Source: an uncultured archaeon (lineage in GTDB: Archaea > Asgardarchaeota > Lokiarchaeia > Sigyniarchaeales > SOKP01). From it: 64,000 bases of DNA. The position numbers and the translations under genes were made by a program. The notes beneath the pieces are model-generated. The model ran no database searches. It had not been told where the DNA came from and saw only the letters and a list, made by a program, of their open reading frames with translations. Shown here one piece after another: positions 1 to 64,000 of the stretch (the first letter of the stretch is position 1; every line of letters starts with the position of its first letter). Where the stretch lies: NCBI GenBank assembly GCA_964508365.1, contig CAZDTP010000009.1, positions 865 through 64,864 on the forward strand. Reading direction: 5' to 3'.

Positions 1-396
1 AAAGAATATTTTGAAGAAGCAAATAAAAACATAGAAACTATTCGTAAAACCGTTGAAAAAAATGAAAAAAATCTAGGGAAAGAAATCTTTGAGAAACGAA
101 GAATTAAGAGCGAGAAATTTAATAAAGACTTTCGCGAAAATGTTTATGGATCTGACAAATCTTTCTACGCTGAAGACACATGTACTAGTTGCGGAATATG
201 TGTAAATATATGCCCGGTAAATAATATCGTTCTTGTAGAGGATATACCTCAATGGCAACATAAATGCCAGCAATGCTTAGCTTGCATTAATTTTTGTCCT
301 GAAAAATGTATTCAATTTGGGAATAAAACGTTAAAAACTCAGCGGTATCACCATCCCGAAATAACAGTTAAAGATTTAGTCAACCAGAAAAATTGA
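1..396 (+). CDS. C-terminal fragment of a 4Fe-4S dicluster (EFR1 / flavodoxin-ferredoxin type) protein; 5' end lies outside the window
   Basis: Frame +1 is open from base 1 to TGA at 394-396. It is absent from the ORF track because no start lies in the window. The translation carries two ferredoxin motifs, CTSCGICVNICP and CQQCLACINFCP. Its stop codon directly abuts the stop (397-399) of the convergent gene. Confidence 0.7.
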   Translation, partial: KEYFEEANKNIETIRKTVEKNEKNLGKEIFEKRRIKSEKFNKDFRENVYGSDKSFYAEDTCTSCGICVNICPVNNIVLVEDIPQWQHKCQQCLACINFCPEKCIQFGNKTLKTQRYHHPEITVKDLVNQKN

Positions 397-1035
397 TTAT
401 TTCTCTAAATTTTTCTTTTGTTTCTTTAATTTCGGAAAAAACATTGGGACTTTTTCTCTATAATCTTCATATTCTTTTCCAAATTCTTTAATTAACTCTT
501 GTTCTTCTTTCCAAGCGACCAAATAATTTAGTAGAAGTACTAATGGTGTAGAAATTAAAGAAAATAACGAAGAAAATATAAGAGAAATTCCAATATGTGC
601 CAACATTCCACCAAAGTATTGTGGATGTCTAATTAAAGAATAGATTTTAGTGGAAACGATCTTTTCAGTTCTATGCGTTTCTGCCACTCTAAGCGTAGTT
701 TCCTTTACGCTTGCAAGACCTAACCAAGCGCCTATAAATATAAAAGGTACCGAAAGTAGAAGATGAAACACATACAATGGATAATTTACAATGGGAATGT
801 TAATTACGAAAGTTTGAAGAATAGGAATAGTAAAATTAGGTTGTGGTGAAATCCAAACTCCAAACCAAAAGGCAAAAAATCCCCAACCTGAAAAGAGCCC
901 CATTAATCCGGTAATCTTATCACCTTTTTCCTTTCCATATTTTCTTTGAAATTTCAAGTGTTCTACGGATAAAAAGTGAAGTGGTACCATAATAACCATG
1001 CCAAAGATAGAAATTATAAACCAAAGATACATCAT
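397..1035 (-). CDS. ICMT/PEMT-family integral membrane methyltransferase
   Basis: 212 aa with several hydrophobic helices. The C-terminal RHPQYFGGMLAHIG ... WKEEQELIKEFGKEYEDYREKVPMFFP matches the conserved SAM-binding end of isoprenylcysteine carboxyl / phospholipid methyltransferase-family proteins. Confidence 0.7.
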   Translation of the reverse strand: MMYLWFIISIFGMVIMVPLHFLSVEHLKFQRKYGKEKGDKITGLMGLFSGWGFFAFWFGVWISPQPNFTIPILQTFVINIPIVNYPLYVFHLLLSVPFIFIGAWLGLASVKETTLRVAETHRTEKIVSTKIYSLIRHPQYFGGMLAHIGISLIFSSLFSLISTPLVLLLNYLVAWKEEQELIKEFGKEYEDYREKVPMFFPKLKKQKKNLEK

Positions 1036-1052
1036 ACTAAACTCCGATTATC

Positions 1053-1565
1053 CTAAAAATAGAAAATCATCTTTCCTACGCATTTTTTTTGAGAATATAG
1101 CAAACAATCATCAAAACTAGGTTCAAGTTTATATTTAATTCCTAATACATCTAGCCAACAACCAATACGATATAGCAAACCGCATTCATATTTCTCTTTT
1201 ACGCCAATTCTTTTCATACCCTCATAGGCAAAACATTTATTCATCTCCCAATGCAATAAGTTCTTAGCAGGGAAACTGTAATTAAAATCCATAAAATCTC
1301 CTTTTATTACGCTAAATCCATCATCGAAAAATTTTTTCAGCTGGTCGAAAGTTTCTATCTTAAGCTTTTCATCTCCTAAAGCTTTTAATACTCTTTGAAC
1401 TTCAATAACGGATAAAGATTTTATTGCAGCTTTATTTAATCTGTTTGCTTTTTCAATTCCTAACATTTTGACGCAGTTATAAAACCAAGAACCATCATGA
1501 GTCATCCAACACTTAACGAGAAGTTCTTTTAATTGATGCTTATTGAGTTGATCAAATAAATTCAT
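1053..1565 (-). CDS. hypothetical soluble protein (Trp/Cys-rich, family not recognised)
   Basis: Uninterrupted 170-aa ORF with non-repetitive composition, tightly spaced after the neighbouring gene. I could not name any motif. Confidence 0.4.
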   Translation of the reverse strand: MNLFDQLNKHQLKELLVKCWMTHDGSWFYNCVKMLGIEKANRLNKAAIKSLSVIEVQRVLKALGDEKLKIETFDQLKKFFDDGFSVIKGDFMDFNYSFPAKNLLHWEMNKCFAYEGMKRIGVKEKYECGLLYRIGCWLDVLGIKYKLEPSFDDCLLYSQKKCVGKMIFYF

Positions 1566-1670
1566 ATCAATAAGTTCCCTATAATTAATTCCTATTTAAT
1601 TAACATTTAAGACCGCTTGAATAAAAGATTATTTAATTTCGAAGTCTAAAAATAAATAACAAGGCGCTTT

Positions 1671-2915
1671 TTAGCTATTCAATCTCAATCTTTTAATGTT
1701 TCGGGAAAGATATGTTAAAGTAGCTAAAAAAGCGAACCCACATATTATAATAAAAACAAATACAGCGTATATGTTGACTTCGACAACAAAACCCGATATG
1801 ATTGGGGTTACCCCGAAACCAACTCCTATTATGATTTCGTTTATAGTTGAATATCTCGCCGTATTCTTAGCAGTTCCATAATCGAGCATGATTTTCATTG
1901 ATGTTCCGTGTATTAATCCAAAAAATAGGCCTGTAACTGCGAATATTATTGCGATGTACCAAATAGAACTAACAGAAAAAATAGTAAATGATACTACAAT
2001 AATGGAAATCAAACTGATTAAAACGGAAATTTTTCGCTTATATATATTCATCACATTAATCCAAGTTAAACCAATAAGTTGAGCCAATTGTATCCCACCT
2101 TGGACAAGGTAAGTTGAATGTGATTCTAATGAGTATAATTTTAAAAAAACGGGATATGTAAATAAGAAAATTGATTTTGTCGTTGATAAGAAAATTATTC
2201 CGATCCACGAGAATAAAATAGGATAAATCACCATAGAGGAATTTGAATTTGTTTTAGAGATCATTTTAAAATCTTCTTCATATACGGGATTTTCTAAATG
2301 AAGTTCTAATTCTTCTTTTAGAATATGGATTTTGGAATCTTTATTTATAAAAAAACTAATTGGGATCAGTAAAAACGACAGAGACCAGGAAAAAATCATA
2401 GCAGAATAATCATTCCAAGAAAAACTCCATATATAACCAATGAGAAGCCCAAAGATAAAACCAAAATTCCAAGAAAAATTAAAATTTCTAAAATCCCTTT
2501 TTGCTCTTTCAGAACTGCTTATCTTCTGCCATTTGCTTAACAGATTCAAGCAATTTGGCCAATAGAGCCCCGTGGTTAATCCTAATAATGCTCGACACAA
2601 GATTAAAAACCACGGTTCAAAGTATATGATTTGAGCTCCAGTTAAAATGGGTGTTAAAATGCAAGACAATACGAGGGCCTTACGGATTCCTATCTTTGAA
2701 GTAATAAATTGCCCAAGAATAGGAGCAAATATATAAGCGAGTGCTCCAGCAGAAGATATAATTCCTAGAGTGCTTTCGCTAATATCCACAACAAAATAAA
2801 GGTAATTGTAAAGCGCTCTTTCAAAAATGGATACAGATATTAATCTTATGAACGCAAGCCAGAATATCGGCCAAGCTCGATATGGTTGTGAAGCCGGTTC
2901 TATCTTAATTTGCAT
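1671..2915 (-). CDS. MFS-type transporter
   Basis: 414 aa with about 12 hydrophobic segments in two halves, separated by a charged central loop (KDSKIHILKEELELHLENPVYEEDFK). This is the typical major-facilitator layout. Confidence 0.6.
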   Translation of the reverse strand: MQIKIEPASQPYRAWPIFWLAFIRLISVSIFERALYNYLYFVVDISESTLGIISSAGALAYIFAPILGQFITSKIGIRKALVLSCILTPILTGAQIIYFEPWFLILCRALLGLTTGLYWPNCLNLLSKWQKISSSERAKRDFRNFNFSWNFGFIFGLLIGYIWSFSWNDYSAMIFSWSLSFLLIPISFFINKDSKIHILKEELELHLENPVYEEDFKMISKTNSNSSMVIYPILFSWIGIIFLSTTKSIFLFTYPVFLKLYSLESHSTYLVQGGIQLAQLIGLTWINVMNIYKRKISVLISLISIIVVSFTIFSVSSIWYIAIIFAVTGLFFGLIHGTSMKIMLDYGTAKNTARYSTINEIIIGVGFGVTPIISGFVVEVNIYAVFVFIIICGFAFLATLTYLSRNIKRLRLNS

Positions 2916-3103
2916 TTTTTGATAAAAAGGAAATTTCTTCGAGAGTTACTTATGTTATTTTTACTAAGTTTTCTTAAAAAATGGCGCTTTGCTCAAATAT
3001 TTTCTTACAAATTACTTTGTAATTTAAAAATCGGGCTATTAAAGTTTTAAGATTGATAAAAACTGTCTTTAATTAAAAATGCTTAAGCAAATAAAGAATT
3101 AGT

Positions 3104-3433
3104 GTGAGAATATTGTCGCCAGAAAGAGTATTTAATTATTGTCCTAACTGTGGTTCAAACCTACAAAAGTCAGATAAATTTAAAACTAATTTTTGTTGTT
3201 ATTGTGGGCAAAAATTAAAAAATAAAGATAGAACATCACAGGAAAATATTCAATGCACTATTTGTCACGAATTTATCTGGTATGGAAGAACTCGAATGAT
3301 TAAATGCTCATTCTGCGGTAGCAAATATCATTATTCATGCGTGCATGATTGGTTAGCAAGATATAACGCCTGTCCAATGTGTCAAAATGTATTTTTAAAT
3401 CCGAATCTTGTTCTTTCAAGAAACCGAAAGTGA
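3104..3433 (+). CDS. zinc-ribbon plus RING-type (C4HC3 cross-brace pattern) zinc-finger protein
   Basis: 109 aa with a GTG start. The N-terminal zinc ribbon is CPNC...CCYC. The second module is C51-x2-C-x13-C-x2-C-x4-H-x2-C-x10-C-x2-C, with YHYSCVHDWL...CPMC resembling the FHxxCIxxWL...CPxC core of RING E3 domains. Confidence 0.65.
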   Translation: MRILSPERVFNYCPNCGSNLQKSDKFKTNFCCYCGQKLKNKDRTSQENIQCTICHEFIWYGRTRMIKCSFCGSKYHYSCVHDWLARYNACPMCQNVFLNPNLVLSRNRK

Positions 3434-3655
3434 GAATTCTAGTTTAAAAGAAGATTTCTTAAGTGATATTTTCAATTGGGAGAAAAATTTCCATAGTTCC
3501 ATCCCAATCCCGTATATATATTTTAACATCGTTTCAAAAATTTTGATAATAATGAAAAAATTAAAAAGAAACATAATTCTAAATATAATAATCCAATTTA
3601 ACCAAAACATTGTATAACTATATTAAAAATTATATTTAATAGAGAGGCGAAAAGT

Positions 3656-3982
3656 ATGCCGTACATGTTTACCTATAATATATTTCCACCTGATCAAGCA
3701 GAAAATATTTCGAAAGCCTATTTAAAGGAAATCAAAGAAGCTCGAGTTGCTCTGAGACCTTTAGGTAAAGAAATAATACCTAACGCTGTAAAAGCAACTA
3801 TGGACGGGATGAGTGTGATTAGCGTTTGGGATGTCAAAGAAGGAAAACTTGAAGAAATACTAAAAATACAACAAAAACTACTGCTTGCATACCACGAAAT
3901 AGAGGGGTATAAATACCGTATAGAAGTTCGATTTAAAGCAACGGAAGCCTTAGAGATGTTAGGGATGAAGATGCCAGAATAA
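3656..3982 (+). CDS. hypothetical protein
   Basis: 108-aa ORF preceded by a purine-rich GAGAGGCGA stretch. No family recognised. Confidence 0.4.
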   Translation: MPYMFTYNIFPPDQAENISKAYLKEIKEARVALRPLGKEIIPNAVKATMDGMSVISVWDVKEGKLEEILKIQQKLLLAYHEIEGYKYRIEVRFKATEALEMLGMKMPE

Positions 3983-4004
3983 AAAAAATTAACTACAAAT
4001 TCTC

Positions 4005-4013
4005 TTTTTTTTT
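4005..4013. terminator. T9 tract between convergent genes (candidate archaeal oligo-T terminator)
   Basis: A run of nine T lies 23 nt after the stop of 3656-3982. Archaeal RNA polymerase terminates at oligo-T tracts. In an AT-rich genome this is weak evidence. Confidence 0.3.
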
Positions 4014-4038
4014 AATTTCTCAAGTAAATCAGATTTAC

Positions 4039-4689
4039 TTATGACAGATTTAAAAAATAAAAACAATTATCAGAAATAGGACATACTTCACATTTAGGTT
4101 TATTTTTAGAGCAGATTTTATATCCAAAATCAAGGATCGCCCAGTACATATATTTAAAATCGGTTTTTGGTAATAATTTGTCGAGTTCAGTATAGATCGT
4201 CTCAATTTTAACCTTCACATCTTGAGGTTTAAAAACTCTCTGAATAAATCTTTTTATATTAACATCAAAGAAGAAAGTTCTATGATTTAGCCCGAAACAA
4301 ACAAAAGCGTTACTCACATAATCGGCAATTCCATTAATTTTCCTTAATATTTCAGGATCGTGAGGGATTTCTCCTTCGTATTCTGTTATGATCATTCGAC
4401 TTAAGTCTTTTAAAATTTTTGCTCGTTTATTGGACAAGCCTAATCCTTTAATATCGGATTGTAATTTTATGATGTCTGCATTATCAATAGTGGAAAAGTC
4501 TTTATATTTAGTAAAAAAATCGTTATAAATGTTTTTAACATTTAGAGCAATTGTCTTTTGTAGTAATATCTCAGTAATCAATATTCGAAACAGAGAGCTT
4601 GATTTTCTCCATGGATAATCTCGTTTGTTCTCCTTATACCAATCTAAAATTTTCTCCCTAACCAGAGTATATTTATCTTCTCTATTCAT
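4039..4689 (-). CDS. HhH-GPD DNA glycosylase with [4Fe-4S] loop, MutY/Mig-like (probably monofunctional)
   Basis: 216 aa. ILLQKT opens the EndoIII-superfamily core. The HhH is LRKINGIADYVSNAF, with no Lys at the EndoIII lyase position. The catalytic-Asp region is FFFDVNIKRF. The C-terminal CSKNKPKCEVCPISDNC is the C-x6-C-x2-C-x5-C iron-sulfur loop. No MutY-type C-terminal domain is present. Confidence 0.75.
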   Translation of the reverse strand: MNREDKYTLVREKILDWYKENKRDYPWRKSSSLFRILITEILLQKTIALNVKNIYNDFFTKYKDFSTIDNADIIKLQSDIKGLGLSNKRAKILKDLSRMIITEYEGEIPHDPEILRKINGIADYVSNAFVCFGLNHRTFFFDVNIKRFIQRVFKPQDVKVKIETIYTELDKLLPKTDFKYMYWAILDFGYKICSKNKPKCEVCPISDNCFYFLNLS

Positions 4690-4824
4690 TTCAAATCTAG
4701 GTTAAGATACCATGATGGTTCCTAAAAATTTTCAACTTATCGTTTTAGTTATTAATTAAATATTAATTTCATTTTATTCTTATAGTTGATTTATTCATCC
4801 AGCAATGCCTTTTTCAACATTATA

Positions 4825-5964
4825 ATGACTGAAAAAAAGAAGATTCTAATAGATTTGTTCTGTGGAGCGGGGGGTTTGTCACTAGGTTTCGAAATGGCGA
4901 ATTTTAGAATTGAATTAGCTATAGAATTAGAAGAAAATTTTTATAATGCTTATAGAAGAAATCATTCTGAAACTCTATCATTAAATAAAGATATAACCTC
5001 ATTAAACTGCGAGGAATTTTCTGATAAATATCTTAAAAACAAAGAAATAGACGGAATAATTGGAGGTCCTCCATGTATAGGATTTTCTACGGTTGGAAAT
5101 AGGAGACCCGATGATCCTCGTAACATGCTAATTTTTTATTTTATTCAATGGGTTAAATACTATAAACCGAAATTTTTCGTTATGGAAAATGTTCCTGGAA
5201 TTCTTTCTATGGGGAAAGGAAAAGTAGTAGAAAAAATTGTTAAATTGTACAAAGAAATAGGATATAATTGTAAAATGGAAATATTGTTAGCAGCAGATTA
5301 CGGAGTCCCACAATTACGGCAGAGAGTATTTTTTATAGGGACTCAAGGTAAATCGGTTTATTCTTTAAAAATCCAAAAAACTAACAGCAATAATAATGCA
5401 AAGAAATCGGATTTAGGGAAAAATGCATTACCTTATTATTTGACAGTTCAAGACGCGCTATCTGATATTCTCAAGATAAATCCCCTTACAAAACAGCGGG
5501 TCGAGAACTCAACAATAAACTATAACGGACCGCCATTAACTCAATATCAAGAGTATTTAAGGGAAAACTCTGACGAATTGTATGACCATTTTGCCCCAAA
5601 TCATAGTGAAATCGTGAAAAGAAGAATATCCCATATCGATCAAGGAATGAATCATAGTTCTTTACCGAAGGAACTTCAACTCAAAGGGGGATATCCGAAC
5701 ATTTATGGGAGACTTCATTTAAAATATCCTGCAGATACAATTACGGGAAACTGCGGTTGTGTAAGTGCGCCGGGGAGATTTATTCATCCAATTCAAAATA
5801 GAGCGATCTCTATTAGAGAAGCGGCGAGATTGCAATCCTTTCCAGACAGGTATAAGTTTTACGGAACCATGAGAGACAAATACAAACAAGTTGGTAACGC
5901 AGTACCGCCCTTAATGGCTTATTCAGTGGCTAAATCAATAAAAAATATGTTAAAAACAGACTAA
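4825..5964 (+). CDS. DNA (cytosine-5)-methyltransferase
   Basis: C5-MTase motifs in canonical order: I DLFCGAGGLSLGF, IV GGPPCIGFS, VI ENVPG, VIII QLRQRVFFIG, X GNAVPP. The ORF track starts at TTG 4786. I prefer ATG 4825 (MTEKKKILIDLFCGAGG). Confidence 0.9.
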   Translation: MTEKKKILIDLFCGAGGLSLGFEMANFRIELAIELEENFYNAYRRNHSETLSLNKDITSLNCEEFSDKYLKNKEIDGIIGGPPCIGFSTVGNRRPDDPRNMLIFYFIQWVKYYKPKFFVMENVPGILSMGKGKVVEKIVKLYKEIGYNCKMEILLAADYGVPQLRQRVFFIGTQGKSVYSLKIQKTNSNNNAKKSDLGKNALPYYLTVQDALSDILKINPLTKQRVENSTINYNGPPLTQYQEYLRENSDELYDHFAPNHSEIVKRRISHIDQGMNHSSLPKELQLKGGYPNIYGRLHLKYPADTITGNCGCVSAPGRFIHPIQNRAISIREAARLQSFPDRYKFYGTMRDKYKQVGNAVPPLMAYSVAKSIKNMLKTD

Positions 5965-6003
5965 ATGAATCATTTAATACCAGATATTATATGAGAATGA
6001 AGT

Positions 6004-6552
6004 TTATTCCATACTTTCGGTGGTAGATTTATATATTTTTAAAGTTAATTTGGAAAATACATCATCTACTTTGGTGCCATTTTTCGCACTTGTTTCTAGA
6101 TATTCGCTTGCGGAAACTTGTTGTTGGATGTGACCAACTTCATCTAAATTAATTGTTCTATTTTCTGAGGTCAAGAGATCTAGCTTGTTTCCAACTAGTA
6201 TATTTGGAACGATTCCGATTTTATCTTCCACTTCTTCTTTCCAAGTTAATATGCTATCTAGAGTGTCTTTCCTCGTCAAATCGAACGCATAAACTATTCC
6301 TCTCGCACCTTTATAGAAAGCGTATCGAACCCATTTAAAACGAGGTTGACCTGCTAAGTCCCAGACTTGTAAGGTAATCAAATTTTCAATTTCGGGAAAT
6401 TTAATATATTTTACAAAAAAATTAGAACCAATTGTTCTTTGGGCATCTGGTACAAATCTCCTTTTTAAGTATTGGTTAAGAATCGTAGTTTTTCCTACTT
6501 CCGAATCTCCTACAATACAGATTTTGAAAAAGTATTTGTTTGACCCTACCAT
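6004..6552 (-). CDS. Rab/Ras-like small GTPase
   Basis: G1 GDSEVGKTT, G2 QRTIG, G3 WDLAGQ, G4 GNKLDL, G5 ETSAK. YKGARG resembles the Rab YYRGAxG element. There is no C-terminal Cys prenylation motif (the protein ends ...KSTTESME). Confidence 0.85.
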   Translation of the reverse strand: MVGSNKYFFKICIVGDSEVGKTTILNQYLKRRFVPDAQRTIGSNFFVKYIKFPEIENLITLQVWDLAGQPRFKWVRYAFYKGARGIVYAFDLTRKDTLDSILTWKEEVEDKIGIVPNILVGNKLDLLTSENRTINLDEVGHIQQQVSASEYLETSAKNGTKVDDVFSKLTLKIYKSTTESME

Positions 6553-6747
6553 TTTTAATGTTCTTAACCGTTGTTACTATTGAAAAAAGTGAATTAAAAC
6601 TTATATTTTTGTATATTATTGAAGTATTAGATAATATTCAATGAAATTTGATGAGTTGATATTAATACTCCTAAATATTAATAATATGAAATCTATTATA
6701 TTTCCAGTGTGGTTAATTTTTGAAAAAAAAAAGAGTTTTTCTTAATC

Positions 6748-7980
6748 ATGAGTAAAAATTTAAAGGATTTAATAGATCAAGCTGAAGATGAAGAAAAAAC
6801 ACATGCTCAATTAGAAAAAACGATTGAAAGTCTAGAACTGAAGATAGCAAAGTTAGAAACGAAGTTAAAAGATAAAAAGGCATTTTCCGAACAAAAATAT
6901 CTAAAACCTAAAATGGAAAATCTTGAATCCGATGAGATAAATATTTTAAAGGATTTAGTTAGTTCACAAAAACAGGAGCTAGCTCAAAACCAACAGGAGA
7001 ATGAGGCTCTTCAGCAAAATATTGAAAATTATAAGCAGGAATTAAAAAACATTAAAGACAGTCAAAATGATTCTGTAAAAGATCAAATAATAGTGAAAAC
7101 TCAAAATTCTCTTAATAATTTGATCGAAGATTATGGGAGATTGGAAAATACGAATATATCCCTGAAAGAAGAAATTTCCAAGATAGAAAACGAAAAAAAG
7201 CTACTTTTAGAAAATACCAAGAAGATTCAAACTGAAAGTTTCAATGTAGAGCAATTTGAGAGAGAATTAAAGAATTTAAAAAAGCAGCTAAATGATTTGG
7301 AGAGAGAGAAAAAATTACTTGAAGAAATTAATTTTACTTTTCGTAATAAAGAAATTTCTGTCGAAGAATTAGAGAAGACAATAGAGGTTTTAAAAAGCAA
7401 TAATTTCGAATTAAAAAAAGAAAATCAAAAATTATCTAAAATAATAGAGACCGTTAAAGCGGAAAACTCTCGTTTAGCGAAATTTGAGGAGAAAGTTATT
7501 TATTTAGAGGATAAAATTATCGCTCTTCAGAGAGAAAATGAAAACTTAAAGGAAAAAGATGCTATACTTCTTGCAAAAACGATTAACATTATGGAAAAAG
7601 AAAGCAGAGAACATCTAGAATTTGCAGATGATTTAGAAACTAGTGATAAGGATTTGAAAAAAAAAGAAGATCAAATATTTGAGAAATCAATAGAAGTTGT
7701 ACAAAGTGCAGAGCCTCAATCAAGAACCGGTATAGGTTTTACGACAACTGAAAATATCGATCAGATGCCAAAATCAGCGGAACCTGAAGTTTTAAGTTTT
7801 GAAGAAGGCGTTCCAACCGAAACTAATGAAGAAACTGGTTATCGTAAAAAAATCTGTCCGAATTGTGGAAATACAAATAAAGCCCAAATACGTGAAATTG
7901 ATGATAAAACTCGAGAAATTTTTCCAGGCTTTTATTCGAAAAAATATAAGTGTGGACAATGTGCTACAGAGTGGCGATAA
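6748..7980 (+). CDS. long coiled-coil protein with C-terminal zinc ribbon
   Basis: 410 aa. About 300 aa are K/E/L/N-rich heptad-like sequence (e.g. LEKTIESLELKIAKLETKLKDKK). The C-terminus has CPNCGNT...x28...CGQCATEW. Confidence 0.6.
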   Translation: MSKNLKDLIDQAEDEEKTHAQLEKTIESLELKIAKLETKLKDKKAFSEQKYLKPKMENLESDEINILKDLVSSQKQELAQNQQENEALQQNIENYKQELKNIKDSQNDSVKDQIIVKTQNSLNNLIEDYGRLENTNISLKEEISKIENEKKLLLENTKKIQTESFNVEQFERELKNLKKQLNDLEREKKLLEEINFTFRNKEISVEELEKTIEVLKSNNFELKKENQKLSKIIETVKAENSRLAKFEEKVIYLEDKIIALQRENENLKEKDAILLAKTINIMEKESREHLEFADDLETSDKDLKKKEDQIFEKSIEVVQSAEPQSRTGIGFTTTENIDQMPKSAEPEVLSFEEGVPTETNEETGYRKKICPNCGNTNKAQIREIDDKTREIFPGFYSKKYKCGQCATEWR

Positions 7981-8046
7981 GGACTATTTCTTTATATGTG
8001 ATTGTTTTTGGGCAAAATCATACTCTAATGATTTTATCATAACTAA

Positions 8047-9165
8047 TTAATCAGTTCTCCTATTTTCTTGGTAAATTTTTTCAAATAACTTATTGGGATC
8101 GCTATAAATATGAGATCTTTCTATTCTGTGAAGTTTAATGGCTTCTGGGGAGCATGTTACTGTACATACTCCACAACCATAACACTTTTTAGGATTTACT
8201 TTGGCTTTCTCTTTCTCTATAGTAATAGCTTTAAATGGGCATCTTTTAGCACACAGAGCACAGCCCGTGCATAAATGACGATCAACTTTTGCGATGTAGT
8301 TTGATTTGGCTGTACAATTTTCATTTTTATCCTCAAATCGTGTCATTCCTCTTAAAAGAGCGCAGCAACATGCACAACAGCAGCAAATTACTTGGTGAAT
8401 TGGACTTATAGTGTTTGCAACTGTAAAAACTAAACCTTTTCTTGATAATTCATTCACAAGATTATGAGCTTCTACACGAGAAATTTTTCGTCCTTCTCCT
8501 CGTCGTAAAAAATATTCTCCAAACAATCCAACTTGAAAACAAGATTCTGAAATTGGAAATTTATCCTTACATTCTCTTACTCCTAATATTTCAGTTCTAT
8601 TACGGCAAGGACAATCGGTCACTACAATTGGACCTTTACACATATCAAATATTCCATGTATCTCTTCGGCATTGGATATTACAGATTTATGATCAATTGA
8701 TATGTCAATGGGAACGATTCTAGTAATTGGGGTACCAGCATCGGAAGATTCGTATCGTTTGTAAAACTTCTCTTTAATGAAGAATTGATCATATAGCTCA
8801 GCTCCTTTCTTTCCAAGCCTTTCGAATGTTTTTGAGTTTTTGAATCCCATATTCAAAAGATGTGCCATTGCTAAGAAGTAGGAATAACCACCGATATCTT
8901 GAATGATACCCGAATTGGTCATTTCTTCCAGAATTTTTTTAATCTCTTCCTTGCTTTTCCCAATTTTCCTTGTAATTCGATGAATGGATTGGGGCTTAAC
9001 AGTTAAGTATTGAGCAACTTCTGCCTCTTTAGGGGTAAATAATAATTTAATATATGCCCTAAATGCTTCTGATACACCTCCATCAACAATAGGGATGTCG
9101 TTAGGGTATTCACGCATATTTTGCAAAATTTTTTCGTAAGGATCTGTAATTTCTTCTGCTGTCAT
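8047..9165 (-). CDS. Fe-S protein with Cys-rich CCCCACCC motif and C-terminal 2x[4Fe-4S] ferredoxin domain (paralog A)
   Basis: 372 aa. Motifs are DCPCRNR, ICCCCACCCALL, CTGCALCAKRCP and CYGCGVCTVTCSP. The N-terminal third (LTVKPQSIHRITRKIGKSKEEIKKILEEMTNSGII) looks like a winged helix. Collinear with 17646-18770. Confidence 0.7.
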   Translation of the reverse strand: MTAEEITDPYEKILQNMREYPNDIPIVDGGVSEAFRAYIKLLFTPKEAEVAQYLTVKPQSIHRITRKIGKSKEEIKKILEEMTNSGIIQDIGGYSYFLAMAHLLNMGFKNSKTFERLGKKGAELYDQFFIKEKFYKRYESSDAGTPITRIVPIDISIDHKSVISNAEEIHGIFDMCKGPIVVTDCPCRNRTEILGVRECKDKFPISESCFQVGLFGEYFLRRGEGRKISRVEAHNLVNELSRKGLVFTVANTISPIHQVICCCCACCCALLRGMTRFEDKNENCTAKSNYIAKVDRHLCTGCALCAKRCPFKAITIEKEKAKVNPKKCYGCGVCTVTCSPEAIKLHRIERSHIYSDPNKLFEKIYQENRRTD

Positions 9166-9275
9166 ACCTGAATTAGCTTTACAACTGTAAAGATTAATTT
9201 AAGGAATAAAATAGTTTGATTGTAATAAAATTCTCTGATTTTAATATCTTTGTATGACGAAATATAACCTAAATT

Positions 9276-9836
9276 CTAATCCTTTTGGCGATGTAATTTT
9301 ACGATAGTTATCAGTTTTAATAGGTTTGTGATATCTGTTGTTTCTGGATCGTCAGATTTAGGATTCCAACCGAACAGCATTTTTGATGATCTCCCATGCT
9401 TTACAAGATACCTTTTTAGAATTCTTAATTTATCATCTGTATTTCCTATAATTTCTACTTGAGGTTGAAAACGGTGGAATCCATGTTTTACCAATAGAGA
9501 ATCAGGATGAGCTCGTATATTTTTCATCCAGCCAGCATCTTCACCTCTACTTGAAAAAATTGTAATTATCTCGTCTATCCGACGGTATTCTAACGGTGTT
9601 CTTCTTTTCTTCCCTGTTTTTCTTCCTTTAGTTGTTAAAATAAGAAAAATTCTTCCAAAACCTAAAATAGGAAAAATTTTTAATCGATATAAGGGAAGAA
9701 CAATATATTTATTTAAGATTTTAAACTTATTAAGCGTTTTATTCTTAAGTCTCTCATCCTCATGATTTAGATTATAAAGGGTAGACCCTGGTCGAGGTAG
9801 AAGGTCTTCATTGGCATTTATGTTATTCGGGCTCAA
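9276..9836 (-). CDS. deazaflavin (F420)-dependent nitroreductase-family oxidoreductase (DDN/DUF385-like)
   Basis: LILTTKGRKTGKKRRTPLEY...SSRGEDAGWMKNIRAHPDSLLV matches the hallmark LTTxGRKSGxxRxxPL ... WxxNLxAxP pattern of this family. TTG start, and the N-terminal extent is uncertain. Confidence 0.6.
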   Translation of the reverse strand: MSPNNINANEDLLPRPGSTLYNLNHEDERLKNKTLNKFKILNKYIVLPLYRLKIFPILGFGRIFLILTTKGRKTGKKRRTPLEYRRIDEIITIFSSRGEDAGWMKNIRAHPDSLLVKHGFHRFQPQVEIIGNTDDKLRILKRYLVKHGRSSKMLFGWNPKSDDPETTDITNLLKLITIVKLHRQKD

Positions 9837-9977
9837 TAATTTGATTCCTCTTTACAAAAGTAAAGGATTTGTATTTCAGATTATCAATGATTAGATTTTT
9901 AAAAATAATAATCAATAAAATAAATATTGAAGTCTTTTATTTATATTATCATATTTTAAAGATGTTAGAGAATTAGG

Positions 9978-10868
9978 ATGTCGGGATTAGTACTTCTTCC
10001 AGGATTAATTGGATATATATTGACTGGTTTAACCGTAGTTCATGCACTAATGGATGCGAAAAAGAACCGAGTTCAGCGCATACTAATGCTAACAACTATA
10101 TTTGTTTTAGCTACATTTCTAGAATTAATAGGAGTTTTTACTGGTGTTTTTTCTTATGCAACAGAATTGATTATGATTCTTGATAGCGTTCCGTTGTCTA
10201 TTACTTTATCGTGGGTAGGTATTATTTACAGTTCTATGATAATAACGGAACGTTTAAAGCTTTCCTTATGGCAAAGAATACTTACAACTACACTGATTGC
10301 ACTTAGTCTTGATTGGGGTATGGATCCAATTGCCGTAGAATCAGGTGCTTGGGCATTTGGAGGTGGAGAATACTTCAACATCCCCGCCTTTAATTTTTTT
10401 GGTTGGTTTTTTATTCCAATAGCCTATCTAGTGCCATATGGTCTAAGTTGGGAGAAAGACAGCACAAAACTAAAGATATTGAATATTGCTGAAGTTGATG
10501 CTAGACGCTCATTGCTTCGAAAATTATATACAGTGTTGCTTGTAGTTCCAATAGGATTAGGAATATTAATATTGGTAGGAATGTTTACTCGAATCCCTTT
10601 TGTATTTAATTTGCCTTTAGTATTTTTAGTGGTATGGATGATATTTAGTATCGTATGGGCTTCCGGTATTATTATTTGGAAGAATGAAGAATTAAAACGC
10701 ACAAAATGGATTGATGTAATCCCACCAAGCAGCTTATTAGTAATTGCTTATTTCTACGCAATTTCCAGTTTGTTTTTAGGGCTTTTCCATTTAAGTTTAC
10801 TTATGTTATTAACAGCGCTACCATTTCTGCTTACATTTGTTTTTACCTTACAAAAAAAGCGTTTTTAG
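9978..10868 (+). CDS. DUF422 / CruF-like 'carotenoid biosynthesis protein' family membrane protein, copy 1
   Basis: 296 aa, polytopic. The conserved core is LSLDWGMDPIAVESGAWAF...FNFFGWFFIP. The family assignment comes from memory of the motif. Paralogous to the next gene. Confidence 0.5.
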   Translation: MSGLVLLPGLIGYILTGLTVVHALMDAKKNRVQRILMLTTIFVLATFLELIGVFTGVFSYATELIMILDSVPLSITLSWVGIIYSSMIITERLKLSLWQRILTTTLIALSLDWGMDPIAVESGAWAFGGGEYFNIPAFNFFGWFFIPIAYLVPYGLSWEKDSTKLKILNIAEVDARRSLLRKLYTVLLVVPIGLGILILVGMFTRIPFVFNLPLVFLVVWMIFSIVWASGIIIWKNEELKRTKWIDVIPPSSLLVIAYFYAISSLFLGLFHLSLLMLLTALPFLLTFVFTLQKKRF

Positions 10869-10989
10869 TTGGTTTTTATAATTTTACAGTAAGATTAATA
10901 ATTTTAAGATTAGCACTATCTTTATAATCATTTATATATAGATTGATACCTATTATTCATGCTATATATTCTTAAGGTGCTAAATTCAA

Positions 10990-11886
10990 ATGTCATTATT
11001 CGAAATACTTCCCGCTTTAGTTGGTTATATCATGTGTGGATTGGTAATTATTCACGCAATATTTGATGCACGCGAAAACCGCGTACAACGATTATTAATG
11101 TTAGTAACTTTATTCGCTTTTGGATTCTTGTTGGAATTTAATGGAGTTGTTTCTGGGAATTATGTATACGCCTCGGAAGCCATCATGATTTTAGGGGTTA
11201 TTCCCTTATCAGTTACTTTTGCTTGGGTTGGGATCATCTATAGTGCTATGATAATTGGAGACCGTTTAAAGCTTTCTTTATGGTTACGAATACTTACCAC
11301 TACCTTAATAACCCTTAGTCTAGATTGGGGTATGGACCCAATTGCTGTTGAATTCGGAGCGTGGACATGGATGTATTCAGGTGGAGATTATTTTGGCATT
11401 CCCGGGTTTAATTTTATTGGTTGGTTTTTCATTCCAATCGCTTATTTAATCCCATATGGGTTAAATCGGAATAAAGTGAGCAAGAAATTTCAATTATTAA
11501 CTATTAATAAAATAGATGAAAACAACTCCTTAGGGCGAAAATTATATACTTGCTTGGTGGTAGTCCCGATAGCAATGGGAATCTTACTCGTTGTAGGAAT
11601 TATTTGTAGAATAGAATTTATATATGACTTGCATTGGATAATTCTATTGATTTGGATGCTTTTTACCGTCGTATTTACTGCAGGAATGATCTTATGGAAG
11701 CATGTAAACCTAAAATATTCCAAATGGTTTGATTTAATCCCTCCAACGATTCTATTATTTATCGCTTATTTCTACTTGACTTATAGCATCGCTCTAGGTT
11801 TTTTCAATTTGAGTTTACTTATGTTTTTCACGACGATTCCCTTACTGCTGGCATTTATTTTCACGCTAAGAAAGAAACGGAATTAA
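10990..11886 (+). CDS. DUF422 / CruF-like family membrane protein, copy 2
   Basis: 298 aa, collinear with copy 1 over the full length (e.g. VIHAxxDAxxNRVQRxLML, LSLDWGMDPIAVE, FTLxKKR at the end). Confidence 0.5.
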   Translation: MSLFEILPALVGYIMCGLVIIHAIFDARENRVQRLLMLVTLFAFGFLLEFNGVVSGNYVYASEAIMILGVIPLSVTFAWVGIIYSAMIIGDRLKLSLWLRILTTTLITLSLDWGMDPIAVEFGAWTWMYSGGDYFGIPGFNFIGWFFIPIAYLIPYGLNRNKVSKKFQLLTINKIDENNSLGRKLYTCLVVVPIAMGILLVVGIICRIEFIYDLHWIILLIWMLFTVVFTAGMILWKHVNLKYSKWFDLIPPTILLFIAYFYLTYSIALGFFNLSLLMFFTTIPLLLAFIFTLRKKRN

Positions 11887-11904
11887 TGAGTGATAATTCT
11901 ATAA

Positions 11905-11913
11905 TTTTTTTTT
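11905..11913 (+). terminator. T9 tract downstream of copy 2 (candidate oligo-T terminator)
   Basis: Nine consecutive T lie 19 nt after the TAA at 11884-11886. Confidence 0.35.
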
Positions 11914-11973
11914 ATGAAGTGTTTTAATATTATTATTATCGATTAATTTTAAGCTAAAAATGGTGAAAATATC

Positions 11974-12534
11974 TTGGAACTTTTTCCCGCATTTGAGATT
12001 GGATTGTTAAACGGTTGGATTTTTATGGTAATATTTTTCTTATTTTATGGTATATTTTTAAAAACTTGTCCAAAAGAAGTGATTACTAGACTTTACGATA
12101 ATGAGGGATGGACAAAATCACAATACATTTTAACAAAATTAGGAAAATTATGTGGTTTAATTCATATAATCCTTGTAATTTTTACGCCATTAAACATAGT
12201 ATCTATCGAATTTATGATTGGAATCATTATTTATTTAATAGGAACAATAGGATTCGTTATTGCTGTTATAAATTTTAAGAAGGTACCATTAGGTCAGCCA
12301 ATTACTTTAGGAGTGTATAAAATCTCACGAAATCCTCAGGTCTTAACATTATTTCTCGTTAGTTTTGGGACTTCTTTAATGATAGCTTCTTGGATAGCAG
12401 TAATAATTGTAGTTATTTCCATAATCTTCTTTCATTTTAGAATTTTAGGTGAAGAAAAAAGACTTATTGAACAATATGGTGATTCTTATTTAGAGTATAA
12501 GAAAAAGGTGCCAAGATATTTTTTATTTATTTAA
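11974..12534 (+). CDS. ICMT-family membrane methyltransferase
   Basis: 186 aa, hydrophobic. YKISRNPQVLTLFL and EEKRLIEQYGDSYLEYKKKVPRYF match the family's C-terminal signature. Confidence 0.6.
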   Translation: MELFPAFEIGLLNGWIFMVIFFLFYGIFLKTCPKEVITRLYDNEGWTKSQYILTKLGKLCGLIHIILVIFTPLNIVSIEFMIGIIIYLIGTIGFVIAVINFKKVPLGQPITLGVYKISRNPQVLTLFLVSFGTSLMIASWIAVIIVVISIIFFHFRILGEEKRLIEQYGDSYLEYKKKVPRYFLFI

Positions 12535-12609
12535 ATTAAAGAAAAATTCTAATTTAATACACTAAAGTCTGGAAACGACTAAAAATTAATAAAAAGAAAA
12601 AAAATAAAA

Positions 12610-13095
12610 TTATCGAGGAATCCATTTTGGTACTTTTTCCTTGTATTCTAAATATTTTTGTCCAAATAATTCTTCTAGTTTTTTTCCTTCAAAGGTAGCC
12701 AATTTATCGTAAATGACAATTATTATAATCCATATCGCTATACTAATCAAGGAAATCGATAGAAATATGCACGCAAGATAAATTAAGAGTACACCAAAAT
12801 ACATCGGATTTCTTACATGCCCAAATAGTCCGTCCGTTATGAGGTCGTCCTTATTTTCTGGGTGTTTAAATAAAATGGTGGTCGAAGTGCGAATAAAAGC
12901 GAAAGCTACAGTGATAAAAATAATGAATAAGATAAGTCTAACTATCCAAGGAAAAAAACTATTCATTACAGTTGAAAACGAGAAAACAAGTGAATCTAGA
13001 AGCCAAACTGTGATAAAAACAATAACAGAAAATCCTTGTATTAGATGAGAATGTAGTGCCTCGATTCCGAACCTATTTTCATAATTATGGCTCAT
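12610..13095 (-). CDS. ICMT-family membrane methyltransferase
   Basis: 161 aa. GHVRNPMYFGVLLIY and EGKKLEELFGQKYLEYKEKVPKWIP match the family signature. Confidence 0.65.
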   Translation of the reverse strand: MSHNYENRFGIEALHSHLIQGFSVIVFITVWLLDSLVFSFSTVMNSFFPWIVRLILFIIFITVAFAFIRTSTTILFKHPENKDDLITDGLFGHVRNPMYFGVLLIYLACIFLSISLISIAIWIIIIVIYDKLATFEGKKLEELFGQKYLEYKEKVPKWIPR

Positions 13096-13329
13096 TTTTA
13101 ATCAACTCAAGTAGTTTGGTTATTACTATATAATGACAAACAATTAATTTATTGATTATTAAATAATATTAACAATTAAATGTTAATTTATATTACAAAA
13201 ATTAGTCACGCCTAATAAAAATTTTCTATAGACCAGTTATTGCTAAAATTATCTAAAATCATAAGGAAGTGAATATTTATCGGATATGTTAAATATATTG
13301 TTAACCAAGTAAGAAAACCAAGGGGAATA

Positions 13330-13914
13330 TTGGGCAAAATGATCGCAAGGAAGATGAACATTTCGCACGCTTCGTTAGCAGAGTGGGGATTATCTCACAT
13401 AAAATTAAGGAAAGATATGATAATTTTAGACGTTGGATGTGGAGGGGGAGCTAATATTAACCATTTTGCGCAAATTACGACAGGAGGGAGGGTGTTCGGA
13501 ATTGATTATTCACCCACTTCAGTGAAAATTAGTAAAGAAGTCAATAAAAAATACATTGTAGAGGGAGTTGTTGAGATTAGCGAGAGCTCAGTATCAAATC
13601 TTCCGTTTGAGGACAACACCTTCGATGTAGTTTCAGGGTTTGAAGCTTATTATTTTTGGCCAGACTTAATCAACGATTTGAAAGAGATATATCGCGTTTT
13701 GAAAATCAATGGGGAATTACTATTAGTAAACGAGGCTTACAAATGCGAAAATAAAGAAGTAAGGAAAGTAGTAGAGAAGTGGGCGAAACTCGGAAGCTTT
13801 AAACTTCATTCACCTAAGGAGTATAGAGAATTTTTAACGGAAGCTGGATTTTCTGAAATTGATATATACGAACAAAAAGAAAAGGGTTGGATTACTGCTA
13901 TCGCTATAAAATAA
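13330..13914 (+). CDS. class I SAM-dependent methyltransferase
   Basis: Motif I is ILDVGCGGGAN, followed by acidic loop FGIDYS and motif post-II SGFEAYYFWPD. The start is TTG 13330 or ATG 13339. Confidence 0.75.
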   Translation: MGKMIARKMNISHASLAEWGLSHIKLRKDMIILDVGCGGGANINHFAQITTGGRVFGIDYSPTSVKISKEVNKKYIVEGVVEISESSVSNLPFEDNTFDVVSGFEAYYFWPDLINDLKEIYRVLKINGELLLVNEAYKCENKEVRKVVEKWAKLGSFKLHSPKEYREFLTEAGFSEIDIYEQKEKGWITAIAIK

Positions 13915-13980
13915 AGAGCATCGTAAGAATGAAACTCATAGAAACAAGTTTTAATTAATAATTTACTCTAATTTCATCGT

Positions 13981-14835
13981 TCATCCTTTTTCAGTCATCT
14001 GGAGGTTTTTCGCTTCAATTTTATCTTTTTCTTCTCGAGTAAGTTCTTCAATTCTTTCTTTTCTAAAAACCATAATAAATTGGTGTACAATACTCGGGAT
14101 CCATGAATAATTGATACCGTAAAGATGTAATTTCTTATTAACATCGTACCAAATTATCTCTCCTTTTAGGACATAACCGATTTGACTTAAGATGCGGGCA
14201 ATATCAGCGTTTAAAAGATGGTAATGTCCTTCAGTATACATGTTTCCTATAAAAACAGCACAGTAATGCCCCGGTTTTAAAGCCTTAAAGCATTCGCTGA
14301 AAGTATTCTTTATTAAAAGTTCCCAATCATGTTTTTTTTGCTGTGAATCTTGAGAGTCAGGGATAAAACGAGTTAATTTTGATTTATCAGAATAGACTCC
14401 TTTCGATTCTTCTCCAACTTTTTTGTACGTGCCCTTCGATTTCTCAATAGTGTCCATCTTCCAAAATGGAACATCGGTCAATATAAAATCTACCTGAAAG
14501 TTTGGATCTTCACTAAAATCATGAAGAATTTCACGAGAATCACCCTTAATAACCTTTTGAGGCGGGATAGATTCAATTTTGCAGATTTTGTGATAAGTAT
14601 CTATCCATTCTTGATTGATTTCAATCCCAATGCCGTTACGATTGCTTAAATTGCATGCGATCAATGTCCCTCCGACACCACAGAATGGATCAAGAATTAG
14701 GTCCCCCTCTTTAGTAAAAATCTTAATCAACTTTTCACATAATTCAGGCGGTTTTTGCCCTCCATGTTTATTTCTTAAATTTAATTGAAAACTCGGAGGA
14801 TATCCTTTTGGAATTACTGATTTTGTTGAAAACAC
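13981..14835 (-). CDS. N6-adenine/N4-cytosine DNA methyltransferase-like protein with permuted motif order
   Basis: HGGQKPPELCEKLIKIFTKEGDLILDPFCGVGGTLIA (SAM-binding motif I region, as in PF01555-type enzymes) precedes DFILTDVPFW (a DPPY-like motif IV). GTG start. The frame stays open 46 codons further upstream (to 14973) without an ATG, GTG or TTG. Confidence 0.6.
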   Translation of the reverse strand: MFSTKSVIPKGYPPSFQLNLRNKHGGQKPPELCEKLIKIFTKEGDLILDPFCGVGGTLIACNLSNRNGIGIEINQEWIDTYHKICKIESIPPQKVIKGDSREILHDFSEDPNFQVDFILTDVPFWKMDTIEKSKGTYKKVGEESKGVYSDKSKLTRFIPDSQDSQQKKHDWELLIKNTFSECFKALKPGHYCAVFIGNMYTEGHYHLLNADIARILSQIGYVLKGEIIWYDVNKKLHLYGINYSWIPSIVHQFIMVFRKERIEELTREEKDKIEAKNLQMTEKG

Positions 14836-15147
14836 CCACTCTTTACCTGTTAAATCGTTAACTTGATTAGCGAGATCGTAAAAACCGCGAGAAATTCCAT
14901 TTTCAGATAAAAGTTCGATTTTTTTAATTTTAAATACACCTGTATGGATTTTATGACAAATATTCCATAATTTTTATTCAATGAAAATTGAAGAAATTTG
15001 TATCTATTAATGGTTTAATAAGTATTAATGGACTAATATTTCAAGTATAACCAGTTATGTGATATTTGAAGAAATAATTAATAAAAATTTTTATACCTTA
15101 ATTGAATCTATTTTTATAAGCTTAATCAACTTTGGTACGGTTATTAT

Positions 15148-15930
15148 TTGAAATTTTATAGTCTTGATGAAAAAGGAAATTTAATCGATCTTAGTAAATT
15201 AGATTTTGATGACCATGATGTATATCTTATTGATGACATCGAGAAAAACACATTATACATCTGGGTGGGGCTTAAAGTTCCCCAATATAAAAAAGACCTC
15301 ACAGCAGCTTGGGCTAGGAGATTTGATAAAGATCGCGGAGGTGCGTGCAAGATATTAATAATGATCCAAAAGCGGGAATATGGATCATTTTTATCGATGA
15401 TGGATCAGTTAAAAAAGGGATTAATACCCGGTAAATCAACTGAACGCAGACCCGAGCTGGTATTATTAGCACCTAAAGAAGTGGCTTCATCCAGTTCAGA
15501 GATGATTACTCCAGAGACTAAAACCCCAGAGATTAAAGAGGAAGCTGCTGAAGCAGGGGTGTTTGCATGGTTAACGCAACTAAAAAAACACAGAGCAGTT
15601 GTTACAGAAAGCGAAGAAGCTGAAGCTAAGGAACCTACAGAAAAAGATGTGGTGACCATAGATGATGAAGAAGTTGGTCTAGAATCTCAAATCAGAGAAG
15701 CTGCTTATTATCTCTCATTAAAAAAATATTCATATAACGATTTATGCTGGCTATTAGCTGAATCTATTCAAAAAGTAAGACTTGAAATGCCTTCGCTTGA
15801 AGATATTCGTAAAAAGGCAGAGGAAGTGTATAATTCATCTAGCACCTATGATGAGTTGTGTTGGTTGAATGCTCAAATGGACATTCTGATTGAACAACAA
15901 TATCTGGAAAAAAAGAAAAAATATAATTAG
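15148..15930 (+). CDS. gelsolin-like domain protein with acidic linker and C-terminal Y-x-[DE]-L-C-W-L repeats
   Basis: Residues 1-95 (15148-15432) line up by eye with gelsolin repeat landmarks. DVYLIDD corresponds to GDAYVIL. LYIWVGLKVPQYKKDLTAAWARRFD corresponds to LHYWLGxxxSQDExxAAAxxxxxLD. RGGACKILIMIQKREYGSFLSMM corresponds to xGRAVQHREVQGxESxxFLGYF. TTG start. Confidence 0.45.
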   Translation: MKFYSLDEKGNLIDLSKLDFDDHDVYLIDDIEKNTLYIWVGLKVPQYKKDLTAAWARRFDKDRGGACKILIMIQKREYGSFLSMMDQLKKGLIPGKSTERRPELVLLAPKEVASSSSEMITPETKTPEIKEEAAEAGVFAWLTQLKKHRAVVTESEEAEAKEPTEKDVVTIDDEEVGLESQIREAAYYLSLKKYSYNDLCWLLAESIQKVRLEMPSLEDIRKKAEEVYNSSSTYDELCWLNAQMDILIEQQYLEKKKKYN

Positions 15931-15989
15931 AAATAATACAGTTTTATTGTTTCATATTATAAAAGAAAAAGATAAAGTTCGCTTATTTT

Positions 15990-16334
15990 CTAAGCTTTAA
16001 CCATTATTAGCATCATTTTAAATCGCTCCAAAGCGTTAAGAGCATGGGGTTCATTAGCAGGCATCGTCATTATTTGCCCTTTATCTAAAACATAAGGTTT
16101 TTTAGAAATTATAATTTCTGCTTTACCATCGAAAATGTAAACTAACGCATCAAACGGAGTTGTATGCTCACTTAAACCCTCACCTTTATCAAAAGAAAAC
16201 AATGTTACTGTGCCTATTTTTTTGTTCATCAACATTCTACTAACAACAGAGCCTTCTTGATAATCAAGTAAGTTTTCTAAATCTAAAATTTCAGGATTTT
16301 CTTTATTATGACTAGATATACTCAAATATTTCAC
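15990..16334 (-). CDS. cupin-domain protein
   Basis: 114 aa. GEGLSEHTTPFDALVYIFDGKAEI and PANEPHALNA correspond to the two cupin motifs. Confidence 0.7.
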   Translation of the reverse strand: MKYLSISSHNKENPEILDLENLLDYQEGSVVSRMLMNKKIGTVTLFSFDKGEGLSEHTTPFDALVYIFDGKAEIIISKKPYVLDKGQIMTMPANEPHALNALERFKMMLIMVKA

Positions 16335-16547
16335 ATCTAACTTTTGAATTTTAATGATTATTTATTAAGTATAATTGTAAAGTGTTTATAAACCTAAATT
16401 CGAACATGTTTCATTTTAAGTTAGAAAGAAAAAAAAAGGAAATGCAATTTTGATAAAGGCTTAACAAATAATTTAATTTATAAAATCTGACTAGAAGTCA
16501 ATTGTATTTATAATTCTTACTCTTCACTAATTAAGATTTATTGATTA

Positions 16548-17516
16548 ATGATGACAACAGAGAAAAAGATGCCTTCTAATTCAGAAGCTCATAAAATTTA
16601 TACTGAATTTGCTAGAGAAAGGAAGATCATTTTGCATCATGGAGATTCACTAAAATTCTTGAAAACTGTGCCTAATAATAGTATAAATTTAATAGTGACC
16701 TCACCTCCTTATAACATTGGCAAAGATTACGAGGAAAAAGCAACATTAGACGCATATTTGAAAAATCAAGAAATTATCATTAGACATCTTCAGGATAAAC
16801 TTAAAAGTGAAGGAAGTGTTTGTTGGGAAGTCGGAAATTATGTGGATAACGGTGAAATTTATCCTTTAGATATCTTTTTTTACGATATTTTCAAAAAAAT
16901 AGGTATGAAATTGAGGAATAGAATTGTATGGCATTTTGGACATGGATTACATTGTAAGAATCGATTTTCTGGAAGGTATGAGACAATTCTATGGTTTACA
17001 AAAACAGATAATTATGTTTTCAATTTAGATTCGATAAGAGTACCAGCTAAATATCCAGGGAAACGCGCATATAAGGGACCAAATAAGGGTAAACTTTCAG
17101 GAAACCCTTTAGGAAAAAATCCTTCAGATGTCTGGAAAATATTAGAAGATGATTGGATGACTGCTTTCTGGGAGTTTCCAAACGTTAAATCTAACCATCC
17201 AGAAAAAACTATTCATCCTTGCCAATTTCCAATAGAATTAGTAGAAAGATGTGTTCTTGCTCTCACTAATAGAGGAGATTATATTTTAGATCCTTTTTGT
17301 GGTGTAGGAACGACCTTAGTTGCTGGATTAAAGCATTCTCGAAAGGTTATTGGTGTAGATAAAGAATTGGAATATATTAAATTAGCGAGGCAAAGAATTA
17401 CACAATTTTTTGATGGTAATTTAAAAGTTAGACCTTTAGGAAAAAAAGTCTATCAACCTACAGGGCGAGAAAAAGTATCGAAATTTCCTCTTGAATGGAA
17501 AAATTATCAGAGATGA
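16548..17516 (+). CDS. beta-class N4-cytosine/N6-adenine DNA methyltransferase
   Basis: Motif IV is NLIVTSPPYN near the N-terminus. HPCQFPIELVERCVLALTNRGDYILDPFCGVGTTLVAG, followed by VIGVDKELEYIKLARQRI, lies near the C-terminus. This is the classic PF01555 organisation. Confidence 0.85.
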   Translation: MMTTEKKMPSNSEAHKIYTEFARERKIILHHGDSLKFLKTVPNNSINLIVTSPPYNIGKDYEEKATLDAYLKNQEIIIRHLQDKLKSEGSVCWEVGNYVDNGEIYPLDIFFYDIFKKIGMKLRNRIVWHFGHGLHCKNRFSGRYETILWFTKTDNYVFNLDSIRVPAKYPGKRAYKGPNKGKLSGNPLGKNPSDVWKILEDDWMTAFWEFPNVKSNHPEKTIHPCQFPIELVERCVLALTNRGDYILDPFCGVGTTLVAGLKHSRKVIGVDKELEYIKLARQRITQFFDGNLKVRPLGKKVYQPTGREKVSKFPLEWKNYQR

Positions 17517-17645
17517 TTTTCATTAGTTTTAATTTAATATTTCAAATTCTTCAGTTTTGTTTAGCTTCTCTATAATAGATGAATGAACGCTGTCCTATCA
17601 AACTTAATTATTAACTTTTTATTTTATTAACTATTTGCATATTGC

Positions 17646-18770
17646 ATGGAACAAGAAAATAAAGATTTATACAGAGAATTACAGAAACATCTTGATAAGA
17701 TGCCAGTTGGTTATCCAGCTACAGAATCTGGAATTGAAATTAAAATTTTGAAACATCTTTTCACACCAGAACAAGCTCAAATCGCATTAAAATTGAATTT
17801 TATGGCAGATCCGTTAAGTAAAATTTACAGGAGATTGAAAAAAAGTGGTTTTTCTTCAGAAGAATTGGAGAAGAAACTAGATGAGATGTATTTCAAGGGT
17901 TTAATCAATCGTGGGATTGTAAAAGAAGGAGAAACAGAAACAAAATATTACGGTAGTGCTCCTTTTATAATAGGAATGTTTGAGTATCAATTAAATCAAT
18001 TAACACCTGAATTTTATAAAGATGCCCATCAATACACTCGTGAAACATTTTTTAGTGAAGAATATAATAGTACGGGTGTTCCTCAACTACGCGTGATCCC
18101 GCTAGATCAGACTGTTAACTATGAACAATCAATTGCGAATTATGATGATCTTAAACAAATTATCGAGAATGTAGGAGAACCAATTGCAGTAATGGACTGC
18201 ATCTGCCGAAAAGGAAATGATCTTATAGGAGAATCGTGTAAAAAGACAAAGTTACGCGAATCTTGCTTTTCCTTTAGAACAGCTGCTAAAACTTTTATAG
18301 AAAAAGGGCTAGCTCGAGAAATTACGAAAGAAGAAGCATATAAAATCTTAGAAAAAGCAGAAGAAGATGGTTTAGTTCTTCAACCGGGAAATTCTCAAAG
18401 ACCAATGAATATTTGTACCTGTTGTGGGTGTTGTTGTGGAATACTTACAAGTGCAAAACAACTACCTGAATTGTCTCAATTTTTCGCAACTAACTATTAT
18501 GCTAAAGTAGATACCGATTTATGCGTAGGGTGTGGGATCTGTGAAGATAGATGCAATTTGAATGCCATTAATATTGAAGACGATATCGCACAAGTAGATA
18601 AAGCAAGATGTATTGGATGTGGAGTTTGCGTTCCTACTTGCACATCTGAAGCAATTTCGCTTATTAAAAAAGAAGAAGAGATACTTCCTCCCAAAAACAC
18701 TATGGCAACTTATATGCAAATCATGGATAAAAAAGCAGAATTGGCAAGAGTGGAAAAAACTCAAATTTAA
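17646..18770 (+). CDS. Fe-S protein with CTCCGCCC motif and C-terminal 2x[4Fe-4S] ferredoxin domain (paralog B)
   Basis: 374 aa. Motifs are DCICRKG, CTCCGCCCGIL, CVGCGICEDRCN and CIGCGVCVPTCTS. Collinear with 8047-9165. Confidence 0.7.
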   Translation: MEQENKDLYRELQKHLDKMPVGYPATESGIEIKILKHLFTPEQAQIALKLNFMADPLSKIYRRLKKSGFSSEELEKKLDEMYFKGLINRGIVKEGETETKYYGSAPFIIGMFEYQLNQLTPEFYKDAHQYTRETFFSEEYNSTGVPQLRVIPLDQTVNYEQSIANYDDLKQIIENVGEPIAVMDCICRKGNDLIGESCKKTKLRESCFSFRTAAKTFIEKGLAREITKEEAYKILEKAEEDGLVLQPGNSQRPMNICTCCGCCCGILTSAKQLPELSQFFATNYYAKVDTDLCVGCGICEDRCNLNAINIEDDIAQVDKARCIGCGVCVPTCTSEAISLIKKEEEILPPKNTMATYMQIMDKKAELARVEKTQI

Positions 18771-18772
18771 GA

Positions 18773-18781
18773 TTTTTTTTT
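18773..18781 (+). terminator. T9 tract immediately after paralog B (candidate terminator/attenuator)
   Basis: Nine T begin 3 nt after the TAA at 18768-18770, before the next same-strand gene at 18829. Confidence 0.3.
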
Positions 18782-18828
18782 AATAATGTAAGTTAAGAGG
18801 GAATTTAGAATTCATAGAATGATTTATC

Positions 18829-19722
18829 ATGATAAATACAATAGAAAATTCCAAAATTAAAATCGATATTAATAATTGTACGAAATGTAAAGAATGCGTC
18901 AAAGATTGCGTAGCTAATTTGTTTTATTTTGATCAAGACTTGCTATGTTTAGTTGATTCGTTTGAAGATTTTTGTATAGAATGTGGACATTGCGAAGCTG
19001 TGTGTCCGGTAAATGTGATTAAGTTAAAATTTCATACGGAAGAAGAATTAGAGGGTAGTGCGAAAGGAGAAGGAATTCCAACGTATAATTCTTTTTTAAA
19101 TCTGGTTTTAAACAGGAGATCCATAAGGCGATTCAAAGAAAAAGAAATTCCAAAAGGTTTAATAGAAAATTTATTGAAAGTTGGAAAGTATTCTCCAACT
19201 GGAAGCAATTCAGAAAATGTTTACTATACTATTGTGCAAGACAAAGCAGTAATAGCCGACATATCAAAGCACATAACTATTAAAATGATTAGATTTGTTA
19301 ATGCGCTTGAGGATCCACAAGGGCGGACATTCTTGAAAAAAAGTATGCCAGAAGAAGAATTTAACCAAGCTGTTGTAAATCTCCCAAATACAAAAAGAAT
19401 TCTCGAAGGAATTGAGCAAGGAATTGATTTCTGGTGTTGGAATGGAGAGTTAATTGTTATCCATGGAGAAAAATTTATAGGAGGGATGCCCACAAATGGT
19501 TCTTTAGCAGCTGCTCATATCATGCTCGCTGCGGAAACTCTAGGACTAGGAACTTGCTCATTAGGGTATTTAACCTATTTTATAAACGAGTCACAGACTA
19601 TCAGAAAACTACTCAAGATTCCTAAAAATCATATCGTAGGATATTCTTTAACGATGGGGTATCCAGATGTAAAGTATAAAAGAATCCCCGCTCGAAAACC
19701 CTCAAGAATTCAGTGGCTCTAA
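18829..19722 (+). CDS. 2x[4Fe-4S] ferredoxin - nitroreductase-family fusion protein
   Basis: The N-terminus has CTKCKECVKDCV and CIECGHCEAVCPVNVI. RRSIRRFKEKEIP and the SPTGSNSEN region are typical of the nitroreductase (FMN) fold. Confidence 0.75.
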   Translation: MINTIENSKIKIDINNCTKCKECVKDCVANLFYFDQDLLCLVDSFEDFCIECGHCEAVCPVNVIKLKFHTEEELEGSAKGEGIPTYNSFLNLVLNRRSIRRFKEKEIPKGLIENLLKVGKYSPTGSNSENVYYTIVQDKAVIADISKHITIKMIRFVNALEDPQGRTFLKKSMPEEEFNQAVVNLPNTKRILEGIEQGIDFWCWNGELIVIHGEKFIGGMPTNGSLAAAHIMLAAETLGLGTCSLGYLTYFINESQTIRKLLKIPKNHIVGYSLTMGYPDVKYKRIPARKPSRIQWL

Positions 19723-19869
19723 GGTTTTTTCATTATTCTTTATTATGTATAATTGAATTGAATAATTATTCAATTATAAGCACCATATACAATAATCTTT
19801 TTATTTCAGCATGGTTTAAAATAAATGGAAATCTTATTTTAAGATTCTAAAATTTAAAGTGTAAATCTT

Positions 19870-20451
19870 ATGAGCGAAGAATTAAGCGAAGAAGCTTTTT
19901 GGAAAGAAAAGATAAAGAAGCATTGTAAAACATTCGTAATTATAATTATTGCCTGTATATGTGCTGCTATTGGGGCACTTTTAGTATTATTTTGGTTTAT
20001 ACAAACATCTCCTATTGGAACATTTGGTACGGCATTCATTGGTGACTGGAACCTGGATTGGATTGTTGGATTTATCATCCTTATTATCTTGTGGGAATTG
20101 TTATTTGTGGGTATTCCCGCTGGATTATTTTTTGGTTTAGGAGGATATCTCTGGTGGCGTAGATTACCAGCTGATGAAAAACAGGAATTTAAAGACAGAG
20201 AAAAGAAAAACAAACATAGAAAAAGAAATACAGGAGGAGAAGGTGGTTTTAGCTTCTTTATGTTTATTGCATATTGTATTTATATTGCAGTAGACGGAAA
20301 TTACTTTACACCATTTGGGGCTTTACCATATACCTATTGGGTTTATGCATGGTTCTTAACAGTTATGTGGATTTTGATTGTATTAGGAATCCCTGCTGGA
20401 ATCGTTTTAATTATTGTATACTTTACAGTATGGCGTAAAAAATCAGAATAA
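19870..20451 (+). CDS. membrane protein with internal two-fold repeat
   Basis: 193 aa. Two similar hydrophobic modules end in W..LLFVGIPAGLFF..WWRR and W.LIVLGIPAGIVL..VWRK, joined by a basic loop. Confidence 0.5.
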   Translation: MSEELSEEAFWKEKIKKHCKTFVIIIIACICAAIGALLVLFWFIQTSPIGTFGTAFIGDWNLDWIVGFIILIILWELLFVGIPAGLFFGLGGYLWWRRLPADEKQEFKDREKKNKHRKRNTGGEGGFSFFMFIAYCIYIAVDGNYFTPFGALPYTYWVYAWFLTVMWILIVLGIPAGIVLIIVYFTVWRKKSE

Positions 20452-20459
20452 ACTCCTAA

Positions 20460-20477
20460 TTTTTTCTTTTTTTTTTT
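20460..20477 (+). terminator. T6-C-T11 tract (candidate oligo-T terminator)
   Basis: tttttt c ttttttttttt begins 9 nt after the stop at 20449-20451. Confidence 0.4.
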
Positions 20478-20618
20478 GAAGCACTCTCTAAATAATACTT
20501 ACAATTGTTATTACAATAATATATCGGAAATTTCAATAATTGTTGAAAAATCTATATTTTTAAATTATGAAGTAGAGATAATAAACATTGGAATTTACTA
20601 TGGAATGGTTCAAAAATA

Positions 20619-21908
20619 ATGGGAAAAAAATTATCAGAGGGGATTAAAGAGTGGTTTGGGTGGTTTCCATCATCCACTTTTGAAAATAACACTTGCATTT
20701 TTGTCCCAAACATGGCAAATACTTGTGTTTTTGATACAAAAGGAGGCTTAGTAATCTTTGATTTTCCAATAAGGCAATTCGCCCAGAAAACTTTCGACGA
20801 AGTAAGGCGCATTACTAATAAGCCCGTTAAATATGTAATCTATTCACATGGACATTTCGATCACGCTTTTGGTTATGGTCCTTTTATAGAAGAAATAAGA
20901 AAAAAGGGTTGGGACATGCCTGAAGTAATTGCTCATGAGAACTGCATCAGGCGATTTGAAAAATACAAAATTCTCGATAAATATCACGATTGGATAAATA
21001 AGCAACAATTTGTATCTGTAAGTGGTAGGGGACGAGATGCTGTCGTTTCTGCTCACGAAACATTAGAGCCTACTATTATTCTTCAAGGAAACAAATCTTC
21101 ATATTCATTTAAAATAGGTGATTTAAATTTCAAGATTTACCACGATATAGGTGAAACTGACGATTCAATTTGGTTATGGGTCCCTGAAAAGAAGACGATT
21201 TGTACAGGCGACTTAATGGTTTCATCCTTCCCTAATATAGGTAATCCATTTAAAGTCCAGAGATATCCTAAAGATTGGGCAGTAGCAATGGAAAAAATGA
21301 GAGAAAAAAATGCAGAATACTTAGTTCCTGGTCATGGAAGACTTATCGAAGGTAAGGAAAATGTGAGAGATGCATTATCAATTACAGCGGAAGTTATGCA
21401 TTTTGTTCACGATGAAGTGGTGAAAAGATTAAACGAAGGAAAATGGTTCGAACAAATTTACCATGAAATGCTAGAAATTTACCCAGAAAAATTCAAGAAG
21501 CATAAAATTTTAAGAGGTTATTATGGCTGTTACCGTTTTGCTATACATGCGGCCTATAGACTTTACCATGGGTGGTATAATAGTGGGAATCCTACTGATC
21601 TTTTTCCATCCAAGATGGTTGATATTGCCCGAGAATTTCTAAAATTGAGTAGTGAAATTGTATACCTAGAACACGCAAAAAAGCTGTTTTTTGAAGGTAA
21701 ATTACAGCTTGCACTACACATTCTTGATATAATTATAAAAGGATCTGATGAGCAAAACATAAAGGTGTTAACCGATGCTTTAAATTTAAAAGTGAAAATT
21801 TTAAAAGAAAAAGTAAAGGATGAATCCTCCTTCATAGCAACTAACATATTGGAAAATGGAGCTCATCAGATAAACATGAGGCTAAAGGAATTACAGAAAC
21901 CTATATAG
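20619..21908 (+). CDS. MBL-fold metallohydrolase, alkyl/aryl-sulfatase (SdsA1)-like
   Basis: The metallo-beta-lactamase motif is YSHGHFDHAFG. YHGWYNSGNPTDLFP resembles the start of the alkyl-sulfatase dimerisation domain. No obvious SCP2-like C-terminus. Confidence 0.55.
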   Translation: MGKKLSEGIKEWFGWFPSSTFENNTCIFVPNMANTCVFDTKGGLVIFDFPIRQFAQKTFDEVRRITNKPVKYVIYSHGHFDHAFGYGPFIEEIRKKGWDMPEVIAHENCIRRFEKYKILDKYHDWINKQQFVSVSGRGRDAVVSAHETLEPTIILQGNKSSYSFKIGDLNFKIYHDIGETDDSIWLWVPEKKTICTGDLMVSSFPNIGNPFKVQRYPKDWAVAMEKMREKNAEYLVPGHGRLIEGKENVRDALSITAEVMHFVHDEVVKRLNEGKWFEQIYHEMLEIYPEKFKKHKILRGYYGCYRFAIHAAYRLYHGWYNSGNPTDLFPSKMVDIAREFLKLSSEIVYLEHAKKLFFEGKLQLALHILDIIIKGSDEQNIKVLTDALNLKVKILKEKVKDESSFIATNILENGAHQINMRLKELQKPI

Positions 21909-21944
21909 AGAGAACTTTTTTCTCTAATTCAACATTTTAAAGAT

Positions 21945-22868
21945 TTAAGTTATAAAGTAAAAAGTCAGTGAGAGACTACCTAGGACGAAAATAACAAGTC
22001 CAACAACACGCCCCATTGTTTTAGCAGACAGTTTTTGAATATATGTAGAAGTTATTATTCCGGTTATAATCGAGCCGATTGCTAAATATAATGAAAGCTC
22101 GAAATTAAAAAATACTTCTCCTTTAATAGTAAGACCAAAAATTTGATAAAATAAGAAAGTGCAAGAACTAATAATCATACTTAAAATTAGAGCTGTTCCA
22201 ACTCCTTTTTTGAGAGGGTAGCCATAAATTATTACAAGTGCTAACACAAAAACTAATCCAGAACTTGCTCCAAATAATCCTGAATTGACACCAACAAAAA
22301 GGCCAAATCCAATTGCTAAAATATAGTATATACGCGACCCCCGTGATATGAATCCTTGAATAGAATCTGCTTCAGAGACTAACTGTTCGTCGATTTTTTT
22401 ATTTATTTCTGCTAATTCCTCCTCATTCTTTCCTTTCTTCATAGCTTTGCGCGCAATGTTATGAACCATTTTTTTTACTGAATCATAGGTAGGAAAACCT
22501 CTCTTTAGAAAGAGAAACCCTAAGAACATAATGAAAATTGGAATAAACCACCCATAAATGGAACCTAGAGGGGTTGTCATTAAAATAAAAACACCGAAAA
22601 ATGTGGTAACTATACCAATAATGATTATTATAAAAATATCAATTCTTATTTTAAATTGTTTTCTCCTAAGATATCCTATTGATACAGTGGCTGATGTAAT
22701 CAAGTCATTTAGTAAATTTATGGCAATAGCTAAAAACACATCTCCAGTGAATAATAGGATAATAGGAAGTACAATTCCTATACCTGTTTGACCAATGAAA
22801 CTAATACTTATTCCTACAAGCGCACCAATAGAAATTAAGATAATAATTTGATAAATTTGTAATACCAT
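21945..22868 (-). CDS. TauE/SafE (TSUP) family anion exporter-like membrane protein
   Basis: 307 aa. Two four-helix Gly-rich hydrophobic halves are separated by a charged loop (KKGKNEEELAEINKKIDEQL), as in the sulfite/sulfonate exporter family. Confidence 0.5.
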   Translation of the reverse strand: MVLQIYQIIILISIGALVGISISFIGQTGIGIVLPIILLFTGDVFLAIAINLLNDLITSATVSIGYLRRKQFKIRIDIFIIIIIGIVTTFFGVFILMTTPLGSIYGWFIPIFIMFLGFLFLKRGFPTYDSVKKMVHNIARKAMKKGKNEEELAEINKKIDEQLVSEADSIQGFISRGSRIYYILAIGFGLFVGVNSGLFGASSGLVFVLALVIIYGYPLKKGVGTALILSMIISSCTFLFYQIFGLTIKGEVFFNFELSLYLAIGSIITGIITSTYIQKLSAKTMGRVVGLVIFVLGSLSLTFYFIT

Positions 22869-23012
22869 AGTTAACTCACTCTATAAGTCTTTATTAACAA
22901 TTATTATTCTATTAGGTCTTATTTATTCCTATAATAATAAGTTAAACGGAAACCTTTAAATTGTTTAAGGATAAATTTTTTATATCAAAATCTCGCTGAT
23001 GAAGAAACGAAA

Positions 23013-24299
23013 ATGAACATAGAAATCTCAAAAGAAGATTCGGACTATATGTACAATTTAGTCCAGAGAATCGTCGATGAAGTTGGTCCTAGAATGCCTT
23101 GTAGTCCACAAGAAGCTGAAGGAGCGAATATTATTAAGAAAGAACTTGAAAAAAGTTGCGATAAAGTTGTTTTAGAACCTTTTAAATGCCACCCAAAAGC
23201 TTTTCTGGGATGGATTAAAATGATTGTGACTATGGTCCCTGTTTCTATGATATTTTATTTATTACAACAACTCGCTTCTGAGATGATATGGTTAGTAGTG
23301 TTTTCTAGTATTTCTTTGATTTTAGTTCTCTTATCTTTGGTGATTATGTGGGAGGAATTTTTCAACTACAAAGAATTTATCGATGGGTTTTTTCGTAAAA
23401 AATCGTCTCAAAACATTGTTGGTAAATTTGAAGCAAAACAAAAAGAACCAAAGAAATTATTAATTTTTTCGAGCCATATCGATTCTGCATTACAATTTAA
23501 TTTATTGAAGGTCTTAAAGTGGGGTTTTCTTCCACTTGCATTTGGAGCTATAATTATACTTTTAATATGGTTGATTCTATCTGCTATAAATCTTACTTTA
23601 ATGGTTATAGGATTTATTGATCTTAAATCTATGTTTTTCACAATAGTTATTTTGTTATTAATCGTTGGTAGTCCTTGTTATGTGAGTTTGTTCTTTTTTG
23701 TACCATTAGGAGAAAAAGGTAATGTTGTTCCAGGATCAGTAGATAACCTAAGTAGTTGTTCGGTGATAGTAGGGCTTGGTAGATATCTGAATCAACACAG
23801 AGATTTAATTCCAGAAAGCACAGAAATTAGACTAATCAGTTTTGGTTGCGAAGAAAGCGGTTTAAGAGGAGCCTATCGTTATGCTGCGGCTCATCTAGAC
23901 GAATTGAAAAAGAAAAACGCCATAGTTTTTAACATGGACGGTTTAGAGACTCCTGACAAATTTTCAGTCATAGAATACGAGCCGACAACTCGAACAAAAC
24001 ATTCAGAAGAAGTAGTTGACAAGATATTAAGAGCTGCAGAGATGAGTGATGTAACTGTTAAAAGATTTGGAGCAGGTAAGTTGGAAAAAACAGTTGGTAG
24101 ATTAAGTGGAGGATCCGATGCTGCTGCTTTTTCGAAGGCTGGCATTAAAGCAGGATTTTTGAATTCAGCAGATTGGAAAACAAGGTCGAGCTATTACCAT
24201 CAGTCTACAGATACTCCAGATAGAATCAGAAAAGGAACTTTAGAGAATGCATTACGTATCTGTTTAACATTTATTTCAAATGAGAAAAGTAATAGATAG
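23013..24299 (+). CDS. M28-family metallopeptidase with inserted transmembrane segments
   Basis: The metal-ligand regions SSHIDSA, FGCEESGLRGA, NMDGL and YHQSTDTP occur in M28 order. Several hydrophobic helices lie between residues 65-230. Confidence 0.6.
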   Translation: MNIEISKEDSDYMYNLVQRIVDEVGPRMPCSPQEAEGANIIKKELEKSCDKVVLEPFKCHPKAFLGWIKMIVTMVPVSMIFYLLQQLASEMIWLVVFSSISLILVLLSLVIMWEEFFNYKEFIDGFFRKKSSQNIVGKFEAKQKEPKKLLIFSSHIDSALQFNLLKVLKWGFLPLAFGAIIILLIWLILSAINLTLMVIGFIDLKSMFFTIVILLLIVGSPCYVSLFFFVPLGEKGNVVPGSVDNLSSCSVIVGLGRYLNQHRDLIPESTEIRLISFGCEESGLRGAYRYAAAHLDELKKKNAIVFNMDGLETPDKFSVIEYEPTTRTKHSEEVVDKILRAAEMSDVTVKRFGAGKLEKTVGRLSGGSDAAAFSKAGIKAGFLNSADWKTRSSYYHQSTDTPDRIRKGTLENALRICLTFISNEKSNR

Positions 24300-24333
24300 A
24301 TACTAAAATAAATCAGTAATAATTGATTTTAAT

Positions 24334-25236
24334 ATGGAAGAACAATTAATAGGGTTTTTAGAAAATCTTTTCGCTGAAAGCGTACTTAACCGTCTTCCAG
24401 AAAAATATGGTGGAGGAAGAATATTTTCCTCTCCACTGATTGGTGTAGCTTCAGGGAACGATCCGATGTATTTAAAATTTAAAGAAGTGGTAGGACCAGA
24501 ACACCTTACTCCCGTAGAGATGTGGAAGGCTTGTGAGCAAGAAGGAATTACTGGTGATCAGCTACGAGTATTATCGATTGTTTTTCCTTATGTTGCAAAG
24601 ATTCGGAACGAGAGCAAAAATTTTGTCAAATTACGCCACATTACATTACCATCTGATTTTTACTCCTTAGGTCGAAATTATGCTAACGAATTCAAAGCCT
24701 ACATTATGAAACAGTTAGTGAAATATTTCCAGGAAAAAGGTTATATCGCTGTAGCAGGAGTGTTAAGCGAAGCATTTAGCATAATTGCAAAAGGAACATT
24801 TTATTCAACTTGGTCTGAACGACATACTGCTTTTGCGGCAGGATTGGGGACCTTTAGTTTGCACGAAGGCTTTATAACCGAAGTTGGTTGTAATGTGAGG
24901 TTGGCCTCAGTGATTACAAATGCTCCGATTAAGGTTTCCCCTCGTAAATCCGACGATCCATTTTCAAATTGCTTATTCTTCGCGAAAGGAACTTGTAAAG
25001 CATGTATAGAAAAATGTCCTGCTGGTGCGATTTCAGAAGAAGGGCACGATAAACAACTATGTTATTATTATGGACGGAAAGTAGCTAGAAAAATGGAGCT
25101 TCGCCTTGGCTCCCTACTTAAATCACATGTACGCAGAATTAACGGAAAATTAAGACCTCCAACATTCCCTGTTGGTTGTGGATTTTGCCAATTTGGGGTT
25201 CCTTGCATGGATAAAAATCCCACTGTCTTTGAGTAA
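24334..25236 (+). CDS. QueG / reductive-dehalogenase-superfamily Fe-S protein
   Basis: HTAFAAGLGTFSLHEGFITEVGCNVRLASVITNAPI resembles the QueG/RdhA core. The ferredoxin-type CKACIEKCPAGAI is followed by a second Cys cluster (CGFCQFGVPC). Confidence 0.5.
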   Translation: MEEQLIGFLENLFAESVLNRLPEKYGGGRIFSSPLIGVASGNDPMYLKFKEVVGPEHLTPVEMWKACEQEGITGDQLRVLSIVFPYVAKIRNESKNFVKLRHITLPSDFYSLGRNYANEFKAYIMKQLVKYFQEKGYIAVAGVLSEAFSIIAKGTFYSTWSERHTAFAAGLGTFSLHEGFITEVGCNVRLASVITNAPIKVSPRKSDDPFSNCLFFAKGTCKACIEKCPAGAISEEGHDKQLCYYYGRKVARKMELRLGSLLKSHVRRINGKLRPPTFPVGCGFCQFGVPCMDKNPTVFE

Positions 25237-25295
25237 CTCGTAAATAAGGACTATATATTTAAAATAAAAAATTTTTGTTTGTAGTTAAATTTTAG

Positions 25296-26819
25296 TTAGG
25301 TAGCAGCAATTCTTCTTGGAAATTTCGTTTGAGCTCTTAAATTTTCTTGTAAAAGTTTATTTACAAGTTTGAACCTATGATCTCGAAAGTTTTCGTTATT
25401 CCATAGGTTATTTAATTCGTAAGGATCGTTTTTTCGATCGTATATATCACCAAAGTTGTCTAATCCTTCGTAAATTGTTAATTTATAATCCTCAGTAATT
25501 AGATGCCTTAATCGGGCTTCCAAGGGACCTATTTCTTCATCGTTCTCGATTAAAACACTATCTCTGATCTTTCTACTAGGATCTTCTAAAATTTGCGAGA
25601 TATCAAAACCTTGCATATCTGGTGGGTGATGGTGTTCTTTTATACATAACAAATTAAGCATTGTCTTAGGAAGATCGATGGTACTAATTAAAGCATTTGA
25701 TACACTGGGCTTAGTTAATCCTGGAACTTTCCATATTAGAGGTATGTTTAATACGCCATTAAAAGGACATGGACCTTTAAAAAGAAGTCCATGGTCGCCC
25801 ATTAAGTCTCCATGATCGCTGGTGAAAATAACCATTGTGTTTTCTGAATATCCTAGTTTTTCTAAATATGCTAATATTTCACCAATACAATAATCAACAT
25901 AGCTTATCGCAGCGTACGTTAGAGCAGTGAGCTTTTGAACTTCTTCTTCTGTTGACTCTCTTAAAAAGGCTTTTTTAAATGGAGGTTTTTTTAAGTGATT
26001 CCCTAAATATGTGTGGTTGTATAAATTTTTTATGTCTTGAAAACTTGGAGGGAGATCTATATCTTCTGGTTTATACATTTCTTGAAATCTCTTTGGTGGA
26101 AAAAGAGGATAATGTGGATCTGGAAAAGAACAATGCAAATAAAAAGGTTTTTCTCCATAGTTTCCTTTAGCATATCTCTCAAGGAATGAAATCGTTCGTT
26201 CCTTTACATAGGTAGTATTATACAAGTCGCCGGGAATTTCGTCACAAAATAAACTAAAAAGGTTATCGTAGTTCTGAACTCTTTTTTTCATTTCATTAGC
26301 GATGTTAGGTGCTTTTTCTTCCAACCAATCTGTATAATGACCAGCGCACACAGTACCATTTCCAGAAATTAATTCTACTTCATCGTAGCCATAGTAAGGG
26401 AGTGGGAAATTTTTTCCTACAGGATCGTTTTTACCTTTATCAACAGCCCAACTAATCAAACTTTCAGCGGATTTTGTTCTGTGTTTAAAAGGTCCTAACC
26501 AAAACTGATGGTGTACTTTTCCAATAGCCGCGGTATGCCAACCTCTTTTATGCAACACTTTCGTAATTGTAGAGAGGTTTTCATTTAAATTTATACCATT
26601 ACTTCTTACACCATGTACGTTTGGATACAAACCCGTAAGTAAAGTTGCTCTATTCGGCATACAAATTGGATTAGTGCAATAATAATTGGAAAAACGTACA
26701 CTCTCTCTTGCTAGATTATCAATGTTAGGAGTTTTTACATTAGGATTTCCTGCACAGCCTAAATGATCGGCCCGTTGAGCGTCAGTAATGATAAATATTA
26801 CATTCATTTTTTCTTTCAT
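25296..26819 (-). CDS. Cys-type (formylglycine-dependent) sulfatase
   Basis: N-terminal IFIITDAQRADHLG, then the sulfatase signature CMPNRATLLTG (C-x-P-x-R-x4-TG). FTSDHGD is the conserved downstream metal/active-site block. Confidence 0.85.
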   Translation of the reverse strand: MKEKMNVIFIITDAQRADHLGCAGNPNVKTPNIDNLARESVRFSNYYCTNPICMPNRATLLTGLYPNVHGVRSNGINLNENLSTITKVLHKRGWHTAAIGKVHHQFWLGPFKHRTKSAESLISWAVDKGKNDPVGKNFPLPYYGYDEVELISGNGTVCAGHYTDWLEEKAPNIANEMKKRVQNYDNLFSLFCDEIPGDLYNTTYVKERTISFLERYAKGNYGEKPFYLHCSFPDPHYPLFPPKRFQEMYKPEDIDLPPSFQDIKNLYNHTYLGNHLKKPPFKKAFLRESTEEEVQKLTALTYAAISYVDYCIGEILAYLEKLGYSENTMVIFTSDHGDLMGDHGLLFKGPCPFNGVLNIPLIWKVPGLTKPSVSNALISTIDLPKTMLNLLCIKEHHHPPDMQGFDISQILEDPSRKIRDSVLIENDEEIGPLEARLRHLITEDYKLTIYEGLDNFGDIYDRKNDPYELNNLWNNENFRDHRFKLVNKLLQENLRAQTKFPRRIAAT

Positions 26820-27025
26820 AATTACTAAAAACTAAAAAAATCTATTATTGCTTGCCGGTTAATATTCTAGTCTTTGATATGATATAATTTTTGATGTTAA
26901 GAAATATAAAGTTATATGTAGATATTAATACTCACACCTTTTACTTTTGGAAAGCTTAAAATAGATATTCTTTTAACACGACGAGTATTATTTTTTCAAT
27001 AGGAGAACTGATAATTGTAAGTAAA

Positions 27026-28276
27026 ATGCCAAAACATTCATTAAAAAAACCGGAACTACTTGCTCCAGCACAGAATTGGACTTCTTTAAGAAAATTAGGT
27101 GGTTTAACTGATGCAATTTACTTTGGTGTCAAAGCGTATAATATGAGAGGAAATGCTAAAAATTTCGAAAGAGAGGATCTTAAAGACATTGTAGATTTTT
27201 GTCATCATCAAAAACCACCAATTAAAGCATATTTAACAACTAATATCTTAATCTACGATTCTGAGCTTCAAGATTTAGAAGAATTTATATCAAAAGCTAA
27301 AAAAGCAGGTATCGACGCTTTAATTGCCCATGATGTAGCAGTAATCAAATTCGCTAATCGTGAGAAATTACGTTTTCATATCTCAACTCAGGCAAATGTA
27401 TCTAATGTAGAATCTGCAAAATTCTATGAATCATTAGGAGCAGAAAGGATTATTTTAGCGAGAGAACTATCACTCAATCAAATAAAACTTATTAAACACC
27501 ACCTAAATAACGCACAAATTGAATGTTTTGTTCATGGTTCTATGTGTGCCTCAATTTCTGGTCGATGTTATTTATCTGCGATAATTTGTGATTCTGAAGA
27601 ATTCTCAGCAAATCGAGGTAAATGTGTCCAACCATGTAGGAGAGAATGGAGGGTTATTGATGATGAAAGTAATGAATTTATATACGATGGACAAATGTTC
27701 TTGAACACAAAAGACCTATGTATGATAGAACACACACCAGAATTAATAGATGCAAATATAGACGCTTTTAAAATTGAAGGTAGAATGAAGGATCCGCTTT
27801 ATATTGAAACGGTCACCACTTGTTATCGAGAAGCAATTGATAGTTATCTTAGCGGTACTTTCACAAACGAGAAGGTTCGAGATTGGTTAGAAAGATTAAG
27901 TAAGATCTATAATCGCGGATTTCACACAGGATTTTATTATCATCGTCCAACTATTGAAGACGTTGAATTAGAAAGGAGAGGAAATGTCTCTTCATACAAA
28001 AAAAATTATCTTGGGAAAGTTTTATCTTTTAATACAAACAGTATGACAGCAAATATATTGATTGAAATCAAAGAATTTAACTTAAAAATTGGAGATGAGA
28101 TAATAGTAATAGGGGATGAGACATATCATCATCAAAAAATTAAGCATATGGTCTTTAAAGGGGAAAAAATTCAAAATATATATAAAAAACGATTCGATAA
28201 TCCTTTTAAAGTGAATCTGCGTTTAAGTAATGAGGTTCAGAGAGATGATAAAATTTATATCATATATCAAACATAA
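27026..28276 (+). CDS. peptidase U32 family protein
   Basis: ELLAPAQNWTSLR opening, TIM-barrel-like alternation, the Cys cluster CASISGRC...CVQPCR and FKIEGRMK are characteristic of U32 proteins. Confidence 0.75.
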   Translation: MPKHSLKKPELLAPAQNWTSLRKLGGLTDAIYFGVKAYNMRGNAKNFEREDLKDIVDFCHHQKPPIKAYLTTNILIYDSELQDLEEFISKAKKAGIDALIAHDVAVIKFANREKLRFHISTQANVSNVESAKFYESLGAERIILARELSLNQIKLIKHHLNNAQIECFVHGSMCASISGRCYLSAIICDSEEFSANRGKCVQPCRREWRVIDDESNEFIYDGQMFLNTKDLCMIEHTPELIDANIDAFKIEGRMKDPLYIETVTTCYREAIDSYLSGTFTNEKVRDWLERLSKIYNRGFHTGFYYHRPTIEDVELERRGNVSSYKKNYLGKVLSFNTNSMTANILIEIKEFNLKIGDEIIVIGDETYHHQKIKHMVFKGEKIQNIYKKRFDNPFKVNLRLSNEVQRDDKIYIIYQT

Positions 28277-28334
28277 ATCAAATGGTTTAAATGAAGAATC
28301 GTTTATATTTAGCGCGTGTAGGTTGAAATAATAG

Positions 28335-29009
28335 ATGGATTATGAAGATAAGAGGATTGAATTAGTAGATCGTCTTAAAAAGAGAAACATTTTAACTAAG
28401 CCTAGTGTAATAAAGGCTATGTTAAAAGTTCCAAGGCATAAATTTTTACCAAAAGGCGCTATAGAATCTGCATACATAGATTCTCCACTTTCAATAGGAA
28501 TGGGGCAAACAATTAGTGCCCCACACATGAACGCAATGATGTGTGAACTTTTAGAATTTAGGGAGGGAGAAAAAGTCCTTGAAATTGGTACCGGTTCGGG
28601 TTATCACGCTGCCTTATGTGCTGAGCTTGTAGCACCAAAACATTCTAAAAATCCGGGACATGTGTATACAATAGAAAGGCACCAAGAGTTAGCAAATAAA
28701 GCTGAAGAAAGTTTAATTAATACAGGCTACGGAGAGGTAGTTACGGTTATTCATGGGGACGGTACGTTAGGGTATCCACAAAAAGCTCCTTACGACAAAA
28801 TTTTAGTTACCGCATCCTCACCAAAGAAAGTTCCTCCCCCCCTAAAGCAGCAGTTAAAGGACCGAGGAATTCTTTGTATCCCTGCGGGTTCAAAAGAATT
28901 TGGTCAAGATCTATATATTATATCTAAAATTGGGGAAAGATTCGAACTTAAGAAAATAACGGGAGTTAGATTCGTGCCATTAATAGGAGAATGGGGATTT
29001 CCTGAGTAA
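28335..29009 (+). CDS. pcm: protein-L-isoaspartate O-methyltransferase
   Basis: QTISAPHMNAMMCELL and the SAM motif VLEIGTGSGYHAA. The length (224 aa) and C-terminal VRFVPL are typical of Pcm. Confidence 0.9.
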   Translation: MDYEDKRIELVDRLKKRNILTKPSVIKAMLKVPRHKFLPKGAIESAYIDSPLSIGMGQTISAPHMNAMMCELLEFREGEKVLEIGTGSGYHAALCAELVAPKHSKNPGHVYTIERHQELANKAEESLINTGYGEVVTVIHGDGTLGYPQKAPYDKILVTASSPKKVPPPLKQQLKDRGILCIPAGSKEFGQDLYIISKIGERFELKKITGVRFVPLIGEWGFPE

Positions 29010-29019
29010 AAAGTATAAC

Positions 29020-29163
29020 TTATTTAGAAAAAGTCTTCTTAATGCGTTCTTCTAACAATTTTTTTCGAATTTCTTTAATGAATTCATTATTTTCAATATG
29101 TTGCTTTACAGATTTGGATGTAAATGCGTAGCCATTCTGTCTTTCTTTACTATAATCTTTCAT
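29020..29163 (-). CDS. possible small basic protein (47 aa)
   Basis: ATG at 29163 to TAA at 29020-29022. The translation is MKDYSKERQNGYAFTSKSVKQHIENNEFIKEIRKKLLEERIKKTFSK. It falls below the ORF-track cutoff and has no supporting motif. Confidence 0.2.
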   Translation of the reverse strand: MKDYSKERQNGYAFTSKSVKQHIENNEFIKEIRKKLLEERIKKTFSK

Positions 29164-29291
29164 TATCAGAACGTATTAAAATTTTTTTGATGTTATATAT
29201 TCATATACTCCCTTTTTATATATAAAACTATTTAAAAACCGACGAATTCAGCGGTAGATTATACATATTTGTAATTTATTAGTCTAATAAA

Positions 29292-31478
29292 CTAATATAT
29301 CTTAATTTCTATTACGATCTCCATTTCTTTTCTAAGTTTAAATTGAGATATAACATTAATACCTTGGTAAATAGTTTTATAACCTTCATCAGTGAATGCG
29401 TATGCGACAATTGGAAATTTAAGTATTTCTATTAATTCAGTATCTGCCTTTGTTTCTCTTTGTAGTGAATATTCTAGGTTTAAATTATAAGATAAATCTT
29501 GGGCTTTAAATTGGTTCCCTGTGTATTGAAAAGGTTTAATTAGGTCATTTTTTGACTTATTTAAAAAAAGCAATTGGTTGCTTTCCCATTGAAATTTATC
29601 AGGATCACCATTAAAAAAGAAAGGAAGATCAATTCCTAAGAACAAATTATTGATGATTTTTTGGAGTAAATCTTCTTTTTCAGGTATTTTCTCGAACTTA
29701 CTTTTTAGAATTATTTTAATTTGATTTTCCTCAACATTTATTTTCTTAACGATAGAACAAGGATAAGAGTCATTAGAACTTGGGACGATTACATTACCTT
29801 TTTGTTCTAATTCTACAACGGCGGATTTTCCATTTTTTTCATTTTTAGTAACAATAAATTCACCGTCAACAAACGATCCGTATTCTCTATATCGATCTGC
29901 TTCGATAGCTTTGAATTTATCGTTGATGTGATAAAATCTTACCCTTAACATAGATTTCTTAAACCTATCAATCATTACTTTTTCTTTATCGATATCCTCG
30001 TCATCGTGATACGCTTCAGGCCACCGGGTTAAGGTATTTAAAAGATTATAGCATTTTGGTTTATAGTCTATCTCAAAAATGGTACCCCCATCCGATGGAT
30101 TAATATAAATATTTAAAAGATCAGATTCAATTATGATATCCATTCTACTATCTTTGTTGAAATCTAAAGGCGTAACTGAGATATATTTATTTTCTAAGGA
30201 AAGGAACTTTGTATTCAAATTGTCAATCATGATTTCAGAGTTGATGAGGTGAGTATAAACGGAAAACCGTAAAAATTGTAAATAAACACCACCAAATAAG
30301 CCATGCCAATAGCAATCGTTGCATTGTGATTTATAAATTTCTGTCCAAGCTTTTTTTATTAATTTGTTGGCTTCATTTCTACTTTTTTGCCACTCCAACT
30401 TATCTAAATTGTTTTCAACATGAATGAGTTTATCTCTCACATGGAGCATTTTCTTATGCATATTATTTGATTCTGGATATTTCACTAAGTAATATCTCCA
30501 GAAGCCTCCTTTTAAGAATAGATATTCGTCAAGTTTTTTAGGATTATCTTTTAACTTTTCTCTAATTTTTTTAAAAACTTTCCTTTCCTTCGTTGGTAAA
30601 ACCCATTCTTCCATTTTATCGTAACTTGCGGTTGGTAGGTATATTAAACTTTTCGCAGGATATTTTTCCATATATTCCGAAAGTGTAATAGACTTTATCC
30701 AGTTATTTTTGATTATCTGATCGAATAAAGCGGGAATAAATGGTTTCCCATTATCTCCATCTTTATGCCCCTCACCTTCAATATAACAAAATTGATGTGT
30801 TGTAGCCCATGCTCCCATTTTTTCTGCATCTGAGATTAATAAAGCTATCCTATCACCTTTTTCATCAGCAACGCTTTCCAAATATTCAATTGACATATAA
30901 GTAGGTTTCCATGGAGTTAAATATCTTAATTCTTCATTGATAGGAAATATTCTTAGAGATTTTCCTTCATCTTCAGTTATGTAAGAATATAGAGTATCCT
31001 CCTCTGTGATACCTGTCGAGCGAAAATGATTATCATCGACTATAACATATTTTAAGCCAGCATCATTTAGGAAAGAAGGGTAATTCGGCTCCCACACTCT
31101 CTCAGATAACCATGCACCTCTTACATCTAATCCGAATTCTTTTTTAATTAAATCAGATAGCTTTTTCATTTGAGCGATTTTATCGCGATAAGGGATAATT
31201 GCGAAAATAGGTTCATAATAACCCCCCCCAATTATCTCGATTTGTCCTCTTTTTGCCATAACTTTTATTTTGTCAATAAAATCTGGTTTGTTCTCAAGAA
31301 ACCATTCTAATAAATTTCCAGAAAAATGTAGCGTGAATTTAATCTCCTCATATTGGAATATATTGTCGATAAGGGGCATATATGATTTTTGATAAACATC
31401 TTCATAAACCTGAAGGTAGTTTCCTTCAGGTTGGTGAAAGTGAAATACAATGGGAAGGTGAATTTGTTTTTCGGTCAT
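29292..31478 (-). CDS. glycoside hydrolase family 57 enzyme (alpha-amylase / 4-alpha-glucanotransferase type)
   Basis: The N-terminal HLPIVFHFHQPEGN is the GH57 signature. Also present are GQIEIIGGGYYEPI and WLSERVWEP. 728 aa. Confidence 0.8.
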   Translation of the reverse strand: MTEKQIHLPIVFHFHQPEGNYLQVYEDVYQKSYMPLIDNIFQYEEIKFTLHFSGNLLEWFLENKPDFIDKIKVMAKRGQIEIIGGGYYEPIFAIIPYRDKIAQMKKLSDLIKKEFGLDVRGAWLSERVWEPNYPSFLNDAGLKYVIVDDNHFRSTGITEEDTLYSYITEDEGKSLRIFPINEELRYLTPWKPTYMSIEYLESVADEKGDRIALLISDAEKMGAWATTHQFCYIEGEGHKDGDNGKPFIPALFDQIIKNNWIKSITLSEYMEKYPAKSLIYLPTASYDKMEEWVLPTKERKVFKKIREKLKDNPKKLDEYLFLKGGFWRYYLVKYPESNNMHKKMLHVRDKLIHVENNLDKLEWQKSRNEANKLIKKAWTEIYKSQCNDCYWHGLFGGVYLQFLRFSVYTHLINSEIMIDNLNTKFLSLENKYISVTPLDFNKDSRMDIIIESDLLNIYINPSDGGTIFEIDYKPKCYNLLNTLTRWPEAYHDDEDIDKEKVMIDRFKKSMLRVRFYHINDKFKAIEADRYREYGSFVDGEFIVTKNEKNGKSAVVELEQKGNVIVPSSNDSYPCSIVKKINVEENQIKIILKSKFEKIPEKEDLLQKIINNLFLGIDLPFFFNGDPDKFQWESNQLLFLNKSKNDLIKPFQYTGNQFKAQDLSYNLNLEYSLQRETKADTELIEILKFPIVAYAFTDEGYKTIYQGINVISQFKLRKEMEIVIEIKIY

Positions 31479-31740
31479 AATGTCGATGTTATAATTTTAT
31501 AATATAACAAAATTAAGAAAGAATTACTTTAAATCTATTTGGATTCATTAATTTAATTCAGAAGAAATCCTTTGAAATGTAGTTTTAATTCCCTAGTTAT
31601 AATCCAATCATACTTCACATGTGTATTAAAATAGAAAAACATTTTAAAACTCTAAAAATATTAAACACTTTAAGGATAAACATATTATATAAAAAATATC
31701 CATGAAAACTTTAGAGAAATGTATCTTTAATTAAAACTAA

Positions 31741-33492
31741 GTGTTATTTATAATTATGAGAGATTTTTTTGATAAAAATTTATTCCAAGAAGTATTTAAT
31801 TCTAATGAATTTAAAGGATGGCTTCTTTCGAGAAGATGGTTTGGTGATAAATCGTTATTATCTAATTTACTATTTAAGATAACACTTTACTACTTTAATA
31901 TCATCTCGGAAAATATTTTTTTAACGATAATTGAGGTTAGCTACGATGAATATTCTAAAAAATACTTCCTACCTATCATAATCTACGAAAAAATTCAAGA
32001 TATACTTGAACCTAACGAAACTACAGGAGAAAATGTTGTTAAACTAACTGTAAACACATTCAGCAAAATACTAGCACTTAGTGTGCATGATAATCAAAAA
32101 GAAAAGATAATTTATCTGAATCTTGTTGAAGCAGAGTATTGCGTTTTATTCTGGAAGAAAATGTTATTTGATAAGACAATTTCTGAAACATTCCCTAACA
32201 TGTCTTTAGAACTTACGCTATATTCTGAACAGTTTGAAGACGATTTTAATATGCTGAAGGTACGCAATTTAATTGAAGCTAGTTTATATCCTGAACGGTA
32301 TGAATATGGCTTACATCAGTTAGGTGGGGGGAATACAACAAATTCTCTATTTTTATTAGAAGTATCAAATAAGAAAAACTCTCATGAAAAACCTATTTCA
32401 TATGTTTTAAAATCGTATAAAGACTATTCAGGAAGTTTAGAACCAAGGAAATTGTTTGTTTTAGTGAAAAACAATTTTCCCAATGCTCCAAAAATATATG
32501 GTATGATAAAAATTCAAGGTAGAGAAACAATTGGGATACTTGAAGATGTCCCAAACAGTGGAAATTTGGGAGATATCTATTGGAATGAGCTTAATAGCAT
32601 GGTGAATTCGATTTTTGAAGTTGTTGATGACGATGATCCCTCCCTAAAAGATAAAGAGAAAATATCTGGATTTATAAAAAACTACTGTGTTAATTCATTA
32701 CAAGTGTCTGAAAAAATAGGACTCCAGATCAAAAAGTTACACGAAGCCTTAATTCTACAGAGTGATCCATTATATTCAAAAGAAACCGTCTCAAGCGTGG
32801 ACTATTTAAAAAATTACACAGAAAATTTACTTGAGATGGTAGAAAGAATGCAAGAAACCATGAGTAGAAGTTCTGAAGGGGCATTTTATTCCTCCCCTAA
32901 GATATTATCCATTTTAATTGACATCAAGGATATTATTGAGAAATTCCGTTCTGAATTTAACGCTGATACAATTAATATCCAACCAGTTCATCAAGATCTC
33001 CACTTCCAACAAATTCTTGTTAACAAATCAAACGGCGATTATATGTTCTATTTTATTGATTTTGAGGGAGATCCGCAGCTCGATTTTAAGGAAAAAGAAA
33101 AAAAGTTCCCAATAGAAAAAGATTTGGCAAGTTTTTTAAGATCACTTAGCTATATTAAATTTAATACTCTGCTGAAATTTATTGAGGATAAAATAATAGA
33201 CCAAGATAAGATTGAAGTTCCAGCGGAATTTCTTTTTAATCTCTACTTCAGAAAATCTTCAAAAATCACGAAAAAGCAAAAAATATTGAAAATTGCCTTA
33301 AAAATCCTAAATGTGTGGGAAAATAAATTAATGGGTAAAATTTTTGAGCAAAGTCCAGAACTTCAAATTACTTTACTTAATTATTTTACGATTGAAAGAG
33401 TATTACACGAATTAGATTACGAACTGCTGTTTAGACCTGATAAAATTCTTATTCCAATTCTTGGTTTAAAGGAAATTATAGATAAATATTAA
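31741..33492 (+). CDS. maltokinase (Mak/Pep2)-like kinase
   Basis: VHQDLHFQQILV, FIDFEGDP and KDLASFLRSLSYI parallel the Mak catalytic-loop, metal-binding and C-terminal blocks (HGDLHLGQVL, IDFEGEP, RDVAGMLRSFxYA). The start is GTG 31741 or ATG 31756. Confidence 0.55.
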   Translation: MLFIIMRDFFDKNLFQEVFNSNEFKGWLLSRRWFGDKSLLSNLLFKITLYYFNIISENIFLTIIEVSYDEYSKKYFLPIIIYEKIQDILEPNETTGENVVKLTVNTFSKILALSVHDNQKEKIIYLNLVEAEYCVLFWKKMLFDKTISETFPNMSLELTLYSEQFEDDFNMLKVRNLIEASLYPERYEYGLHQLGGGNTTNSLFLLEVSNKKNSHEKPISYVLKSYKDYSGSLEPRKLFVLVKNNFPNAPKIYGMIKIQGRETIGILEDVPNSGNLGDIYWNELNSMVNSIFEVVDDDDPSLKDKEKISGFIKNYCVNSLQVSEKIGLQIKKLHEALILQSDPLYSKETVSSVDYLKNYTENLLEMVERMQETMSRSSEGAFYSSPKILSILIDIKDIIEKFRSEFNADTINIQPVHQDLHFQQILVNKSNGDYMFYFIDFEGDPQLDFKEKEKKFPIEKDLASFLRSLSYIKFNTLLKFIEDKIIDQDKIEVPAEFLFNLYFRKSSKITKKQKILKIALKILNVWENKLMGKIFEQSPELQITLLNYFTIERVLHELDYELLFRPDKILIPILGLKEIIDKY

Positions 33493-33508
33493 TTTATTCC
33501 TTTAGTAG

Positions 33509-34117
33509 TTAGCTTTCTTTATCTATTCTCGCGAACTCATAAGAATAATGAGAGGAAGAAATATCTAATTGTTTCATCTGATTTTTATATTTTTGACGTA
33601 AACTTTTATTCCCTTTCATTTCTTCTTCGACGTAACTAGGATTCAATTCTTTTTGTTCAAATAATCGCCATAAAAAAGCTTCTGCAAATTTAGTAGGTCC
33701 AAATTTCTTTTCTACCAGCACAAAGTTGCTCTCATCCAATAAATTATTAAAAAATCCTAGATTATCGCAAAAATCAATCTTGAATGGTAGATCCTCTTGT
33801 TTTCCATAGATTCTAGCAATATCATTTATGAATATTCCTAGTTTATCTCCAAATTTTGTCTGTTCCGTTTCATCCAACTTTTCAATAAGATTTCGAAAAA
33901 AACTCCTTTTAATAATAATTAAATCACGATCGTTTAATGATTGAATTGTTGATTTGCGTTTTAAGAAGTATTTACTAAGCTCTAAATAATTTTTTATTAG
34001 ACTATTTTTCGTGATACCCATTCTATCTTTCATTCTATCCAAATTCTCATTCAATTCTTGATCTATCCTTATTGTAATAACTTTGGTGAACTTTTTTGGT
34101 TCAGAATCTTTACTCAA
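33509..34117 (-). CDS. ribbon-helix-helix (CopG-like) domain protein with uncharacterised C-terminal domain
   Basis: The N-terminal KVITIRIDQELNENLDRMKDRMGITKNSLIKNYL shows the beta-strand/helix/helix RHH pattern. TTG start. Confidence 0.5.
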   Translation of the reverse strand: MSKDSEPKKFTKVITIRIDQELNENLDRMKDRMGITKNSLIKNYLELSKYFLKRKSTIQSLNDRDLIIIKRSFFRNLIEKLDETEQTKFGDKLGIFINDIARIYGKQEDLPFKIDFCDNLGFFNNLLDESNFVLVEKKFGPTKFAEAFLWRLFEQKELNPSYVEEEMKGNKSLRQKYKNQMKQLDISSSHYSYEFARIDKES

Positions 34118-34180
34118 CGGTCATCATCTCAAATTAAATTAGGAGTAATATTTGTATGCATTTATAATCATATGCAACAA

Positions 34181-34196
34181 TTGTAAGTATTGTAAC
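34181..34196 (+). promoter_or_regulatory. TTGTAA-N3-TTGTAA-C site 1 (candidate operator)
   Basis: ttgtaagtattgtaac lies 64 bp upstream of the divergent RHH gene start. The same architecture recurs at 34605-34620. Confidence 0.25.
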
Positions 34197-34604
34197 CTAA
34201 CTAATATAATTTTGTGATTTATTAGTGGGATATTTATATAAATTTATCATCTTTAAATTCTCTTACTGAGAATGGTTATAATTATAGTTAAAGACATTTA
34301 CCACTATTAATTAGCTTGTACAGATAAGTAATCCTAGATTACATAGCCATGTTGCCCAATTATTTTTGTATTAATAATAGTATAAAAAAATATGCAATTC
34401 GTTTTAAGGTATATAACTATATTCTATATCAAATAAACAACCTTTTGAATAAAATGAGCGATTAAACATCGAGCGTTCATGAATAAGAAAGGCTATTACT
34501 AGATAAATCAATCAATTTAAGAATCTCTTTGATCAAATTGAGTAAGGTCTTAATGATACCACAATTTTGACAATTTTCAATTTACACTATTTCTTACGCA
34601 TCGA

Positions 34605-34620
34605 TTGTAATTTTTGTAAC
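34605..34620 (+). promoter_or_regulatory. TTGTAA-N3-TTGTAA-C site 2 (candidate operator)
   Basis: ttgtaatttttgtaac lies 124 bp upstream of the ArsR-type gene ATG (34744). Confidence 0.25.
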
Positions 34621-34743
34621 TATTATAGTAAAATGTTATCAAGTGAATATTGAATTAGACTTATAAGGATATACTAACTTTCTAAATATGTATCCTAAGA
34701 TTAGGGTTCGTCTAAAATTTTAGTTAAGGGTTGAAAAATATCT

Positions 34744-35130
34744 ATGGAGTTAAGTGAACCTAACCTATCGAGTAGTGAAATAACAGAATCAGATATAAAT
34801 GAAGTAGAAAACGTAAATATATTAGAATTAGATTTATATACTGATAGTAATAATTCATTGACTAATGAATCGAACTTTAGTATTGAAAAGGTAGTAAAAG
34901 CACTTTCTTCAGCAACAAGACGCTATATTTTACACCAGATTCAGAACTCGAATGATGGGATGGATGTTTCCAATATTGCTTCGTCATTAGGTATGACCGA
35001 AGCTAACATTTCTGCTCAAATTAAAAAACTTCAAGACGCAGGTCTGATCTTTTGTAAATATTGTTCGGGTAATCATGGAGTGCGTAAAATTAGTAAAGTA
35101 AAATTTAATCAAATAATAATCAATTTTTAA
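34744..35130 (+). CDS. ArsR/SmtB-type winged-helix transcription regulator with acidic N-terminal tail
   Basis: LSSATRRYILHQIQNSNDGMDVSNIASSLGMTEANISAQIKKLQDAGLI is a typical ArsR-family HTH. Confidence 0.65.
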   Translation: MELSEPNLSSSEITESDINEVENVNILELDLYTDSNNSLTNESNFSIEKVVKALSSATRRYILHQIQNSNDGMDVSNIASSLGMTEANISAQIKKLQDAGLIFCKYCSGNHGVRKISKVKFNQIIINF

Positions 35131-35172
35131 CTACACATATATTCCTTATCGATAAATAATTTAGGGATAAAG

Positions 35173-36351
35173 TTAATTCTGCTGGAAATTTGAAATTAAC
35201 ACATTCTTAATTTTTTCAAAATGTCCTAAGTTAATCAATAGTAAGTCGTTTAAAGCATCCGTTAATCCTGTTATTTCTATTTTTTCAACAATTTTATAGT
35301 AAGGACTTTTCTTAAGATCTTTTGTTAGAGCTTTATTCTCTTCAATTCCATTCAATAAATAGTCTCTACAATTTATTTCCTTGCTTCCCAATATCCTTTG
35401 AATAATAGCAAGCAACATCGTATCAAAAGTGACTCTTAATATGATTTCTCGGTCAAAATCTTTTTTAATTTTGAATAGATAATCCTTAATTAGTAAAATT
35501 GATTCTTTAAACAGTTTAATTGAATCGTTTCCAAGTTTTTCTATTTTTTCTTTAAAATCAACATTTCTTAAGGCAGTTAAGCAGATTGCTGAAACCGTTT
35601 GGTATTCAGCAACAAAATGGATGAACCTTGCTTTGGTGTTAAGCATAGTATCTTTAGATTCAGCATCATCAAGCAATTCTTCGAGGTTAGTTAACGATTT
35701 TTGGAAATAAGTAGAAATATTATAAAATTTTTCTGCCGCAGCTTCAAATTCTTTATTTACTATTAAAATTTGAGCCCGTTTTTCTTCCTCTTGATAGAGA
35801 TCGTCAAATTTATTGATTTTCATTACAGCTCTTAATATTAACTGCTTTCCTCTATCTTTTGTAATTTGAGATCGTTCAAACGCTTGTCCCGCTTTTAAAA
35901 GGAGTATTGAAGCCAAATTAGAATATTCTTCAGGATCTGACTCGTATAAATAATCTGATGCACTATTCCAACTTTCACCAGCTGTTTCCCAATCTTTCAT
36001 TCGAAATGAGATATTACCCAGCTGAATTAATAATTTTGCCGATATTTCATATAGTTTTAATTCTTCAGTTTTTCGAATTATTGATTTCAAGCGATAAATT
36101 GCTTGAATGTTGCTTTTAAACTGTGATATAATCTGAGTTATTCTAATATAGATTTCATCTAACTTAATATAACTCCCTAAATCAAGGTAAATTTGAGCTG
36201 CTTGTTCGTATTCTTTAATAGAATCATCTCCTTTACCTTTATCGGCTAATTCTTCAGCAATGTCAATTAATCTGATCGCTTCAGCTTCCTTTTCATCTTT
36301 TTCGTCGTTGTTATACATAATCAAATTCTCCAAGATAGTTCGATAAATCAA
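35173..36351 (-). CDS. all-helical repeat protein (TPR/SNAP-like)
   Basis: 392 aa with recurring helix-pair segments carrying A/Y/L at TPR-like positions (EYEQAAQIYLDLGSY, FRMKDWETAGESWNSASDYL, LLLKAGQAFERS). Fold assignment is by eye only. The start is TTG 36351 or ATG 36318. Confidence 0.35.
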   Translation of the reverse strand: MIYRTILENLIMYNNDEKDEKEAEAIRLIDIAEELADKGKGDDSIKEYEQAAQIYLDLGSYIKLDEIYIRITQIISQFKSNIQAIYRLKSIIRKTEELKLYEISAKLLIQLGNISFRMKDWETAGESWNSASDYLYESDPEEYSNLASILLLKAGQAFERSQITKDRGKQLILRAVMKINKFDDLYQEEEKRAQILIVNKEFEAAAEKFYNISTYFQKSLTNLEELLDDAESKDTMLNTKARFIHFVAEYQTVSAICLTALRNVDFKEKIEKLGNDSIKLFKESILLIKDYLFKIKKDFDREIILRVTFDTMLLAIIQRILGSKEINCRDYLLNGIEENKALTKDLKKSPYYKIVEKIEITGLTDALNDLLLINLGHFEKIKNVLISNFQQN

Positions 36352-36466
36352 TATAGATTAAATTTGTAATTCTATTCAGTAATCCAAATGCGATAGTTCT
36401 TTAGTTATTGAATGAAATTAAGCTTATTTAAATTTTGACCATAAAAAATAGAATTCTATTTATGCT

Positions 36467-37366
36467 CTAAAAATTATCAAATAGTCTGATATTATCTTTT
36501 TTCATTACTTTTTTAAGCTCAATAGCCTGATAGACAGACGCAAAGCATTCAAAGCAGTCTTCAATTGCTCCATAAAAAATAAAATTAGAATACCAAGAAG
36601 CAATAAACATTACACTCGCTTTTCGAGCTTTTGTGTGGAATTTTTTGTTTAATCTTGGTGAAGAATATCTAAAGAGAAAAAGAGTTGGTGCTGTACCTAC
36701 GGGAAGTTTGAGAGCGCTACTAACAATTTGTTGAGTCTCAAGGATGTGTGAGAAACTTTCAATATCGATTACTCCGCCATCAATCCAAATTTTTTCAATC
36801 CCAATTTTCTTTAATCCATCTATGATATTTACATTTCCAGGTTGGCTATTCTCTGTAATGTAAGCGTATCTCTGAGTCGATCTCATGTTATTAGAGCCAA
36901 GTATTAAAACTACAACCGATTTTATTCGATATTTCTTGATTAACTCAGTTTCTTTTGCATTTCTGAGATTTGATACGGAATTGTAAATATAATCCTCTGG
37001 TTTTATCCCTCGTTCGTTCAAATGTTCAATTCCAGCAATTCTTGCTTCAAAACTACCACCTAAAACGAAGGGAGGGTTATAATGGTCCAAATAAAAATCT
37101 AAGTATTTCACCATTGCATTTGGCGTTGTAGCAGAGATTTCGACCAAATCTGAAAGTTTATATTGAGAAGCTAGACTCTTTTGAGCATCAATTCTTTTTC
37201 TTGCTTTAGTTTCATCAAATTGGTGCTCATATTTTCTATCAACTAATGTTTGACCTTGATAGAACATTGTGCCGATTAATACTGGAGGGTAAAAAAAATT
37301 ACCATATCCTAACTTAACATTGCCGTATAAATAATAGTCCTCATTCATGGTTGTTTTAAAGCACAA
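36467..37366 (-). CDS. MtrH-family (pterin/corrinoid) methyltransferase-like protein
   Basis: YPPVLIGTMFYQGQTLVD...FDETKARKRIDAQ...VEISATTPNAMVKYLDFYLDHYNPPFVLGG...IYNSV follows the MtrH N-terminal pattern (PTVLIGSIFY..., AMIKYIDF..., PFLIDS..., IYNSI). The likely true start is ATG 37348. Confidence 0.6.
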   Translation of the reverse strand: MCFKTTMNEDYYLYGNVKLGYGNFFYPPVLIGTMFYQGQTLVDRKYEHQFDETKARKRIDAQKSLASQYKLSDLVEISATTPNAMVKYLDFYLDHYNPPFVLGGSFEARIAGIEHLNERGIKPEDYIYNSVSNLRNAKETELIKKYRIKSVVVLILGSNNMRSTQRYAYITENSQPGNVNIIDGLKKIGIEKIWIDGGVIDIESFSHILETQQIVSSALKLPVGTAPTLFLFRYSSPRLNKKFHTKARKASVMFIASWYSNFIFYGAIEDCFECFASVYQAIELKKVMKKDNIRLFDNF

Positions 37367-37446
37367 ATAAGTATTTAAGAAATTATATTTTACATCAATT
37401 ATAATTTATCTTATTTAATTGGATTGATACTTCGACGCTGTTGAGG

Positions 37447-38646
37447 CTAGAATTTATGCAATTTTACTCCACAGTTTTTACAGCGACTTTCTGTTAAATC
37501 TTTAAAATGAGATTCATGAAATAATGATTTGCAATTATCACACCTTAAGATATCTTGCCCTTCCTCAAATATTAAATTACAAACAGGGCAAGACTTAAAC
37601 ATATCATCAGAATCTAAATCGCCAAATTTTATTGACTCAACATGAGAAAGTTCCGGCGTTTTAGGCTCTTTTTTAGCTTTTATCCTTGGTTTGGAAAGAG
37701 ATGTGAGCTTTTGAACTTGAGACACTTCAGTTGGAATCTTTAATAAATAGAAGCAATGAGGGCATCGAACTGTTCCCGCTTGTATCATTTTTCTGTCTTT
37801 TTGGGAATTAGCCCAAGAAGATAAACAGTGAATATGATATGGTGTTTGGCAATTAGGGCAATAACGACCGCTAACATAAAAGGAACTTTTAGTGTAGGGA
37901 TTTATATCTGAAAAGCAGATCGAACATTTTTTATAATCTGCTAAGCCTCTTATCTGTAACAATCTTTGTTCTTGATCTTTTGTCAGATCATGGACTCTTA
38001 AAAGATCAGCTGCTATTTTTCTAAGAAAAGCGGGATTTTCAATAATTGAAGTTTTCCCGTCGCCGTAAGTTTTAATATTAGATCCTGCTAAATCATGAGC
38101 CGCTTGTAGTAAAGATTGAGCGTCATTATTGTAATAATAGTTTCCCCCTGTGAGGTCGCTCATCCTTTTTAAAATATTGAGAGGAGAAAGTTCACCCAAT
38201 CGAAATGTATCTATTTTTACATTTAATCCTTGAGCTAAACGTGCCATTTTCAATGGATCAATAGAAGTAGTAGTAAAATTGCCATCCGAAATAACAAGAA
38301 TTCGAGGAACTTTAGCTGATATCTTTCGTAATTCAGAAATAATTAATTTAATAGAAAGTCCTAGGGCTTCTCCCAGAGCTGATTTTCCAGAAACCTCTAA
38401 ATCATCTAACACTTCAAAAAGTATTTTATTATCATTTGTAAAATCCATTATTTTTTTTGGTTTATTCGAAAATTGTACAATTGCGAACGCACTTGAAGTA
38501 TCTTGAGCTAATCTCTCACTTATTAATTTTTTCAAAGCATCTATACTACAATTTAACCGATTTGGGGTATAATCTGCTCGATACATTGATCTAGAGGTGT
38601 CGATGCAAATAACAATATTTTCTGAGTGCCATTCAGCCAAATTCAA
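37447..38646 (-). CDS. vWA-domain protein with two C-terminal RING-like zinc fingers
   Basis: MIDAS DTSRSM plus SGKSALGEAL and VISDGN define a vWA domain (aa 10-190). Finger 1 (37753-37926) is CSIC-x17-CPNC-x4-H-x2-C..W..-CPHC. Finger 2 (37471-37590) is CPVC-x12-CDNC-x4-H-x2-H-x9-CKNC. TTG start. Confidence 0.75.
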   Translation of the reverse strand: MNLAEWHSENIVICIDTSRSMYRADYTPNRLNCSIDALKKLISERLAQDTSSAFAIVQFSNKPKKIMDFTNDNKILFEVLDDLEVSGKSALGEALGLSIKLIISELRKISAKVPRILVISDGNFTTTSIDPLKMARLAQGLNVKIDTFRLGELSPLNILKRMSDLTGGNYYYNNDAQSLLQAAHDLAGSNIKTYGDGKTSIIENPAFLRKIAADLLRVHDLTKDQEQRLLQIRGLADYKKCSICFSDINPYTKSSFYVSGRYCPNCQTPYHIHCLSSWANSQKDRKMIQAGTVRCPHCFYLLKIPTEVSQVQKLTSLSKPRIKAKKEPKTPELSHVESIKFGDLDSDDMFKSCPVCNLIFEEGQDILRCDNCKSLFHESHFKDLTESRCKNCGVKLHKF

Positions 38647-38823
38647 ATCCCATTTACGCTTTTAAAAGAACCCGTAAGTTTCTCTAATAGAATAATCTAA
38701 CAAATAGAATAAAAAATTATGTTTTTTCAGAAAACTAAAATTTTATTAATTAGATATTTTACTATAAAATAAAGTTACACTATAAATTAAAGTATAATTG
38801 ATTTTAAATCCGATGAGTCATTC

Positions 38824-40032
38824 ATGTCTGAAGAGGAGACAAAAAGCGTTGTGATTAAAGACTTCTTCAAAAGTTCTATAATTATTAACGAAATAGATGA
38901 AGCATTAAAATTCAAGCCAGATTCGCTAATTGGAATTGATCAAATTTCCTCAGACAAACTAATAGAAAATAACATAAAAAATATTGAGGATCTAGCGAAA
39001 TTATCGCTCGAGAGTCTTCCAATTATTGAAGAAATTCCTACTAGAGTTCTTCAGAAATGGGTAAGAATCGCACAAGTACTTGAAAAAGCAATCAGAGAGA
39101 AAATAAAAACACATAAGAAAATCTTAATGATAGGTTTGGATAATGGGGGAAAAACTAGCATTTTAGCAGTTCTTCAAGAGAAATTCTCTATAATTAAATC
39201 TCTTCTACCGACACGAGGGGTACAACGCGAGAAATTAGATTTCTTTGGCTACCCCATACTTTCATGGGACCTAGGCGGTCAGGTGCAATACAGAGAGAAG
39301 TTATATTTTAACAGGCCTGAATTATTCTTTACTGAAGCTGATTTGGTACTTTATGTTATTGACACACAAGATACTGATAGATTTGCAGAAGCTGCAAATT
39401 ACTTCCGTCAAGTATTAAAAGCATTGGTTGAATTAAATGAATTCCCTCCAATCATGGTAGTACTCTCAAAAAGTGATAAAGATATTCGTACTTCTATCAA
39501 ATGGCAAAACAATGTATCTGCGATAAAAAATAAATTCGATCATATTATTGTCGAATATAAAGAATTATCAATCAACTATGGTGATACGACAATATATCAA
39601 AAAGAAACTATCATGCAAATGTTCAGCGAAGCTTTGAAATTAGTTTCTGGAACTTCAGAGATAATTGAGAATATCATAGAGGACTTTACTCATTCTATTG
39701 ATGGTAAAGCAACGAGCTTAATTTCGATGGATGGTTTAATTTTTGGAAGTTTCACGAGCTCAGATATTGATGAGGCTTTACTAAATAATACAGCTCTAAT
39801 TATGCAAACACTTTCGAACTTTCATAATTCGATAGGATTAACTAGAGAACCTTCAATCACGCTTGATTTTCCCTTAAATGGATTTGCAATTCGAGGAGAA
39901 AAACTTTTTGAATATTCTGAGCTAAAAATACCAGTATATTTGTGGATACTTAGTGATAATTTCGATTTACTTAATGAGAAAATCGATTACTTTAAACAAC
40001 AGCTTTTACCATTGATAAATTTATTTCTCTAA
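38824..40032 (+). CDS. Arf-like small GTPase with N-terminal HhH-like segment and C-terminal Roadblock/LC7-like domain
   Basis: GTPase (39115-39639): G1 GLDNGGKTS, G2 LPTRG, G3 WDLGGQ, G4 LSKSDK. The C-terminus (39655-40029), SIDGKATSLISMDGLIFGSF...ALIMQTL...ITLDF..FAIRGEKL, fits Roadblock/MglB-type patterns. In the N-terminus, LIGIDQISSDKLIENNIKNIEDLAKLSLESL is HhH-like. Confidence 0.75.
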   Translation: MSEEETKSVVIKDFFKSSIIINEIDEALKFKPDSLIGIDQISSDKLIENNIKNIEDLAKLSLESLPIIEEIPTRVLQKWVRIAQVLEKAIREKIKTHKKILMIGLDNGGKTSILAVLQEKFSIIKSLLPTRGVQREKLDFFGYPILSWDLGGQVQYREKLYFNRPELFFTEADLVLYVIDTQDTDRFAEAANYFRQVLKALVELNEFPPIMVVLSKSDKDIRTSIKWQNNVSAIKNKFDHIIVEYKELSINYGDTTIYQKETIMQMFSEALKLVSGTSEIIENIIEDFTHSIDGKATSLISMDGLIFGSFTSSDIDEALLNNTALIMQTLSNFHNSIGLTREPSITLDFPLNGFAIRGEKLFEYSELKIPVYLWILSDNFDLLNEKIDYFKQQLLPLINLFL

Positions 40033-40064
40033 TTTTACTTTTTTTCAACGCATAAAAAACTTAT

Positions 40065-40274
40065 TTATTCGCTTATATCAGCTTTTGCTAAAATTAGATA
40101 TTCAGTACTCTTATCCATCATTTCAATAGCTTTATTTAGTTTTTCTACGACTGAGGTTAATTCCTTCTCTTTTGCGATATCTCTCCATTTTATGTAGCTT
40201 TCTTTATGGGCTTCGTTATGATTCGCCCAATGTTCGCATAATTTGGACAGTTTTAATATTTGTTTATCTACCAT
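40065..40274 (-). CDS. small helical His-rich protein
   Basis: 69 aa from ATG 40274 (MVDKQILKLSKLCEHWANHNEAHKESY...). The longer track ORF (to 40340) adds an N/Y-rich AT-driven extension that I consider non-coding. Confidence 0.35.
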   Translation of the reverse strand: MVDKQILKLSKLCEHWANHNEAHKESYIKWRDIAKEKELTSVVEKLNKAIEMMDKSTEYLILAKADISE

Positions 40275-40371
40275 AATTATGTCCTTATAGTTAATTGTGC
40301 AAATAAATAAAAAGTAATTATTATAGTTGTTATACTTCACTATAATAAAATGTCTTTATATCTCAAAAATT

Positions 40372-40397
40372 AATTGATTTTATAGAATTGATTTTAT
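40372..40397. repeat. 12-bp direct repeat AATTGATTTTAT x2 (14-bp period)
   Basis: Copies at 40372-40383 and 40386-40397, in the 149-bp spacer between the V4R gene stop and the small-protein start. Confidence 0.5.
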
Positions 40398-40423
40398 CTA
40401 GAATTAATTATGTTTATCGAAAT

Positions 40424-41020
40424 TTAAAGCGAAGCTAAAAATTCAGATACTGCGGCATCAGAAAGCTGTTCATCTATTAATTTATCATCAATTTCTTCTG
40501 AGAGGAGATCAAATTTGTATGAACATTTCTCGCCTCCTGTTAAAACGCACTCTACTTCACTACCATCAACATCGATCCCAAGTACTTCAAAAAGACTGTT
40601 AAAAATTCCAAGGTATAGTAAACATAAGTTTTTAGCCGATATATTGCCTACTTCTTGGGTTGCTAAAGAATCGTACACATTTATGATAATATGGTCTTTT
40701 TTAAACATCCCTGTGAGCCCACCGTACCCCATAAGCATTAAGACCTCGATAGTTCCAAAGACAACTTCCTTTTTAATCTCCATTGTTTCTTTACTCCAAT
40801 CCTTGTTAGCAAAAAACTTCTCCAAAAATATCTTGCCTAGAGATTTCCCTACCCATATCAGGATATCTTCAGCATTTGTTCCAGCAAATTCGCAAAATTC
40901 CATTATCTCATTTGGACGTAGCATGACAAGCCTCATGTCTTTTTTTTTTTCACCTAGAAATAGTTGTCCTTCTTTTTCCTCAATATTTATCTGTAATTCT
41001 TTTTTGAGACGTTTAATCAT
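40424..41020 (-). CDS. V4R (4-vinyl reductase) domain protein
   Basis: GTNAEDILIWVGKSLGKIFLEKF ... LMLMGYGGL ... IIINVYDSLATQE ... NLCLLYLGIFNSLFEVLG ... EVECVLTGGEKCSYKF reproduces the V4R pattern, including the terminal E-x-x-C-x3-G-x2-C-x-F. Confidence 0.75.
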   Translation of the reverse strand: MIKRLKKELQINIEEKEGQLFLGEKKKDMRLVMLRPNEIMEFCEFAGTNAEDILIWVGKSLGKIFLEKFFANKDWSKETMEIKKEVVFGTIEVLMLMGYGGLTGMFKKDHIIINVYDSLATQEVGNISAKNLCLLYLGIFNSLFEVLGIDVDGSEVECVLTGGEKCSYKFDLLSEEIDDKLIDEQLSDAAVSEFLASL

Positions 41021-41145
41021 GATTAAATCCTTTTATTATTGTTATATCTCTTAACTAGCAATATCTTTAAACTTATTTAATATAATAGAAATTTAATCGG
41101 CTAGGCTTATAAATTTATTGTTAAACTAAAATTTTTATAGATTTT

Positions 41146-42183
41146 CTAAGCTGAGACTAAGGTAAAAATCGTGTTTAATACTTTTTCAATATTATAGCTA
41201 GTTTTAACGGATGTAAAAACAAATGTCCAATTGTTATGCTGCAAACTATCAAATTCAAAAAAGTCAATAATTTCTTTTTCTGTTCTTTTTATTTGATCAT
41301 CATTATTACTATTGTTATGATTAATTAAATCAATCTTATTACCAAGGATTATAAGAGGAATATCTTTTAGATCATTTTCGTTATATATTTTCCAAAACTC
41401 AGTTTTTGATTCGTTAAAGCGTAATTGGTTAGCAACATCGATAATATAAATAATTATATTTGAATCTTGAAGGCCTAATAACCACTTTTCCCTAAAGGTG
41501 CTTTGCCCTGGGCTATCCCATATTGAGAGAAGACCATCTTGTCTCTGGATATACTCAATGTTGAATCTTTTACTCGGTGTAAAAAAATTGTCGTTAAACT
41601 TACCTGTTTTGATTCTCCTTGTAAAGGAGCTCTTCCCGGTTTCATCCAACCCAAAAAGAAAGACCTTTGTAAACAATCCAGAGGGATGAAATGAAACTTC
41701 AGGAGCTTTTTCAAGTGTTTCATCCCCAAATCTTTTTATATCAATAAATAATGTGATTAAGAAGTTTTCTATTTCGGTATCGTCTTTAAAAGAGCAACAT
41801 CTTTCAATATTTAATAATTCATTTGACATATCAACAAAAATTTCTCGGTAATCGTATGGATTATCGTCTTTTTCAAATACTAATCCGATAAGCATTTCAA
41901 TATTAATGCATATAGTATAGAGGTTTTGGTTCCCAATCAATTGAGAAACGGGATTGCCAATTACAAACGGATTAGAGGTATTCTGCGTAGAATTTGTTTT
42001 ACTTTTGGATATGATTTTTTCACAACAATTATCTTCTAGGGATCCATGATCGTGTCCTTGGATGATTTTTAATACTATTTCTTTATTATCCTTTTTGTCT
42101 ATATCTTCGGGATAACTATAGATATCAAGAGTGTCTAAATCAAGAGTATTTTTACGCTTTAATAAAAATATTTTAGATAACAC
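41146..42183 (-). CDS. Arf/SR-beta-like small GTPase with ~170-aa N-terminal alpha/beta domain (possibly longin/roadblock-like)
   Basis: GTPase (41149-41670): G1 GLDETGKSS, G2 FTPSKRF, G3 WDSPGQ, G4 GNKIDL, G5 TSVKT. The N-terminal domain (41704-42183) has no recognised motif. LYTICINIEMLIGLVFEKDDNPYDYREIFVDMSNELL is compatible with a longin-type core. GTG start. Confidence 0.75.
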   Translation of the reverse strand: MLSKIFLLKRKNTLDLDTLDIYSYPEDIDKKDNKEIVLKIIQGHDHGSLEDNCCEKIISKSKTNSTQNTSNPFVIGNPVSQLIGNQNLYTICINIEMLIGLVFEKDDNPYDYREIFVDMSNELLNIERCCSFKDDTEIENFLITLFIDIKRFGDETLEKAPEVSFHPSGLFTKVFLFGLDETGKSSFTRRIKTGKFNDNFFTPSKRFNIEYIQRQDGLLSIWDSPGQSTFREKWLLGLQDSNIIIYIIDVANQLRFNESKTEFWKIYNENDLKDIPLIILGNKIDLINHNNSNNDDQIKRTEKEIIDFFEFDSLQHNNWTFVFTSVKTSYNIEKVLNTIFTLVSA

Positions 42184-42349
42184 AGAATTTTCCTTATCAA
42201 TTATTCCCTTAAGGATGTAAATAAAAAATGCTTAAAAAAAGTTTGGAATTGGTAGATGTTCTTTCTTATAAACTTTATGCTATTGATTCGTTAATAAACA
42301 AACAGAAAAATAATAAAACGTGCTAAATTAAGAATTTTAAGGAAACACT

Positions 42350-43741
42350 TTATGTATTTGTGTCTTCTTCACTATCCGCTTCTTCTTCCAAGATTTCATC
42401 TTGATCTTCTTCAGAGAGTTCTTTTGGTTCTTCTTTTTCTTCTTTAGAAGGTTTCTCTCCAACAGGAGTGTCACACACAGGACATTTTCTCCATCCGGGT
42501 CTTAAACTATATCCACAGTTAGAACATTCAGGCATCTCTTGATCAGGTTGCCATTCAGGAATATTTAATCCCCCTCTTCTTCTTTTTTCAGCTAATTCCT
42601 GTAAATCTTCTTCTTTCCATACCTCCATACCTTCAGGGATTCCCGAACCGCGCTCTTCAGCGAATTTAAGTAAATCTTCTTCCTCCCAAGTAGGAAGGTT
42701 TGGTTGGGTAGTTAACCTCTTTTGAGCTTCGTTAGCGAGCTCTTCAGCGGTCCAAGCTTTTAACTCTTGACCTCCTGGCGTTCTAATCCCTCCTTCTGAA
42801 GGTCCAGAAACCTGTCCTTCGGAGATAGATTGTTGTGGCCCTGGTAAAGGTATTTGACAACATGAAGCAGACAATTTTAAAAAAGCTTCAAAACAATTTC
42901 CAAAACGAGACTGTTCTTGACCTTCATCGGTAATAAGGATGATACTTTTTTTGTCAGAAGGAAGAGGAACTATAATACTACAAACAGCTGTGTCTGATTT
43001 AACTCTCTCGGATTCTATAGCAGTCATAATTTTTTCCATGGAGTTGTTTAAATCAGAATCTTTCATCAAAAAATCACAAATTGGGTCGCCATGTCTTTGA
43101 AATTCCTCGTGATATTTTGATAACTGATTTTTAGTAATAATAGAATCTAGTGAATTAATGATGGCGCTCATATAGGGAAAAATATGAGATTTAGGTTCTT
43201 TTTGTGAATCATCAAGTTTGTATCCTCCTAGATCAATGTTTCCCGTAAAAGGAGCGAACAATGGTTCTTGACCTTTAATTTTCCCATATAATGTTGTTCT
43301 ACCAACAAAACATTTTATCTCCCCATAATACGCAATAGTATTATCTATTAGTTGGATTTTGTCAGTATAAGAAATTCGAGGAATAGTACGAAAAATGACA
43401 TCAACCCAAGGAAGTTCTTTTACAGGTATTATAACAACGCAAGTCTTAATAATTAATTCTGATAATTTTTTAAGATATTCCTTTAGATTTTTTTTAATTT
43501 CTTTATATTTGTCTTTTTCTAATTCAGTCTCAGCATTCTTCATAAACTCATTGAATTTTTCTTCGTTTTTTTTAACAGAACCTCCATACGACTTTACATC
43601 TCCTACAATATTATCTTTTAAAATGAAAGTAGCATCGTTTATGATTTTACTTTGTAGTTCTGTAAGTTCTTCTACTAAATAATCACTTACATCAAAATCC
43701 AAACTGTTTATAAAGATTTCAAACAATTTTGCTTCAGACAA
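42350..43741 (-). CDS. protein with uncharacterised N-terminal region, three W-x-x-E-[ED]-L repeats, zinc ribbon and acidic tail
   Basis: The repeats are AWTAEELANEAQKR, TWEEEDLLKFAEER and VWKEEDLQELAEKR (about 42542-42769). The Zn ribbon is CSNCGYSLRPGWRKCPVC (42473-42526). The C-terminus is EEKEEPKELSEEDQDEILEEEADSEED. TTG start. Confidence 0.5.
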   Translation of the reverse strand: MSEAKLFEIFINSLDFDVSDYLVEELTELQSKIINDATFILKDNIVGDVKSYGGSVKKNEEKFNEFMKNAETELEKDKYKEIKKNLKEYLKKLSELIIKTCVVIIPVKELPWVDVIFRTIPRISYTDKIQLIDNTIAYYGEIKCFVGRTTLYGKIKGQEPLFAPFTGNIDLGGYKLDDSQKEPKSHIFPYMSAIINSLDSIITKNQLSKYHEEFQRHGDPICDFLMKDSDLNNSMEKIMTAIESERVKSDTAVCSIIVPLPSDKKSIILITDEGQEQSRFGNCFEAFLKLSASCCQIPLPGPQQSISEGQVSGPSEGGIRTPGGQELKAWTAEELANEAQKRLTTQPNLPTWEEEDLLKFAEERGSGIPEGMEVWKEEDLQELAEKRRRGGLNIPEWQPDQEMPECSNCGYSLRPGWRKCPVCDTPVGEKPSKEEKEEPKELSEEDQDEILEEEADSEEDTNT

Positions 43742-43883
43742 TTTTAATACCTTCCTATTTAGATTTAATAATCTTATATTTATATTTATAGCAACGAATT
43801 GAATATAAAAATTTATTTAAAACACAATCAATTCACTATTAGATATTGATGTGTAATATTTTTAAGAGAGATGTAATGAAAAA

Positions 43884-44909
43884 GTGAACGGCAAGAAAAT
43901 TATAGTCTGTTTTAGCTCTAAAGTTTCTATTGAGGTCCAAAATTATTTAAAGGAACATTTAAAACCACTTTCAAATGTAAGAATTATCTTTCCAGAAGAT
44001 ACATCGGATGAAAATCTAAAAAACATAGTTCCGGAGGTGGATGTTCTAATCGGTTGGAGACCGTCTAAAAGTTTATTAGAATCCGGGAAGAATTTAAAGG
44101 TATTCATTAATCCTGGAGCGGGCATTAAGCACCTATTAGAATTATTTATTGAATTAAATAACTATAGGAAGGTTACCCTAATTAATGGTCATGGAAATTC
44201 CTACTTTGTGGCTCAACATGCTGTAGCATTGCTCCTAACTCTTACGAACAAAACTATACCACATCACATTTGGATGAAAGAAGGAAAATGGAGGACTGGA
44301 GATCAAGATGCTGCTTCGATTCCATTGCGTTTTCGTGAAGTAGGGCTGTTAGGTTATGGTGCAATTAACAAAAAAGTTCATCAATTTCTTGCTGGTTTCG
44401 ATATAAAGTTCCATATTCTCAGAAAAAATTGGAATAAACAAAAAGAAAAATTACCTACAGAAGCTAAGAAATATGGTTTTGCAGAGTTAGATGATTTTTT
44501 AACAGAAATAGATGTTTTAATAATAGCTGTCCCGCACACTTCACTGACTTCGGGGTTGATTAAAGCACGAGAACATAAGTTATTAGGTCCGAAAGGATTG
44601 ATTATCAATGTTGCAAGAGGAGACATAATAAACCAAGAAGATTTATACAATGCTTTAAAAAATAAGACAATTCTGGGGGCCGCTATAGATGTTTGGTATA
44701 ATTATCACCCAAAAGCTGATAAAGAAGATTTAAAATATCCATATGAATTTCCTTTTCATAATCTCGATAACATTGTTCTATCTCCGCATAGAGGTTATTC
44801 CCCTTTTAATGATCTCTTAAGATGGGATGAAGTTATCGAAAATATTAATCGAATAAGTCAAGGTCGAAGTGATTTAATCAATGTTGTTAATCTGAAAGAA
44901 GAATACTAA
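43884..44909 (+). CDS. D-isomer-specific 2-hydroxyacid dehydrogenase family protein
   Basis: The NAD-binding motif is GLLGYGAINKKV, with INVARGD and the LSPHRG catalytic His region. GTG start. Confidence 0.8.
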   Translation: MNGKKIIVCFSSKVSIEVQNYLKEHLKPLSNVRIIFPEDTSDENLKNIVPEVDVLIGWRPSKSLLESGKNLKVFINPGAGIKHLLELFIELNNYRKVTLINGHGNSYFVAQHAVALLLTLTNKTIPHHIWMKEGKWRTGDQDAASIPLRFREVGLLGYGAINKKVHQFLAGFDIKFHILRKNWNKQKEKLPTEAKKYGFAELDDFLTEIDVLIIAVPHTSLTSGLIKAREHKLLGPKGLIINVARGDIINQEDLYNALKNKTILGAAIDVWYNYHPKADKEDLKYPYEFPFHNLDNIVLSPHRGYSPFNDLLRWDEVIENINRISQGRSDLINVVNLKEEY

Positions 44910-45457
44910 AATATAATTAAATATATACCAAAAGTAGCTAACTTTTTTTATATCTTATTAAAAAATCAAAAATCGATAATATTTCTAATCTATAAATAAC
45001 AAGGGAGATATTAGGGGGGAATAATTAATAATAAGCAATCAATTAAAAAATTATGTGCAAATTTAATACCGATTTGTAATTTAATTTATATAATTTCAAG
45101 TTCTGCTTATTTCAGAATTTTCTTGCGAAAAAGTGGATATATAATTTTTTTTTACGAATTTAAAAGTTCGACATTAATTATTTTTTAATTTTAATAGATT
45201 TTTAAAAAAATTTTAGATACTATAAAAAAATTTCAAAAATATTTTCAAATATTACTTTAGAATGATAATTTTTAACTTTAGCGTAAGGTTTAGAACCAGA
45301 ATGAGTTAATGGGATGGGGTTTAGCCTAAATTATAAATTCGGTAAAAAAAATTTTATAAAAATATATTAACCCACTAAAAAAAAATCTTTATATAGTATT
45401 TTATAATAACTAATCATATAAAGAATAATCAAAAAAAAATATGGTTAAGGCGATTTC

Positions 45458-45748
45458 ATGAAAATTGTTACTGTTAATGTACCTGAAAGCTATATAGATG
45501 CAATAAAAAAATTAATTGGGCGAGAAGGATTGTACCCCAGTCGATCAGAATTGATAAGATGTGCTGTTAGAGAATTTCTAATAAAAGAACTTAAGCTTGC
45601 TAATAATATGGCAAATTATAGTGAAGTAGAAATTGATGATTTTGACGATGAGAATTTTGTAAGAGTTCCAATAGAAAGTGTAAATGAAAAATCTGAACCG
45701 GTACGGGAATTTAGAACTTATAAAATTTTAAAGAGGTTGGAACACTAA
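45458..45748 (+). CDS. ribbon-helix-helix (CopG/Arc/MetJ-type) DNA-binding protein
   Basis: MKIVTVNVPESYIDAIKKLIGREGLYPSRSELIRCAVREFL is a canonical RHH. An acidic C-terminal tail follows. Confidence 0.65.
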   Translation: MKIVTVNVPESYIDAIKKLIGREGLYPSRSELIRCAVREFLIKELKLANNMANYSEVEIDDFDDENFVRVPIESVNEKSEPVREFRTYKILKRLEH

Positions 45749-46087
45749 AAAGCGAAATGTATTTATTAACATACAGCTTTTCTCGCAAATAATGGCAAAC
45801 TTTAGTTTTTCTCTATTCTTCTTTTTTTTATTTTAATAGAAGTACGCGTAAATTCATTATATTGTATCCACTACATATTTGTATAAATGAACAAAATTTT
45901 GTTTTTTTACTTAATCCTAGAAAAAATTTTCAGTTTAACTAGAAGAAGAACTAAGTAATGCAAATTCTTCAATCTTATTTATATAAAATCATTTTTTAAC
46001 ATTGTGTAAGTTAAATATTTAAGAGAAGTAAATTCTAAATATGATATTACTAAAATTAAAGGGTGTAATAATATTTCGAGCAAAAAA

Positions 46088-47341
46088 ATGATCCCAAAAT
46101 TTATGGAGTGGGGTATTATAAACAAGGACAATTTTACTGGAAAAACAAGCTATGATGTTCCTATTAAAAGGTGGGATCCCTTATCAACAGTAATCATAAG
46201 ATCGGAAGATTTTGGTCTAAGAAAAGAGCGTAAAAGATATTATGGTCACTTTGCTTACATATCCCCAATCAGAAGTGCAAGACCAAAGGGTTTTACAGGT
46301 ATTGAAGAAGAAAATCAATTTTACGATTGCTCAAAGAAAATTACTATCAAGCATAAAGATGTGTTTACATCGGTTACAGAAGGAAAGCCTATTTATGATA
46401 ACTTGGGAAACCAATTAGGAGATGGTTTTACGATTATTATTACCGAAGATGAGAAAAGGAGAGACAATCCATTTTTGGAAATGCCACATCAAGCCCAGAG
46501 AATACCAAGGGATTGTAAAGCACTAACAGTAATTAATAGATATCCTTCGATGGCTCGGATTGTTGATCCTGATATTCAAAAATTAATTACTGATAAATTA
46601 CCTTTGCATTTAAAATTCTCAAGAGGAATTAATTTAGTTACGATTTCTAGAGATTTCTATCCCTCTTTGTGTTTTAAACTAATACCTGAAGATGTATTAG
46701 CAGGGATTTTTCTTTCAATGAAAGCAGCAATTCTTTATTGCGTGGAAGAAGCTATTGAAAGGGATTTCTATGATATTCCCGTTACTCCATTTTTCAATAT
46801 AGGCATTAAAGTTGGTGGTTCACAGCCTCGCATACATAGTCAAGTTTATATTGATTTAAATATGGATGGTCATGGAAACCGGTTGGAGGGTCATCTTGAA
46901 GCATTTAAAGAAATGGGAGATAATTGTCATTTGTGTCAATCATCTCATGGAAATAGTGATCGTGTAATATTAAAAACTGAATATTGGACTTTTTACACCG
47001 CGGGGAGTCCAGTGAGGAACTACCATATTCGTTTTCATCCAAATGAACACTTACGGAGGTTTTCTCAATTAAAACTTAACCAAATAAATGATTTAGCAAA
47101 AGTCCTTAAGATCATCTTTCAAGGTTTAGATGATATTTCAATTGATCAAAACCGAAATATTCTATTTAATTGTTGTCCCTTCCACTATGACGCAAATTTC
47201 CATCTTTTTGGTGATATTATCCCGCATGAAATTATTGGGGGCGCGGAAATGGTAGATGATATGAGAGTTGCAAGAAAATTACCTCACATAGCCGCTGCTG
47301 AAATTAGAGAATCTTTAGAAAAATATTTATCAGCAAACTAA
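46088..47341 (+). CDS. GalT-like (HIT-superfamily) hexose-1-phosphate nucleotidyltransferase / NDP-sugar phosphorylase
   Basis: RSARPKGF, VINRYPSM and GGSQPRIHSQVYID occur in the order of GalT-family blocks (RxxRP, NxYP, H-x-H-x-Q). Only the nucleophile His is retained (RIHSQ). Confidence 0.5.
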   Translation: MIPKFMEWGIINKDNFTGKTSYDVPIKRWDPLSTVIIRSEDFGLRKERKRYYGHFAYISPIRSARPKGFTGIEEENQFYDCSKKITIKHKDVFTSVTEGKPIYDNLGNQLGDGFTIIITEDEKRRDNPFLEMPHQAQRIPRDCKALTVINRYPSMARIVDPDIQKLITDKLPLHLKFSRGINLVTISRDFYPSLCFKLIPEDVLAGIFLSMKAAILYCVEEAIERDFYDIPVTPFFNIGIKVGGSQPRIHSQVYIDLNMDGHGNRLEGHLEAFKEMGDNCHLCQSSHGNSDRVILKTEYWTFYTAGSPVRNYHIRFHPNEHLRRFSQLKLNQINDLAKVLKIIFQGLDDISIDQNRNILFNCCPFHYDANFHLFGDIIPHEIIGGAEMVDDMRVARKLPHIAAAEIRESLEKYLSAN

Positions 47342-47475
47342 TTGAAGGGTTTCTGAATAAAACTAAAAATCGCTTATTTCTCAACTTTTATTCTAAAATT
47401 AAAATTATATTAAAATTATATTTAAATCTGATTTAAAATAATATAAATAGTAAAAGTTCTTTTGAGGATTCCATA

Positions 47476-48624
47476 TTGAGAGAATGGTCTGCTATAATTT
47501 TAGCTGGTGGAAAGGGCAATAGGCTGATGCCGCTAACATCAGAGCTCCCCAAACCACTGGTAAAGGTAACTAATAAACCAATGGTGGATTATTCTATCGC
47601 TCATTTAATATTTGCTGATATAAAGCATATTATCCTTGCTTTAGCCTATAAAGGGGAAGAGTTAAAGAAATATATAGAAAAAACTTGGACTTCGGATAAA
47701 TTAGGTGATGTTGAGCTTGAATGTATGATTCAAGAAAGTAAGGGAACTGCTGATGCATATCGATTACTAACTGACAAAATTGATTCTGAAAAAATAGTAG
47801 TAAGCATGGCAGATATAGTAACTAATCTTCCTATGAAAGATTTCATGAGTTTTCATACTGAAAAAGGAGGGATTGCTACAATTTCAATGAAAACTAGCGA
47901 AGGCTATACAAGTCAATATGGCGTAATATTATTAGATAATAATCGCAAAATTTACCTATTTTTAGAAAAACCTGCTCCTATGGAGTTATATTTAAGTAGT
48001 ATGGCTCAAAGAACGGATTTGTTTCTACATACAAATATAATTAATACAGGAATCTATTGTTTCAGAAAGGAAATTGATCAAACACTTCAAGAAACAGGTT
48101 TGATGGATTTTGGAGGAGAAGTTTTTCCATATCTCCTAGAAAATAATTATGACCTCTATGGTTTTGTACAAAATTATTACTGGCTTGATTGCGGAAACGC
48201 TCAAACATATTTGTGGGCTAATTGGGATTTATTAAGGAAATATACCTGGCCAATTACCCCTAATGGTGAAGAATACGACGGTGTTTTTGTAATGGGTATT
48301 ATTAATTCTGGGCAAAATACGATGATCGAAAAACCTTCGTGTTTTGGAGAACACGTAGAACTTCTTAATAGAGTAATAATTAAACCCTTGACTTCAATAG
48401 GAAATCGAGTTAAAATAGGAGAAGATACAATTATAGAGAAAAGTGTAATATGGGATGATGTAAACATTGGTGCAGGGTGCCGAATAGACGAGTCCATTAT
48501 ATGTAATAACTGCGACATAGGTGATAATGTAGTTCTACATAATGCAATTATAGCACCAAATAGCCGAATTAGTAATGACACCCAAATAAGAGATAAAACT
48601 CTTAATTTAGGTACTGATATCTAA
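47476..48624 (+). CDS. sugar-1-phosphate nucleotidyltransferase with C-terminal left-handed beta-helix
   Basis: ILAGGKGNRLMPLTSELPKPLV is the NTP-transferase signature. The C-terminal hexapeptide-like repeats are IGNRVKIGEDTIIEKSVIWDDVNIGAGCRI. TTG start. Confidence 0.8.
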   Translation: MREWSAIILAGGKGNRLMPLTSELPKPLVKVTNKPMVDYSIAHLIFADIKHIILALAYKGEELKKYIEKTWTSDKLGDVELECMIQESKGTADAYRLLTDKIDSEKIVVSMADIVTNLPMKDFMSFHTEKGGIATISMKTSEGYTSQYGVILLDNNRKIYLFLEKPAPMELYLSSMAQRTDLFLHTNIINTGIYCFRKEIDQTLQETGLMDFGGEVFPYLLENNYDLYGFVQNYYWLDCGNAQTYLWANWDLLRKYTWPITPNGEEYDGVFVMGIINSGQNTMIEKPSCFGEHVELLNRVIIKPLTSIGNRVKIGEDTIIEKSVIWDDVNIGAGCRIDESIICNNCDIGDNVVLHNAIIAPNSRISNDTQIRDKTLNLGTDI

Positions 48625-48640
48625 ACTCTAAAAAAACGCC

Positions 48641-51600
48641 TTAGGTTTGAGGATAATTATGCAAATCATCTAATAACTTAATAACCTGGAAGTTAGTAGT
48701 TTTTGAAACTTTTTTGATTATTAAATAATAATCTAATAACTTCTTTAATTCCTCATCTGCATCCTCCATTGATTTAACAAGCAATTCAATAATAGCAGTT
48801 AACCACATCCATTTAATAAAATTATCAAATAATTCAGCATTATACCATAGAAGCTGTTGATATCGGTTAACCTTTAAATATTGCTGTATTTCGGGATCGC
48901 TAAAAAACAGTTGGAAAACTGAATACAAATCTTTTTTGTCATTTATAACTAAATTAGACCAATCATGTAAACCTATCATTAACTTAATAATCGAACCTGC
49001 TTCTAATCTCTTCTCCCCTTTATCTTTGCTCAAACCATTCAGTGTATTGTTAATATACTTAGAAAGTCTCCATTCATCGAATAGACTTCGACTTAGGAGC
49101 TTATAATTATCATTTGATTCGAATCTCCCCAATTGGTGAACAATAAGATATGAAAAAACAATACCCCATTCAACTTCAGATAATGGGAGCAAGTTTATAA
49201 AAATATCTTTATATTCCTCTGGAATTCTCAATTCTCCTACTTTGTGTTTTAGTTTTAGTAATACTTCAATTTTCAACACGATATCATGTTTAATTTCCGT
49301 ATAATCCTTTTGACTTGTTGAATAGTTTTTCACTTCAAGCAAAAACTCATCTAGATTATTGTAAATCAATTCAGCTTCTTTTCTTGCTTTTTCTGGATTT
49401 AATAGATTTTTTAATGAGTTAGTATTGATTAAAATCTTAAAAGATTTATGCAAGGGTTGATATACAAGTTCATGTAAAGTTTCACTAATGTTAGGGACCC
49501 CCTTACCATTTAAAAGATCATGGAGCTGGGCATAATGGAAAAATTCATTATCGTTGATAATTTGAAAGTCCATAAACGAGAACATTTGATATGCATGTAG
49601 TTCTATATATAAACCATGATCATGGAGTTCCTTATTTCTTCTTATGTATTCCATTCCAGTAAGATAATCTTTAAAGATACAATATCCCTCTACTGGTAAT
49701 TTTAAACCCTCTGCTAAAGTTCTCTGGACTATATCTTTATTATCGTTCACTTTTTGAACAAATCCAACTGAATTTTTGATAAAACCGCTTACCTCAGCGT
49801 ACCTATTATGATAAATTATTAATGCACACTCATTTTTAACCCGGTTAGAATACGCAAACACATCTTCGTTGACCACATTACCGGTCCAAAAGTCATACAG
49901 TAAAAAATTATCAACATTAGCAAAAAGATAGCGCTTCTTCATTATCGGGAAGATTATTCTTTTATGATGCTCAAGTAAGCCTATATTGATTTCTTCATCC
50001 CAGTAAGCCCGTCTATATTCCATACCATACTTTTCGTGATATCCCTCGATTTGACCGTGGCCAAACATTGGAAGCCCAGGCATAGTTACCATCATTAAGC
50101 AAACACCAAAGTATTTATCACCATCACCAAATTGCTTGATAGCAGTTTCTTCATCGGGATTATTCATAAAATTTACAAATCTTTTAAGAATTTCCGGATC
50201 AAATTGGAGTGTATTTTTTATTACTAAACGATACATAGCGTTATCCTCATCTCTAAGCATATTCATAAATGCAGAATTATATACACGATGCATCCCTAAT
50301 GTTCTCACAAAAAATCCTTCAAGCAACCAGAATGCTTCTGCTAGTAATAATGTATCTGGATTTTCCTTATTGATCCTATCAACAACTTCTCGCCAAAACT
50401 CTGATGGCATCGCTTTATAAAACTCATCTTTAGAGATTCCATGCTCCGCTCTTGAAGGTATAGCGCCCCCAGTTCCAGGTTCTGGAAACCATAATCTTTG
50501 GTAATGTTTTCTCGTAAGAGTCATGGCAGCATCAAATCGAATAATAGGGAACATCTTGGAAATGTGTAAAATAGTTTGAATAGCGGTTTCTCGAACATCA
50601 GGGTTTAAAAAATCTAATTGAGCTGTATCGTTCCATGGAAAACTAGTACCATCATTTCCATGATAAATATACTTGACTTCACCAGTTCGAAAATTTTCAT
50701 ATTTAAATGTAACTGCAGCATCTGTTCTTGTAAAATATTTATCTTCCAGATATATACCTATATTCGGATCTCCTGATAAATTATCACCTGAAAAACCATA
50801 AGAGGGAAAAGGAGAGTATGGCAAAGATATATACCAATCGGGATGTTCTAACACCCATTTTGAAACAATTCCCGTGTGATTAGGCACCACATCACAAGCG
50901 AGACGAATTCCTCTCTCTATAGCCCTATTTTTTAAATTTTCATAAGAATCATAACCGCCTAAATCATGCGCGATAACATAGTCATAAGTTGAATAAGCAC
51001 TTGCTTCTGCTTCGGGATTACCACACCATCTCTTAATTGTTTTAGACGCTTGACTTCTTTCCCATAATCCAATGAGCCAAAGACCAGTAAACCCCCATTC
51101 TTTCAGTTGATTTAATTCTTCATTGGGGATATCATGTAATTTTGTAATTGTTCTATCATACTTTTTCGAAAGCTGGTCCATCCAAACATAAATATTTTTA
51201 GCGATCATGACTACCTTTGGCATCCAATCTTTATCGATAGTATAATTTTCTATTTCCATAGAATCATATTCATAAACTTCTGACTCTCCAGGACCTAATC
51301 CCCTTAACATCTCTTCTTCCCTTATAATATCAAGAGCAATTAAGATTTGGAATATGTGCTTTCCTAATATCGATCCCCAGTTGTCATGAATGTACACTAA
51401 TTGATCTCTAATTGAATGTGGATATTTTTCTACCGGTTCTGTCAACATTTTAATTAAATTCTGATTATTAGGTCCAAATTTAGCTTTTTCTTCAAAAAAG
51501 GTAGTGATATCATCGATGATTTCCCTATAAGCTGTCTGCTTTTCAAGTAATTCATCGTCAAATAGTTCGATAAAAGGAGAATAGGAGGGATTCATATTTC

Positions 51601-52063
51601 CGAGCCAAAGATTTACAAATTCATCAACAAAATGGATTTCATTATCAACTCCCCCTCCTTCATCTTTTAAAAACTCTTCAATTTTTAATTCCTCTTGGTA
51701 TACAATATCTGGAGGAAATTCCTCTATTAAGGAATAGATTGCCTCTTCTAATTTAGAACTACCAATTTTATTTTCTAAAAATTCATACAGTTCATTATTT
51801 AACCGTATATTCTGGGTTTCTTCTTTGTACAAATTGAATATGAATTTATTAATTTCGTACATTAATACCATTCCATTGAATTCGCCAATTCGAATAGCCA
51901 TTTCCGGATAGTTAATTAAATCTCTTTTTTGATTTAATTTTTGAACGAACATCCTAACTAAATGGATATCTCCGTTAAATTCAATATTACCCTTTTCGGA
52001 AAATTTAAACTCAGCAAATTCGTACTTATTTCTTGCATCTCTCGAGATTTTCATGAGAATCAC
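48641..52063 (-). CDS. large (1140 aa) GH13 alpha-amylase-family enzyme with long N- and C-terminal extensions
   Basis: GH13 regions: I RLACDVVPNHTG, II FPIIRFDAAMTL, III LLLAEAFW, IV FVNFMNNPDEE (non-canonical, in place of NHD). The start is GTG 52063 or ATG 52054. Confidence 0.75.
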   Translation of the reverse strand: MILMKISRDARNKYEFAEFKFSEKGNIEFNGDIHLVRMFVQKLNQKRDLINYPEMAIRIGEFNGMVLMYEINKFIFNLYKEETQNIRLNNELYEFLENKIGSSKLEEAIYSLIEEFPPDIVYQEELKIEEFLKDEGGGVDNEIHFVDEFVNLWLGNMNPSYSPFIELFDDELLEKQTAYREIIDDITTFFEEKAKFGPNNQNLIKMLTEPVEKYPHSIRDQLVYIHDNWGSILGKHIFQILIALDIIREEEMLRGLGPGESEVYEYDSMEIENYTIDKDWMPKVVMIAKNIYVWMDQLSKKYDRTITKLHDIPNEELNQLKEWGFTGLWLIGLWERSQASKTIKRWCGNPEAEASAYSTYDYVIAHDLGGYDSYENLKNRAIERGIRLACDVVPNHTGIVSKWVLEHPDWYISLPYSPFPSYGFSGDNLSGDPNIGIYLEDKYFTRTDAAVTFKYENFRTGEVKYIYHGNDGTSFPWNDTAQLDFLNPDVRETAIQTILHISKMFPIIRFDAAMTLTRKHYQRLWFPEPGTGGAIPSRAEHGISKDEFYKAMPSEFWREVVDRINKENPDTLLLAEAFWLLEGFFVRTLGMHRVYNSAFMNMLRDEDNAMYRLVIKNTLQFDPEILKRFVNFMNNPDEETAIKQFGDGDKYFGVCLMMVTMPGLPMFGHGQIEGYHEKYGMEYRRAYWDEEINIGLLEHHKRIIFPIMKKRYLFANVDNFLLYDFWTGNVVNEDVFAYSNRVKNECALIIYHNRYAEVSGFIKNSVGFVQKVNDNKDIVQRTLAEGLKLPVEGYCIFKDYLTGMEYIRRNKELHDHGLYIELHAYQMFSFMDFQIINDNEFFHYAQLHDLLNGKGVPNISETLHELVYQPLHKSFKILINTNSLKNLLNPEKARKEAELIYNNLDEFLLEVKNYSTSQKDYTEIKHDIVLKIEVLLKLKHKVGELRIPEEYKDIFINLLPLSEVEWGIVFSYLIVHQLGRFESNDNYKLLSRSLFDEWRLSKYINNTLNGLSKDKGEKRLEAGSIIKLMIGLHDWSNLVINDKKDLYSVFQLFFSDPEIQQYLKVNRYQQLLWYNAELFDNFIKWMWLTAIIELLVKSMEDADEELKKLLDYYLIIKKVSKTTNFQVIKLLDDLHNYPQT

Positions 52064-52192
52064 GACTTATTACTTTATAATTTTATTAATTGTGCCCTAA
52101 CATTAATTAACAAATGTATTTTTAAACGAAAGTTATTATTTTAAAGCAAGCTATACTAATTATAGTTTACAATTCGATAATTCAAAATTTGA

Positions 52193-53587
52193 ATGGTTAA
52201 AATGACTTCACGCGTACAAACCTTAGATGAACTTAATAAAAATGGTCGAATTGTGGGAAGGGCTAATTATATATTTACACCCGAGATATCGAGTTCTATT
52301 GGTTCTATTCATGGGAGTTCTTTTAAGGAAGACGAGACGATTGTTATTGGACGAGATTATCATAACGATAGCCGCATGTTAAAGAGAGCATATACTGCCG
52401 GTGTAATGAGCACTGGAGTAAATGTATTGAATCTATCAGAATCTACATTTCCATTATTAGAATTCACCATAAGGCGATTTGGAGCAAGCGGAGGAACCTA
52501 TTTTTCAGGAGGTCATCTTTATAGTGAAGATGTCGGAGTAAGATTTGCAGATGCAGGAGGAATAGAATTAGCTCCTCTGGAAATAAAAAAAATCATTGAA
52601 TCATACAATACGTACCCAACTCAAATTAGACGTGTTGAACCTAGGAAGATTGGACGTATTATTGAAATCCCTCAGACTCAAGATGTGTATATTAAATCGT
52701 TAGAACAATTTGTCAACAAAAAACTAATCAAAAAGGCTAATTTAAAAATAGTTGTAGATTGTTCATTCAGTCCAACTGGAAAAATAACTCCTCTCTTAAT
52801 CAATGAAGTAGGGGTTGAAGTAATTGCGCTAAATACTCATTATCGTGAGAGATCACTAGTTCCTGTTCCAAGCATAAATACAATTAAGAATACTGCGGAT
52901 ATCGTAAAAGCATCAAATAGTCATTTAGGAGTATGTTTTGATGTTGATGGATCACGATTATTAGCAATAGATGAAAATGGCTCAGAAATTAGTTTCGAAG
53001 ATATGTTGATGTTGTTCGTTGCTTATGATGAAGGAATCCAAAAGGCTAAAAATAGTACGATAGTTATGACACCTTCAATCTCTCGCGTTGTTAAAGATTT
53101 TATAAAGGCGAGTGGACATCCAATCAAATTCGTAGAAAATTACCCAGGTGAGCTTTCGCGTCAAATTAGACAAGAACGAGCTTGTTTTGCAGCAGCAGAT
53201 TCCTTGAAATTTTATTTTCCGCATTATTCTCCTATAAGCGATGGTAACTATATTTTACTCAAAATTTTAGAAATAATGGCTATTCAAAAGGATTTAATAA
53301 GTTCTCTTACGAAAGGGTTTCCCAAGGGTATAAAAGTCAATAAAACAATACCAGTTTCATCAGAGGTATTGGAAACAATACATAACAGATTAATCGAGTT
53401 TGCAGATGAACACAACTTAACGTATCAAGATATAATAAATGAAATAAAAATAATTGATGATGATATATACATAATTATTAGAGCAGCTCTTAATAGAAAT
53501 GCGGTATTACTCTCTGCAGAGTCAGATAACAAAATTAAATCAGAAAAAATGATTTCGGAGCTTTCAGAAATAATTTCCAAATTTTAA
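52193..53587 (+). CDS. phosphoglucomutase/phosphomannomutase-family protein with divergent active-site loop
   Basis: The metal loop CFDVDGSRLLAID (DxDxxR) and four-domain length fit the PGM/PMM family. The expected T-A-S-H-N-P phosphoserine loop reads F-S-G-G-H-L (52502-52519). Confidence 0.6.
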   Translation: MVKMTSRVQTLDELNKNGRIVGRANYIFTPEISSSIGSIHGSSFKEDETIVIGRDYHNDSRMLKRAYTAGVMSTGVNVLNLSESTFPLLEFTIRRFGASGGTYFSGGHLYSEDVGVRFADAGGIELAPLEIKKIIESYNTYPTQIRRVEPRKIGRIIEIPQTQDVYIKSLEQFVNKKLIKKANLKIVVDCSFSPTGKITPLLINEVGVEVIALNTHYRERSLVPVPSINTIKNTADIVKASNSHLGVCFDVDGSRLLAIDENGSEISFEDMLMLFVAYDEGIQKAKNSTIVMTPSISRVVKDFIKASGHPIKFVENYPGELSRQIRQERACFAAADSLKFYFPHYSPISDGNYILLKILEIMAIQKDLISSLTKGFPKGIKVNKTIPVSSEVLETIHNRLIEFADEHNLTYQDIINEIKIIDDDIYIIIRAALNRNAVLLSAESDNKIKSEKMISELSEIISKF

Positions 53588-53769
53588 TCACCAAAAACAC
53601 TAAAATTTAATTACATGAAAAGTTAAATTATTACTAATTTCATAATATTATTTTTAATACCATGAAGCGAAATCAAAAATGGTCTGGTATTAATTTAAAA
53701 TAATATGTTGTTATAATATATATAATTGATAACTAAATTAAAAATAATAATAAGAAGGGAGTATTAATT

Positions 53770-54462
53770 GTGGCTGGATTTGATATAAATTCTATAATTA
53801 TCACAGGAACTTTATTCGTTATATTTGGAGTCTTTTTATTTTTTGATCTGTTCAAGAGAAACGAAAGATATGGTTATTTAGCGTATATTGTTGCTCTAGT
53901 ACCTATAAATTTCCTTTGGTTTCTTCAGTTTGATGTTCTTGGGGTGTACTTAATATTATTTATCCTATGGAATTTATGCTTATTAAGGGACCTGTTTGGA
54001 GTAGCACGTACAAAGGATCCAAAAGAAATCAACGACATAGTATTGTACTTGGTATTAGGAGTAATCATCCAAATCATTATAACAGCGATTTTACCAGTGT
54101 CAATAATAAGTATGCAAACTAATACTATTCCATATGGATTTTTCTATTTTCCTGATATTTATACTGAGGCATTTGGTATTGAACTTTGGGTGAATCCTAC
54201 AATATTGTTGGCCTTCCGAATTACTGCTTCTGTGTTAATAGGATTAGTCATCGTTCCTTTGCTTGTTGATCTTAGAGATGAAGAGGTACCTCTTCCAGTA
54301 TTCATAATTATAATTGGTTTGTTTATCCTACCTTTTCTATATCTAAGTTATATATGGCTACCCGAAGCAATGGGAGTATTAACTTTTCTTATGAGCGTAA
54401 TCTTGTTTATCGTGCTATTACTTATCACTCGTAGTGGGAAGGAAGTCCAGAAAAAGAAATAA
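53770..54462 (+). CDS. polytopic membrane protein (unknown function)
   Basis: 230 aa with about 7 hydrophobic helices and a basic C-terminal tail. GTG start. Confidence 0.5.
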   Translation: MAGFDINSIIITGTLFVIFGVFLFFDLFKRNERYGYLAYIVALVPINFLWFLQFDVLGVYLILFILWNLCLLRDLFGVARTKDPKEINDIVLYLVLGVIIQIIITAILPVSIISMQTNTIPYGFFYFPDIYTEAFGIELWVNPTILLAFRITASVLIGLVIVPLLVDLRDEEVPLPVFIIIIGLFILPFLYLSYIWLPEAMGVLTFLMSVILFIVLLLITRSGKEVQKKK

Positions 54463-54562
54463 ACTATAATTTTTATTTTTTTGTTATTATTTTTATATAT
54501 ATAGAATTAAACATTATCGAAATCAGTAAAAATAATATAAAACCTTAAGTGGTGCTAAGGCA

Positions 54563-55561
54563 ATGGCTAAGAAAAATGCAGAATCTAAAGAAGATGAACA
54601 AAATGGTACAATTAAAACTGAAGTAGTTTACAATCTTAAGGACCTACCCGGAGTAGGAGATACTACTGTAAAAAAGTTACAAGACTCGGGCATTGTTTCA
54701 ATTAGGACTTTAGCTATTTATCCCATTACTAAATTGATGGAAGATGCGGGGATAGGAGAAAAAACTGCTCAAAAGATAATTAAAGCTGCTCAAGATATTG
54801 AAAATATGGGCTTTAAAAGTGCTGATATAATCTGGGAAAAGAGAAAACAAATGAATAGGTTAACAACAAGCAGTTCTACATTAGACGAAATATTAGCAGG
54901 AGGTGTGGAACCAGGGTCTGTAACTGAATTTTATGGTGAATATAGAACAGGAAAAACTCAAATAGCTCATCAACTTTGTGTTAATGTCCAACTACCATAT
55001 GACGAAGGAGGACTTGAAGGTAATGCACTTTATATCGATACTGAAGCAACCTTTAGACCTGAAAGAATAATTCAGATGGCTGAAGCTAAAGACTTGGATT
55101 ATCATAAGATACTACAAAATATCACTGTTGGTAGAGCATATAATTCGGATCATCAAGTACTCCTAATCCAAGAAGCAGCAAAGATCGTTAAAGAAAAAAA
55201 TATTAAACTGGTTGTTGTAGATTCAATAATAGGACATTTTCGTAGCGAATATGTTGGAAGAGGCACATTAGCTAATCGTCAACAAACTTTGAATGTCCAT
55301 ATTCATGATTTATTGCGATTAACGGAAATCTTTGACGAATTAGCTGTCATTTTTACAAATCAAGTTTCGTCGAAACCTGATGTATTTTATGGAAATCCCA
55401 CAGTCGCTACTGGAGGAAATATTTTAGCTCACGGGGCTACTGTAAGAATTTATTTAAGAAAAGGGAAGGGAGAACAGAGAGTAGCAAAAATGATTGACGC
55501 GCCTCATTTACCCGAAGCAGAGGCAGTTTTCTCAATTACTGATGGTGGGATAAAAGATTAA
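54563..55561 (+). CDS. radA: DNA repair and recombination protein RadA
   Basis: The N-terminal HhH is LKDLPGVGDTTVKKLQDSG...GIGEKTAQKII. Walker A is GEYRTGKTQ and Walker B is KLVVVDS. The C-terminal ATGGNILAHGATVRIYLRKGKG is typical of RadA/Rad51. Confidence 0.95.
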   Translation: MAKKNAESKEDEQNGTIKTEVVYNLKDLPGVGDTTVKKLQDSGIVSIRTLAIYPITKLMEDAGIGEKTAQKIIKAAQDIENMGFKSADIIWEKRKQMNRLTTSSSTLDEILAGGVEPGSVTEFYGEYRTGKTQIAHQLCVNVQLPYDEGGLEGNALYIDTEATFRPERIIQMAEAKDLDYHKILQNITVGRAYNSDHQVLLIQEAAKIVKEKNIKLVVVDSIIGHFRSEYVGRGTLANRQQTLNVHIHDLLRLTEIFDELAVIFTNQVSSKPDVFYGNPTVATGGNILAHGATVRIYLRKGKGEQRVAKMIDAPHLPEAEAVFSITDGGIKD

Positions 55562-55737
55562 CGAAGTGCGTTAACTAAATTAAAAGAAATAATAATAATT
55601 AATAGTTGAGATTTAGTTCAATATCAATGCCTTCTCTTACGGCTGGAGTAACAATGTAATATTTCTCGAACATCTTTTACATTATTTTATTTTATCAATT
55701 ACAATTTAGAATACATAATAGAATTTTTTTATAATTT

Positions 55738-57099
55738 TTAAAGGCATTTTTTCCTCGCTACATTCGCGGCTATAAGAATAGAATCCCAAACTGGAGCAAA
55801 GGGAGGTGCATAAGAAAGATCAAGCTTTTGAATATCTTCTATTGTCATTTTCGCTGCTAATGCTGTTGCTAGAACATCTATTTTCTTTCCACCTAACGGA
55901 GAAGGCGCCGTAATCTCTGCTCCTAACAGATGATGAGTTTTCACGTCAAATAATAAATATGTAGTCATTTTGAGTTCGAACTGATTTCCTCTATTTGGAT
56001 AATAATGAGCGATTTCGTTGCTTTCTACTAAAACTGAATCCGTTTCATATCCTAATTCTTTAGCTTCTGTTTCTGTAATCCCAGTTTTTCCACAATATAA
56101 ATCAAATACTTTCCAAACAGAAGTTCCAAGTACCCCAGGAAATGGATCTACTTTTTTACCTGCAATTACATTTCCAGCAATTCTTCCTTGTTTATTCGCA
56201 GCGGGGGCAAGAGGGATATATGCTTTTCTTTTTAAAATTTGATGGTAAACTGTTGTGCAATCACCAGCTGCAAAAACATTTTCAATATTAGTTCTCATGT
56301 ACTCATCTACAATTATTGCGCCATTTATCATTTTCAGTTTTGTACCTTTAAAAATATCCGTATTCGGCACTACTCCTATAGAAATCTGTATAAAATCTGC
56401 TTCTAAAGACTCTCCATCCTCAAAATTAATCCTTAATCGTTTGTCTGAAATAGCTTCTAGGTTTTTAGCATATTTTCCGAGAATCACTTTGATTCCGTTT
56501 TTTTTAAGTTCTTTTTTAATATATTCTTGGCTTTTTGTCCTAAAAATCAGCCGGGGTCCAACTATAGTTAAATCATCAATACCTTGTGCTTTATAGGCTT
56601 CGACCAGTTCCAGATTGATATAACCAGCTCCAAGAAGAATTCCAGATTTGAGTCCTTTTCCGTTTAGAAAATTTTTTACTTTATCAGCATCCTCGATAGT
56701 ATGTACATGAAAGATATGATTATGTTCAAGAATTAGTTCCGGACGCATTTTGGGTTTACCACCAGTCGCAATTACCAAGTAGTCATAGTCTCTCTCGAAG
56801 ATTTCATTAGTCTTAATATCTTTAACTTTAATTATTTTTGCATTAAAATTTACAGATAATACCTCTTGATATATGTGAACTGGAATATTTCTTGTTTCTA
56901 GAAATTCTTCTTTGGTAATAGTAATTAACTTATCTCGATCTTCAACGATTCCACTTATATAATAAGGAAGACCACATGAACCATATGAAATATAAGGCCC
57001 TTTTTCGTAAACATCAATTATCCAATCGGGATGTGCTCTTCTTACTGCACTCGCAGCACTCAAACCAGCTGGATTTCCTCCTATTACAACTAATTTCAT
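55738..57099 (-). CDS. CoA-disulfide reductase / NADH oxidase family flavoprotein
   Basis: FAD motif VVIGGNPAGLSAA, redox Cys context SYGSCGLPYY, second dinucleotide fold ILLGAGYINLE, and AAGDC. Confidence 0.85.
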   Translation of the reverse strand: MKLVVIGGNPAGLSAASAVRRAHPDWIIDVYEKGPYISYGSCGLPYYISGIVEDRDKLITITKEEFLETRNIPVHIYQEVLSVNFNAKIIKVKDIKTNEIFERDYDYLVIATGGKPKMRPELILEHNHIFHVHTIEDADKVKNFLNGKGLKSGILLGAGYINLELVEAYKAQGIDDLTIVGPRLIFRTKSQEYIKKELKKNGIKVILGKYAKNLEAISDKRLRINFEDGESLEADFIQISIGVVPNTDIFKGTKLKMINGAIIVDEYMRTNIENVFAAGDCTTVYHQILKRKAYIPLAPAANKQGRIAGNVIAGKKVDPFPGVLGTSVWKVFDLYCGKTGITETEAKELGYETDSVLVESNEIAHYYPNRGNQFELKMTTYLLFDVKTHHLLGAEITAPSPLGGKKIDVLATALAAKMTIEDIQKLDLSYAPPFAPVWDSILIAANVARKKCL

Positions 57100-57310
57100 C
57101 TTTTTTTAACTTTTTTAATGTTTTAAAAATATAAAAAACAAATGATTGATTTTATTAAAACATAAATGAATATTTTATTTTCTTATTAATCGTTTAAGAT
57201 TATCCAAATGTTATACTATTTATAATTTTTTAAGATAAAACCAATTGTTTTAAATCTAATTCGAGAATTTCTTATTTTAGAAGTTGTAAATAAAGGAGAA
57301 TAGCTAAAAA

Positions 57311-57907
57311 TCATACTTCCTTGTTTTCTATGCTTTTCAATTTAAAATGTCGAGTTAAATGAAAAAATAATCCTATAAAATAAAGAATTATGATAAAAAT
57401 AAATTGAATGGCAAATATGATAGTAAATACCAACATAAGGATAAATAATATTGCTTCAATTCCCAAACTTACCTTGCTACTATAATATTTTGAATCGAAA
57501 AAAGATTCTGCTTTTTTGAATTTTGACAAGTATTTAGATAGATTTTCAAATTCCTCCTTTGATATTAATAATTTCAAACCAATTTGCTTTTTTTGAAAAT
57601 AGAATAAATTAGTACCCCAATCAAAAGTGTCTATAATAACATGGATAGAATACGCTACACCGCTAAAAGCTAATATTGACCAATTAATAATTATTCCAAA
57701 CAATAGCATAAGAAAACCAGGAATTATTGAATGAGAAATAAGCATCCTATGATTGTGATCTATTGCATATTTAGTAAAAAATACATCAAGATCGCAAATA
57801 AAAGAAAACAAAACGATGAAAACGAATTCAAATAAAGAAAAGCTGTAGAAATAGTTTAAAATTGAAGCAAATATTACACCTACGGCAAAATGACTGTTTA
57901 TATGCAA
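57311..57907 (-). CDS. membrane protein, possibly YdjM/DUF457-type metal-dependent hydrolase
   Basis: 198 aa, hydrophobic. His residues sit near helix ends (MHINSHFAVG, DHNHRMLISH, HVIIDTFD). TTG start. Confidence 0.35.
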   Translation of the reverse strand: MHINSHFAVGVIFASILNYFYSFSLFEFVFIVLFSFICDLDVFFTKYAIDHNHRMLISHSIIPGFLMLLFGIIINWSILAFSGVAYSIHVIIDTFDWGTNLFYFQKKQIGLKLLISKEEFENLSKYLSKFKKAESFFDSKYYSSKVSLGIEAILFILMLVFTIIFAIQFIFIIILYFIGLFFHLTRHFKLKSIENKEV

Positions 57908-57927
57908 TTTTTTTACCTAAAAAAGAT

Positions 57928-58908
57928 TTAATTAATATAATTTTTGCTTGCTACTCTTTTTAAAATTCTTTTTCTTGTTTCAAATCCCTTTGGACCCTTT
58001 TTTTCCACTAAAAAAGAAGCTGCTGCTGAAGCTAGGTGAGCGTTTTTTTCAATCTCCTCCCAAGTCATATCAGAATTCAATAATTCATATAAAAATATTG
58101 TTAAATAAACATCTCCTGCTCCAGTTTCATCTAAAACTCTCTTTGGTGTATAAGCAGGTATTTTTAAAAGATTTTGACCATTTTTTAATATCAATGATCC
58201 TGCTTCTCCCATTGTCATAATATATATTGCTTTATTCTCAAATTTCTTGAAATAATCCATTACTTTTTGAGGTTCTGTATGATTTGATAATAATTTCATC
58301 TCAACTTCAGATCCCTTAAGAATTAGTCTATCTCCAATTAAATTAATTATCTCTATCATATTTGAGATAATAGCTTCATCTCTAACATACGATACTCCTC
58401 CATCGCCATTAATATATCTAATAAATCCCTGCAAGTCAATTCCAAGATAGGTATTTGGAAACGTACTTACTACTTTTGATACATATTCTAAAGAAATTTC
58501 GTTACACAGAGGTGCTAGTACAAGAATGCTAGGAGGAGTAGACAGGATTTTTTCGGGAATATCTTCAAATATTAGTTTAGGACTGCAGGATTTAAGAGTT
58601 AATCTCCTCGAATGATTTGAATAATTTAATTCAAAATCAGTGTTATCAGTTTCGAATGTTTTTACACCGCTGAAATCAATATTCTTATCGCTAAAATGTT
58701 TTAATAAAGATTTATTAAAATTTTGAATTCCTAAATTAGAGATAATGCTAATTTTTATTGAATTTGTATACTTTTTAAGAGCAAGGGACCCGAAAGTCAC
58801 AGATCCACCTAAGGACGGTTTTCTTTTTTGTTTAAACCGAATGATTGTATCAATTGCATAATGTCCAATGAGTAAAAATGATACTGATTCTTTCTTTCGA
58901 ATAACCAT
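57928..58908 (-). CDS. PfkB-family carbohydrate/nucleoside kinase
   Basis: The C-terminal DETGAGDVYLTIF (DTxGAGD motif) and N-terminal GG dipeptide region SLGGSVTFGS. Confidence 0.75.
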   Translation of the reverse strand: MVIRKKESVSFLLIGHYAIDTIIRFKQKRKPSLGGSVTFGSLALKKYTNSIKISIISNLGIQNFNKSLLKHFSDKNIDFSGVKTFETDNTDFELNYSNHSRRLTLKSCSPKLIFEDIPEKILSTPPSILVLAPLCNEISLEYVSKVVSTFPNTYLGIDLQGFIRYINGDGGVSYVRDEAIISNMIEIINLIGDRLILKGSEVEMKLLSNHTEPQKVMDYFKKFENKAIYIMTMGEAGSLILKNGQNLLKIPAYTPKRVLDETGAGDVYLTIFLYELLNSDMTWEEIEKNAHLASAAASFLVEKKGPKGFETRKRILKRVASKNYIN

Positions 58909-59022
58909 CTATTCTTCATTAAATATCTTATTATTCATAAAATTTACTTAATAAAAAGTGAGTGAGAGAATTCAATAGTCATTTCACGAAAAAGCTTTTC
59001 AAATTTGTAAAAGGAGGTTTAA

Positions 59023-60114
59023 CTACTTTTTTAGAATCTTTTGATTCAAATCAGCAATTTCTTTTTCCTTTTCAGATAGCGTGGCTTTTAACTTGTTTAT
59101 GTTTTTCTGCAAATTTTCAACTAATTCAGCCATAGGATTGCTCGGATCTGAAGTAGGAGAAATTGTTGATAATTTTAAATCGGCTATTATGCTTTCTTTC
59201 TCCCTAACTTTGTTTTCAAGATTCTGGATTTTCTGTTCGAATTCCTCAGAAGTAATTAAAGGTGCTTCTGTTTTACTACTTTTAAGAGAATTTTGTAATT
59301 CTGCAAGTTTTTTTTTTAGTAATTCGTTTTCTTTTTCTAAAGGTTCGAATTCATTATCAGAAAGATTAATATCCTTTCCTTCTAACGCGTTTGTTAGTAC
59401 GTTCTTTTCTTTCTTTAATTTTTCGACAATGCGTTTGTATTTAGTCAAATCTGATTGAAGATCTTTGCACAAGGCTTCAAGAGGTTTAGCTGAAGTCTCA
59501 GGAGGCATAGGTTTAATCACCTTTTGTTCAGGAACACTCGCTTGGACTACAATATCGACGGGTTTGCTTTTTAATTCTTCTTCGTAGTCTTGGTTTAGTC
59601 GTTCTACTTCATTTGATAATTCTGTTGTTTTACGCTCTAAATTTTGTATGATCATATCCTTTTTCGATATCTCAGATTTCAATTCCTCAATAATTATATG
59701 TTCTGTTGTAGAATCTGTTCCAATTTGTGTGTTTGCTTGAGTTTGTAAATGTACTATCACTGTATCCTTTGATTTAATTTCTTCATCCTTCTCTAATAAT
59801 AATTTTACCATACTTTTAACTTTATTTCCCAATTCTGAGTTATCTTGCTTTAAACCATCTAATTTCATAGCTATTTCTGTTACAGCTTCATCTTTTTCAA
59901 TTCTAAGTCTCTCTTTTTCTTTAACTGCTTTTTTAAGTATTTCTTCAGATTTGGTTATCAATTCAATGTTCGCAGCAATTTTGTTTCGTAATTGTTCGTT
60001 CTCTTTTTGTATATCTCCAATTAAAGAGGGCGTGTTCTCTGTTGCTAATTTCTTTTTCCAAAGGGAAATAAAATCTTCGACTTTCTCCTCGTTTTCCTCC
60101 GGCATATTTCTCAA
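59023..60114 (-). CDS. coiled-coil protein
   Basis: 363 aa. The sequence is almost entirely K/E/L/N heptad-like. No globular motif recognised. Confidence 0.55.
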   Translation of the reverse strand: MRNMPEENEEKVEDFISLWKKKLATENTPSLIGDIQKENEQLRNKIAANIELITKSEEILKKAVKEKERLRIEKDEAVTEIAMKLDGLKQDNSELGNKVKSMVKLLLEKDEEIKSKDTVIVHLQTQANTQIGTDSTTEHIIIEELKSEISKKDMIIQNLERKTTELSNEVERLNQDYEEELKSKPVDIVVQASVPEQKVIKPMPPETSAKPLEALCKDLQSDLTKYKRIVEKLKKEKNVLTNALEGKDINLSDNEFEPLEKENELLKKKLAELQNSLKSSKTEAPLITSEEFEQKIQNLENKVREKESIIADLKLSTISPTSDPSNPMAELVENLQKNINKLKATLSEKEKEIADLNQKILKK

Positions 60115-60149
60115 AATTTTTTCTTTAATTTTAGGTTTTTTATTTTATA

Positions 60150-61040
60150 TCATTTTATTAATATTCCTGAAAAGTATCCAACACAATATCCGTACTCACC
60201 CCGAATATCACTACTAGTGTAATACTTTAACAGTTCTCCCTTGGTAGCGTCTAATTTCATACAAGTTAACATCAGAGTTGTAATTGTTTGTGCACCACAT
60301 ACCGTCGTTTTCAGTGCATTTAAAAGCGTTTTTTCAGGATCTAGCGCTACAAACGCATCAATAACATCTTGATCAACTTTTTTAAAATCAATTAATTGTT
60401 GTTTACTTGTAATATTTTTGTGCGACATATCAGATGAAGCCACAATCACGATATCTTTATTCGATGATTTTATTACTGAAGAAATATCTGTAGATATTTG
60501 CTCATATACTTCATAGTCCTTTCTTCCTCCAATTTTTATCGTTAAGATCTTTACATCTTTACTCTTAGAGCAATATTTTATGAAAGGAAGCTGAATTTCT
60601 ATATTGTGTTCTTGTTCCATAAAACCAGTAAAAGCGGAACGGTCTTCGACGATTGTATTGCTTATGTCTAAGATTCCATTAGCAATATCACTATCAATTT
60701 GTAAATTCCCAAGTGGAGTTTCCCATTGACCATCTGCAAGCAGAGCCACCTTACCATAGCCAACATGGTCAGTTCCCAAAACAATAATCGTATCTGGGAT
60801 TTTTTCTTTAAAGAGATTTAAATAAGTATGAGCTGCACATCTTCCAGAAAAGGCGTATCCTGCGTGAGGAGAAACTCCGCCTATTATTGTTCTTGTATCT
60901 TGATTTAATGTTTCAGGTAACGAACCAGGTCCAAATTCACTTTCAGAAAAACAATATTCTAATTCTCTATTTAAATCTTCACGATTTTTAGGGTACCAAC
61001 TTCCCGCGTGTGATGCCTTTCTTATTACCAATTTTTTCAC
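60150..61040 (-). CDS. MEMO1-family protein (AmmeMemoRadiSam system protein B)
   Basis: RKASHAGSWYP, GVSPHAGYAFSG, GTDH and SSDMSH are the conserved MEMO blocks. GTG start. Confidence 0.85.
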   Translation of the reverse strand: MKKLVIRKASHAGSWYPKNREDLNRELEYCFSESEFGPGSLPETLNQDTRTIIGGVSPHAGYAFSGRCAAHTYLNLFKEKIPDTIIVLGTDHVGYGKVALLADGQWETPLGNLQIDSDIANGILDISNTIVEDRSAFTGFMEQEHNIEIQLPFIKYCSKSKDVKILTIKIGGRKDYEVYEQISTDISSVIKSSNKDIVIVASSDMSHKNITSKQQLIDFKKVDQDVIDAFVALDPEKTLLNALKTTVCGAQTITTLMLTCMKLDATKGELLKYYTSSDIRGEYGYCVGYFSGILIK

Positions 61041-61138
61041 CTTGTTATAAATAACATTTGTTTAAAAATATATATACTTTCATTTGTTGGAAACTAAATT
61101 GAAAGAATTATTAAACAATTCTAAATAAATCTTATTAG

Positions 61139-61741
61139 ATGACTGATGATAAAGAAACCCCTATTTCACTGGAAGACATAGACGAAAAAGACATCCCAGA
61201 AAGAATCCCAACTAAATATTTAAACAACCGTGTGATTGTTTTTAACCCCCTCTTTGCATCATATTTATATGTTAAAATGAATTTTTTTGGGTCTCCTCTG
61301 GGGATAAGTAAGCCCCGTTTAGAGTATTTTTCTAAACCCTCAGAATTATCATTAATCGAAGCACTATTTTTGCTGAAAAATGATAAAATTACAATCTTTG
61401 ACCCAAAATTAGATAAATATTACTCTCATGATGAATTTTATGATATCTGTAAAAAAATTCACCATAAATTTGAAGAAAAATTCATAATTTACCAAGATTT
61501 ACGGCAAAAAGGCTATGTTCCTCGTCCAGGACTTAAGTTTGGAGCCGATTTTGTAGTATATAAAAAAGGTCCGGGATTAGAGCATTCACCCTTTATCGCA
61601 CATGTTTTACCGCATGACGCAAAAATAACTGCTATTGATATGGTTCGAGCTGGAAGATTAGCTACATCAGTTCGAAAGAAGTTTGTAATTGCTAATCCGC
61701 TAACCATGAGTTATTACTTTTTTGAGTGGTTTAAACCTTAA
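61139..61741 (+). CDS. endA: tRNA-splicing endonuclease
   Basis: The C-terminal catalytic domain is LRQKGYVPRPGLKFGADFVVYKKGPGLEHSPFIAHV...RLATSVRKKFVIA (G-x-D-F-x-x-Y ... H ... K). Confidence 0.85.
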   Translation: MTDDKETPISLEDIDEKDIPERIPTKYLNNRVIVFNPLFASYLYVKMNFFGSPLGISKPRLEYFSKPSELSLIEALFLLKNDKITIFDPKLDKYYSHDEFYDICKKIHHKFEEKFIIYQDLRQKGYVPRPGLKFGADFVVYKKGPGLEHSPFIAHVLPHDAKITAIDMVRAGRLATSVRKKFVIANPLTMSYYFFEWFKP

Positions 61742-61775
61742 TTTAAGAGTTAGAAAAACCGAAATTGGATATTCT

Positions 61776-63605
61776 TTACTTTCGATGAATATTATAGACC
61801 AAACTTATTGTGTTATTTAATATTTCATCCTTAAATTTTTCGAGTGGTTTAAGATCATTATTAGGAACATAGTGGCTAATTTTCATAACCTCGTTAAGGA
61901 TTTCATCGCATTTTTTCTCATTTATTAGAAAGCCTTGCTTTACTAGTGGTATGCTACTATTATATAAGAGAATTATAATCTTGATAAGTCCTAACATTTT
62001 CCTGCTACTCGTAAAATTATCGACTTCATTAAAAGCATTCTGTATAAAAAAAGCATTTCTTATTAGATTGGCAATATAGAGTTCTAATTTTTGATCTTCA
62101 GCTAAATTTTTTAATCCTAGAAGCTGAGTTATGTATTTTAGGTCGTTTTCTTTTGCTAGTATCTCATTTACTTGCTTTCTACACTCAAACCAATCTAGCT
62201 TTACATCTGGCCAATCTACATCTATCTTCTCCCACCAATCTGTTAAATACACAGGGTAATTTGAATAAGAATTTATCCAACTAATAGCGGGATAATGTTT
62301 CAGATATGCTAATTTAGTATCTAAAGCCCATATTCCTTGAACAACGCGTTTTGTGGCGGATGTAACAGGCTCATTAAAATCTCCTGCGGGAGGAGATATT
62401 GACCCTATAATAGTTATAGACCCTTTTCTACTTTTCCCGTCAGGATCGTTCCCTAAAGTCGTAAAGACACCAGCTCGTTCATAGAAACTTGATATTTTCG
62501 AGGGTAAATAAGCAGGGTAACCTTCTTCGGCAGGCATTTCCTCTAATAATCCCGAGATTTCTCTTAAAGATTCTGCCCATCGTGATATACTATCTGCTAT
62601 AACGGCAACATTGTATCCCATGTCTCTATAATATTCTGCGATTGTTATACCTGAGAAAAGGCTTGCTTCTCGAGCAGACACAGGCATATTTGAAGTATTT
62701 ACAATAAGAGCAATTCTTTCTAATAATGGGCGTCCAGTATTAGGATCAACAGTTTCTCTAAATTGTTTTAGAGCATTAGCAATTTCATTCCCTGGTTCCC
62801 CACAACCTATGAATACAATCAAATCCGCGTCACAATACTTGGTTATGTTTTGCTGGATAACCGTCTTTCCAGTTCCAAATCCTCCTGGGACGGCAAAAGT
62901 ACCACCTTTTGCTACAGGAAATAATAAATCAATTATACGTAAACCAGTTATTAAGGGCTCATCAGGTTGCTTTTTTTCACAAAACGGTTTTCTCTTTGTT
63001 ACTGGCCATTTTTGCAACATGCAATAAGATTTTTCATCGTTATCATTCTGCAGGGTATAAATTTTATCAATAATTGTATAGTCTCCTTCTTCAGCTATAG
63101 AAGATAGGATTCCAGAATTTCTGGGGGGCACCATTATTATGTGTTTTAGAAACGATGTTTCTTGAACGATTCCAATTTCATCTCCACTAAGAATAAAATC
63201 ATTTACTTTCCTTGTTGGAATAAAATGCCACTTTTTAGTCCTTGAGAGAGGAGGAAATTCAAGTCCTCTATTTAATCTCCCTTCTTGAAAGTATTCAAAT
63301 GTTATACCTAACGGCCTTTGAATTCCATCAAATACGTTTGCTAATAAACCTGGTGCTAATTCCATTGATAAAGGTTCATGGAGATTAACTACTTTTTCAT
63401 TTAATTTTATACTAAACGTGTTTTCGAAAGACTGGGCTATGATATGGTCAGAATAAATTTGAATTACTTCACCCAAAAAATCGTGATTGCTAATTTTTAT
63501 TAAATCTTTTAGTCGTACATTATTTTCCAACCCTTTAATCTCTACTAATGAGCCGTAAACAGCAGATATAAAGCCTCCCTTTGAATTTTTTTTTTCCACG
63601 ACCAT
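61776..63605 (-). CDS. atpA: A/V-type ATPase catalytic subunit A
   Basis: FDGIQRPL, the non-homologous insert, Walker A PGGFGTGKTV, ADSISRWAESLREISGLLEEMPAEEGYPAYL. The track ORF starts at 63710. ATG 63605 (MVVEKKNSKGGFISAVYGSLVEIKG) fits the family N-terminus and removes the overlap with the upstream gene. The conserved GERGNE reads GEPGNE (62784-62801). Confidence 0.85.
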   Translation of the reverse strand: MVVEKKNSKGGFISAVYGSLVEIKGLENNVRLKDLIKISNHDFLGEVIQIYSDHIIAQSFENTFSIKLNEKVVNLHEPLSMELAPGLLANVFDGIQRPLGITFEYFQEGRLNRGLEFPPLSRTKKWHFIPTRKVNDFILSGDEIGIVQETSFLKHIIMVPPRNSGILSSIAEEGDYTIIDKIYTLQNDNDEKSYCMLQKWPVTKRKPFCEKKQPDEPLITGLRIIDLLFPVAKGGTFAVPGGFGTGKTVIQQNITKYCDADLIVFIGCGEPGNEIANALKQFRETVDPNTGRPLLERIALIVNTSNMPVSAREASLFSGITIAEYYRDMGYNVAVIADSISRWAESLREISGLLEEMPAEEGYPAYLPSKISSFYERAGVFTTLGNDPDGKSRKGSITIIGSISPPAGDFNEPVTSATKRVVQGIWALDTKLAYLKHYPAISWINSYSNYPVYLTDWWEKIDVDWPDVKLDWFECRKQVNEILAKENDLKYITQLLGLKNLAEDQKLELYIANLIRNAFFIQNAFNEVDNFTSSRKMLGLIKIIILLYNSSIPLVKQGFLINEKKCDEILNEVMKISHYVPNNDLKPLEKFKDEILNNTISLVYNIHRK

Positions 63606-63646
63606 TTTTACTAGATCCCCCTTATTTTTCTGTATTCTAGTATTTA

Positions 63647-63931
63647 TTAAGTTATACGCGTTCCACAAACAGGACATTTTTTCACTGATTTTGGAATTGT
63701 CATTCCACAATTATTGCATTTCTTGATAATTCCTTTAAGTTCAATAGCTTTACCGCATATAGGGCATTTTTTTTTATAACTTGTTATGATCATCCCGCAA
63801 TTTTCACATTTGTTGATAAGAGGTTTGCGATATTTAAAATTTAAGTCTACTTCTCTAAATTTTTTTTCTACTGGTTCCTCTCGTTCTTCTTTTATAGTCA
63901 ATTCCAACTTTCTTGATGGCCGTTGAATCAT
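63647..63931 (-). CDS. double zinc-ribbon protein
   Basis: CENCG-x12-CPICG and CNNCG-x11-CPVCG. The frame remains open upstream to the window edge (64000), so the true start may lie outside the window. Confidence 0.5.
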   Translation of the reverse strand: MIQRPSRKLELTIKEEREEPVEKKFREVDLNFKYRKPLINKCENCGMIITSYKKKCPICGKAIELKGIIKKCNNCGMTIPKSVKKCPVCGTRIT

Positions 63932-64000
63932 ATTCTGTTTTTTATCGGGATATAATTTTGAATACAGTGATTTCTGTTTCCTGTGCTTAAAAATCGATCC

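What the first reader, a model, noticed from the sequence alone, without database searches (positions are those of the whole stretch)
15148..15930. Gelsolin-like domain protein with a novel C-terminal repeat pair
The first ~95 aa align by eye with the gelsolin/villin repeat. FYSLDEKGNLIDL corresponds to IWRVEkfxLVPV. DVYLIDD corresponds to GDAYVIL. LYIWVGLKVPQYKKDLTAAWARRFD corresponds to LHYWLGxxxSQDExxAAAxxxxQLD. RGGACKILIMIQKREYGSFLSMM corresponds to NGRAVQHREVQGxESxxFLGYF. Gelsolin-domain proteins are eukaryotic actin regulators and have also been described in Asgard archaea. After an acidic linker come two copies of Y-x-[DE]-L-C-W-L (YNDLCWLLAE and YDELCWLNAQ, 15727-15867) that I cannot assign. 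The gene lies between two DNA methyltransferase genes, an unexpected context.
Basis: partly seen in the sequence, partly recalled or inferred. Interest (0 to 1): 0.6.

Follow-up and report, generated by a model that had tools for sequence, protein, structure and literature searches.

The report
Asgard gelsolin with portable helical domain

Summary
The ORF (15148-15930, +, 260 aa) is real and the gelsolin call is correct. It matches the solved Lokiarchaeota gelsolin 2DGel (phmmer E 5.9e-14), and its AlphaFold model finds only gelsolin-family structures. The window is from a Loki-type Asgard archaeon. The layout, a gelsolin domain, an acidic linker and a C-terminal helical domain, is the published "1DGelX/GelX" class. 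Thor 1DGelX severs actin without calcium, and L. ossiferum GelX co-precipitates with Lokiactin. So this is a new member of a known kind. I could not align it directly to the published accessions. The Y-x-x-L-C-W repeat pair is real (hhalign half against half: 98%, E 4e-14). With a diverse alignment the domain folds as a compact four-helix domain (pLDDT 92.8), neither coiled coil nor disordered as the literature says. It has no PDB or viral fold relative, was found only in Asgard genomes, and gives only sub-threshold DUF2934 hits. It also occurs alone, in ~113-aa "motif+X" mini-proteins, and fused to a GNAT, a Zn-ribbon tail and a 1288-aa protein. The two flanking DNA methyltransferases are lineage-specific synteny. 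The widely conserved neighbours are a small cupin and a coiled-coil/Zn-ribbon protein.

The parts
15148..15930 (+). Whole gene: 260-aa GelX-type protein (30.1 kDa, pI 5.0), TTG start
   Evidence: ORF list. There are 478 full-length homologs, and the exact sequence is present in public assemblies.
15148..15432 (+). Gelsolin-homology (GH) domain, aa 1-95: strands 2-6, 12-15, 25-30, 35-40, 68-73 and a long helix 46-62 carrying the invariant T52-A53-A54-W55-A56-R57
   Evidence: phmmer to 7whg_G (Loki 2DGel) E 5.9e-14; villin, Thor 2DGel3 and Heimdall 2DGel also hit. Pfam PF00626 scores 20.4 bits against a cut-off of 21. AF2 pLDDT is about 76-84. The Foldseek top 50 are all gelsolin-family.
15433..15678 (+). 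Variable acidic linker, aa 96-177 (net charge -9), low-confidence or disordered in the model
   Evidence: Length and sequence vary among orthologs. pLDDT is 33-45. Composition.
15445..15465 (+). Conserved RRPELxL segment directly after the GH domain (aa 100-106)
   Evidence: R101, P102, E103, L104 and L106 are invariant in 71 sequences.
15553..15594 (+). Conserved amphipathic linker helix AGVFAWLTQLKKHR (aa 136-149), motif W-L-x-Q-L-x-x-[HYF]-R
   Evidence: Predicted helix 136-147. The motif is present upstream of domain X in 251 of 309 gelsolin+X proteins and in gelsolin-free 'motif+X' mini-proteins.
15679..15903 (+). Domain X, aa 178-252: compact four-helix domain (helices 178-191, 196-212, 217-229, 234-249)
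   Evidence: AF2 with 60 diverse sequences gives pLDDT 92.8 and pTM 0.82. It is strongly conserved. There is no PDB or viral fold match and no PDB sequence match.
15679..15786 (+). Domain X repeat 1 (helical hairpin; I-R-x-A-A-Y-x-L-S ... Y-N-D-L-C-W-L-L-A-E)
   Evidence: Internal duplication supported. Sub-threshold DUF2934 hits fall on its first helix.
15793..15903 (+). Domain X repeat 2 (helical hairpin; I-R-K-K-A-E-E-V-Y ... Y-D-E-L-C-W-L-N-A-Q)
15990..16334 (-). Context, not part of the protein: small Cupin_2 gene, the most widely conserved neighbour of GelX genes. A functional link is unproven.
   Evidence: Pfam PF07883 E 2.6e-08. A homolog lies within 3 kb in 60 of 84 related loci, in two arrangements.
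6748..7980 (+). Context, not part of the protein: 410-aa coiled-coil protein ending in a CxxC...CxxC Zn-ribbon. Short homologs are the divergent immediate neighbour of GelX genes in other Asgard genomes.

Best explanation
The gene encodes a Lokiarchaeial member of the Asgard 1DGelX/GelX class of actin regulators. SHOWN HERE: an N-terminal gelsolin-homology domain; an acidic, variable linker with two conserved short segments (RRPELxL and an amphipathic W-L-x-Q-L-x-x-H-R helix); and a C-terminal 'domain X', a compact four-helix domain made of two duplicated helical hairpins that each carry Y-x-x-L-C-W-x-x-A-E. INFERRED by homology to the crystallised Asgard gelsolin-actin complexes and to human gelsolin G1: the gelsolin domain docks its long helix (aa 46-62) onto the barbed face of Lokiactin, in the cleft between actin subdomains 1 and 3. 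INFERRED from the alignment: it does so without calcium, because the position aligned with the Glu of the D-E pair in the long helix of Loki 2DGel is a conserved Lys (K48), and the Asp aligned with the 'GD' motif (D24) is not conserved in orthologs. That these residues are the calcium ligands comes from my memory of gelsolin G1. INFERRED from published biochemistry on Thor proteins (1DGelX Kd 7.7 uM with robust severing, against 337 uM and no severing for the bare domain ProGel): the C-terminal extension gives a second point of attachment that turns a weak single gelsolin domain into a filament-severing and capping protein. My committed reading is that 'linker helix + domain X' is a portable targeting unit that holds the protein on the Lokiactin filament or a filament-associated structure, playing the part that G2 plays in gelsolin and the headpiece plays in villin. 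I put the identity as a GelX-type actin regulator at about 0.9, and direct binding of domain X to actin filaments at about 0.4.
For: Gelsolin domain: phmmer E 5.9e-14 to the Lokiarchaeota 2DGel structure 7whg, plus villin and the Thor and Heimdall 2DGels. The AF2 model has the sheet-plus-long-helix fold, and its Foldseek hits are exclusively gelsolin-family, including 7c2f ProGel with TM 0.73 on the target. Many paralogs pass Pfam PF00626. [quoted passage not shown] MK-D1 has two and Loki GC14_75 three 1DGelXs. L. ossiferum GelX (GH, extensive linker, X) co-immunoprecipitates with Lokiactin. The window protein has 478 full-length homologs, all in Asgard MAGs, including MAGs labelled Thorarchaeota with the same layout. 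Portable unit: domain X occurs in gelsolin-free proteins. The ~113-aa 'motif+X' ORFs are complete genes in six genomic loci and co-exist with GelX in the same MAGs. The linker motif accompanies X in 251 of 309 gelsolin+X proteins.
Against: I could not obtain the sequences of Thor_1DGelX (KXH72031.1) or B35_GelX (UYP44381.1). Equivalence of this domain X to the published one therefore rests on architecture and taxonomy, not on an alignment. For this protein Pfam PF00626 is just below the gathering score (20.4 against 21). Three points count against direct F-actin binding by X. Domain X is acidic (net -5; family median -3; 80% of members negative), as is actin. GFP-1DGelX associated only weakly with filaments in human cells and concentrated near nuclear-envelope/ER-like regions. 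And no similarity to any known actin-binding fold was found. No experiment on any isolated domain X exists; the authors could not produce it.
Confidence: 0.45

Rival explanations
1. Same protein class, but domain X does not touch actin. It is an adaptor that docks the gelsolin domain, and other cargo domains, onto a non-actin partner or site, for example the coiled-coil/Zn-ribbon protein encoded next to GelX genes, or a membrane-associated structure. Any extra actin affinity comes from the RRPEL segment or the W-L-x-Q-L helix.
For: A coiled-coil + Zn-ribbon gene is the immediate divergent neighbour of GelX in 37 loci, and the window has a 410-aa relative at 6748-7980. One protein (P0151) fuses domain X to a coiled coil and a Zn-ribbon of that family; it is the only domain X protein hit by the neighbour-family profile (E 1.7e-5, next best 0.06). 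X is acidic. GFP-1DGelX localised to ER/nuclear-envelope-like regions, not filaments. X is fused to unrelated domains (GNAT, a 1288-aa protein).
Against: The P0151 link is weak (19.7 bits, carried mostly by the four-Cys ribbon). Gene adjacency among related MAGs may be inherited synteny. The localisation data come from a heterologous human cell. No interaction data exist.
Confidence: 0.3
2. Same protein class, but domain X is a self-association module. Hairpin-type helical units pair between chains, so the protein acts as a dimer with two gelsolin domains, mimicking 2DGel. This would explain severing and transient bundling.
For: X is itself a covalent pair of hairpins with pseudo-two-fold sequence symmetry, a design that often descends from a homodimer. 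Thor 1DGelX produced short bundles before complete disassembly. I-TASSER predicted a coiled coil.
Against: AF2 predicts a closed, confident monomeric four-helix domain (pLDDT 92.8, pTM 0.82), so no unsatisfied hairpin is evident. P0121 carries two complete X domains in tandem, which is unnecessary if X simply dimerises. The oligomeric state was not testable here.
Confidence: 0.15
3. The gene is functionally tied to the two flanking DNA methyltransferases, as part of a restriction-modification or defence island or a DNA-related process, and is not an actin regulator.
For: It lies between two Type II-like N6/N4 methyltransferase genes, and the arrangement recurs in close relatives.
Against: Methyltransferase adjacency is limited to the closest relatives (20 and 11 of 84 loci) and is absent around more distant orthologs. 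The three genes are on different strands and not in one operon. The GelX protein and the cupin match no defence model. The homologous family is biochemically an actin regulator.
Confidence: 0.03

Closest known systems
Thorarchaeota 1DGelX (KXH72031.1; Akil et al. 2020, PMC7444086) and L. ossiferum B35_GelX (UYP44381.1; bioRxiv 10.1101/2025.11.30.690169)
   Same: Both have a single N-terminal gelsolin-homology domain, a long linker and a helical C-terminal 'domain X' of unknown function, and both are restricted to Asgard archaea. MAGs labelled Thorarchaeota encode clear homologs of the window protein with the same layout.
   Different: I could not align them directly, so orthology against paralogy is open. 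At least three length classes of gelsolin+X exist: about 255-290 aa like this one, a 281-aa type, and 330-490-aa long-linker types with two linker motifs. The literature calls X 'coiled coil' or 'disordered'. Here it is a confident compact four-helix domain with an internal duplication.
Asgard 2DGel and ProGel (PDB 7whg, 7c2g, 7c2h, 7whf, 7c2f)
   Same: The gelsolin domain is homologous: 37% identity over 83 columns to 7whg D1. The fold is the same and the actin-binding helix is presumably the same.
   Different: 2DGel has a second gelsolin domain and is calcium-regulated, and ProGel has nothing after the domain. Here the second gelsolin domain is replaced by linker motifs plus domain X. The Glu of the D-E pair in the 2DGel long helix aligns with a conserved Lys (alignment; for conservation).
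Villin / supervillin / dematin headpiece architecture (gelsolin repeats + flexible linker + small C-terminal helical module that also occurs in non-gelsolin proteins)
   Same: The design logic is shared: a gelsolin-type domain tethered by a flexible linker to a small (~75 aa) all-helical C-terminal module that is also found on other proteins. The gelsolin domain itself hits villin.
   Different: There is no sequence or fold similarity between domain X and the headpiece. No VHP hit appears in Pfam and no headpiece appears among Foldseek hits. X is acidic, whereas the headpiece uses a basic patch (from my own knowledge). This is an analogy only.
Pfam DUF2934 (PF11154, 37-residue family of unknown function)
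   Same: 21 of 60 diverse domain X sequences give weak hits (best E 5.5e-4, 20.0 bits). They fall on helix 1 of repeat 1, and one spans profile positions 2-35.
   Different: All hits are below the gathering score (22 bits), most cover only about 12 residues, and repeat 2 does not hit. DUF2934 has no known function, so even true homology would not assign one.

Membership tests
Gelsolin superfamily (gelsolin repeat, PF00626) | Significant sequence similarity to gelsolin repeats | tested here: met
   phmmer against PDB sequences gives 7whg_G Lokiarchaeota 2DGel E 5.9e-14, villin 9.9e-07 and Thor 2DGel3 6.9e-06. Pfam PF00626 gives E 4.5e-4 at 20.4 bits, 0.6 bit under the gathering score for this protein, but paralogs and orthologs pass it.
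Gelsolin superfamily (gelsolin repeat, PF00626) | Gelsolin/cofilin fold: central beta-sheet packed against a long helix | tested here: met
   The AF2 model has five strands plus helix 46-62, with pLDDT about 76-84. All top 50 Foldseek PDB hits are gelsolin-family domains at probability 1.00.
Gelsolin superfamily (gelsolin repeat, PF00626) | Type II calcium-site residues (Asp of the 'GD' motif and Glu in the long helix) | tested here: inconclusive
   In the HMMER alignment to 7whg, the Glu of the D-E pair in the 2DGel long helix aligns with K48, which is at least 90% conserved. D24 aligns with the 'GD' Asp but is variable in orthologs. The assignment of these residues as calcium ligands comes from my memory of gelsolin G1. 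This suggests no calcium control, as published for Thor 1DGelX, but it was not tested structurally.
Gelsolin superfamily (gelsolin repeat, PF00626) | Binds and regulates actin | not testable with these tools
   The only evidence is by homology: Thor 1DGelX biochemistry and the L. ossiferum GelX co-IP with Lokiactin.
Asgard 1DGelX / GelX class | One gelsolin domain followed by a linker and a C-terminal non-gelsolin 'domain X' | tested here: met
   Domain map.
Asgard 1DGelX / GelX class | Domain X homologous to that of the characterised proteins (KXH72031.1, UYP44381.1) | not testable with these tools
   The accessions were found, but the sequences could not be retrieved. Three protein searches and two cluster look-ups did not surface them.
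Asgard 1DGelX / GelX class | Restricted to Asgard archaea | tested here: met
   The genome scan confirmed 197 loci. The 80 kept are all Asgard MAGs except one 4.3-kb contig binned in a Nanopelagicaceae MAG, which is probably mis-binned.
Asgard 1DGelX / GelX class | Calcium-independent actin severing | not testable with these tools
   This needs biochemistry. It has been published only for the Thor protein.
Villin headpiece (VHP) | Sequence or fold match of the C-terminal module to the headpiece | tested here: not met
   There is no VHP hit in Pfam at E up to 10 for the protein or E up to 1 for 60 family members. No headpiece appears among the Foldseek PDB hits, and the profile search of PDB sequences found nothing.
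DUF2934 (PF11154) | Score at or above the Pfam gathering threshold (22 bits) | tested here: not met
   The best score is 20.0 bits (E 5.5e-4). The window copy scores 12 bits, and the family consensus scores 15.3-18.3 bits. The recurrence in 21 of 60 members keeps distant homology open.
WH2-type actin-binding motif (for the linker helix) | Amphipathic helix followed by L-K-K-[VT]-type motif | not tested
   The window has ...AWLTQLKKHR, but across the family the consensus is W-L-x-Q-L-x-x-[HYF]-R. This is a resemblance by eye only, and no WH2 model was run.

The most novel reading that the evidence does not exclude
Domain X, with its preceding W-L-x-Q-L-x-x-[HYF]-R helix, is an Asgard-specific portable cytoskeleton-targeting module and a functional analogue of the villin headpiece. 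It would deliver different activities to Lokiactin structures: a severing gelsolin domain, a GNAT acetyltransferase, a coiled-coil/Zn-ribbon scaffold and a 1288-aa protein. The ~113-aa 'motif+X' mini-proteins would act as competitors or regulators. That would reveal a layer of Asgard actin-associated proteins beyond profilin and gelsolin, identifiable simply by searching for domain X.
Probability: 0.3. Interest if true: 0.7.

Novelty: new member of a known kind. Interest (0 to 1): 0.4.

Why it matters
[quoted passage not shown] The gene itself adds only another member to the known GelX class. What this follow-up adds concerns the unexplained half of that class. Domain X is predicted to be a confidently folded, internally duplicated four-helix domain with no detectable relative among solved or viral structures. 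It is Asgard-restricted and modular. It also has conserved gene neighbours (a cupin and a coiled-coil/Zn-ribbon protein) and one fusion that suggest partners. Together these turn 'what does domain X do?' into concrete experiments: binding assays with isolated X and with the natural mini-proteins, and pull-downs. They also give a search handle for further Asgard cytoskeleton-associated proteins.

Tried and rejected
1. Linking the protein to the published Thor_1DGelX and B35_GelX. I found the accessions, but three homolog searches, two cluster look-ups and a literature search never surfaced those sequences. The supplements of the PNAS paper are not held.

3. Metal binding by the two conserved Cys. 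I rejected this as an obligate feature because both Cys are replaced by T, V, I, A, H or N in some family members, whereas Trp, Leu, Ala and Glu are better conserved.

4. P0176 (577 aa, 7 stretches) and P0193 (GW/SH3/glucosaminidase protein). These hits from the domain X search are spurious repeat similarities and not domain X.

5. The first full-length AF2 run gave pLDDT about 50 for domain X. This was an alignment-depth problem, not disorder, and was solved with a diverse domain-only alignment.

6. The genome scan with the most diverse alignment failed for lack of conserved columns. I repeated it with a YDELCWL-sharing subset, so the most divergent X domains may be under-sampled.

7. Defence or restriction-modification context. 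PADLOC finds only the two methyltransferases.

8. NCBIfam gave no hit.

Full report
OBSERVATION. The ORF at 15148-15930 (+) is present exactly as described: 260 aa with a TTG start. Its first residues align with residue 1 of all orthologs. The window has 31% G+C. The quoted peptides are all there.

GELSOLIN DOMAIN. Pfam gives Gelsolin PF00626 at E 4.5e-4 and 20.4 bits, just under the 21-bit gathering score. A phmmer search of PDB sequences is decisive. It finds Lokiarchaeota 2DGel (7whg) at E 5.9e-14 over aa 6-86, then villin, Thor 2DGel3 and Heimdall 2DGel. An AlphaFold2 model built on 71 homologs gives the N-terminal 75 residues pLDDT 76-84, with five strands and a long helix at 46-62. Foldseek against the PDB returns only gelsolin-family domains in the top 50: Asgard 2DGel and ProGel, villin, gelsolin G1/G2, severin and CapG.

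In the alignment to 7whg, the Glu of the D-E pair in the 2DGel long helix aligns with K48, which is conserved. The Asp aligned with the 'GD' motif (D24) varies among orthologs. That these positions are the type II calcium ligands rests on my memory of gelsolin G1. I read this as probable loss of calcium control. It is an inference, not a test.

WHAT KIND OF PROTEIN. The whole protein has 478 homologs at E ≤ 0.001. The listed ones are full-length at 54-97% identity, and every named one is a 'hypothetical protein' from Lokiarchaeota/Promethearchaeota, Hermod-, Hod- or Thorarchaeota MAGs. The literature already describes this layout. Akil et al. [quoted passage not shown] Thor 1DGelX binds rabbit actin with Kd 7.7 uM, against 337 uM for ProGel. 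It nucleates at low ratios, sequesters at 1:1, and severs robustly and independently of calcium. [quoted passage not shown] The authors hypothesised an actin side-binding element in the C-terminal extension and could not produce domain X alone. MK-D1 has two 1DGelXs and Loki GC14_75 has three. [quoted passage not shown]

The window protein fits this class. The one gap is that I could not fetch KXH72031.1 or UYP44381.1 (accessions) to align them. MAGs labelled Thorarchaeota do encode the same layout with the same domain X.

THE C-TERMINAL REPEAT PAIR IS DOMAIN X. The last ~80 residues are as conserved as the gelsolin domain, while the linker varies in length and sequence. The two halves are related. 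Smith-Waterman gives 45-46 against 22 +/- 4.7 for shuffles, and family profiles of half 1 and half 2 align with 98.2% probability, E 4.2e-14.

In the full-length model the domain scored poorly (pLDDT about 50). With a diverse domain-only alignment of 60 sequences, AlphaFold2 gives pLDDT 92.8 and pTM 0.82 for a compact four-helix domain, with helices at X-numbering 3-16, 21-37, 42-54 and 59-74. It is therefore a folded domain made of two helical hairpins, neither a coiled coil nor disordered. The best-conserved positions are A11, Y21, L24, C25, A29, E30, L62 and W64. The Cys residues are replaced in some members, so obligate metal binding is unlikely.

No relative was found by Foldseek in the PDB (best E 0.88) or in viral models (best E 0.4), nor by a profile search of PDB sequences. 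Pfam gives recurrent but sub-threshold hits to DUF2934 (21 of 60 members; best 20.0 bits against a 22-bit cut-off). These fall mainly on the first helix of repeat 1. DUF2934 itself has no known function.

DOMAIN X IS PORTABLE. A search of 1.8 billion cluster representatives with domain X alone gave 76 hits. They fall into three groups:
- About 27 clusters with an N-terminal gelsolin domain, of several length classes.
- Many bare X proteins of 83-96 aa.
- Fusions: GNAT acetyltransferase + X (P0131); X + coiled coil + Zn-ribbon (P0151); unknown N-terminal domains + X (P0130, P0172); and a 1288-aa protein ending in two tandem X domains after a Pro-rich linker (P0121).

The conserved linker helix W-L-x-Q-L-x-x-[HYF]-R precedes X in 251 of 309 gelsolin+X proteins. 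It also precedes X in a class of ~113-aa proteins. These are complete ORFs in six genomic loci and co-exist with GelX in the same MAGs. GelX therefore looks like a fusion of a ProGel-type domain with a 'motif+X' unit. A scan of 185,579 species genomes confirmed 197 loci. The 80 kept are all Asgard except one short contig binned into a Nanopelagicaceae MAG, which is 99% identical to the window and almost certainly mis-binned.

CONTEXT. Both flanking genes are Type II-like N6/N4 DNA methyltransferases, but a cupin gene lies between the gelsolin gene and the second one. Across 84 related loci the methyltransferases are adjacent in only 20 and 11, all close relatives. The cupin is adjacent in 60: 24 downstream-convergent as here and 36 upstream-divergent (a few loci are duplicates of one contig). 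In the upstream arrangement a ~158-aa coiled-coil + Zn-ribbon gene sits between the cupin and GelX, divergent from GelX, in 37 loci. The window has a 410-aa coiled-coil protein with the same ribbon at 6748-7980, next to a Ras-family GTPase at 6004-6552. P0151, the X + coiled-coil + Zn-ribbon fusion, is the only X protein matched by the neighbour-family profile (E 1.7e-5). This is a weak Rosetta-stone hint of a functional link. The methyltransferase context is lineage-specific synteny, and neither GelX nor the cupin matches a defence model.

MECHANISM. I put the identity as a GelX-type actin regulator at about 0.9. By homology, the gelsolin domain binds the barbed face of Lokiactin, probably without calcium. 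The published 44-fold affinity gain and the severing activity of Thor 1DGelX over ProGel indicate that the C-terminal extension supplies a second attachment.

My committed reading is that 'linker helix + X' is a targeting unit for the filament or a filament-associated structure, the functional counterpart of G2 or the villin headpiece. Direct F-actin binding by X has a probability of about 0.4. The evidence against it is that X is acidic (net -5; family median -3), that GFP-1DGelX associated weakly with filaments and concentrated near ER/nuclear-envelope-like regions in human cells, and that no known actin-binding fold is detected.

The rivals are X as an adaptor to a non-actin partner such as the Zn-ribbon scaffold (0.3), X as a dimerisation module (0.15), and a methyltransferase-linked role (0.03).

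VERDICT. This is a new member of a known kind. The added value is a clearer picture of the uncharacterised domain X, covering its fold, duplication, modularity, mini-paralogs and conserved neighbours. All of it is computational and testable.

Noticed in passing
window 15990-16334 (-); 60 of 84 related loci (e.g. L029 1289-1615, L027 189-515): A ~110-aa Cupin_2 protein, 62-93% identical across the adjacent loci, is next to GelX genes in two different arrangements: 24 downstream-convergent and 36 upstream-divergent. Adjacency is kept despite rearrangement, at GelX divergence down to about 60% identity. No function is known.
   Followed up: partly
window 6748-7980 (+); L029 1763-2239 (-) and 36 other loci: A family of coiled-coil proteins ending in a conserved CPxCGN...KCGxCGxEW Zn-ribbon. 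Short (~158 aa) members are the immediate divergent neighbour of GelX in 37 loci. The window has a 410-aa member 7 kb upstream. P0151 fuses domain X to a coiled coil plus a Zn-ribbon that matches this family's profile (E 1.7e-5). There is no Pfam family for it.
   Followed up: partly
window 6004-6552 (-); also L004 982-1521: A Ras/Arf-family small GTPase (PF00071, E 1.3e-38) is encoded divergently next to the coiled-coil/Zn-ribbon gene. A similar GTPase lies near the Zn-ribbon homolog in a Hodarchaeota locus. The 2025 preprint reports an Arf GTPase in the Lokiactin co-IP.
   Followed up: no
L074 2890-3231, L077 686-1027, L080/L082/L084 2881-3222, L081 2863-3201: Conserved ~113-aa proteins consist only of an N-terminal E-E-P-E-x-R-I-K-x-W-L-x-Q-L-x-x-[FY]-R motif plus domain X. 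They are complete ORFs that co-exist with full GelX genes in the same MAGs (L027/L081, L041/L082, L049/L084). They could be regulators or competitors of GelX.
   Followed up: partly
P0121 (1288 aa), residues 1133-1288: A large protein with no Pfam or PDB match in its first ~1100 residues ends in a Pro-rich PPTGELPPTE linker and two complete tandem domain X copies.
   Followed up: no
P0131 (217 aa): A GNAT acetyltransferase (PF13302, E 1.4e-19) is fused directly to domain X. This is intriguing if X targets cytoskeletal proteins, but only one cluster was seen.
   Followed up: no
L005 (DATKTW010000146.1, 4257 bp); protein HUW90938.1: A contig 99% identical to this part of the window (methyltransferase, GelX, cupin, methyltransferase) is deposited in a MAG named Candidatus Nanopelagicaceae bacterium. 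It is almost certainly an Asgard contig mis-binned into an actinobacterial MAG.
   Followed up: partly
window 13981-14835 (-) and 16548-17516 (+): These are two N6/N4 Type II-like DNA methyltransferase genes with no recognisable restriction endonuclease between or beside them. The upstream one matches PF01555 in two stretches, with the C-terminal part of the profile (160-218) at its N-terminus, which suggests a permuted motif order.
   Followed up: no
window 10990-13914: Upstream is a cluster of membrane and lipid-type genes: a carotenoid-synthesis-like protein (PF04240), two PEMT/ICMT-like membrane methyltransferases and a class I SAM methyltransferase. Parts of this cluster are syntenic with GelX in related genomes (PEMT homolog in 16 of 84 loci).
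   Followed up: no

What the first reader, a model, noticed from the sequence alone, without database searches (positions are those of the whole stretch)
37447..38646. vWA domain fused to two RING-like zinc fingers
An N-terminal vWA domain with an intact MIDAS (DTSRSM ... SDG) is followed by two cross-brace-type modules. The first is CSIC-x17-CPNC-x4-H-x2-C-LSSW ... CPHC, a C4HC3 pattern with the RING-typical Trp. The second is CPVC-x12-CDNC-x4-H-x2-H-x9-CKNC. A vWA domain followed by Zn fingers, including a RING-like C-terminal module, is the architecture of TFIIH p44/Ssl1. A vWA domain also occurs in the proteasomal ubiquitin receptor Rpn10. This arrangement is not a standard prokaryotic one. 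It sits divergently next to a GTPase-Roadblock gene.
Basis: partly seen in the sequence, partly recalled or inferred. Interest (0 to 1): 0.65.

Follow-up and report, generated by a model that had tools for sequence, protein, structure and literature searches.

The report
Asgard vWA protein with two RINGs
This gene encodes a strongly conserved, unnamed Asgard-archaeal protein that joins a metal-dependent binding domain (vWA) to two RING zinc fingers of the kind used by ubiquitin ligases, has the same domain order as the eukaryotic TFIIH subunit p44, and always sits back-to-back with a Rag-like GTPase gene, so it is a good candidate for an archaeal ubiquitin ligase tied to GTPase signalling.

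Summary
ORF 37447-38646 (-) encodes 399 aa: an N-terminal vWA domain with an intact MIDAS motif and two eight-ligand zinc modules. Two spacings were miscounted (x18 not x17; x8 not x9). Orthologs occur in at least 122 species-level genomes, nearly all titled Promethearchaeota (Asgard). In relatives down to 22% identity, 15 of the 17 invariant columns are zinc ligands.

Both fingers are RINGs. A confident model (pLDDT 90) matches RING E3 domains, not tandem zinc ribbons. The finger-2 profile hits RING-H2 ligases (Arkadia, 8e-10). Finger 1 resembles FANCL/listerin/NSE1-type C4HC3 RINGs and keeps the Ile/Trp/Pro E2-contact positions, but has no Arg linchpin.

TFIIH p44/Ssl1 is the best full-length structural match and has the same domain order. 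The isolated fingers do not match p44's zinc modules significantly, and Pfam C1_4 is absent. So it resembles p44 in architecture but is not a member.

A Rag-like GTPase is divergently adjacent in 72/72 ortholog loci. GTPases also neighbour distant paralogs. A TPR protein is the most persistent partner.

Best reading: a RING-type E3 ligase or adaptor whose vWA recruits a partner, linked to GTPase signalling. E3 activity is inferred, not shown. No Ub/E1/E2 gene lies in the window.

The parts
37447..38646 (-). Whole gene: vWA plus two tandem RINGs, 399 aa (397 aa if translation starts at the second TTG, 38640)
38077..38622 (-). vWA domain (about residues 9-190), compact cytosolic type like Rpn10, p44 and BatA
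   Evidence: Pfam VWA_2, VWA and Ssl1. AF2 pLDDT 85-94. Foldseek to p44 vWA TM 0.85-0.87 at rmsd about 2.1 A, and to Rpn10 TM 0.80-0.82.
38587..38601 (-). MIDAS core D16-T-S18-R-S20; completed by T70 and D121
   Evidence: D16, S18, S20 and D121 invariant and T70 nearly invariant in 30 orthologs. The motif is decayed in some distant paralogs.
37945..38037 (-). Conserved helical linker (residues 204-234, NPAFLRKIAADLLRV.DLTKDQEQRL). Function unknown; possibly a docking element.
   Evidence: Highly conserved; A212 and L215 nearly invariant at 22% identity. AF2 confidence is low in the full-length model.
37753..37926 (-). RING finger 1 (residues 241-298), C4HC3 of the listerin/FANCL/NSE1 type, with the E2-contact triad I243, W278, P296
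   Evidence: Ligands invariant. I/V 37/37, W 37/37, P 35/37. PDB profile hits to FANCL, NSE1, listerin and SLX1. pLDDT 94-97.
37471..37590 (-). RING finger 2 (residues 353-392), C4H2C2 in this copy and C4HC3 in the family. Closest in sequence to RING-H2 E3 ligases, but the E2-contact positions are not conserved.
   Evidence: (Arkadia 8.3e-10). It is homologous to finger 1 (hhalign Prob 92).
38647..38823 (.). 177-bp spacer (20% G+C) between the divergent vWA-RING and GTPase genes; a presumed shared promoter region
   Evidence: The median stop-bounded ORF-to-ORF gap is 172 nt in 72 ortholog loci.
38824..40032 (+). Rag/Gtr1-like small GTPase with a C-terminal extension, divergent partner gene
   Evidence: Pfam Arf 1e-19 and Gtr1_RagA 1.5e-19. 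PDB 8yl2_A at 5e-38, aligned over residues 95-391. Present in 72/72 ortholog loci.
36467..37366 (-). MtrH-family methyltransferase-like gene directly downstream. Conserved in the ortholog group only; its role in this cluster is unexplained.
   Evidence: Pfam MtrH 4e-31. NCBIfam MtrH family 3.5e-52. Present in 73/74 loci. Absent from L097.
35173..36351 (-). TPR-like helical-repeat protein (weak SNAP hit), the most persistent neighbour
   Evidence: Present in 62/64 ortholog loci. Still directly downstream in the 39%-identical P0121 lineage.
42350..43741 (-). 463-aa protein with a C-terminal zinc ribbon and an acidic tail; a recurrent neighbourhood member
   Evidence: Syntenic in orthologs. A homolog (328 bits) lies about 1.2 kb upstream of P0121, on the opposite strand, in L097.

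Best explanation
The gene encodes a cytosolic, Asgard-specific protein built from three modules: a vWA domain with a working MIDAS site, a first C4HC3 RING finger and a second, homologous RING finger. [quoted passage not shown] Finger 1 would dock the charged E2 through its conserved Ile243, Trp278 and Pro296 surface. The vWA/MIDAS face would hold the substrate or a partner through an acidic side chain completing the metal coordination. Finger 2 and the conserved linker would serve as accessory interaction modules. The likely functional partners, and perhaps targets, are the divergently transcribed Rag-like GTPase and the downstream TPR protein. Shown: the domain composition, ligand conservation, RING fold by model and fold match, family distribution and gene linkage. 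Inferred: zinc binding, E2 binding, ubiquitin transfer and the identity of the substrate.
For: Architecture and conservation. RING identity: 29 of 37 members hit Pfam zf-RING_2 (best 6.3e-8) and 19 hit Prok-RING_1 (4.2e-8). The finger-2 profile hits Arkadia, RNF165, RNF4, Pirh2, HRD1 and RLIM at 8e-10 to 6e-6. The finger-1 profile hits FANCL, NSE1, listerin and SLX1. The pLDDT-90 model matches RING E3 domains, several solved in complex with an E2. The E2-contact triad in finger 1 is conserved: I/V 37/37, W 37/37, P 35/37. The equivalent Ile and Trp are required in the experimentally active archaeal srfp E3, which also has an extra Cys in its second ligand pair (PMC5654768). A review reports that prokaryotic RINGs are typically C4HC3 (PMC11354881). 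Lokiarchaeota are reported to encode the ubiquitylation apparatus (PMC9192718), and an Asgard E1/E2/RING E3 cascade works in vitro (bioRxiv 10.1101/2023.07.25.550441). Finger 1 is the constant module: variants of 443-686 aa keep vWA plus finger 1 and replace finger 2. There is a precedent for MIDAS-vWA plus RING acting as an E3: plant RGLG1 (PMC7155146). GTPase linkage: 72/72 ortholog loci. It recurs in different contexts for distant paralogs: L008, L009, and P0187 beside the same GTPase. TPR linkage is retained at 39% identity.
Against: No Ub, E1, E2 or JAB gene was found among the ORFs scanned across the 64-kb window (all non-overlapping ORFs of at least 90 aa except 63647-63931). The linchpin position after the last Cys is Phe/Tyr (Leu once) in finger 1 and Gly in finger 2, not Arg/Lys; mutating the Arg impaired the Caldiarchaeum E3. 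Finger 2, the one most RING-H2-like in sequence, lacks the Trp and Pro. Cross-brace zinc geometry could not be measured because no model coordinates were accessible. The 20-kb region is broadly collinear among orthologs, so part of the linkage is simply shared descent. Only about 3 of 9 distant paralog instances have an adjacent GTPase. The source genome was not checked for Ub/E1/E2.
Confidence: 0.5

Rival explanations
1. A non-catalytic zinc-finger scaffold. The two RINGs serve only as protein-protein interaction modules, as the p44 RING does when it binds p34, or as the RINGs of GATOR2 and HOPS subunits do. They would assemble a complex containing the Rag-like GTPase, the TPR protein and a MIDAS-bound ligand, with no ubiquitin transfer.
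For: No Arg/Lys linchpin in either finger. No Ub-system genes nearby. The best full-length structural analogue, p44, is mainly a scaffold (established knowledge of TFIIH). There is tight linkage to non-ubiquitin genes. The MIDAS motif decays in many paralogs while the fingers stay invariant, so the fingers carry the core function whatever it is.
Against: The strict conservation of the specific Ile/Trp/Pro E2-contact triad in finger 1 across 22%-identity relatives is not required for a generic scaffold. The closest sequence relatives of both fingers are active E3 ligases.
Confidence: 0.3
2. A true archaeal member or ortholog of the TFIIH p44/Ssl1 family, acting with XPD/XPB-type helicases in transcription or repair.
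For: Foldseek's top PDB hits are p44/Ssl1 chains. Full-length chains score E 1e-18 to 1e-13, against about 1e-12 to 1e-10 for vWA-only p44 entries, so the finger region adds score. hhalign A2 vs human p44: Prob 98.5, 326 columns, zinc ligands in register. Pfam Ssl1 is above its cut-off and matches 22 of 37 members. Tfb4 matches 10 of 37.
Against: Isolated fingers vs p44 modules: 1-3 bits and 11 bits (E about 2.5), against 39 bits for Arkadia. hhalign gives Prob 30 and 55. Pfam C1_4, present in real p44s, is absent from the listed domains of the 120 orthologs and from the 25 most-matched families of the 37 members. p44's middle module is a 4-Cys finger, not an 8-ligand RING. By sequence the vWA is at least as close to bacterial BatA-like vWA and to Rpn10. 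The gene context is GTPase, TPR and MtrH, not helicase or repair genes.
Confidence: 0.07
3. An Rpn10-like ubiquitin receptor or proteasome-associated vWA protein.
For: The vWA hits S. pombe Rpn10 at 7.8e-7 (single sequence) and 8.4e-10 (profile). Foldseek TM is 0.80-0.82.
Against: No UIM or other Ub-binding motif was detected. The C-terminal half is two RINGs. There are no proteasome genes nearby.
Confidence: 0.05
4. PHD- or C1-type reader modules (binding peptide, lipid or nucleic acid) rather than RINGs.
For: C4HC3 with C-x2-C-x4-H-x2-C spacing is also the PHD signature. There are weak Pfam PHD, PHD_NSD and C1_1 hits, and PHD and C1 chains appear at about 1e-5.
Against: RING E3s outrank PHD and C1 by 4-5 orders of magnitude for finger 2, and RING-variant E3s lead the finger-1 list. 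The model has the central helix after ligand 5/6 carrying the Trp at ligand-6+4, which is RING-typical; the PHD-typical Trp two residues before ligand 7 is absent. Fold matches are to RINGs.
Confidence: 0.05

Closest known systems
TFIIH subunit p44 / Ssl1 (GTF2H2)
   Same: Same order of modules (vWA, zinc module, C-terminal RING-like module) in a protein of the same size. It is the best full-length structural match in the PDB. vWA-vWA hhalign Prob 99. Finger 2 aligns with all eight Cys of the p44 C4C4 RING in register. Ssl1 has been reported to have E3 activity (my recollection, not checked here).
   Different: p44's middle module is a 4-Cys finger, whereas here it is a full 8-ligand RING with Trp. 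p44's C-terminal domain is Pfam C1_4, which is not detected here. Isolated finger comparisons are not significant. The MIDAS motif is fully intact here. The gene context and lineage give no link to XPD or TFIIH.
Archaeal small RING finger protein (srfp) E3 of the Caldiarchaeum/Asgard ubiquitin operons
   Same: Prokaryotic-type RING with an extra Cys in the second ligand pair, and conserved Ile and Trp that are needed for E2-dependent ubiquitylation (PMC5654768). A similar standalone RING gene lies in this window at 3104-3433.
   Different: srfp is a small single-RING protein encoded in a Ub/E1/E2 operon and has an Arg linchpin. This protein has an N-terminal vWA and two RINGs, no linchpin Arg, and no Ub genes nearby.
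Plant RGLG1/2 E3 ligases (copine-type vWA plus C-terminal RING)
   Same: A MIDAS-bearing vWA followed by a C-terminal RING in a cytosolic E3, where the vWA is the ligand-binding module (PMC7155146). This is the closest functional precedent.
   Different: The vWA subtype differs (copine-like, with extra Ca sites), there is a single RING, and it is eukaryote-specific. No RGLG chain appeared in the listed PDB hits.
Listerin / FANCL / NSE1 / SLX1-type C4HC3 RING variants and RING-H2 ligases (Arkadia, RNF4, RNF38, HRD1)
   Same: Finger 1 shares the exact C-x2-C...C-x2-C-x4-H-x2-C-x3-W...C-P-x-C layout with listerin and FANCL. Finger 2 is significantly similar to RING-H2 domains. Fold matches have TM 0.55-0.67.
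   Different: No Arg linchpin. Finger 2 uses C-x2-C instead of C-x-H for the second pair and lacks the Trp and Pro.
Rpn10 / BatA-BatB-type compact vWA domains
   Same: Best sequence-level vWA matches: 4rck at 7.5e-12, Rpn10 at 8.4e-10, NCBIfam BatA at 1.6e-12. They share the DxSxSM...D-x-x-P-[NST]-R-L motif.
   Different: Those proteins carry UIMs (Rpn10) or membrane anchors (BatA/B), not RINGs.

Membership tests
vWA domain with MIDAS | Rossmann-like vWA fold | tested here: met
   Pfam VWA_2 1.1e-16 and VWA 4.9e-14. AF2 pLDDT 85-94. Foldseek TM 0.80-0.87 to solved vWA domains.
vWA domain with MIDAS | DxSxS ... T ... D metal-site residues | tested here: met
   D16, S18, S20, T70 and D121 are present; D16, S18, S20 and D121 are invariant and T70 nearly invariant in 30 orthologs. 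Metal binding itself was not tested.
RING finger (E3-type) | Eight Cys/His ligands in C-x2-C ... C-x(1-3)-C/H ... C/H-x2-C ... C-x2-C order | tested here: met
   Both fingers; ligands are invariant to 22% identity, with a His/Cys swap at position 380.
RING finger (E3-type) | Interleaved (cross-brace) binding of two zinc ions | tested here: inconclusive
   The pLDDT-90 model matches cross-brace RING domains (TM 0.55-0.67, rmsd 2.4-3.3 A) and no sequential-zinc folds.
RING finger (E3-type) | Hydrophobic E2-contact residues (Ile between ligands 1-2, Trp on the central helix, Pro in the last pair) | tested here: met
   Finger 1: I/V243 37/37, W278 37/37, P296 35/37. Finger 2 does not keep them.
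RING finger (E3-type) | Linchpin Arg/Lys after the last zinc ligand | tested here: not met
   Phe/Tyr (Leu once) in finger 1 and mostly Gly in finger 2.
RING finger (E3-type) | E2-dependent ubiquitin transfer | not testable with these tools
   Needs biochemistry with cognate E1, E2 and Ub.
TFIIH p44 / Ssl1 | Ssl1-type vWA domain | tested here: inconclusive
   Pfam Ssl1 36.6 bits is above the cut-off of 27, but VWA_2 scores higher. hhalign Prob 99 to the p44 vWA. BatA-like and Rpn10 vWAs score as well or better by HMMER.
TFIIH p44 / Ssl1 | Central C4 zinc finger | tested here: not met
   Finger 1 is an 8-ligand RING. The profile scores 1-3 bits against the p44 C4 region. hhalign Prob 30 over 11 columns.
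TFIIH p44 / Ssl1 | C-terminal C4C4 RING-like domain (Pfam C1_4, PF07975) | tested here: not met
   C1_4 is present in real p44s, absent from the domains listed for the 120 orthologs, and not among the 25 most-matched families of the 37 members. Finger 2 vs p44 RING: 11 bits, E about 2.5; hhalign Prob 55.
TFIIH p44 / Ssl1 | Association with XPD, p34 and the TFIIH core | not testable with these tools
   No helicase or repair gene is in the conserved neighbourhood, but interaction was not tested.
Rpn10 / PSMD4 | vWA followed by ubiquitin-interacting motif(s) | tested here: not met
   vWA similarity yes. No UIM was detected and the C-terminus is two RINGs.
PHD finger | C4HC3 with Trp two residues before ligand 7, and no central helix | tested here: not met
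   The Trp is at ligand-6+4 on a predicted helix. PHD profiles are below their cut-offs and are outranked by RINGs.
Prok-RING_1 (PF14446) | Pfam model above the gathering score | tested here: inconclusive
   The window copy scores 24.4 bits against a cut-off of 29.1. 19 of 37 relatives match at E <= 0.01, best 4.2e-8.

The most novel reading that the evidence does not exclude
This Asgard family is the surviving archaeal stock of the eukaryotic vWA-plus-zinc-finger proteins of TFIIH (p44/Ssl1, and by duplication p34/Tfb4). On this reading p44 began as a vWA-RING ubiquitin ligase working with small-GTPase signalling in the archaeal ancestor. It was later recruited to the XPD/XPB helicases, its first RING decayed to a 4-Cys finger, and its second RING became the C4C4 domain.
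Probability: 0.15. Interest if true: 0.85.

Novelty: new variant of a known kind. Interest (0 to 1): 0.6.

Why it matters
Asgard archaea are known to have ubiquitin, E1, E2 and a small RING E3. In the papers I could search, no substrate-recruiting multi-domain E3 like those that give the eukaryotic system its specificity has been described for them. This family would be such a candidate. It combines a ligand-binding vWA with an E2-type RING, has diversified into many paralogs, and is present in at least 122 species. Its fixed pairing with a Rag-like GTPase offers a concrete, testable link between ubiquitin-type signalling and small-GTPase signalling before eukaryotes. It is also the only prokaryotic protein family I could find with the domain order of TFIIH p44, whose prokaryotic origin is unknown. 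That turns the question of where the non-helicase TFIIH core came from into a phylogenetic and biochemical test.

Tried and rejected
(1) p44 membership. I verified a recalled human p44 sequence as 100% identical to PDB 28jm_E, compared whole proteins, then compared isolated modules by HMMER and by hhalign with a vertebrate p44 alignment. Only the vWA is significant. The p44 alignment contained vertebrates only, so its sensitivity is limited.

(2) Ubiquitin-system genes nearby. A Pfam scan of all but one of the non-overlapping ORFs of at least 90 aa (63647-63931 was only translated) found none.

(3) Sec23/24-like (vWA trunk plus zinc finger plus Sar1/Arf GTPase). Rejected: no Sec23 or Sec24 profile or fold hit, and the domain order differs.

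(4) RBR ligase. HHARI appears only at low probability (0.2-0.25), and there is no IBR domain.

(5) Tandem zinc ribbon. Rejected by the fold matches. A genuine double zinc ribbon at the window edge (63650-64000) shows what that pattern looks like.

(6) Direct measurement of Cys-Cys geometry. Model coordinates are not exposed.

(8) More loci for distant subfamilies. The metagenome scan gave only 7 short contigs. The alignment of distant members was too divergent for the genome scan.

(9) Literature. No paper in the held library describes a vWA-RING protein in Asgard archaea. Burroughs et al. 2011 is not held and the asCOG supplement is not held as text, so prior mention there cannot be excluded.

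(10) NCBIfam has no model for this protein, the TPR protein or the zinc-ribbon protein.
Full report
**Observation.** The ORF at 37447-38646 (minus strand) is real. It encodes 399 aa from a TTG. The identical database protein P0001 starts at a second TTG two codons later. Direct counting gives:

- Finger 1: C241-x2-C244-x18-C263-x2-C266-x4-H271-x2-C274-x20-C295-x2-C298, with W278 four residues after C274.
- Finger 2: C353-x2-C356-x12-C369-x2-C372-x4-H377-x2-H380-x8-C389-x2-C392.

Pfam finds VWA_2 (1.1e-16), VWA (4.9e-14) and Ssl1 (36.6 bits against a cut-off of 27) over residues 10-180. Over the fingers the window copy gives only sub-threshold hits to Prok-RING_1, zf-RING_2, PHD, C1_1 and SLX1_C.

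**Is it more than chance?** Yes. The protein has 336 homologs in the 5.8-billion-protein collection. The best 120 are all full-length (about 370-403 aa) at 58-100% identity, and sources name them only "VWA domain-containing protein" or "YegL". A scan of one genome per species found relatives in 122 genomes. Of the 80 loci listed, most are titled Promethearchaeota or Promethearchaeia; a dozen are titled Hermod-, Hod- or Odinarchaeota, 10 "uncultured archaeon", and one, a bacterium, is an obvious mis-binning.

In 30 orthologs, all ligands of finger 1, W278 and the MIDAS residues D16, S18, S20 and D121 are invariant, and T70 is nearly so. Position 380 is His in the window copy and Cys in at least 90% of the others, a ligand-for-ligand swap.

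An exhaustive profile search of 1.84 billion cluster representatives found 53 clusters below 1e-30. Many further full-length relatives (388-418 aa, matched end to end) extend down to about 100 bits. In a 37-sequence alignment that includes these (22-39% identity), the invariant columns are 15 zinc ligands plus W278 and L301, and C380 is nearly invariant. H273 and H297, which might have been alternative ligands, are not conserved, and the MIDAS motif decays in several distant branches. The fingers, not the MIDAS site, are therefore the constant core of the family.

**Are the fingers RINGs?** Across the 37 members, zf-RING_2 matches 29 (best 6.3e-8), Prok-RING_1 19 (4.2e-8), PHD 19, C1_1 22, the NSE1-type zf-RING-like 12 and zf-ANAPC11 4 (1.8e-7).

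- A profile of finger 2 alone, searched against all PDB sequences, ranks RING-H2 ubiquitin ligases first: Arkadia 8.3e-10, RNF165, RNF4, RNF24, Pirh2, RNF13, HRD1, RLIM, RNF126 and gp78. C1 and PHD domains follow at about 1e-5.
- A profile of finger 1 alone gives weaker but consistent hits to the C4HC3 RING variants of FANCL (2.1e-3), NSE1, listerin and SLX1. The listerin and FANCL alignments reproduce the whole C-x2-C...C-x2-C-x4-H-x2-C-x3-W...C-x2-C layout.
- The two fingers are homologous to each other (hhalign Prob 92, E 6e-7), which is consistent with a tandem duplication.

A structure prediction of residues 237-399 with a 49-sequence alignment is confident: mean pLDDT 90.3, and 93-97 across both fingers. 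It shows a beta-hairpin, then a helix starting at ligand 5/6, then a C-terminal strand in each module. Foldseek against the PDB returns almost only RING E3 domains: TRIM37, SLX1, APC11, FANCL (TM 0.67, in a structure of an E2-E3 complex), AO7, Ark2C, RNF12, NSE1, RNF13, RMR1, EL5 and RNF38. Probabilities are 0.96-1.0 and rmsd 2.4-3.3 A over 63-69 columns. E-values are modest (0.01-0.3), as expected for 50-residue domains. No LIM or tandem zinc-ribbon fold appears near the top.

For contrast, a real double zinc ribbon is encoded at the window edge (63650-64000) and has quite different spacing. I could not read model coordinates, so interleaved zinc pairing is inferred from the fold matches, not measured. 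A review states that prokaryotic RINGs typically have the C4HC3 arrangement (PMC11354881), which fits both fingers.

**Is finger 1 built to bind an E2?** The three classical E2-contact positions are conserved across all 37 sequences: Ile/Val between ligands 1 and 2 (37/37), Trp on the helix (37/37) and Pro in the last pair (35/37). Finger 2 is variable at all three. In the one archaeal RING E3 reconstituted in vitro (Caldiarchaeum srfp), the equivalent Ile30 and Trp58 are required for activity. That protein also uses an extra Cys in its second ligand pair, as here (PMC5654768).

Against this, the linchpin position after the last Cys is Phe or Tyr (Leu once) in finger 1 and mostly Gly in finger 2. 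It is never a conserved Arg/Lys, and R69A impaired the Caldiarchaeum enzyme.

Longer family variants (443-686 aa: P0150, P0154, P0157, P0187, P0189, P0221) keep the vWA and finger 1 but replace finger 2 with coiled coils or other modules. This singles out finger 1 as the core effector.

**The p44 question.**

*For the comparison:*
- The full-length model's best PDB matches are chains of TFIIH-containing complexes. Those I could cross-identify are p44 or Ssl1.
- Full-length p44 chains score E 6.5e-18 to about 3e-13 with about 405 aligned columns. vWA-only p44 entries score about 1e-12 to 1e-10, so the finger region adds score.
- For the vWA alone, p44 gives TM 0.85-0.87, Rpn10 0.80-0.82 and BatB 0.72.
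- I verified a recalled human p44 sequence as identical to PDB 28jm_E. hhalign of the family against it gives Prob 98.5, E 2.4e-15 and 326 columns. GRYCPNC...RCPHC aligns to p44's GGYFCPQC...VECKIC (its C4 finger), and all eight ligands of finger 2 align to the eight Cys of the p44 C4C4 RING.

*Against membership:*
- Taken alone, the finger-1 profile scores 1-3 bits on the p44 C4 region. The finger-2 profile scores 11 bits (E about 2.5 at PDB size) on the p44 RING, against 39 bits on Arkadia.
- Profile-profile comparison with a vertebrate p44 alignment gives Prob 99 for vWA-vWA, 55 for finger 2 vs the p44 RING, and 30 for finger 1 vs the p44 zinc finger.
- Real p44s carry Pfam C1_4. It is absent from the domains listed for the 120 orthologs and from the 25 most-matched families of the 37 members.
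- By sequence the vWA is no closer to p44 (37 bits) than to a Vibrio BatA-like vWA (48 bits) or to S. pombe Rpn10 (42 bits). NCBIfam's best hit is BatA.

The conclusion is that this protein has the same architecture and fold order as p44, and homology of the vWA is certain. Two defining features of p44 were tested and not met, so it is not filed as a p44 family member. Common descent of the whole architecture remains possible but unproven.

**Context.** The window has about 31% G+C and carries typical Asgard genes. These include three small GTPases, a V4R protein and RadA, plus a sub-threshold gelsolin-repeat hit.

The gene is transcribed divergently from a 402-aa Rag/Gtr1-like GTPase across a 177-bp spacer of 20% G+C. 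The GTPase's best PDB matches are two full-length "GTP-binding protein" chains (8yl2, 5e-38), followed by Arf, Arl and Sar1. Downstream on the same strand lie an MtrH-family gene and a TPR-like protein with a weak SNAP hit.

| Neighbour in ortholog loci (55-94% identity) | Present / loci with enough flank |
|---|---|
| Divergent Rag-like GTPase (median gap 172 nt) | 72 / 72 |
| MtrH-like gene | 73 / 74 |
| TPR protein | 62 / 64 |

Genes further out come and go. Because these genomes are broadly collinear here, this alone does not prove functional coupling. Distant relatives are more telling:

- P0172 (about 24% identity) again has a Gtr1/RagA-like GTPase divergently upstream, 88 bp away, in an otherwise different context.
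- In L009 a small GTPase is directly followed by a second vWA-RING paralog.
- In four genomes the same Rag-like GTPase is flanked on its other side by a second, weaker family hit. In L005 this is the finger-1-only paralog P0187.
- Other distant loci have no GTPase.
- In the 39%-identical P0121 lineage the GTPases and MtrH are gone, but the TPR gene is still directly downstream. A homolog of the 463-aa zinc-ribbon protein (42350-43741) lies about 1.2 kb upstream on the opposite strand.

The TPR protein is thus the most persistent partner. The GTPase link is recurrent but not universal, and the MtrH link is unexplained.

**Ubiquitin system.** No Ub, E1, E2 or JAB gene was found among the ORFs scanned across the window. 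The window does encode a small standalone RING protein of the same C4HC3 type at 3104-3433 (zf-RING_2 28.3 bits, above the cut-off; finger-2 profile 1e-9). Published work reports that Lokiarchaeota encode the ubiquitylation apparatus in a separate genomic region (PMC9192718). It also shows that an Asgard E1/E2/RING E3 cascade is active in vitro (bioRxiv 10.1101/2023.07.25.550441). I could not check the source genome itself.

**Mechanism proposed.**
- *Shown:* a vWA with a complete MIDAS, two homologous C4HC3 RING-fold modules, the E2-contact triad in finger 1, family-wide conservation, and linkage to a Rag-like GTPase and a TPR protein.
- *Inferred:* finger 1 recruits a charged E2. The vWA/MIDAS face binds an acidic residue of a substrate or partner, as in other MIDAS domains and in the plant vWA-RING ligase RGLG1 (PMC7155146). 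Finger 2 and the conserved linker (residues 204-234) provide further contacts. The GTPase and/or TPR protein is regulator, cofactor or target.

I give this about 0.5. The main rival, at about 0.3, is a non-catalytic zinc scaffold. It is favoured by the missing linchpin and the lack of nearby Ub genes. True p44 orthology, an Rpn10-like receptor and PHD/C1-type readers are each at or below 0.07.

**Novelty.** I found no description of this architecture in Asgard archaea in the searchable literature. No curated NCBIfam model covers it. The key prokaryotic-RING paper and the asCOG tables were not readable here, so prior mention cannot be excluded. vWA-RING combinations are known in eukaryotes (p44, RGLG). 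I therefore rate it a new variant of a known kind: an Asgard-specific vWA plus tandem-RING family with a fixed GTPase partner.

Noticed in passing
window 3104-3433 (+): A standalone 109-aa protein with an N-terminal zinc ribbon and a C4HC3 RING (C-x2-C...C-x2-C-x4-H-x2-C-x3-W...CPMC). Pfam zf-RING_2 scores 28.3 bits, above the cut-off, and the finger-2 profile hits it at 1e-9. It resembles the archaeal small RING E3 (srfp) but has no Ub, E1 or E2 gene beside it. The adjacent 108-aa ORF (3656-3982) has no Pfam hit.
   Followed up: partly
window 35173-36351 (-); L097 8285-9424: The TPR-like protein downstream has a weak Pfam SNAP (soluble NSF attachment protein) hit. So does its counterpart next to the 39%-identical family member P0121. 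It has no PDB or NCBIfam match and could be a dedicated partner of the vWA-RING protein.
   Followed up: partly
window 36467-37366 (-): An MtrH-family methyltransferase-like gene sits between the vWA-RING and TPR genes in 73 of 74 ortholog loci, but is absent from the P0121 lineage. I have no explanation for why a corrinoid-methyltransferase-like gene is fixed in this cluster.
   Followed up: partly
window 42350-43741 (-); L097 4349-5812: A 463-aa protein with no Pfam domain apart from weak, sub-threshold hits to a C-terminal zinc ribbon, and with a strongly acidic tail. It is syntenic in orthologs and is again near the family member in the distant L097 locus (328 bits). The acidic tail could be a MIDAS ligand; this is speculation.
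   Followed up: partly
window 40424-41020 (-), 41146-42183 (-), 6004-6552 (-): A V4R-domain protein and an Arf-like GTPase with a 170-aa N-terminal extension lie just beyond the Rag-like GTPase and are syntenic in many orthologs. A Ras/Rab-type GTPase lies at 6004-6552. That makes three small GTPases in 64 kb.
   Followed up: partly
L005 7255-8586 (also L006, L052, L064): In L005 a 443-aa paralog (P0187: vWA with a decayed MIDAS, finger 1 only, coiled-coil tail) lies convergent with the same Rag-like GTPase, so the GTPase is flanked on both sides by family members. L006, L052 and L064 show a weak family hit in the same position. The window itself lacks this second gene.
   Followed up: partly
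L008, L009, L098: A distant subfamily is repeatedly found next to methionyl-tRNA synthetase, with a second vWA(-RING) paralog of about 404 aa on the same contig.
   Followed up: no
window 63650-64000 (-): An ORF running off the window end encodes a tandem zinc ribbon (CxxC-x10-CxxC twice), just upstream of the A-type ATPase subunit A gene (61776-63710). It was picked up weakly by the finger profiles because of its Cys content; it is not a RING.
   Followed up: yes
window 13981-17516 and 4786-5964: A weak (sub-threshold) gelsolin-repeat protein (15148-15930) lies between two N6/N4 DNA methylase genes (13981-14835 and 16548-17516). A C5 cytosine methylase is at 4786-5964 next to an HhH-GPD glycosylase (4039-4689).
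   Followed up: no
window 397-1035, 11974-12534, 12610-13095, 9978-11886: Three PEMT/ICMT-like membrane methyltransferase genes and two adjacent carotenoid-synthesis-like membrane protein genes lie within 13 kb.
   Followed up: no
L047 (DATKTW010000126.1): A contig 94% identical and fully syntenic with the window is deposited as 'Candidatus Nanopelagicaceae bacterium'. This is almost certainly a binning or labelling error for an Asgard contig.
   Followed up: no
window residues 204-234 of the protein (nt 37945-38037): The linker between the vWA and finger 1 is among the most conserved stretches of the protein, yet it is predicted with low confidence in the full-length model. It may fold only on a partner.
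   Followed up: no

Follow-up and report, generated by a model that had tools for sequence, protein, structure and literature searches.

Introduction

The Rag/Gtr GTPases anchor nutrient signalling on the lysosomes of eukaryotic cells, and their origin has been traced to the Asgard archaea. Fusions of a small GTPase (G) domain with a roadblock domain have already been published for the Lokiarchaeia (PMC10933270; bioRxiv 10.1101/2024.02.28.582541). The eukaryotic Rag/Gtr proteins nest among Asgard RagGtr sequences (bioRxiv 10.1101/2024.02.28.582541), and GTPase-roadblock “Rag-like” paralogs, predicted to dimerise through their roadblock domains, are described in MK-D1 (PMC10933270). Besides, the structures 8YL2, 8ZLA and 9M28 entered the PDB in 2025-26 under the description “RagA-like/Rag-like small GTPase from Asgard Lokiarchaeota”, the titles presenting 8YL2 as a homotetramer and 8ZLA as a monomer. 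While 8yl2 corresponds to a protein of 341-342 aa from Promethearchaeum syntrophicum, namely LokiRagO (WP_147663357.1-type), 8ZLA and 9M28 correspond to LokiRagM of Promethearchaeum syntrophicum MK-D1; a literature search retrieved no paper on 8YL2 or on LokiRagO/LokiRagM.

The protein considered here, a GTPase of 402 aa, is encoded within a 64-kb window, i.e., the whole stretch of 64,000 nucleotides of lokiarchaeial DNA that was analysed. It consists of three domains, its G1-G5 motifs are intact and include a Gln at the catalytic position, and both homology and fold link it to the solved Asgard Rag-like proteins and to Rag/Gtr proteins. Taken as a whole, it is probably a Lokiarchaeial Asgard “Rag-like/RagGtr” GTPase, where the G domain and the roadblock domain are preceded by a degenerate (HhH)2 module, with switch and adaptor roles. 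Rag-like GTPases combining a G domain and a roadblock domain being already known in Asgard archaea, the protein adds no new principle; its sole new feature is the conserved, degenerate helix-hairpin-helix (HhH) module at the N-terminus.

The Gene, Its Orthologs and Its Neighbourhood

The gene (38824..40032, forward strand, as are all parts of it described below) is complete in the list of open reading frames (ORFs), extending from an ATG to a TAA stop (40030-40032), directly after which lies a T-rich stretch. The exact protein sequence was recovered in the NCBI/JGI/Logan collections. More than 120 ortholog clusters are known, with 76-91% identity and lengths of nearly always 402 aa. Since the orthologs have the same N-terminus (MSEEETK..), the ATG start is supported. 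A genome scan yielded 107 relatives, of which 80 loci, full length or nearly so, were retained, and full-length orthologs with 64-95% identity are present in at least 80 Promethearchaeota (species-level) genomes; none from Promethearchaeum syntrophicum MK-D1 was named among the matches listed.

Conservation was followed in an alignment of 36 orthologs, used for column conservation, and in a separate set of 110 sequences. It amounts to 86% for the roadblock domain, 83% for the G domain and 76% for the N-terminal module, and P0255 and P0260, two distant orthologs, retain all three domains. At many of the more distant loci, the GTPase is better conserved than the adjoining genes, and a chance origin of the motifs quoted below is excluded. 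The protein defines a distinct and unusually well conserved orthogroup. Structural statements refer to an AlphaFold2 model built on the 110-sequence alignment (pLDDT 76.7), the single-sequence model reaching a pLDDT of only 32.

Upstream and divergent, across a 177-bp AT-rich intergenic region, lies a gene for a 399-aa protein with von Willebrand factor A (vWA) and RING/zinc-ribbon domains (37447..38646, reverse strand; Pfam VWA_2, VWA, Ssl1, Prok-RING_1 and zf-RING_2). It holds this immediately upstream and divergent position at 73 of the 80 ortholog loci, a conserved pairing with the GTPase gene that is noteworthy. Downstream, the ORF list gives a small convergent ORF (40065..40340, reverse strand), the true start of which is probably an internal ATG, since gene calls on related contigs give the ortholog as a DUF8180 protein of 68 aa (PF26551, L001); such a DUF8180-type ORF occurs downstream at 77 of the 80 loci. 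Within the clade, synteny extends to an Arf-like GTPase gene and a V4R gene nearby; reading these as an operon or as partners was rejected, the distant ortholog P0260 standing in a different context, so that inherited gene order accounts for the synteny no less well than a functional link would. The 64-kb window holds no second G-roadblock gene, and at the 80 ortholog loci the conserved neighbours of the GTPase gene include none with a DNA- or RNA-related function.

An Arf/Rag-Type G Domain

The G domain covers residues 96-275 (39109..39648) and was delimited by Pfam and PDB searches. Over the whole protein, Pfam returned Arf (PF00025) with 71.1 bits on residues 94-226 (profile positions 11-132 of 174) and Gtr1_RagA (PF04670) with 70.8 bits on residues 99-313 (profile positions 1-215 of 232), the cut-offs being about 22 bits for both. 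Judged from such profile scores, the pass of PF04670 alone is not discriminating, PF00025 scoring equally.

The GTPase motifs are (i) the G1/P-loop GLDNGGKT (residues 104-111; 39133..39156), invariant or nearly so in the 36 orthologs, (ii) the switch I segment PTRG (residues 129-132; 39208..39219), located from the alignments, with P129 and T130 invariant in the 110-sequence and the 36-sequence sets alike, (iii) the G3/switch II motif WDLGGQ (residues 148-153; 39265..39282), invariant in all alignments and providing the catalytic-position Gln153, (iv) the G4 motif SKSD (residues 215-218; 39466..39477), and (v) the G5 motif TTIY (residues 255-258; 39586..39597). As for G4, the general form is N/HKxD, HKxD being found in Rag and NKxD in Arf proteins. 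The motif is here a variant, in that position 215 is occupied among the 36 orthologs by S (32), N (2) or H (1), with K216 and D218 invariant, one gapped row aside.

The segment following WDLGGQ in switch II is five residues longer than in Arf1. The spacing from GGQ to VID is 27 residues, versus 26 in 8yl2 and, in the ARF1 sequence shown in Suppl. Fig. 6a (PMC10933270), 22; this panel labels an insert in Switch II for GTPase-roadblock architectures. From the ortholog alignment and profile, G5 is of the Rag/Gtr type, T-S/T-I-Y/W, with T255 and I257 conserved among the orthologs; a profile of G5 plus the C-terminal region pairs TTIY with TSIFD of Gtr2, and the same supplementary figure prints TSIWD for RagA and TSIYD for RagC (PMC10933270). 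TTIY then runs into the helix joining the C-terminal domain.

Searched alone against the PDB, the G domain scored 110.5 bits with 8yl2 and 93.9 bits with 8zla, versus up to 53.5 bits with Arf/Arl/Sar chains and 37-40 bits with the Asgard ArfR structures 8oum and 8oun. With the full protein, the match to 8yl2 covered residues 95-391 (E 5e-38) and that to 8zla residues 95-393 (E 5e-28). The ranking of the more distant families depends on the profile: the orthogroup's own profile placed Arl3 (E 1e-17) above RagA (1.6e-12), and a mixed family profile placed RagA (2e-22) just above Arl3. The Arf alignments end at about residue 218-244, and the protein shows no Arf-type ending, the Rag-type G5 being followed by a roadblock domain of 127 residues. 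At the other end, proteins of the Arf family carry a short amphipathic helix, often myristoylated, directly before the G domain; no such helix is present here, where a separate, conserved module and a linker helix occupy residues 1-95 and residue 2 is a Ser followed by EEE, not a Gly. MglA was absent from the 60 best PDB matches listed for the full protein, the G domain and the family profiles.

These sequence comparisons support a position of the G domain in the Arf/Rag branch, with the Asgard Rag-like GTPases as the nearest characterised relatives. The preliminary description, which was made from the DNA letters and had called the protein an Arf-like GTPase, was right about the Arf-family hallmarks GLDNGGKT and WDLGGQ, and neither of the two contrary outcomes that it named, a C-terminal region lacking any roadblock match or fold and a G domain grouping with MglA-like GTPases, came about, but “Arf-like” as a label undersells the protein because its nearest characterised relatives are of the Rag-like kind.

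The Roadblock Domain and the Whole-Chain Fold

In the AlphaFold2 model, residues 276-402 (39649..40029) have a roadblock fold, delimited from the predicted secondary structure and from Foldseek. The elements follow the roadblock order a-b-b-a-b-b-b-a, namely a1 (276-291), b1 (296-301), b2 (306-311), a2 (314-336), b3 (344-349), b4 (354-364), b5 (369-377) and a3 (383-401), with pLDDT mostly of 65-87. Since Pfam gave nothing significant on the isolated piece (residues 268-402, no match at E <= 10, Robl_LC7 (PF03259) included), the domain was identified via profiles and fold comparison. Against the PDB, the profile of G5 plus the C-terminal region matched, at E <= 0.15, exclusively Rag-like and Rag/Gtr chains, including Gtr2 (5.7e-4), RagA (1.8e-3) and RagC (6.5e-3); the best chain annotated as Robl_LC7 was 7f8m, with E 0.22.

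Foldseek gave as its best matches 8yl2 (E 1.6e-19), RagA/RagC 6s6a (1.3e-15), 8zla, and Gtr1/Gtr2 3r7w (1.4e-14). The matches to RagA/C, Gtr1/2, 8yl2 and 8zla span 300-330 columns (E 1e-19 to 1e-10); those to RagA/RagC and Gtr1/Gtr2 have E values of 1e-15 to 1e-10 and a target-normalised TM of about 0.7. The best fit of the model is to the PDB entries 8YL2, 8ZLA and 9M28, and Arf-only matches begin at rank 40, with about 185 columns. Both the C-terminal roadblock domain and the Rag/Gtr-like domain order proposed at the outset are thus borne out, the unit of G and roadblock domains superposing on RagA/RagC and Gtr1/Gtr2 as a whole. The fused order, which had been contrasted with the separate proteins of most prokaryotes, is no exception in this lineage, lokiarchaeial fusions being already published and crystal structures already deposited.

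A Degenerate Helix-Hairpin-Helix Module at the N-Terminus

The N-terminal region opens with a leader (residues 1-29; 38824..38910), defined from the alignment and the AlphaFold2 model and containing a conserved IKDFFKS motif of which F14, F15 and K16 are invariant in the 36 orthologs. It is modelled as short strands of low confidence (pLDDT 39-70 for residues 1-30). The (HhH)2-like module proper (residues 30-90; 38911..39093), identified with phmmer, hhalign and AlphaFold2, is modelled with helices at 24-29, 40-48, 54-58 and 73-94 (pLDDT 70-87), the last of which carries an invariant K78-W79 pair and, as a linker (73-94), leads on into the G domain. The first hairpin reads L-I-G37-I-D39, where G37 and D39 are invariant in the 36 orthologs and Asp39 sits where the second glycine of hairpin 1 normally lies. 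The second “hairpin”, EEIP (E-E/K-I-P among orthologs), lacks glycine. Acidic residues prevail in the region (pI 4.9; 10 D+E versus 8 K+R).

With phmmer, residues 1-98 found 18 matches among 1.84 billion representatives, nearly all of them orthologs. A distant match (E 2.8e-4 in the same 1.84 billion) was to P0266 from Promethearchaeota, which has two HhH domains and bears the annotation ribosomal protein L13e; the region matched there by the N-terminal module is, independently, Pfam HHH_5 (E 5.9e-16). Profile to profile, hhalign aligned the ortholog N-terminus with residues 226-275 of P0266 at 95% probability (E 3.3e-8, 50 columns), the KW motif being common to both. The stretch LIGIDQISSDKLIENNIKNIEDLAKLSL... 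at the N-terminus likewise resembles an HhH domain by hhalign. In the same window, RadA (54563..55561) has an HHH_5 domain at its residues 25-78, with which residues 34-88 of the module align (RadA residues 27-81) at a pairwise E of 5e-4 and a probability of only 31%.

Pfam gave nothing significant on the isolated residues 1-98, the best match being IMS_HHH_1 (E 0.06, 14.2 bits), and the N-terminus stays below the HHH_5 (PF14520) threshold, ortholog P0260 scoring 14.1 bits versus a cut-off of 27. PDB matches of the N-terminal profile are weak and mostly to HRDC, Pol IV, NusA AR, RNA polymerase (RNAP) alpha-CTD and RadA, i.e., HhH-type or related helical DNA-binding domains, all at E >= 0.05 save 6gnc. 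The match to the latter, a thioredoxin reductase (E 1.8e-4), was rejected: it consists of two weak pieces with a best single-domain E of 0.054 and an unrelated fold, and is probably spurious. What supports the assignment of the N-terminus to a degenerate HhH-type module is a single transitive link together with profile-profile scores. The preliminary description had seen an HhH-like segment there and likened it to the N-terminus of RadA, and both likenesses hold up.

Proposed Function and Alternative Explanations

The 402-aa protein would act as a GTP/GDP switch, and its roadblock domain is probably an oligomerisation and partner-docking platform, by analogy with the C-terminal domains of Rag/Gtr proteins. 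Gly-hydrophobic-Gly hairpins of HhH domains contact the DNA backbone. As the glycine hairpins are lost, hairpin 1 carries an invariant Asp and the module is acidic, a role as protein-protein adaptor, recruiting or positioning the switch in the manner of the HhH domains of NusA AR and RNAP alpha-CTD, appears more likely than one as DNA binder. We know of no TOR pathway in the host for such a Rag-like switch to plug into; given that absence, control of membrane or complex localisation is a working guess for the cellular role.

A genuine Arf-family (ArfR/ArfL) membrane switch carrying extra terminal domains, and working by interswitch toggle and membrane insertion instead of serving as a Rag-like platform, would account for the Arf-type GLDxxGKT P-loop and WDxGGQ, for the marginal lead of Arf in Pfam, and for Arl3 and Arf outranking RagA when the orthogroup profile is searched against the PDB. 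It is nonetheless quite improbable, considering how far the G domain alone scores above Arf/Arl and ArfR with the Asgard Rag-like chains; moreover, strand b1 comes after a folded module of 95 residues and a linker helix, with no free N-terminal amphipathic helix, G5 and the next helix are of the Rag type and lead into the roadblock domain, and switch II has the insert typical of GTPase-roadblock architectures. In prokaryotes, small GTPases are regulated by roadblock domains (MglB; PMC9481161), and Lokiarchaeia also have MglA-like GTPases (PMC10933270), so that the chain could be conceived as a fused polarity module of the MglA-MglB type, with the roadblock domain as a built-in GAP or regulator of the G domain, as MglB is for MglA in bacteria. 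Such a module is very improbable, however, no MglA chain appearing among the 60 best PDB matches listed and the whole chain superposing on Rag/Gtr, the C-terminal domain of which serves as a platform for dimerisation rather than as a GAP. The G3 is furthermore a canonical DxxGQ (D149...Q153), which is not the MglA-type motif.

Granting the Rag-like assignment of the G and roadblock domains, the alternatives concern the N-terminus. Were the module to bind nucleic acid, the protein would be a GTPase anchored on DNA, RNA or ribosomes, e.g., in chromosome- or translation-linked signalling, instead of a switch for membrane or complex localisation; the module's homology to HHH_5 domains, its alignment with the DNA-binding N-terminal domain of RadA and the location of its nearest non-orthologous relative in a Promethearchaeota L13e protein with two HhH domains speak in this direction. 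Against it, hairpin 1 is G-I-D with the invariant Asp in place of the second glycine, hairpin 2 is glycine-free, the region is acidic (pI 4.9), HHH_5 is sub-threshold in Pfam, and the adjoining conserved genes include none related to DNA or RNA, making this option unlikely. That the HhH likeness is coincidental, the N-terminus being a helical extension specific to the lineage and unrelated to HhH domains (the “X” in published XGR architectures), is rather unlikely: the best Pfam HhH match is admittedly only IMS_HHH_1, the PDB matches all lie at E >= 0.05 apart from the probably spurious thioredoxin reductase, and the hhalign probability with RadA is just 31%, but the phmmer match falls onto a region independently recognised as HHH_5, the profile-profile match (95%, E 3e-8) covers 50 columns with the common KW motif, the RadA alignment coincides exactly with the RadA HHH_5 domain, and the helix pattern fits in the confident part of the model.

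The degenerate HhH adaptor is the preferred reading of the N-terminus. For this orthogroup, the hitherto unassigned “X” in XGR-type architectures from the literature becomes nameable as a degenerate HhH module, and its binding partner would offer a handle on the role of a Rag-like switch in cells without TOR and lysosomes. Because the closest relative of the module lies in an Asgard L13e-HhH protein, a functional HhH may also be imagined that links the Rag-like switch to nucleic acid or the ribosome, giving a translation- or chromatin-coupled signalling GTPase, maybe together with the vWA-RING (ubiquitin-ligase-like) neighbour; this is a long shot which, if true, would represent a pre-eukaryotic counterpart to the way Rags sense nutrients and growth.

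Comparison with Known Systems

MglA and MglB resemble the present protein in combining a small GTPase with a roadblock-fold partner; in bacteria they are separate proteins, whereas here a single chain has the Rag order and a G domain that is not MglA-like. Arf/Arl/Sar (PF00025) and ArfR (8OUM, 8OUN) have in common with it Arf-type G1 and G3 motifs and scores comparable to or above those of eukaryotic Rags. They differ in G-domain-alone scores (37-53 bits) about half those of the Asgard Rag-like proteins; unlike Arf/Arl/Sar, moreover, the 402-aa GTPase is without the amphipathic helix and with a roadblock domain past G5. Regarding HHH_5 domains (N-terminal RadA/Rad51, NusA AR, P0266), the likeness lies in a helical module that has two hairpins and is about 55-60 residues long, and the difference in degenerate G-I-D / E-E-I-P hairpins, acidity, sub-threshold Pfam scores and fusion to a GTPase.

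With Rag/Gtr proteins (RagA/B, RagC/D, Gtr1/Gtr2; PF04670), domain order and fold are alike; identity is nonetheless only 14-19% in structural alignments, the P-loop GLDNGGKT is Arf-like and not of the Rag type, and Rag/Gtr have no N-terminal HhH module. They also form obligate heterodimers, whereas no paired paralog is seen here in the 64-kb window, and the Ragulator/TORC1 context is, to our knowledge, absent from archaea.

Closest of all are LokiRagO and LokiRagM, from the same lineage, with the same layout of G domain and C-terminal roadblock domain, homology across both domains, and GLDxxGKT, WDLGGQ, a T-T/S-I-Y G5 and a longer switch II all in common; identity to the 8yl2 protein (P0130) is about 34%. 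They are paralogs of the 402-aa GTPase, not orthologs, and neither has the HhH module: 8yl2 has its own unrelated N-terminus of ~40 residues and HKFD as G4 in place of SKSD, and 8zla starts its G domain at residue ~8 and extends for ~80 C-terminal residues past the aligned region.

Gene and domain organisation

The Rag-like gene (38824..40032, + strand) is a genuine ORF, with an ATG start, a product of 402 aa and a TAA stop followed by a T-rich stretch, and lies in a window of about 31% G+C carrying archaeal markers, namely RadA (Rad51 and HHH_5 domains), the catalytic subunit of an A-type ATPase and an MtrH-like gene. An identical 402-aa protein is already present in the NCBI, JGI and Logan collections, alongside more than 120 clusters at 76–91% identity, nearly all of 402 aa and originating from Lokiarchaeota/Promethearchaeota MAGs. 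Two Pfam families match far over threshold, i.e., Arf on residues 94–226 (71.1 bits) and Gtr1_RagA on residues 99–313 (70.8 bits), and the expected Arf-family motifs are in place (GLDNGGKT, residues 104–111; WDLGGQ, residues 148–153). A single-sequence AlphaFold2 prediction (pLDDT 32) was superseded by a model based on a 110-sequence alignment, in which 31 orthologs were combined with 78 members of a paralogous group gathered by searching with the PDB 8yl2 sequence (mean pLDDT 76.7, pTM 0.65). In this model, N-terminal helices (residues 24–29, 40–48, 54–58, and 73–94) precede the G domain (about residues 96–275) and a C-terminal unit composed of H276–291, E296–301, E306–311, H314–336, E344–349, E354–364, E369–377, and H383–401, a predicted H-E-E-H-E-E-E-H succession that corresponds to the a-b-b-a-b-b-b-a order of a roadblock domain.

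When the model was compared with the PDB using Foldseek, the first match was 8YL2 (E 1.6e-19), released 2025-09-10 as [quoted passage not shown] followed by RagA/RagC (6s6a, E 1.3e-15), then by 8ZLA and 9M28 (“monomeric Rag-like small GTPase ... (LokiRagM),” released 2025-11 and 2026-03) and by Gtr1/Gtr2 (3r7w, E 1.4e-14). All these alignments span 300–330 columns with a target-normalised TM of about 0.7, while structures consisting only of an Arf-type G domain appear from rank 40 downward over about 185 columns. In sequence searches, 8yl2, from Promethearchaeum syntrophicum MK-D1, covers residues 95–391 (E 5e-38) and 8zla residues 95–393 (E 5e-28). The domain order proposed in the preliminary description is borne out: a complete and conserved GTP-binding domain is fused to a C-terminal roadblock domain in the Rag/Gtr order, and in the model this roadblock domain superposes with its Rag/Gtr counterparts.

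Affinities of the G domain and N-terminal module

Respective to the G domain, the protein could, with low probability, be regarded as a true Arf-type membrane switch, and an orthogroup-only profile indeed places Arl3 (1e-17) ahead of RagA (1.6e-12), with the RagA alignment reaching residue 297; a mixed family profile places RagA (2e-22) narrowly ahead of Arl3. Taken alone, residues 95–275 match 8yl2 with 110.5 bits and 8zla with 93.9 bits, against 53.5 bits for the top Arf/Arl and 40 and 37 bits for the Asgard ArfR structures 8oun and 8oum. When G5 and the C-terminal domain are searched as one profile, all PDB matches at E <= 0.15 are Rag-like or Rag/Gtr chains (Gtr2 5.7e-4, RagA 1.8e-3, RagC 6.5e-3), a single Robl_LC7 protein coming at E 0.22. 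Thus, G1 and G3 are Arf-like in sequence, and G5, a longer switch II and everything downstream are Rag-like. From GGQ to VID there are 27 residues, compared with 26 in 8yl2 and 22 in the ARF1 sequence shown by Tran et al. (2024; PMC10933270) in their Suppl. Fig. 6a, where a switch II insert is marked in GTPase-roadblock architectures. An MglA/B-like fusion would likewise join a G domain to a roadblock domain, but Asgard Rag-like proteins come top and no MglA figures among the PDB matches listed for residues 95–275 alone. The nucleotide-binding motifs are invariant or nearly so across orthologs, and Gln153 is invariant; G4 reads SKSD. Neither of the two outcomes that would have gone against the preliminary description, a C-terminal region devoid of any Roadblock/LC7 match or fold and a G domain grouping with generic prokaryotic MglA-like GTPases, was observed.

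As for the N-terminus, residues 1–98 alone gave 18 matches among 1.84 billion representative proteins, the majority belonging to the same orthogroup (402–409 aa, or fragments) and two being distant. One of the latter (E 2.8e-4) is P0266 (MFX1519996.1), which bears the annotation ribosomal protein L13e in a Promethearchaeota MAG and whose matched region is Pfam HHH_5 (E 5.9e-16). That the HhH resemblance arose by chance would fit a module staying below the Pfam HHH_5 threshold, and the alignment of residues 34–88 on residues 27–81 of the window's RadA, i.e., the stretch of its HHH_5 domain (residues 25–78), reaches only 31% probability (E 5e-4); the hhalign comparison of the ortholog N-terminal profile with P0266, at 95% probability (E 3.3e-8, 50 columns), argues for a real relationship. 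The HhH-like segment of the preliminary description is thereby upheld, and the module is HhH-derived and degenerate, with G and D invariant in hairpin 1 (G37-I-D39), no glycine in hairpin 2 and K78-W79 invariant. The N-terminal profile also has weak PDB matches, most of them to DNA-binding domains of HhH type or of related helical build (BLM HRDC, Pol IV, NusA AR, RNAP alpha-CTD, RadA). A nucleic-acid-tethered GTPase is a less likely reading; the region is acidic (pI 4.9), and canonical DNA binding has probably been lost. P0266 itself has an L13e-like N-terminus and, with acidic linkers between them, two HHH_5 domains, which are the nearest non-orthologous relatives of the module and share its “KWI” helix motif.

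Altogether, the model, Foldseek, and the G-domain and N-terminal profile comparisons confirm the observation and support its interpretation. The Rag-like protein would function as a GTP/GDP switch, the roadblock domain might, as in Rag/Gtr, ensure self-association or partner docking, and the conserved HhH-derived N-terminal module may recruit a protein partner. Going by their PDB titles, the Asgard relatives are a monomer in one case and a homotetramer in the other.

Distribution and genomic context

Scanning one genome per species yielded 107 relatives, of which 80 loci were kept (64–95% identity, nearly all full length, almost all labelled Promethearchaeota or Promethearchaeia), and when the proteins encoded around the Rag-like gene in the window were compared with these loci by local tblastn, a conserved block emerged. 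Directly upstream and divergent, across an AT-rich spacer of 177 bp, lies a vWA-RING gene (37447..38646, − strand; 73/80 loci), whose 399-aa product has an N-terminal vWA (Ssl1/Tfb4-like matches) and C-terminal RING/PHD/zinc-ribbon motifs and may be a ubiquitin-system-like component. A small DUF8180-like ORF follows downstream (77/80), and other members comprise MtrH (68/80), a TPR-like protein (61/80), a V4R protein (55/80) and a 345-aa Arf-like GTPase (50/80); in many more-distant loci, the Rag-like protein is the most conserved member.

The V4R gene (40424..41020, − strand; 198 aa, 26.3 bits, under the Pfam threshold, with an NCBIfam MsvR-like C-terminal region) lies directly upstream of the 345-aa GTPase gene (41146..42183, − strand). 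The latter's G domain (residues ~171–345; Pfam Arf, 90.8 bits) has Arl3, Arl8 and Arf1 as top PDB matches, and no Pfam family or PDB sequence is matched by its first ~170 residues; the protein is a candidate for a published architecture in which a roadblock or longin domain is joined to a GTPase. Since V4R is related to TRAPPC3/Bet3 (PMC10933270), the pair may form a functional unit. Downstream of the 345-aa GTPase on the same strand, a 463-aa protein (42350..43741, −), kept wherever the flank extends that far (27 loci), has a C-terminal zinc ribbon (CSNCGY...CPVCD), its only family assignment, and a very acidic tail. A third small GTPase of the window, Ras/Rab-like without extra domains, is encoded at 6004..6552 (− strand; 182 aa, Pfam Ras 132.6 bits).

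The DUF8180–V4R gap, about 0.3 kb in the window (40341..40423) and up to about 5 kb among the related genomes compared (loci L001 and L010–L064), looks like an insertion/deletion hotspot within an otherwise fixed block; in locus L001, extra DNA before the V4R gene (7463..10170) carries a gene for a 783-aa Prismane/hybrid-cluster protein. Because a distant ortholog (P0260; 43% identity, 409 aa) is flanked by unrelated genes, the synteny may stem from shared ancestry of gene order rather than from a functional operon. The same block, at 64–86% identity, is also found in several loci bearing an Odin-, Thor-, Hod- or Hermodarchaeota label. A 91–96% identical copy of the whole block occurs on a contig (L007, DATKTW010000126.1; protein HUW90651.1) labelled “Candidatus Nanopelagicaceae bacterium,” an actinobacterium; almost certainly, this contig is Lokiarchaeial and its public entry is mis-binned or mislabelled. 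Within the 64-kb window, there is neither a second G-roadblock paralog nor a second copy of the HhH module.

Relation to known Asgard GTPases

The small GTPases of MK-D1 have been catalogued, including GTPase-roadblock forms with a switch II insert and predicted roadblock-mediated dimers (Tran et al., 2024; PMC10933270), and eukaryotic Rags were found nested among Asgard sequences in a RagGtr clade (Vargova et al., bioRxiv 10.1101/2024.02.28.582541); the combination of G domain and roadblock is therefore of a known kind. Suppl. Fig. 6a of the former lists “GR,” “XGR,” and “GRX” proteins, among them those later deposited as 8yl2 and 8zla, where X appears to denote a domain left without assignment by the authors; the supplement makes no mention of HhH, and none of the publications consulted describes an HhH-G-roadblock architecture for this orthogroup. 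The Rag-like protein is of value chiefly because it is a representative both well conserved and tractable, and for the question of what its HhH module binds. Compared with the known and recently crystallised Asgard kind, it is the N-terminal HhH add-on that constitutes the new part.
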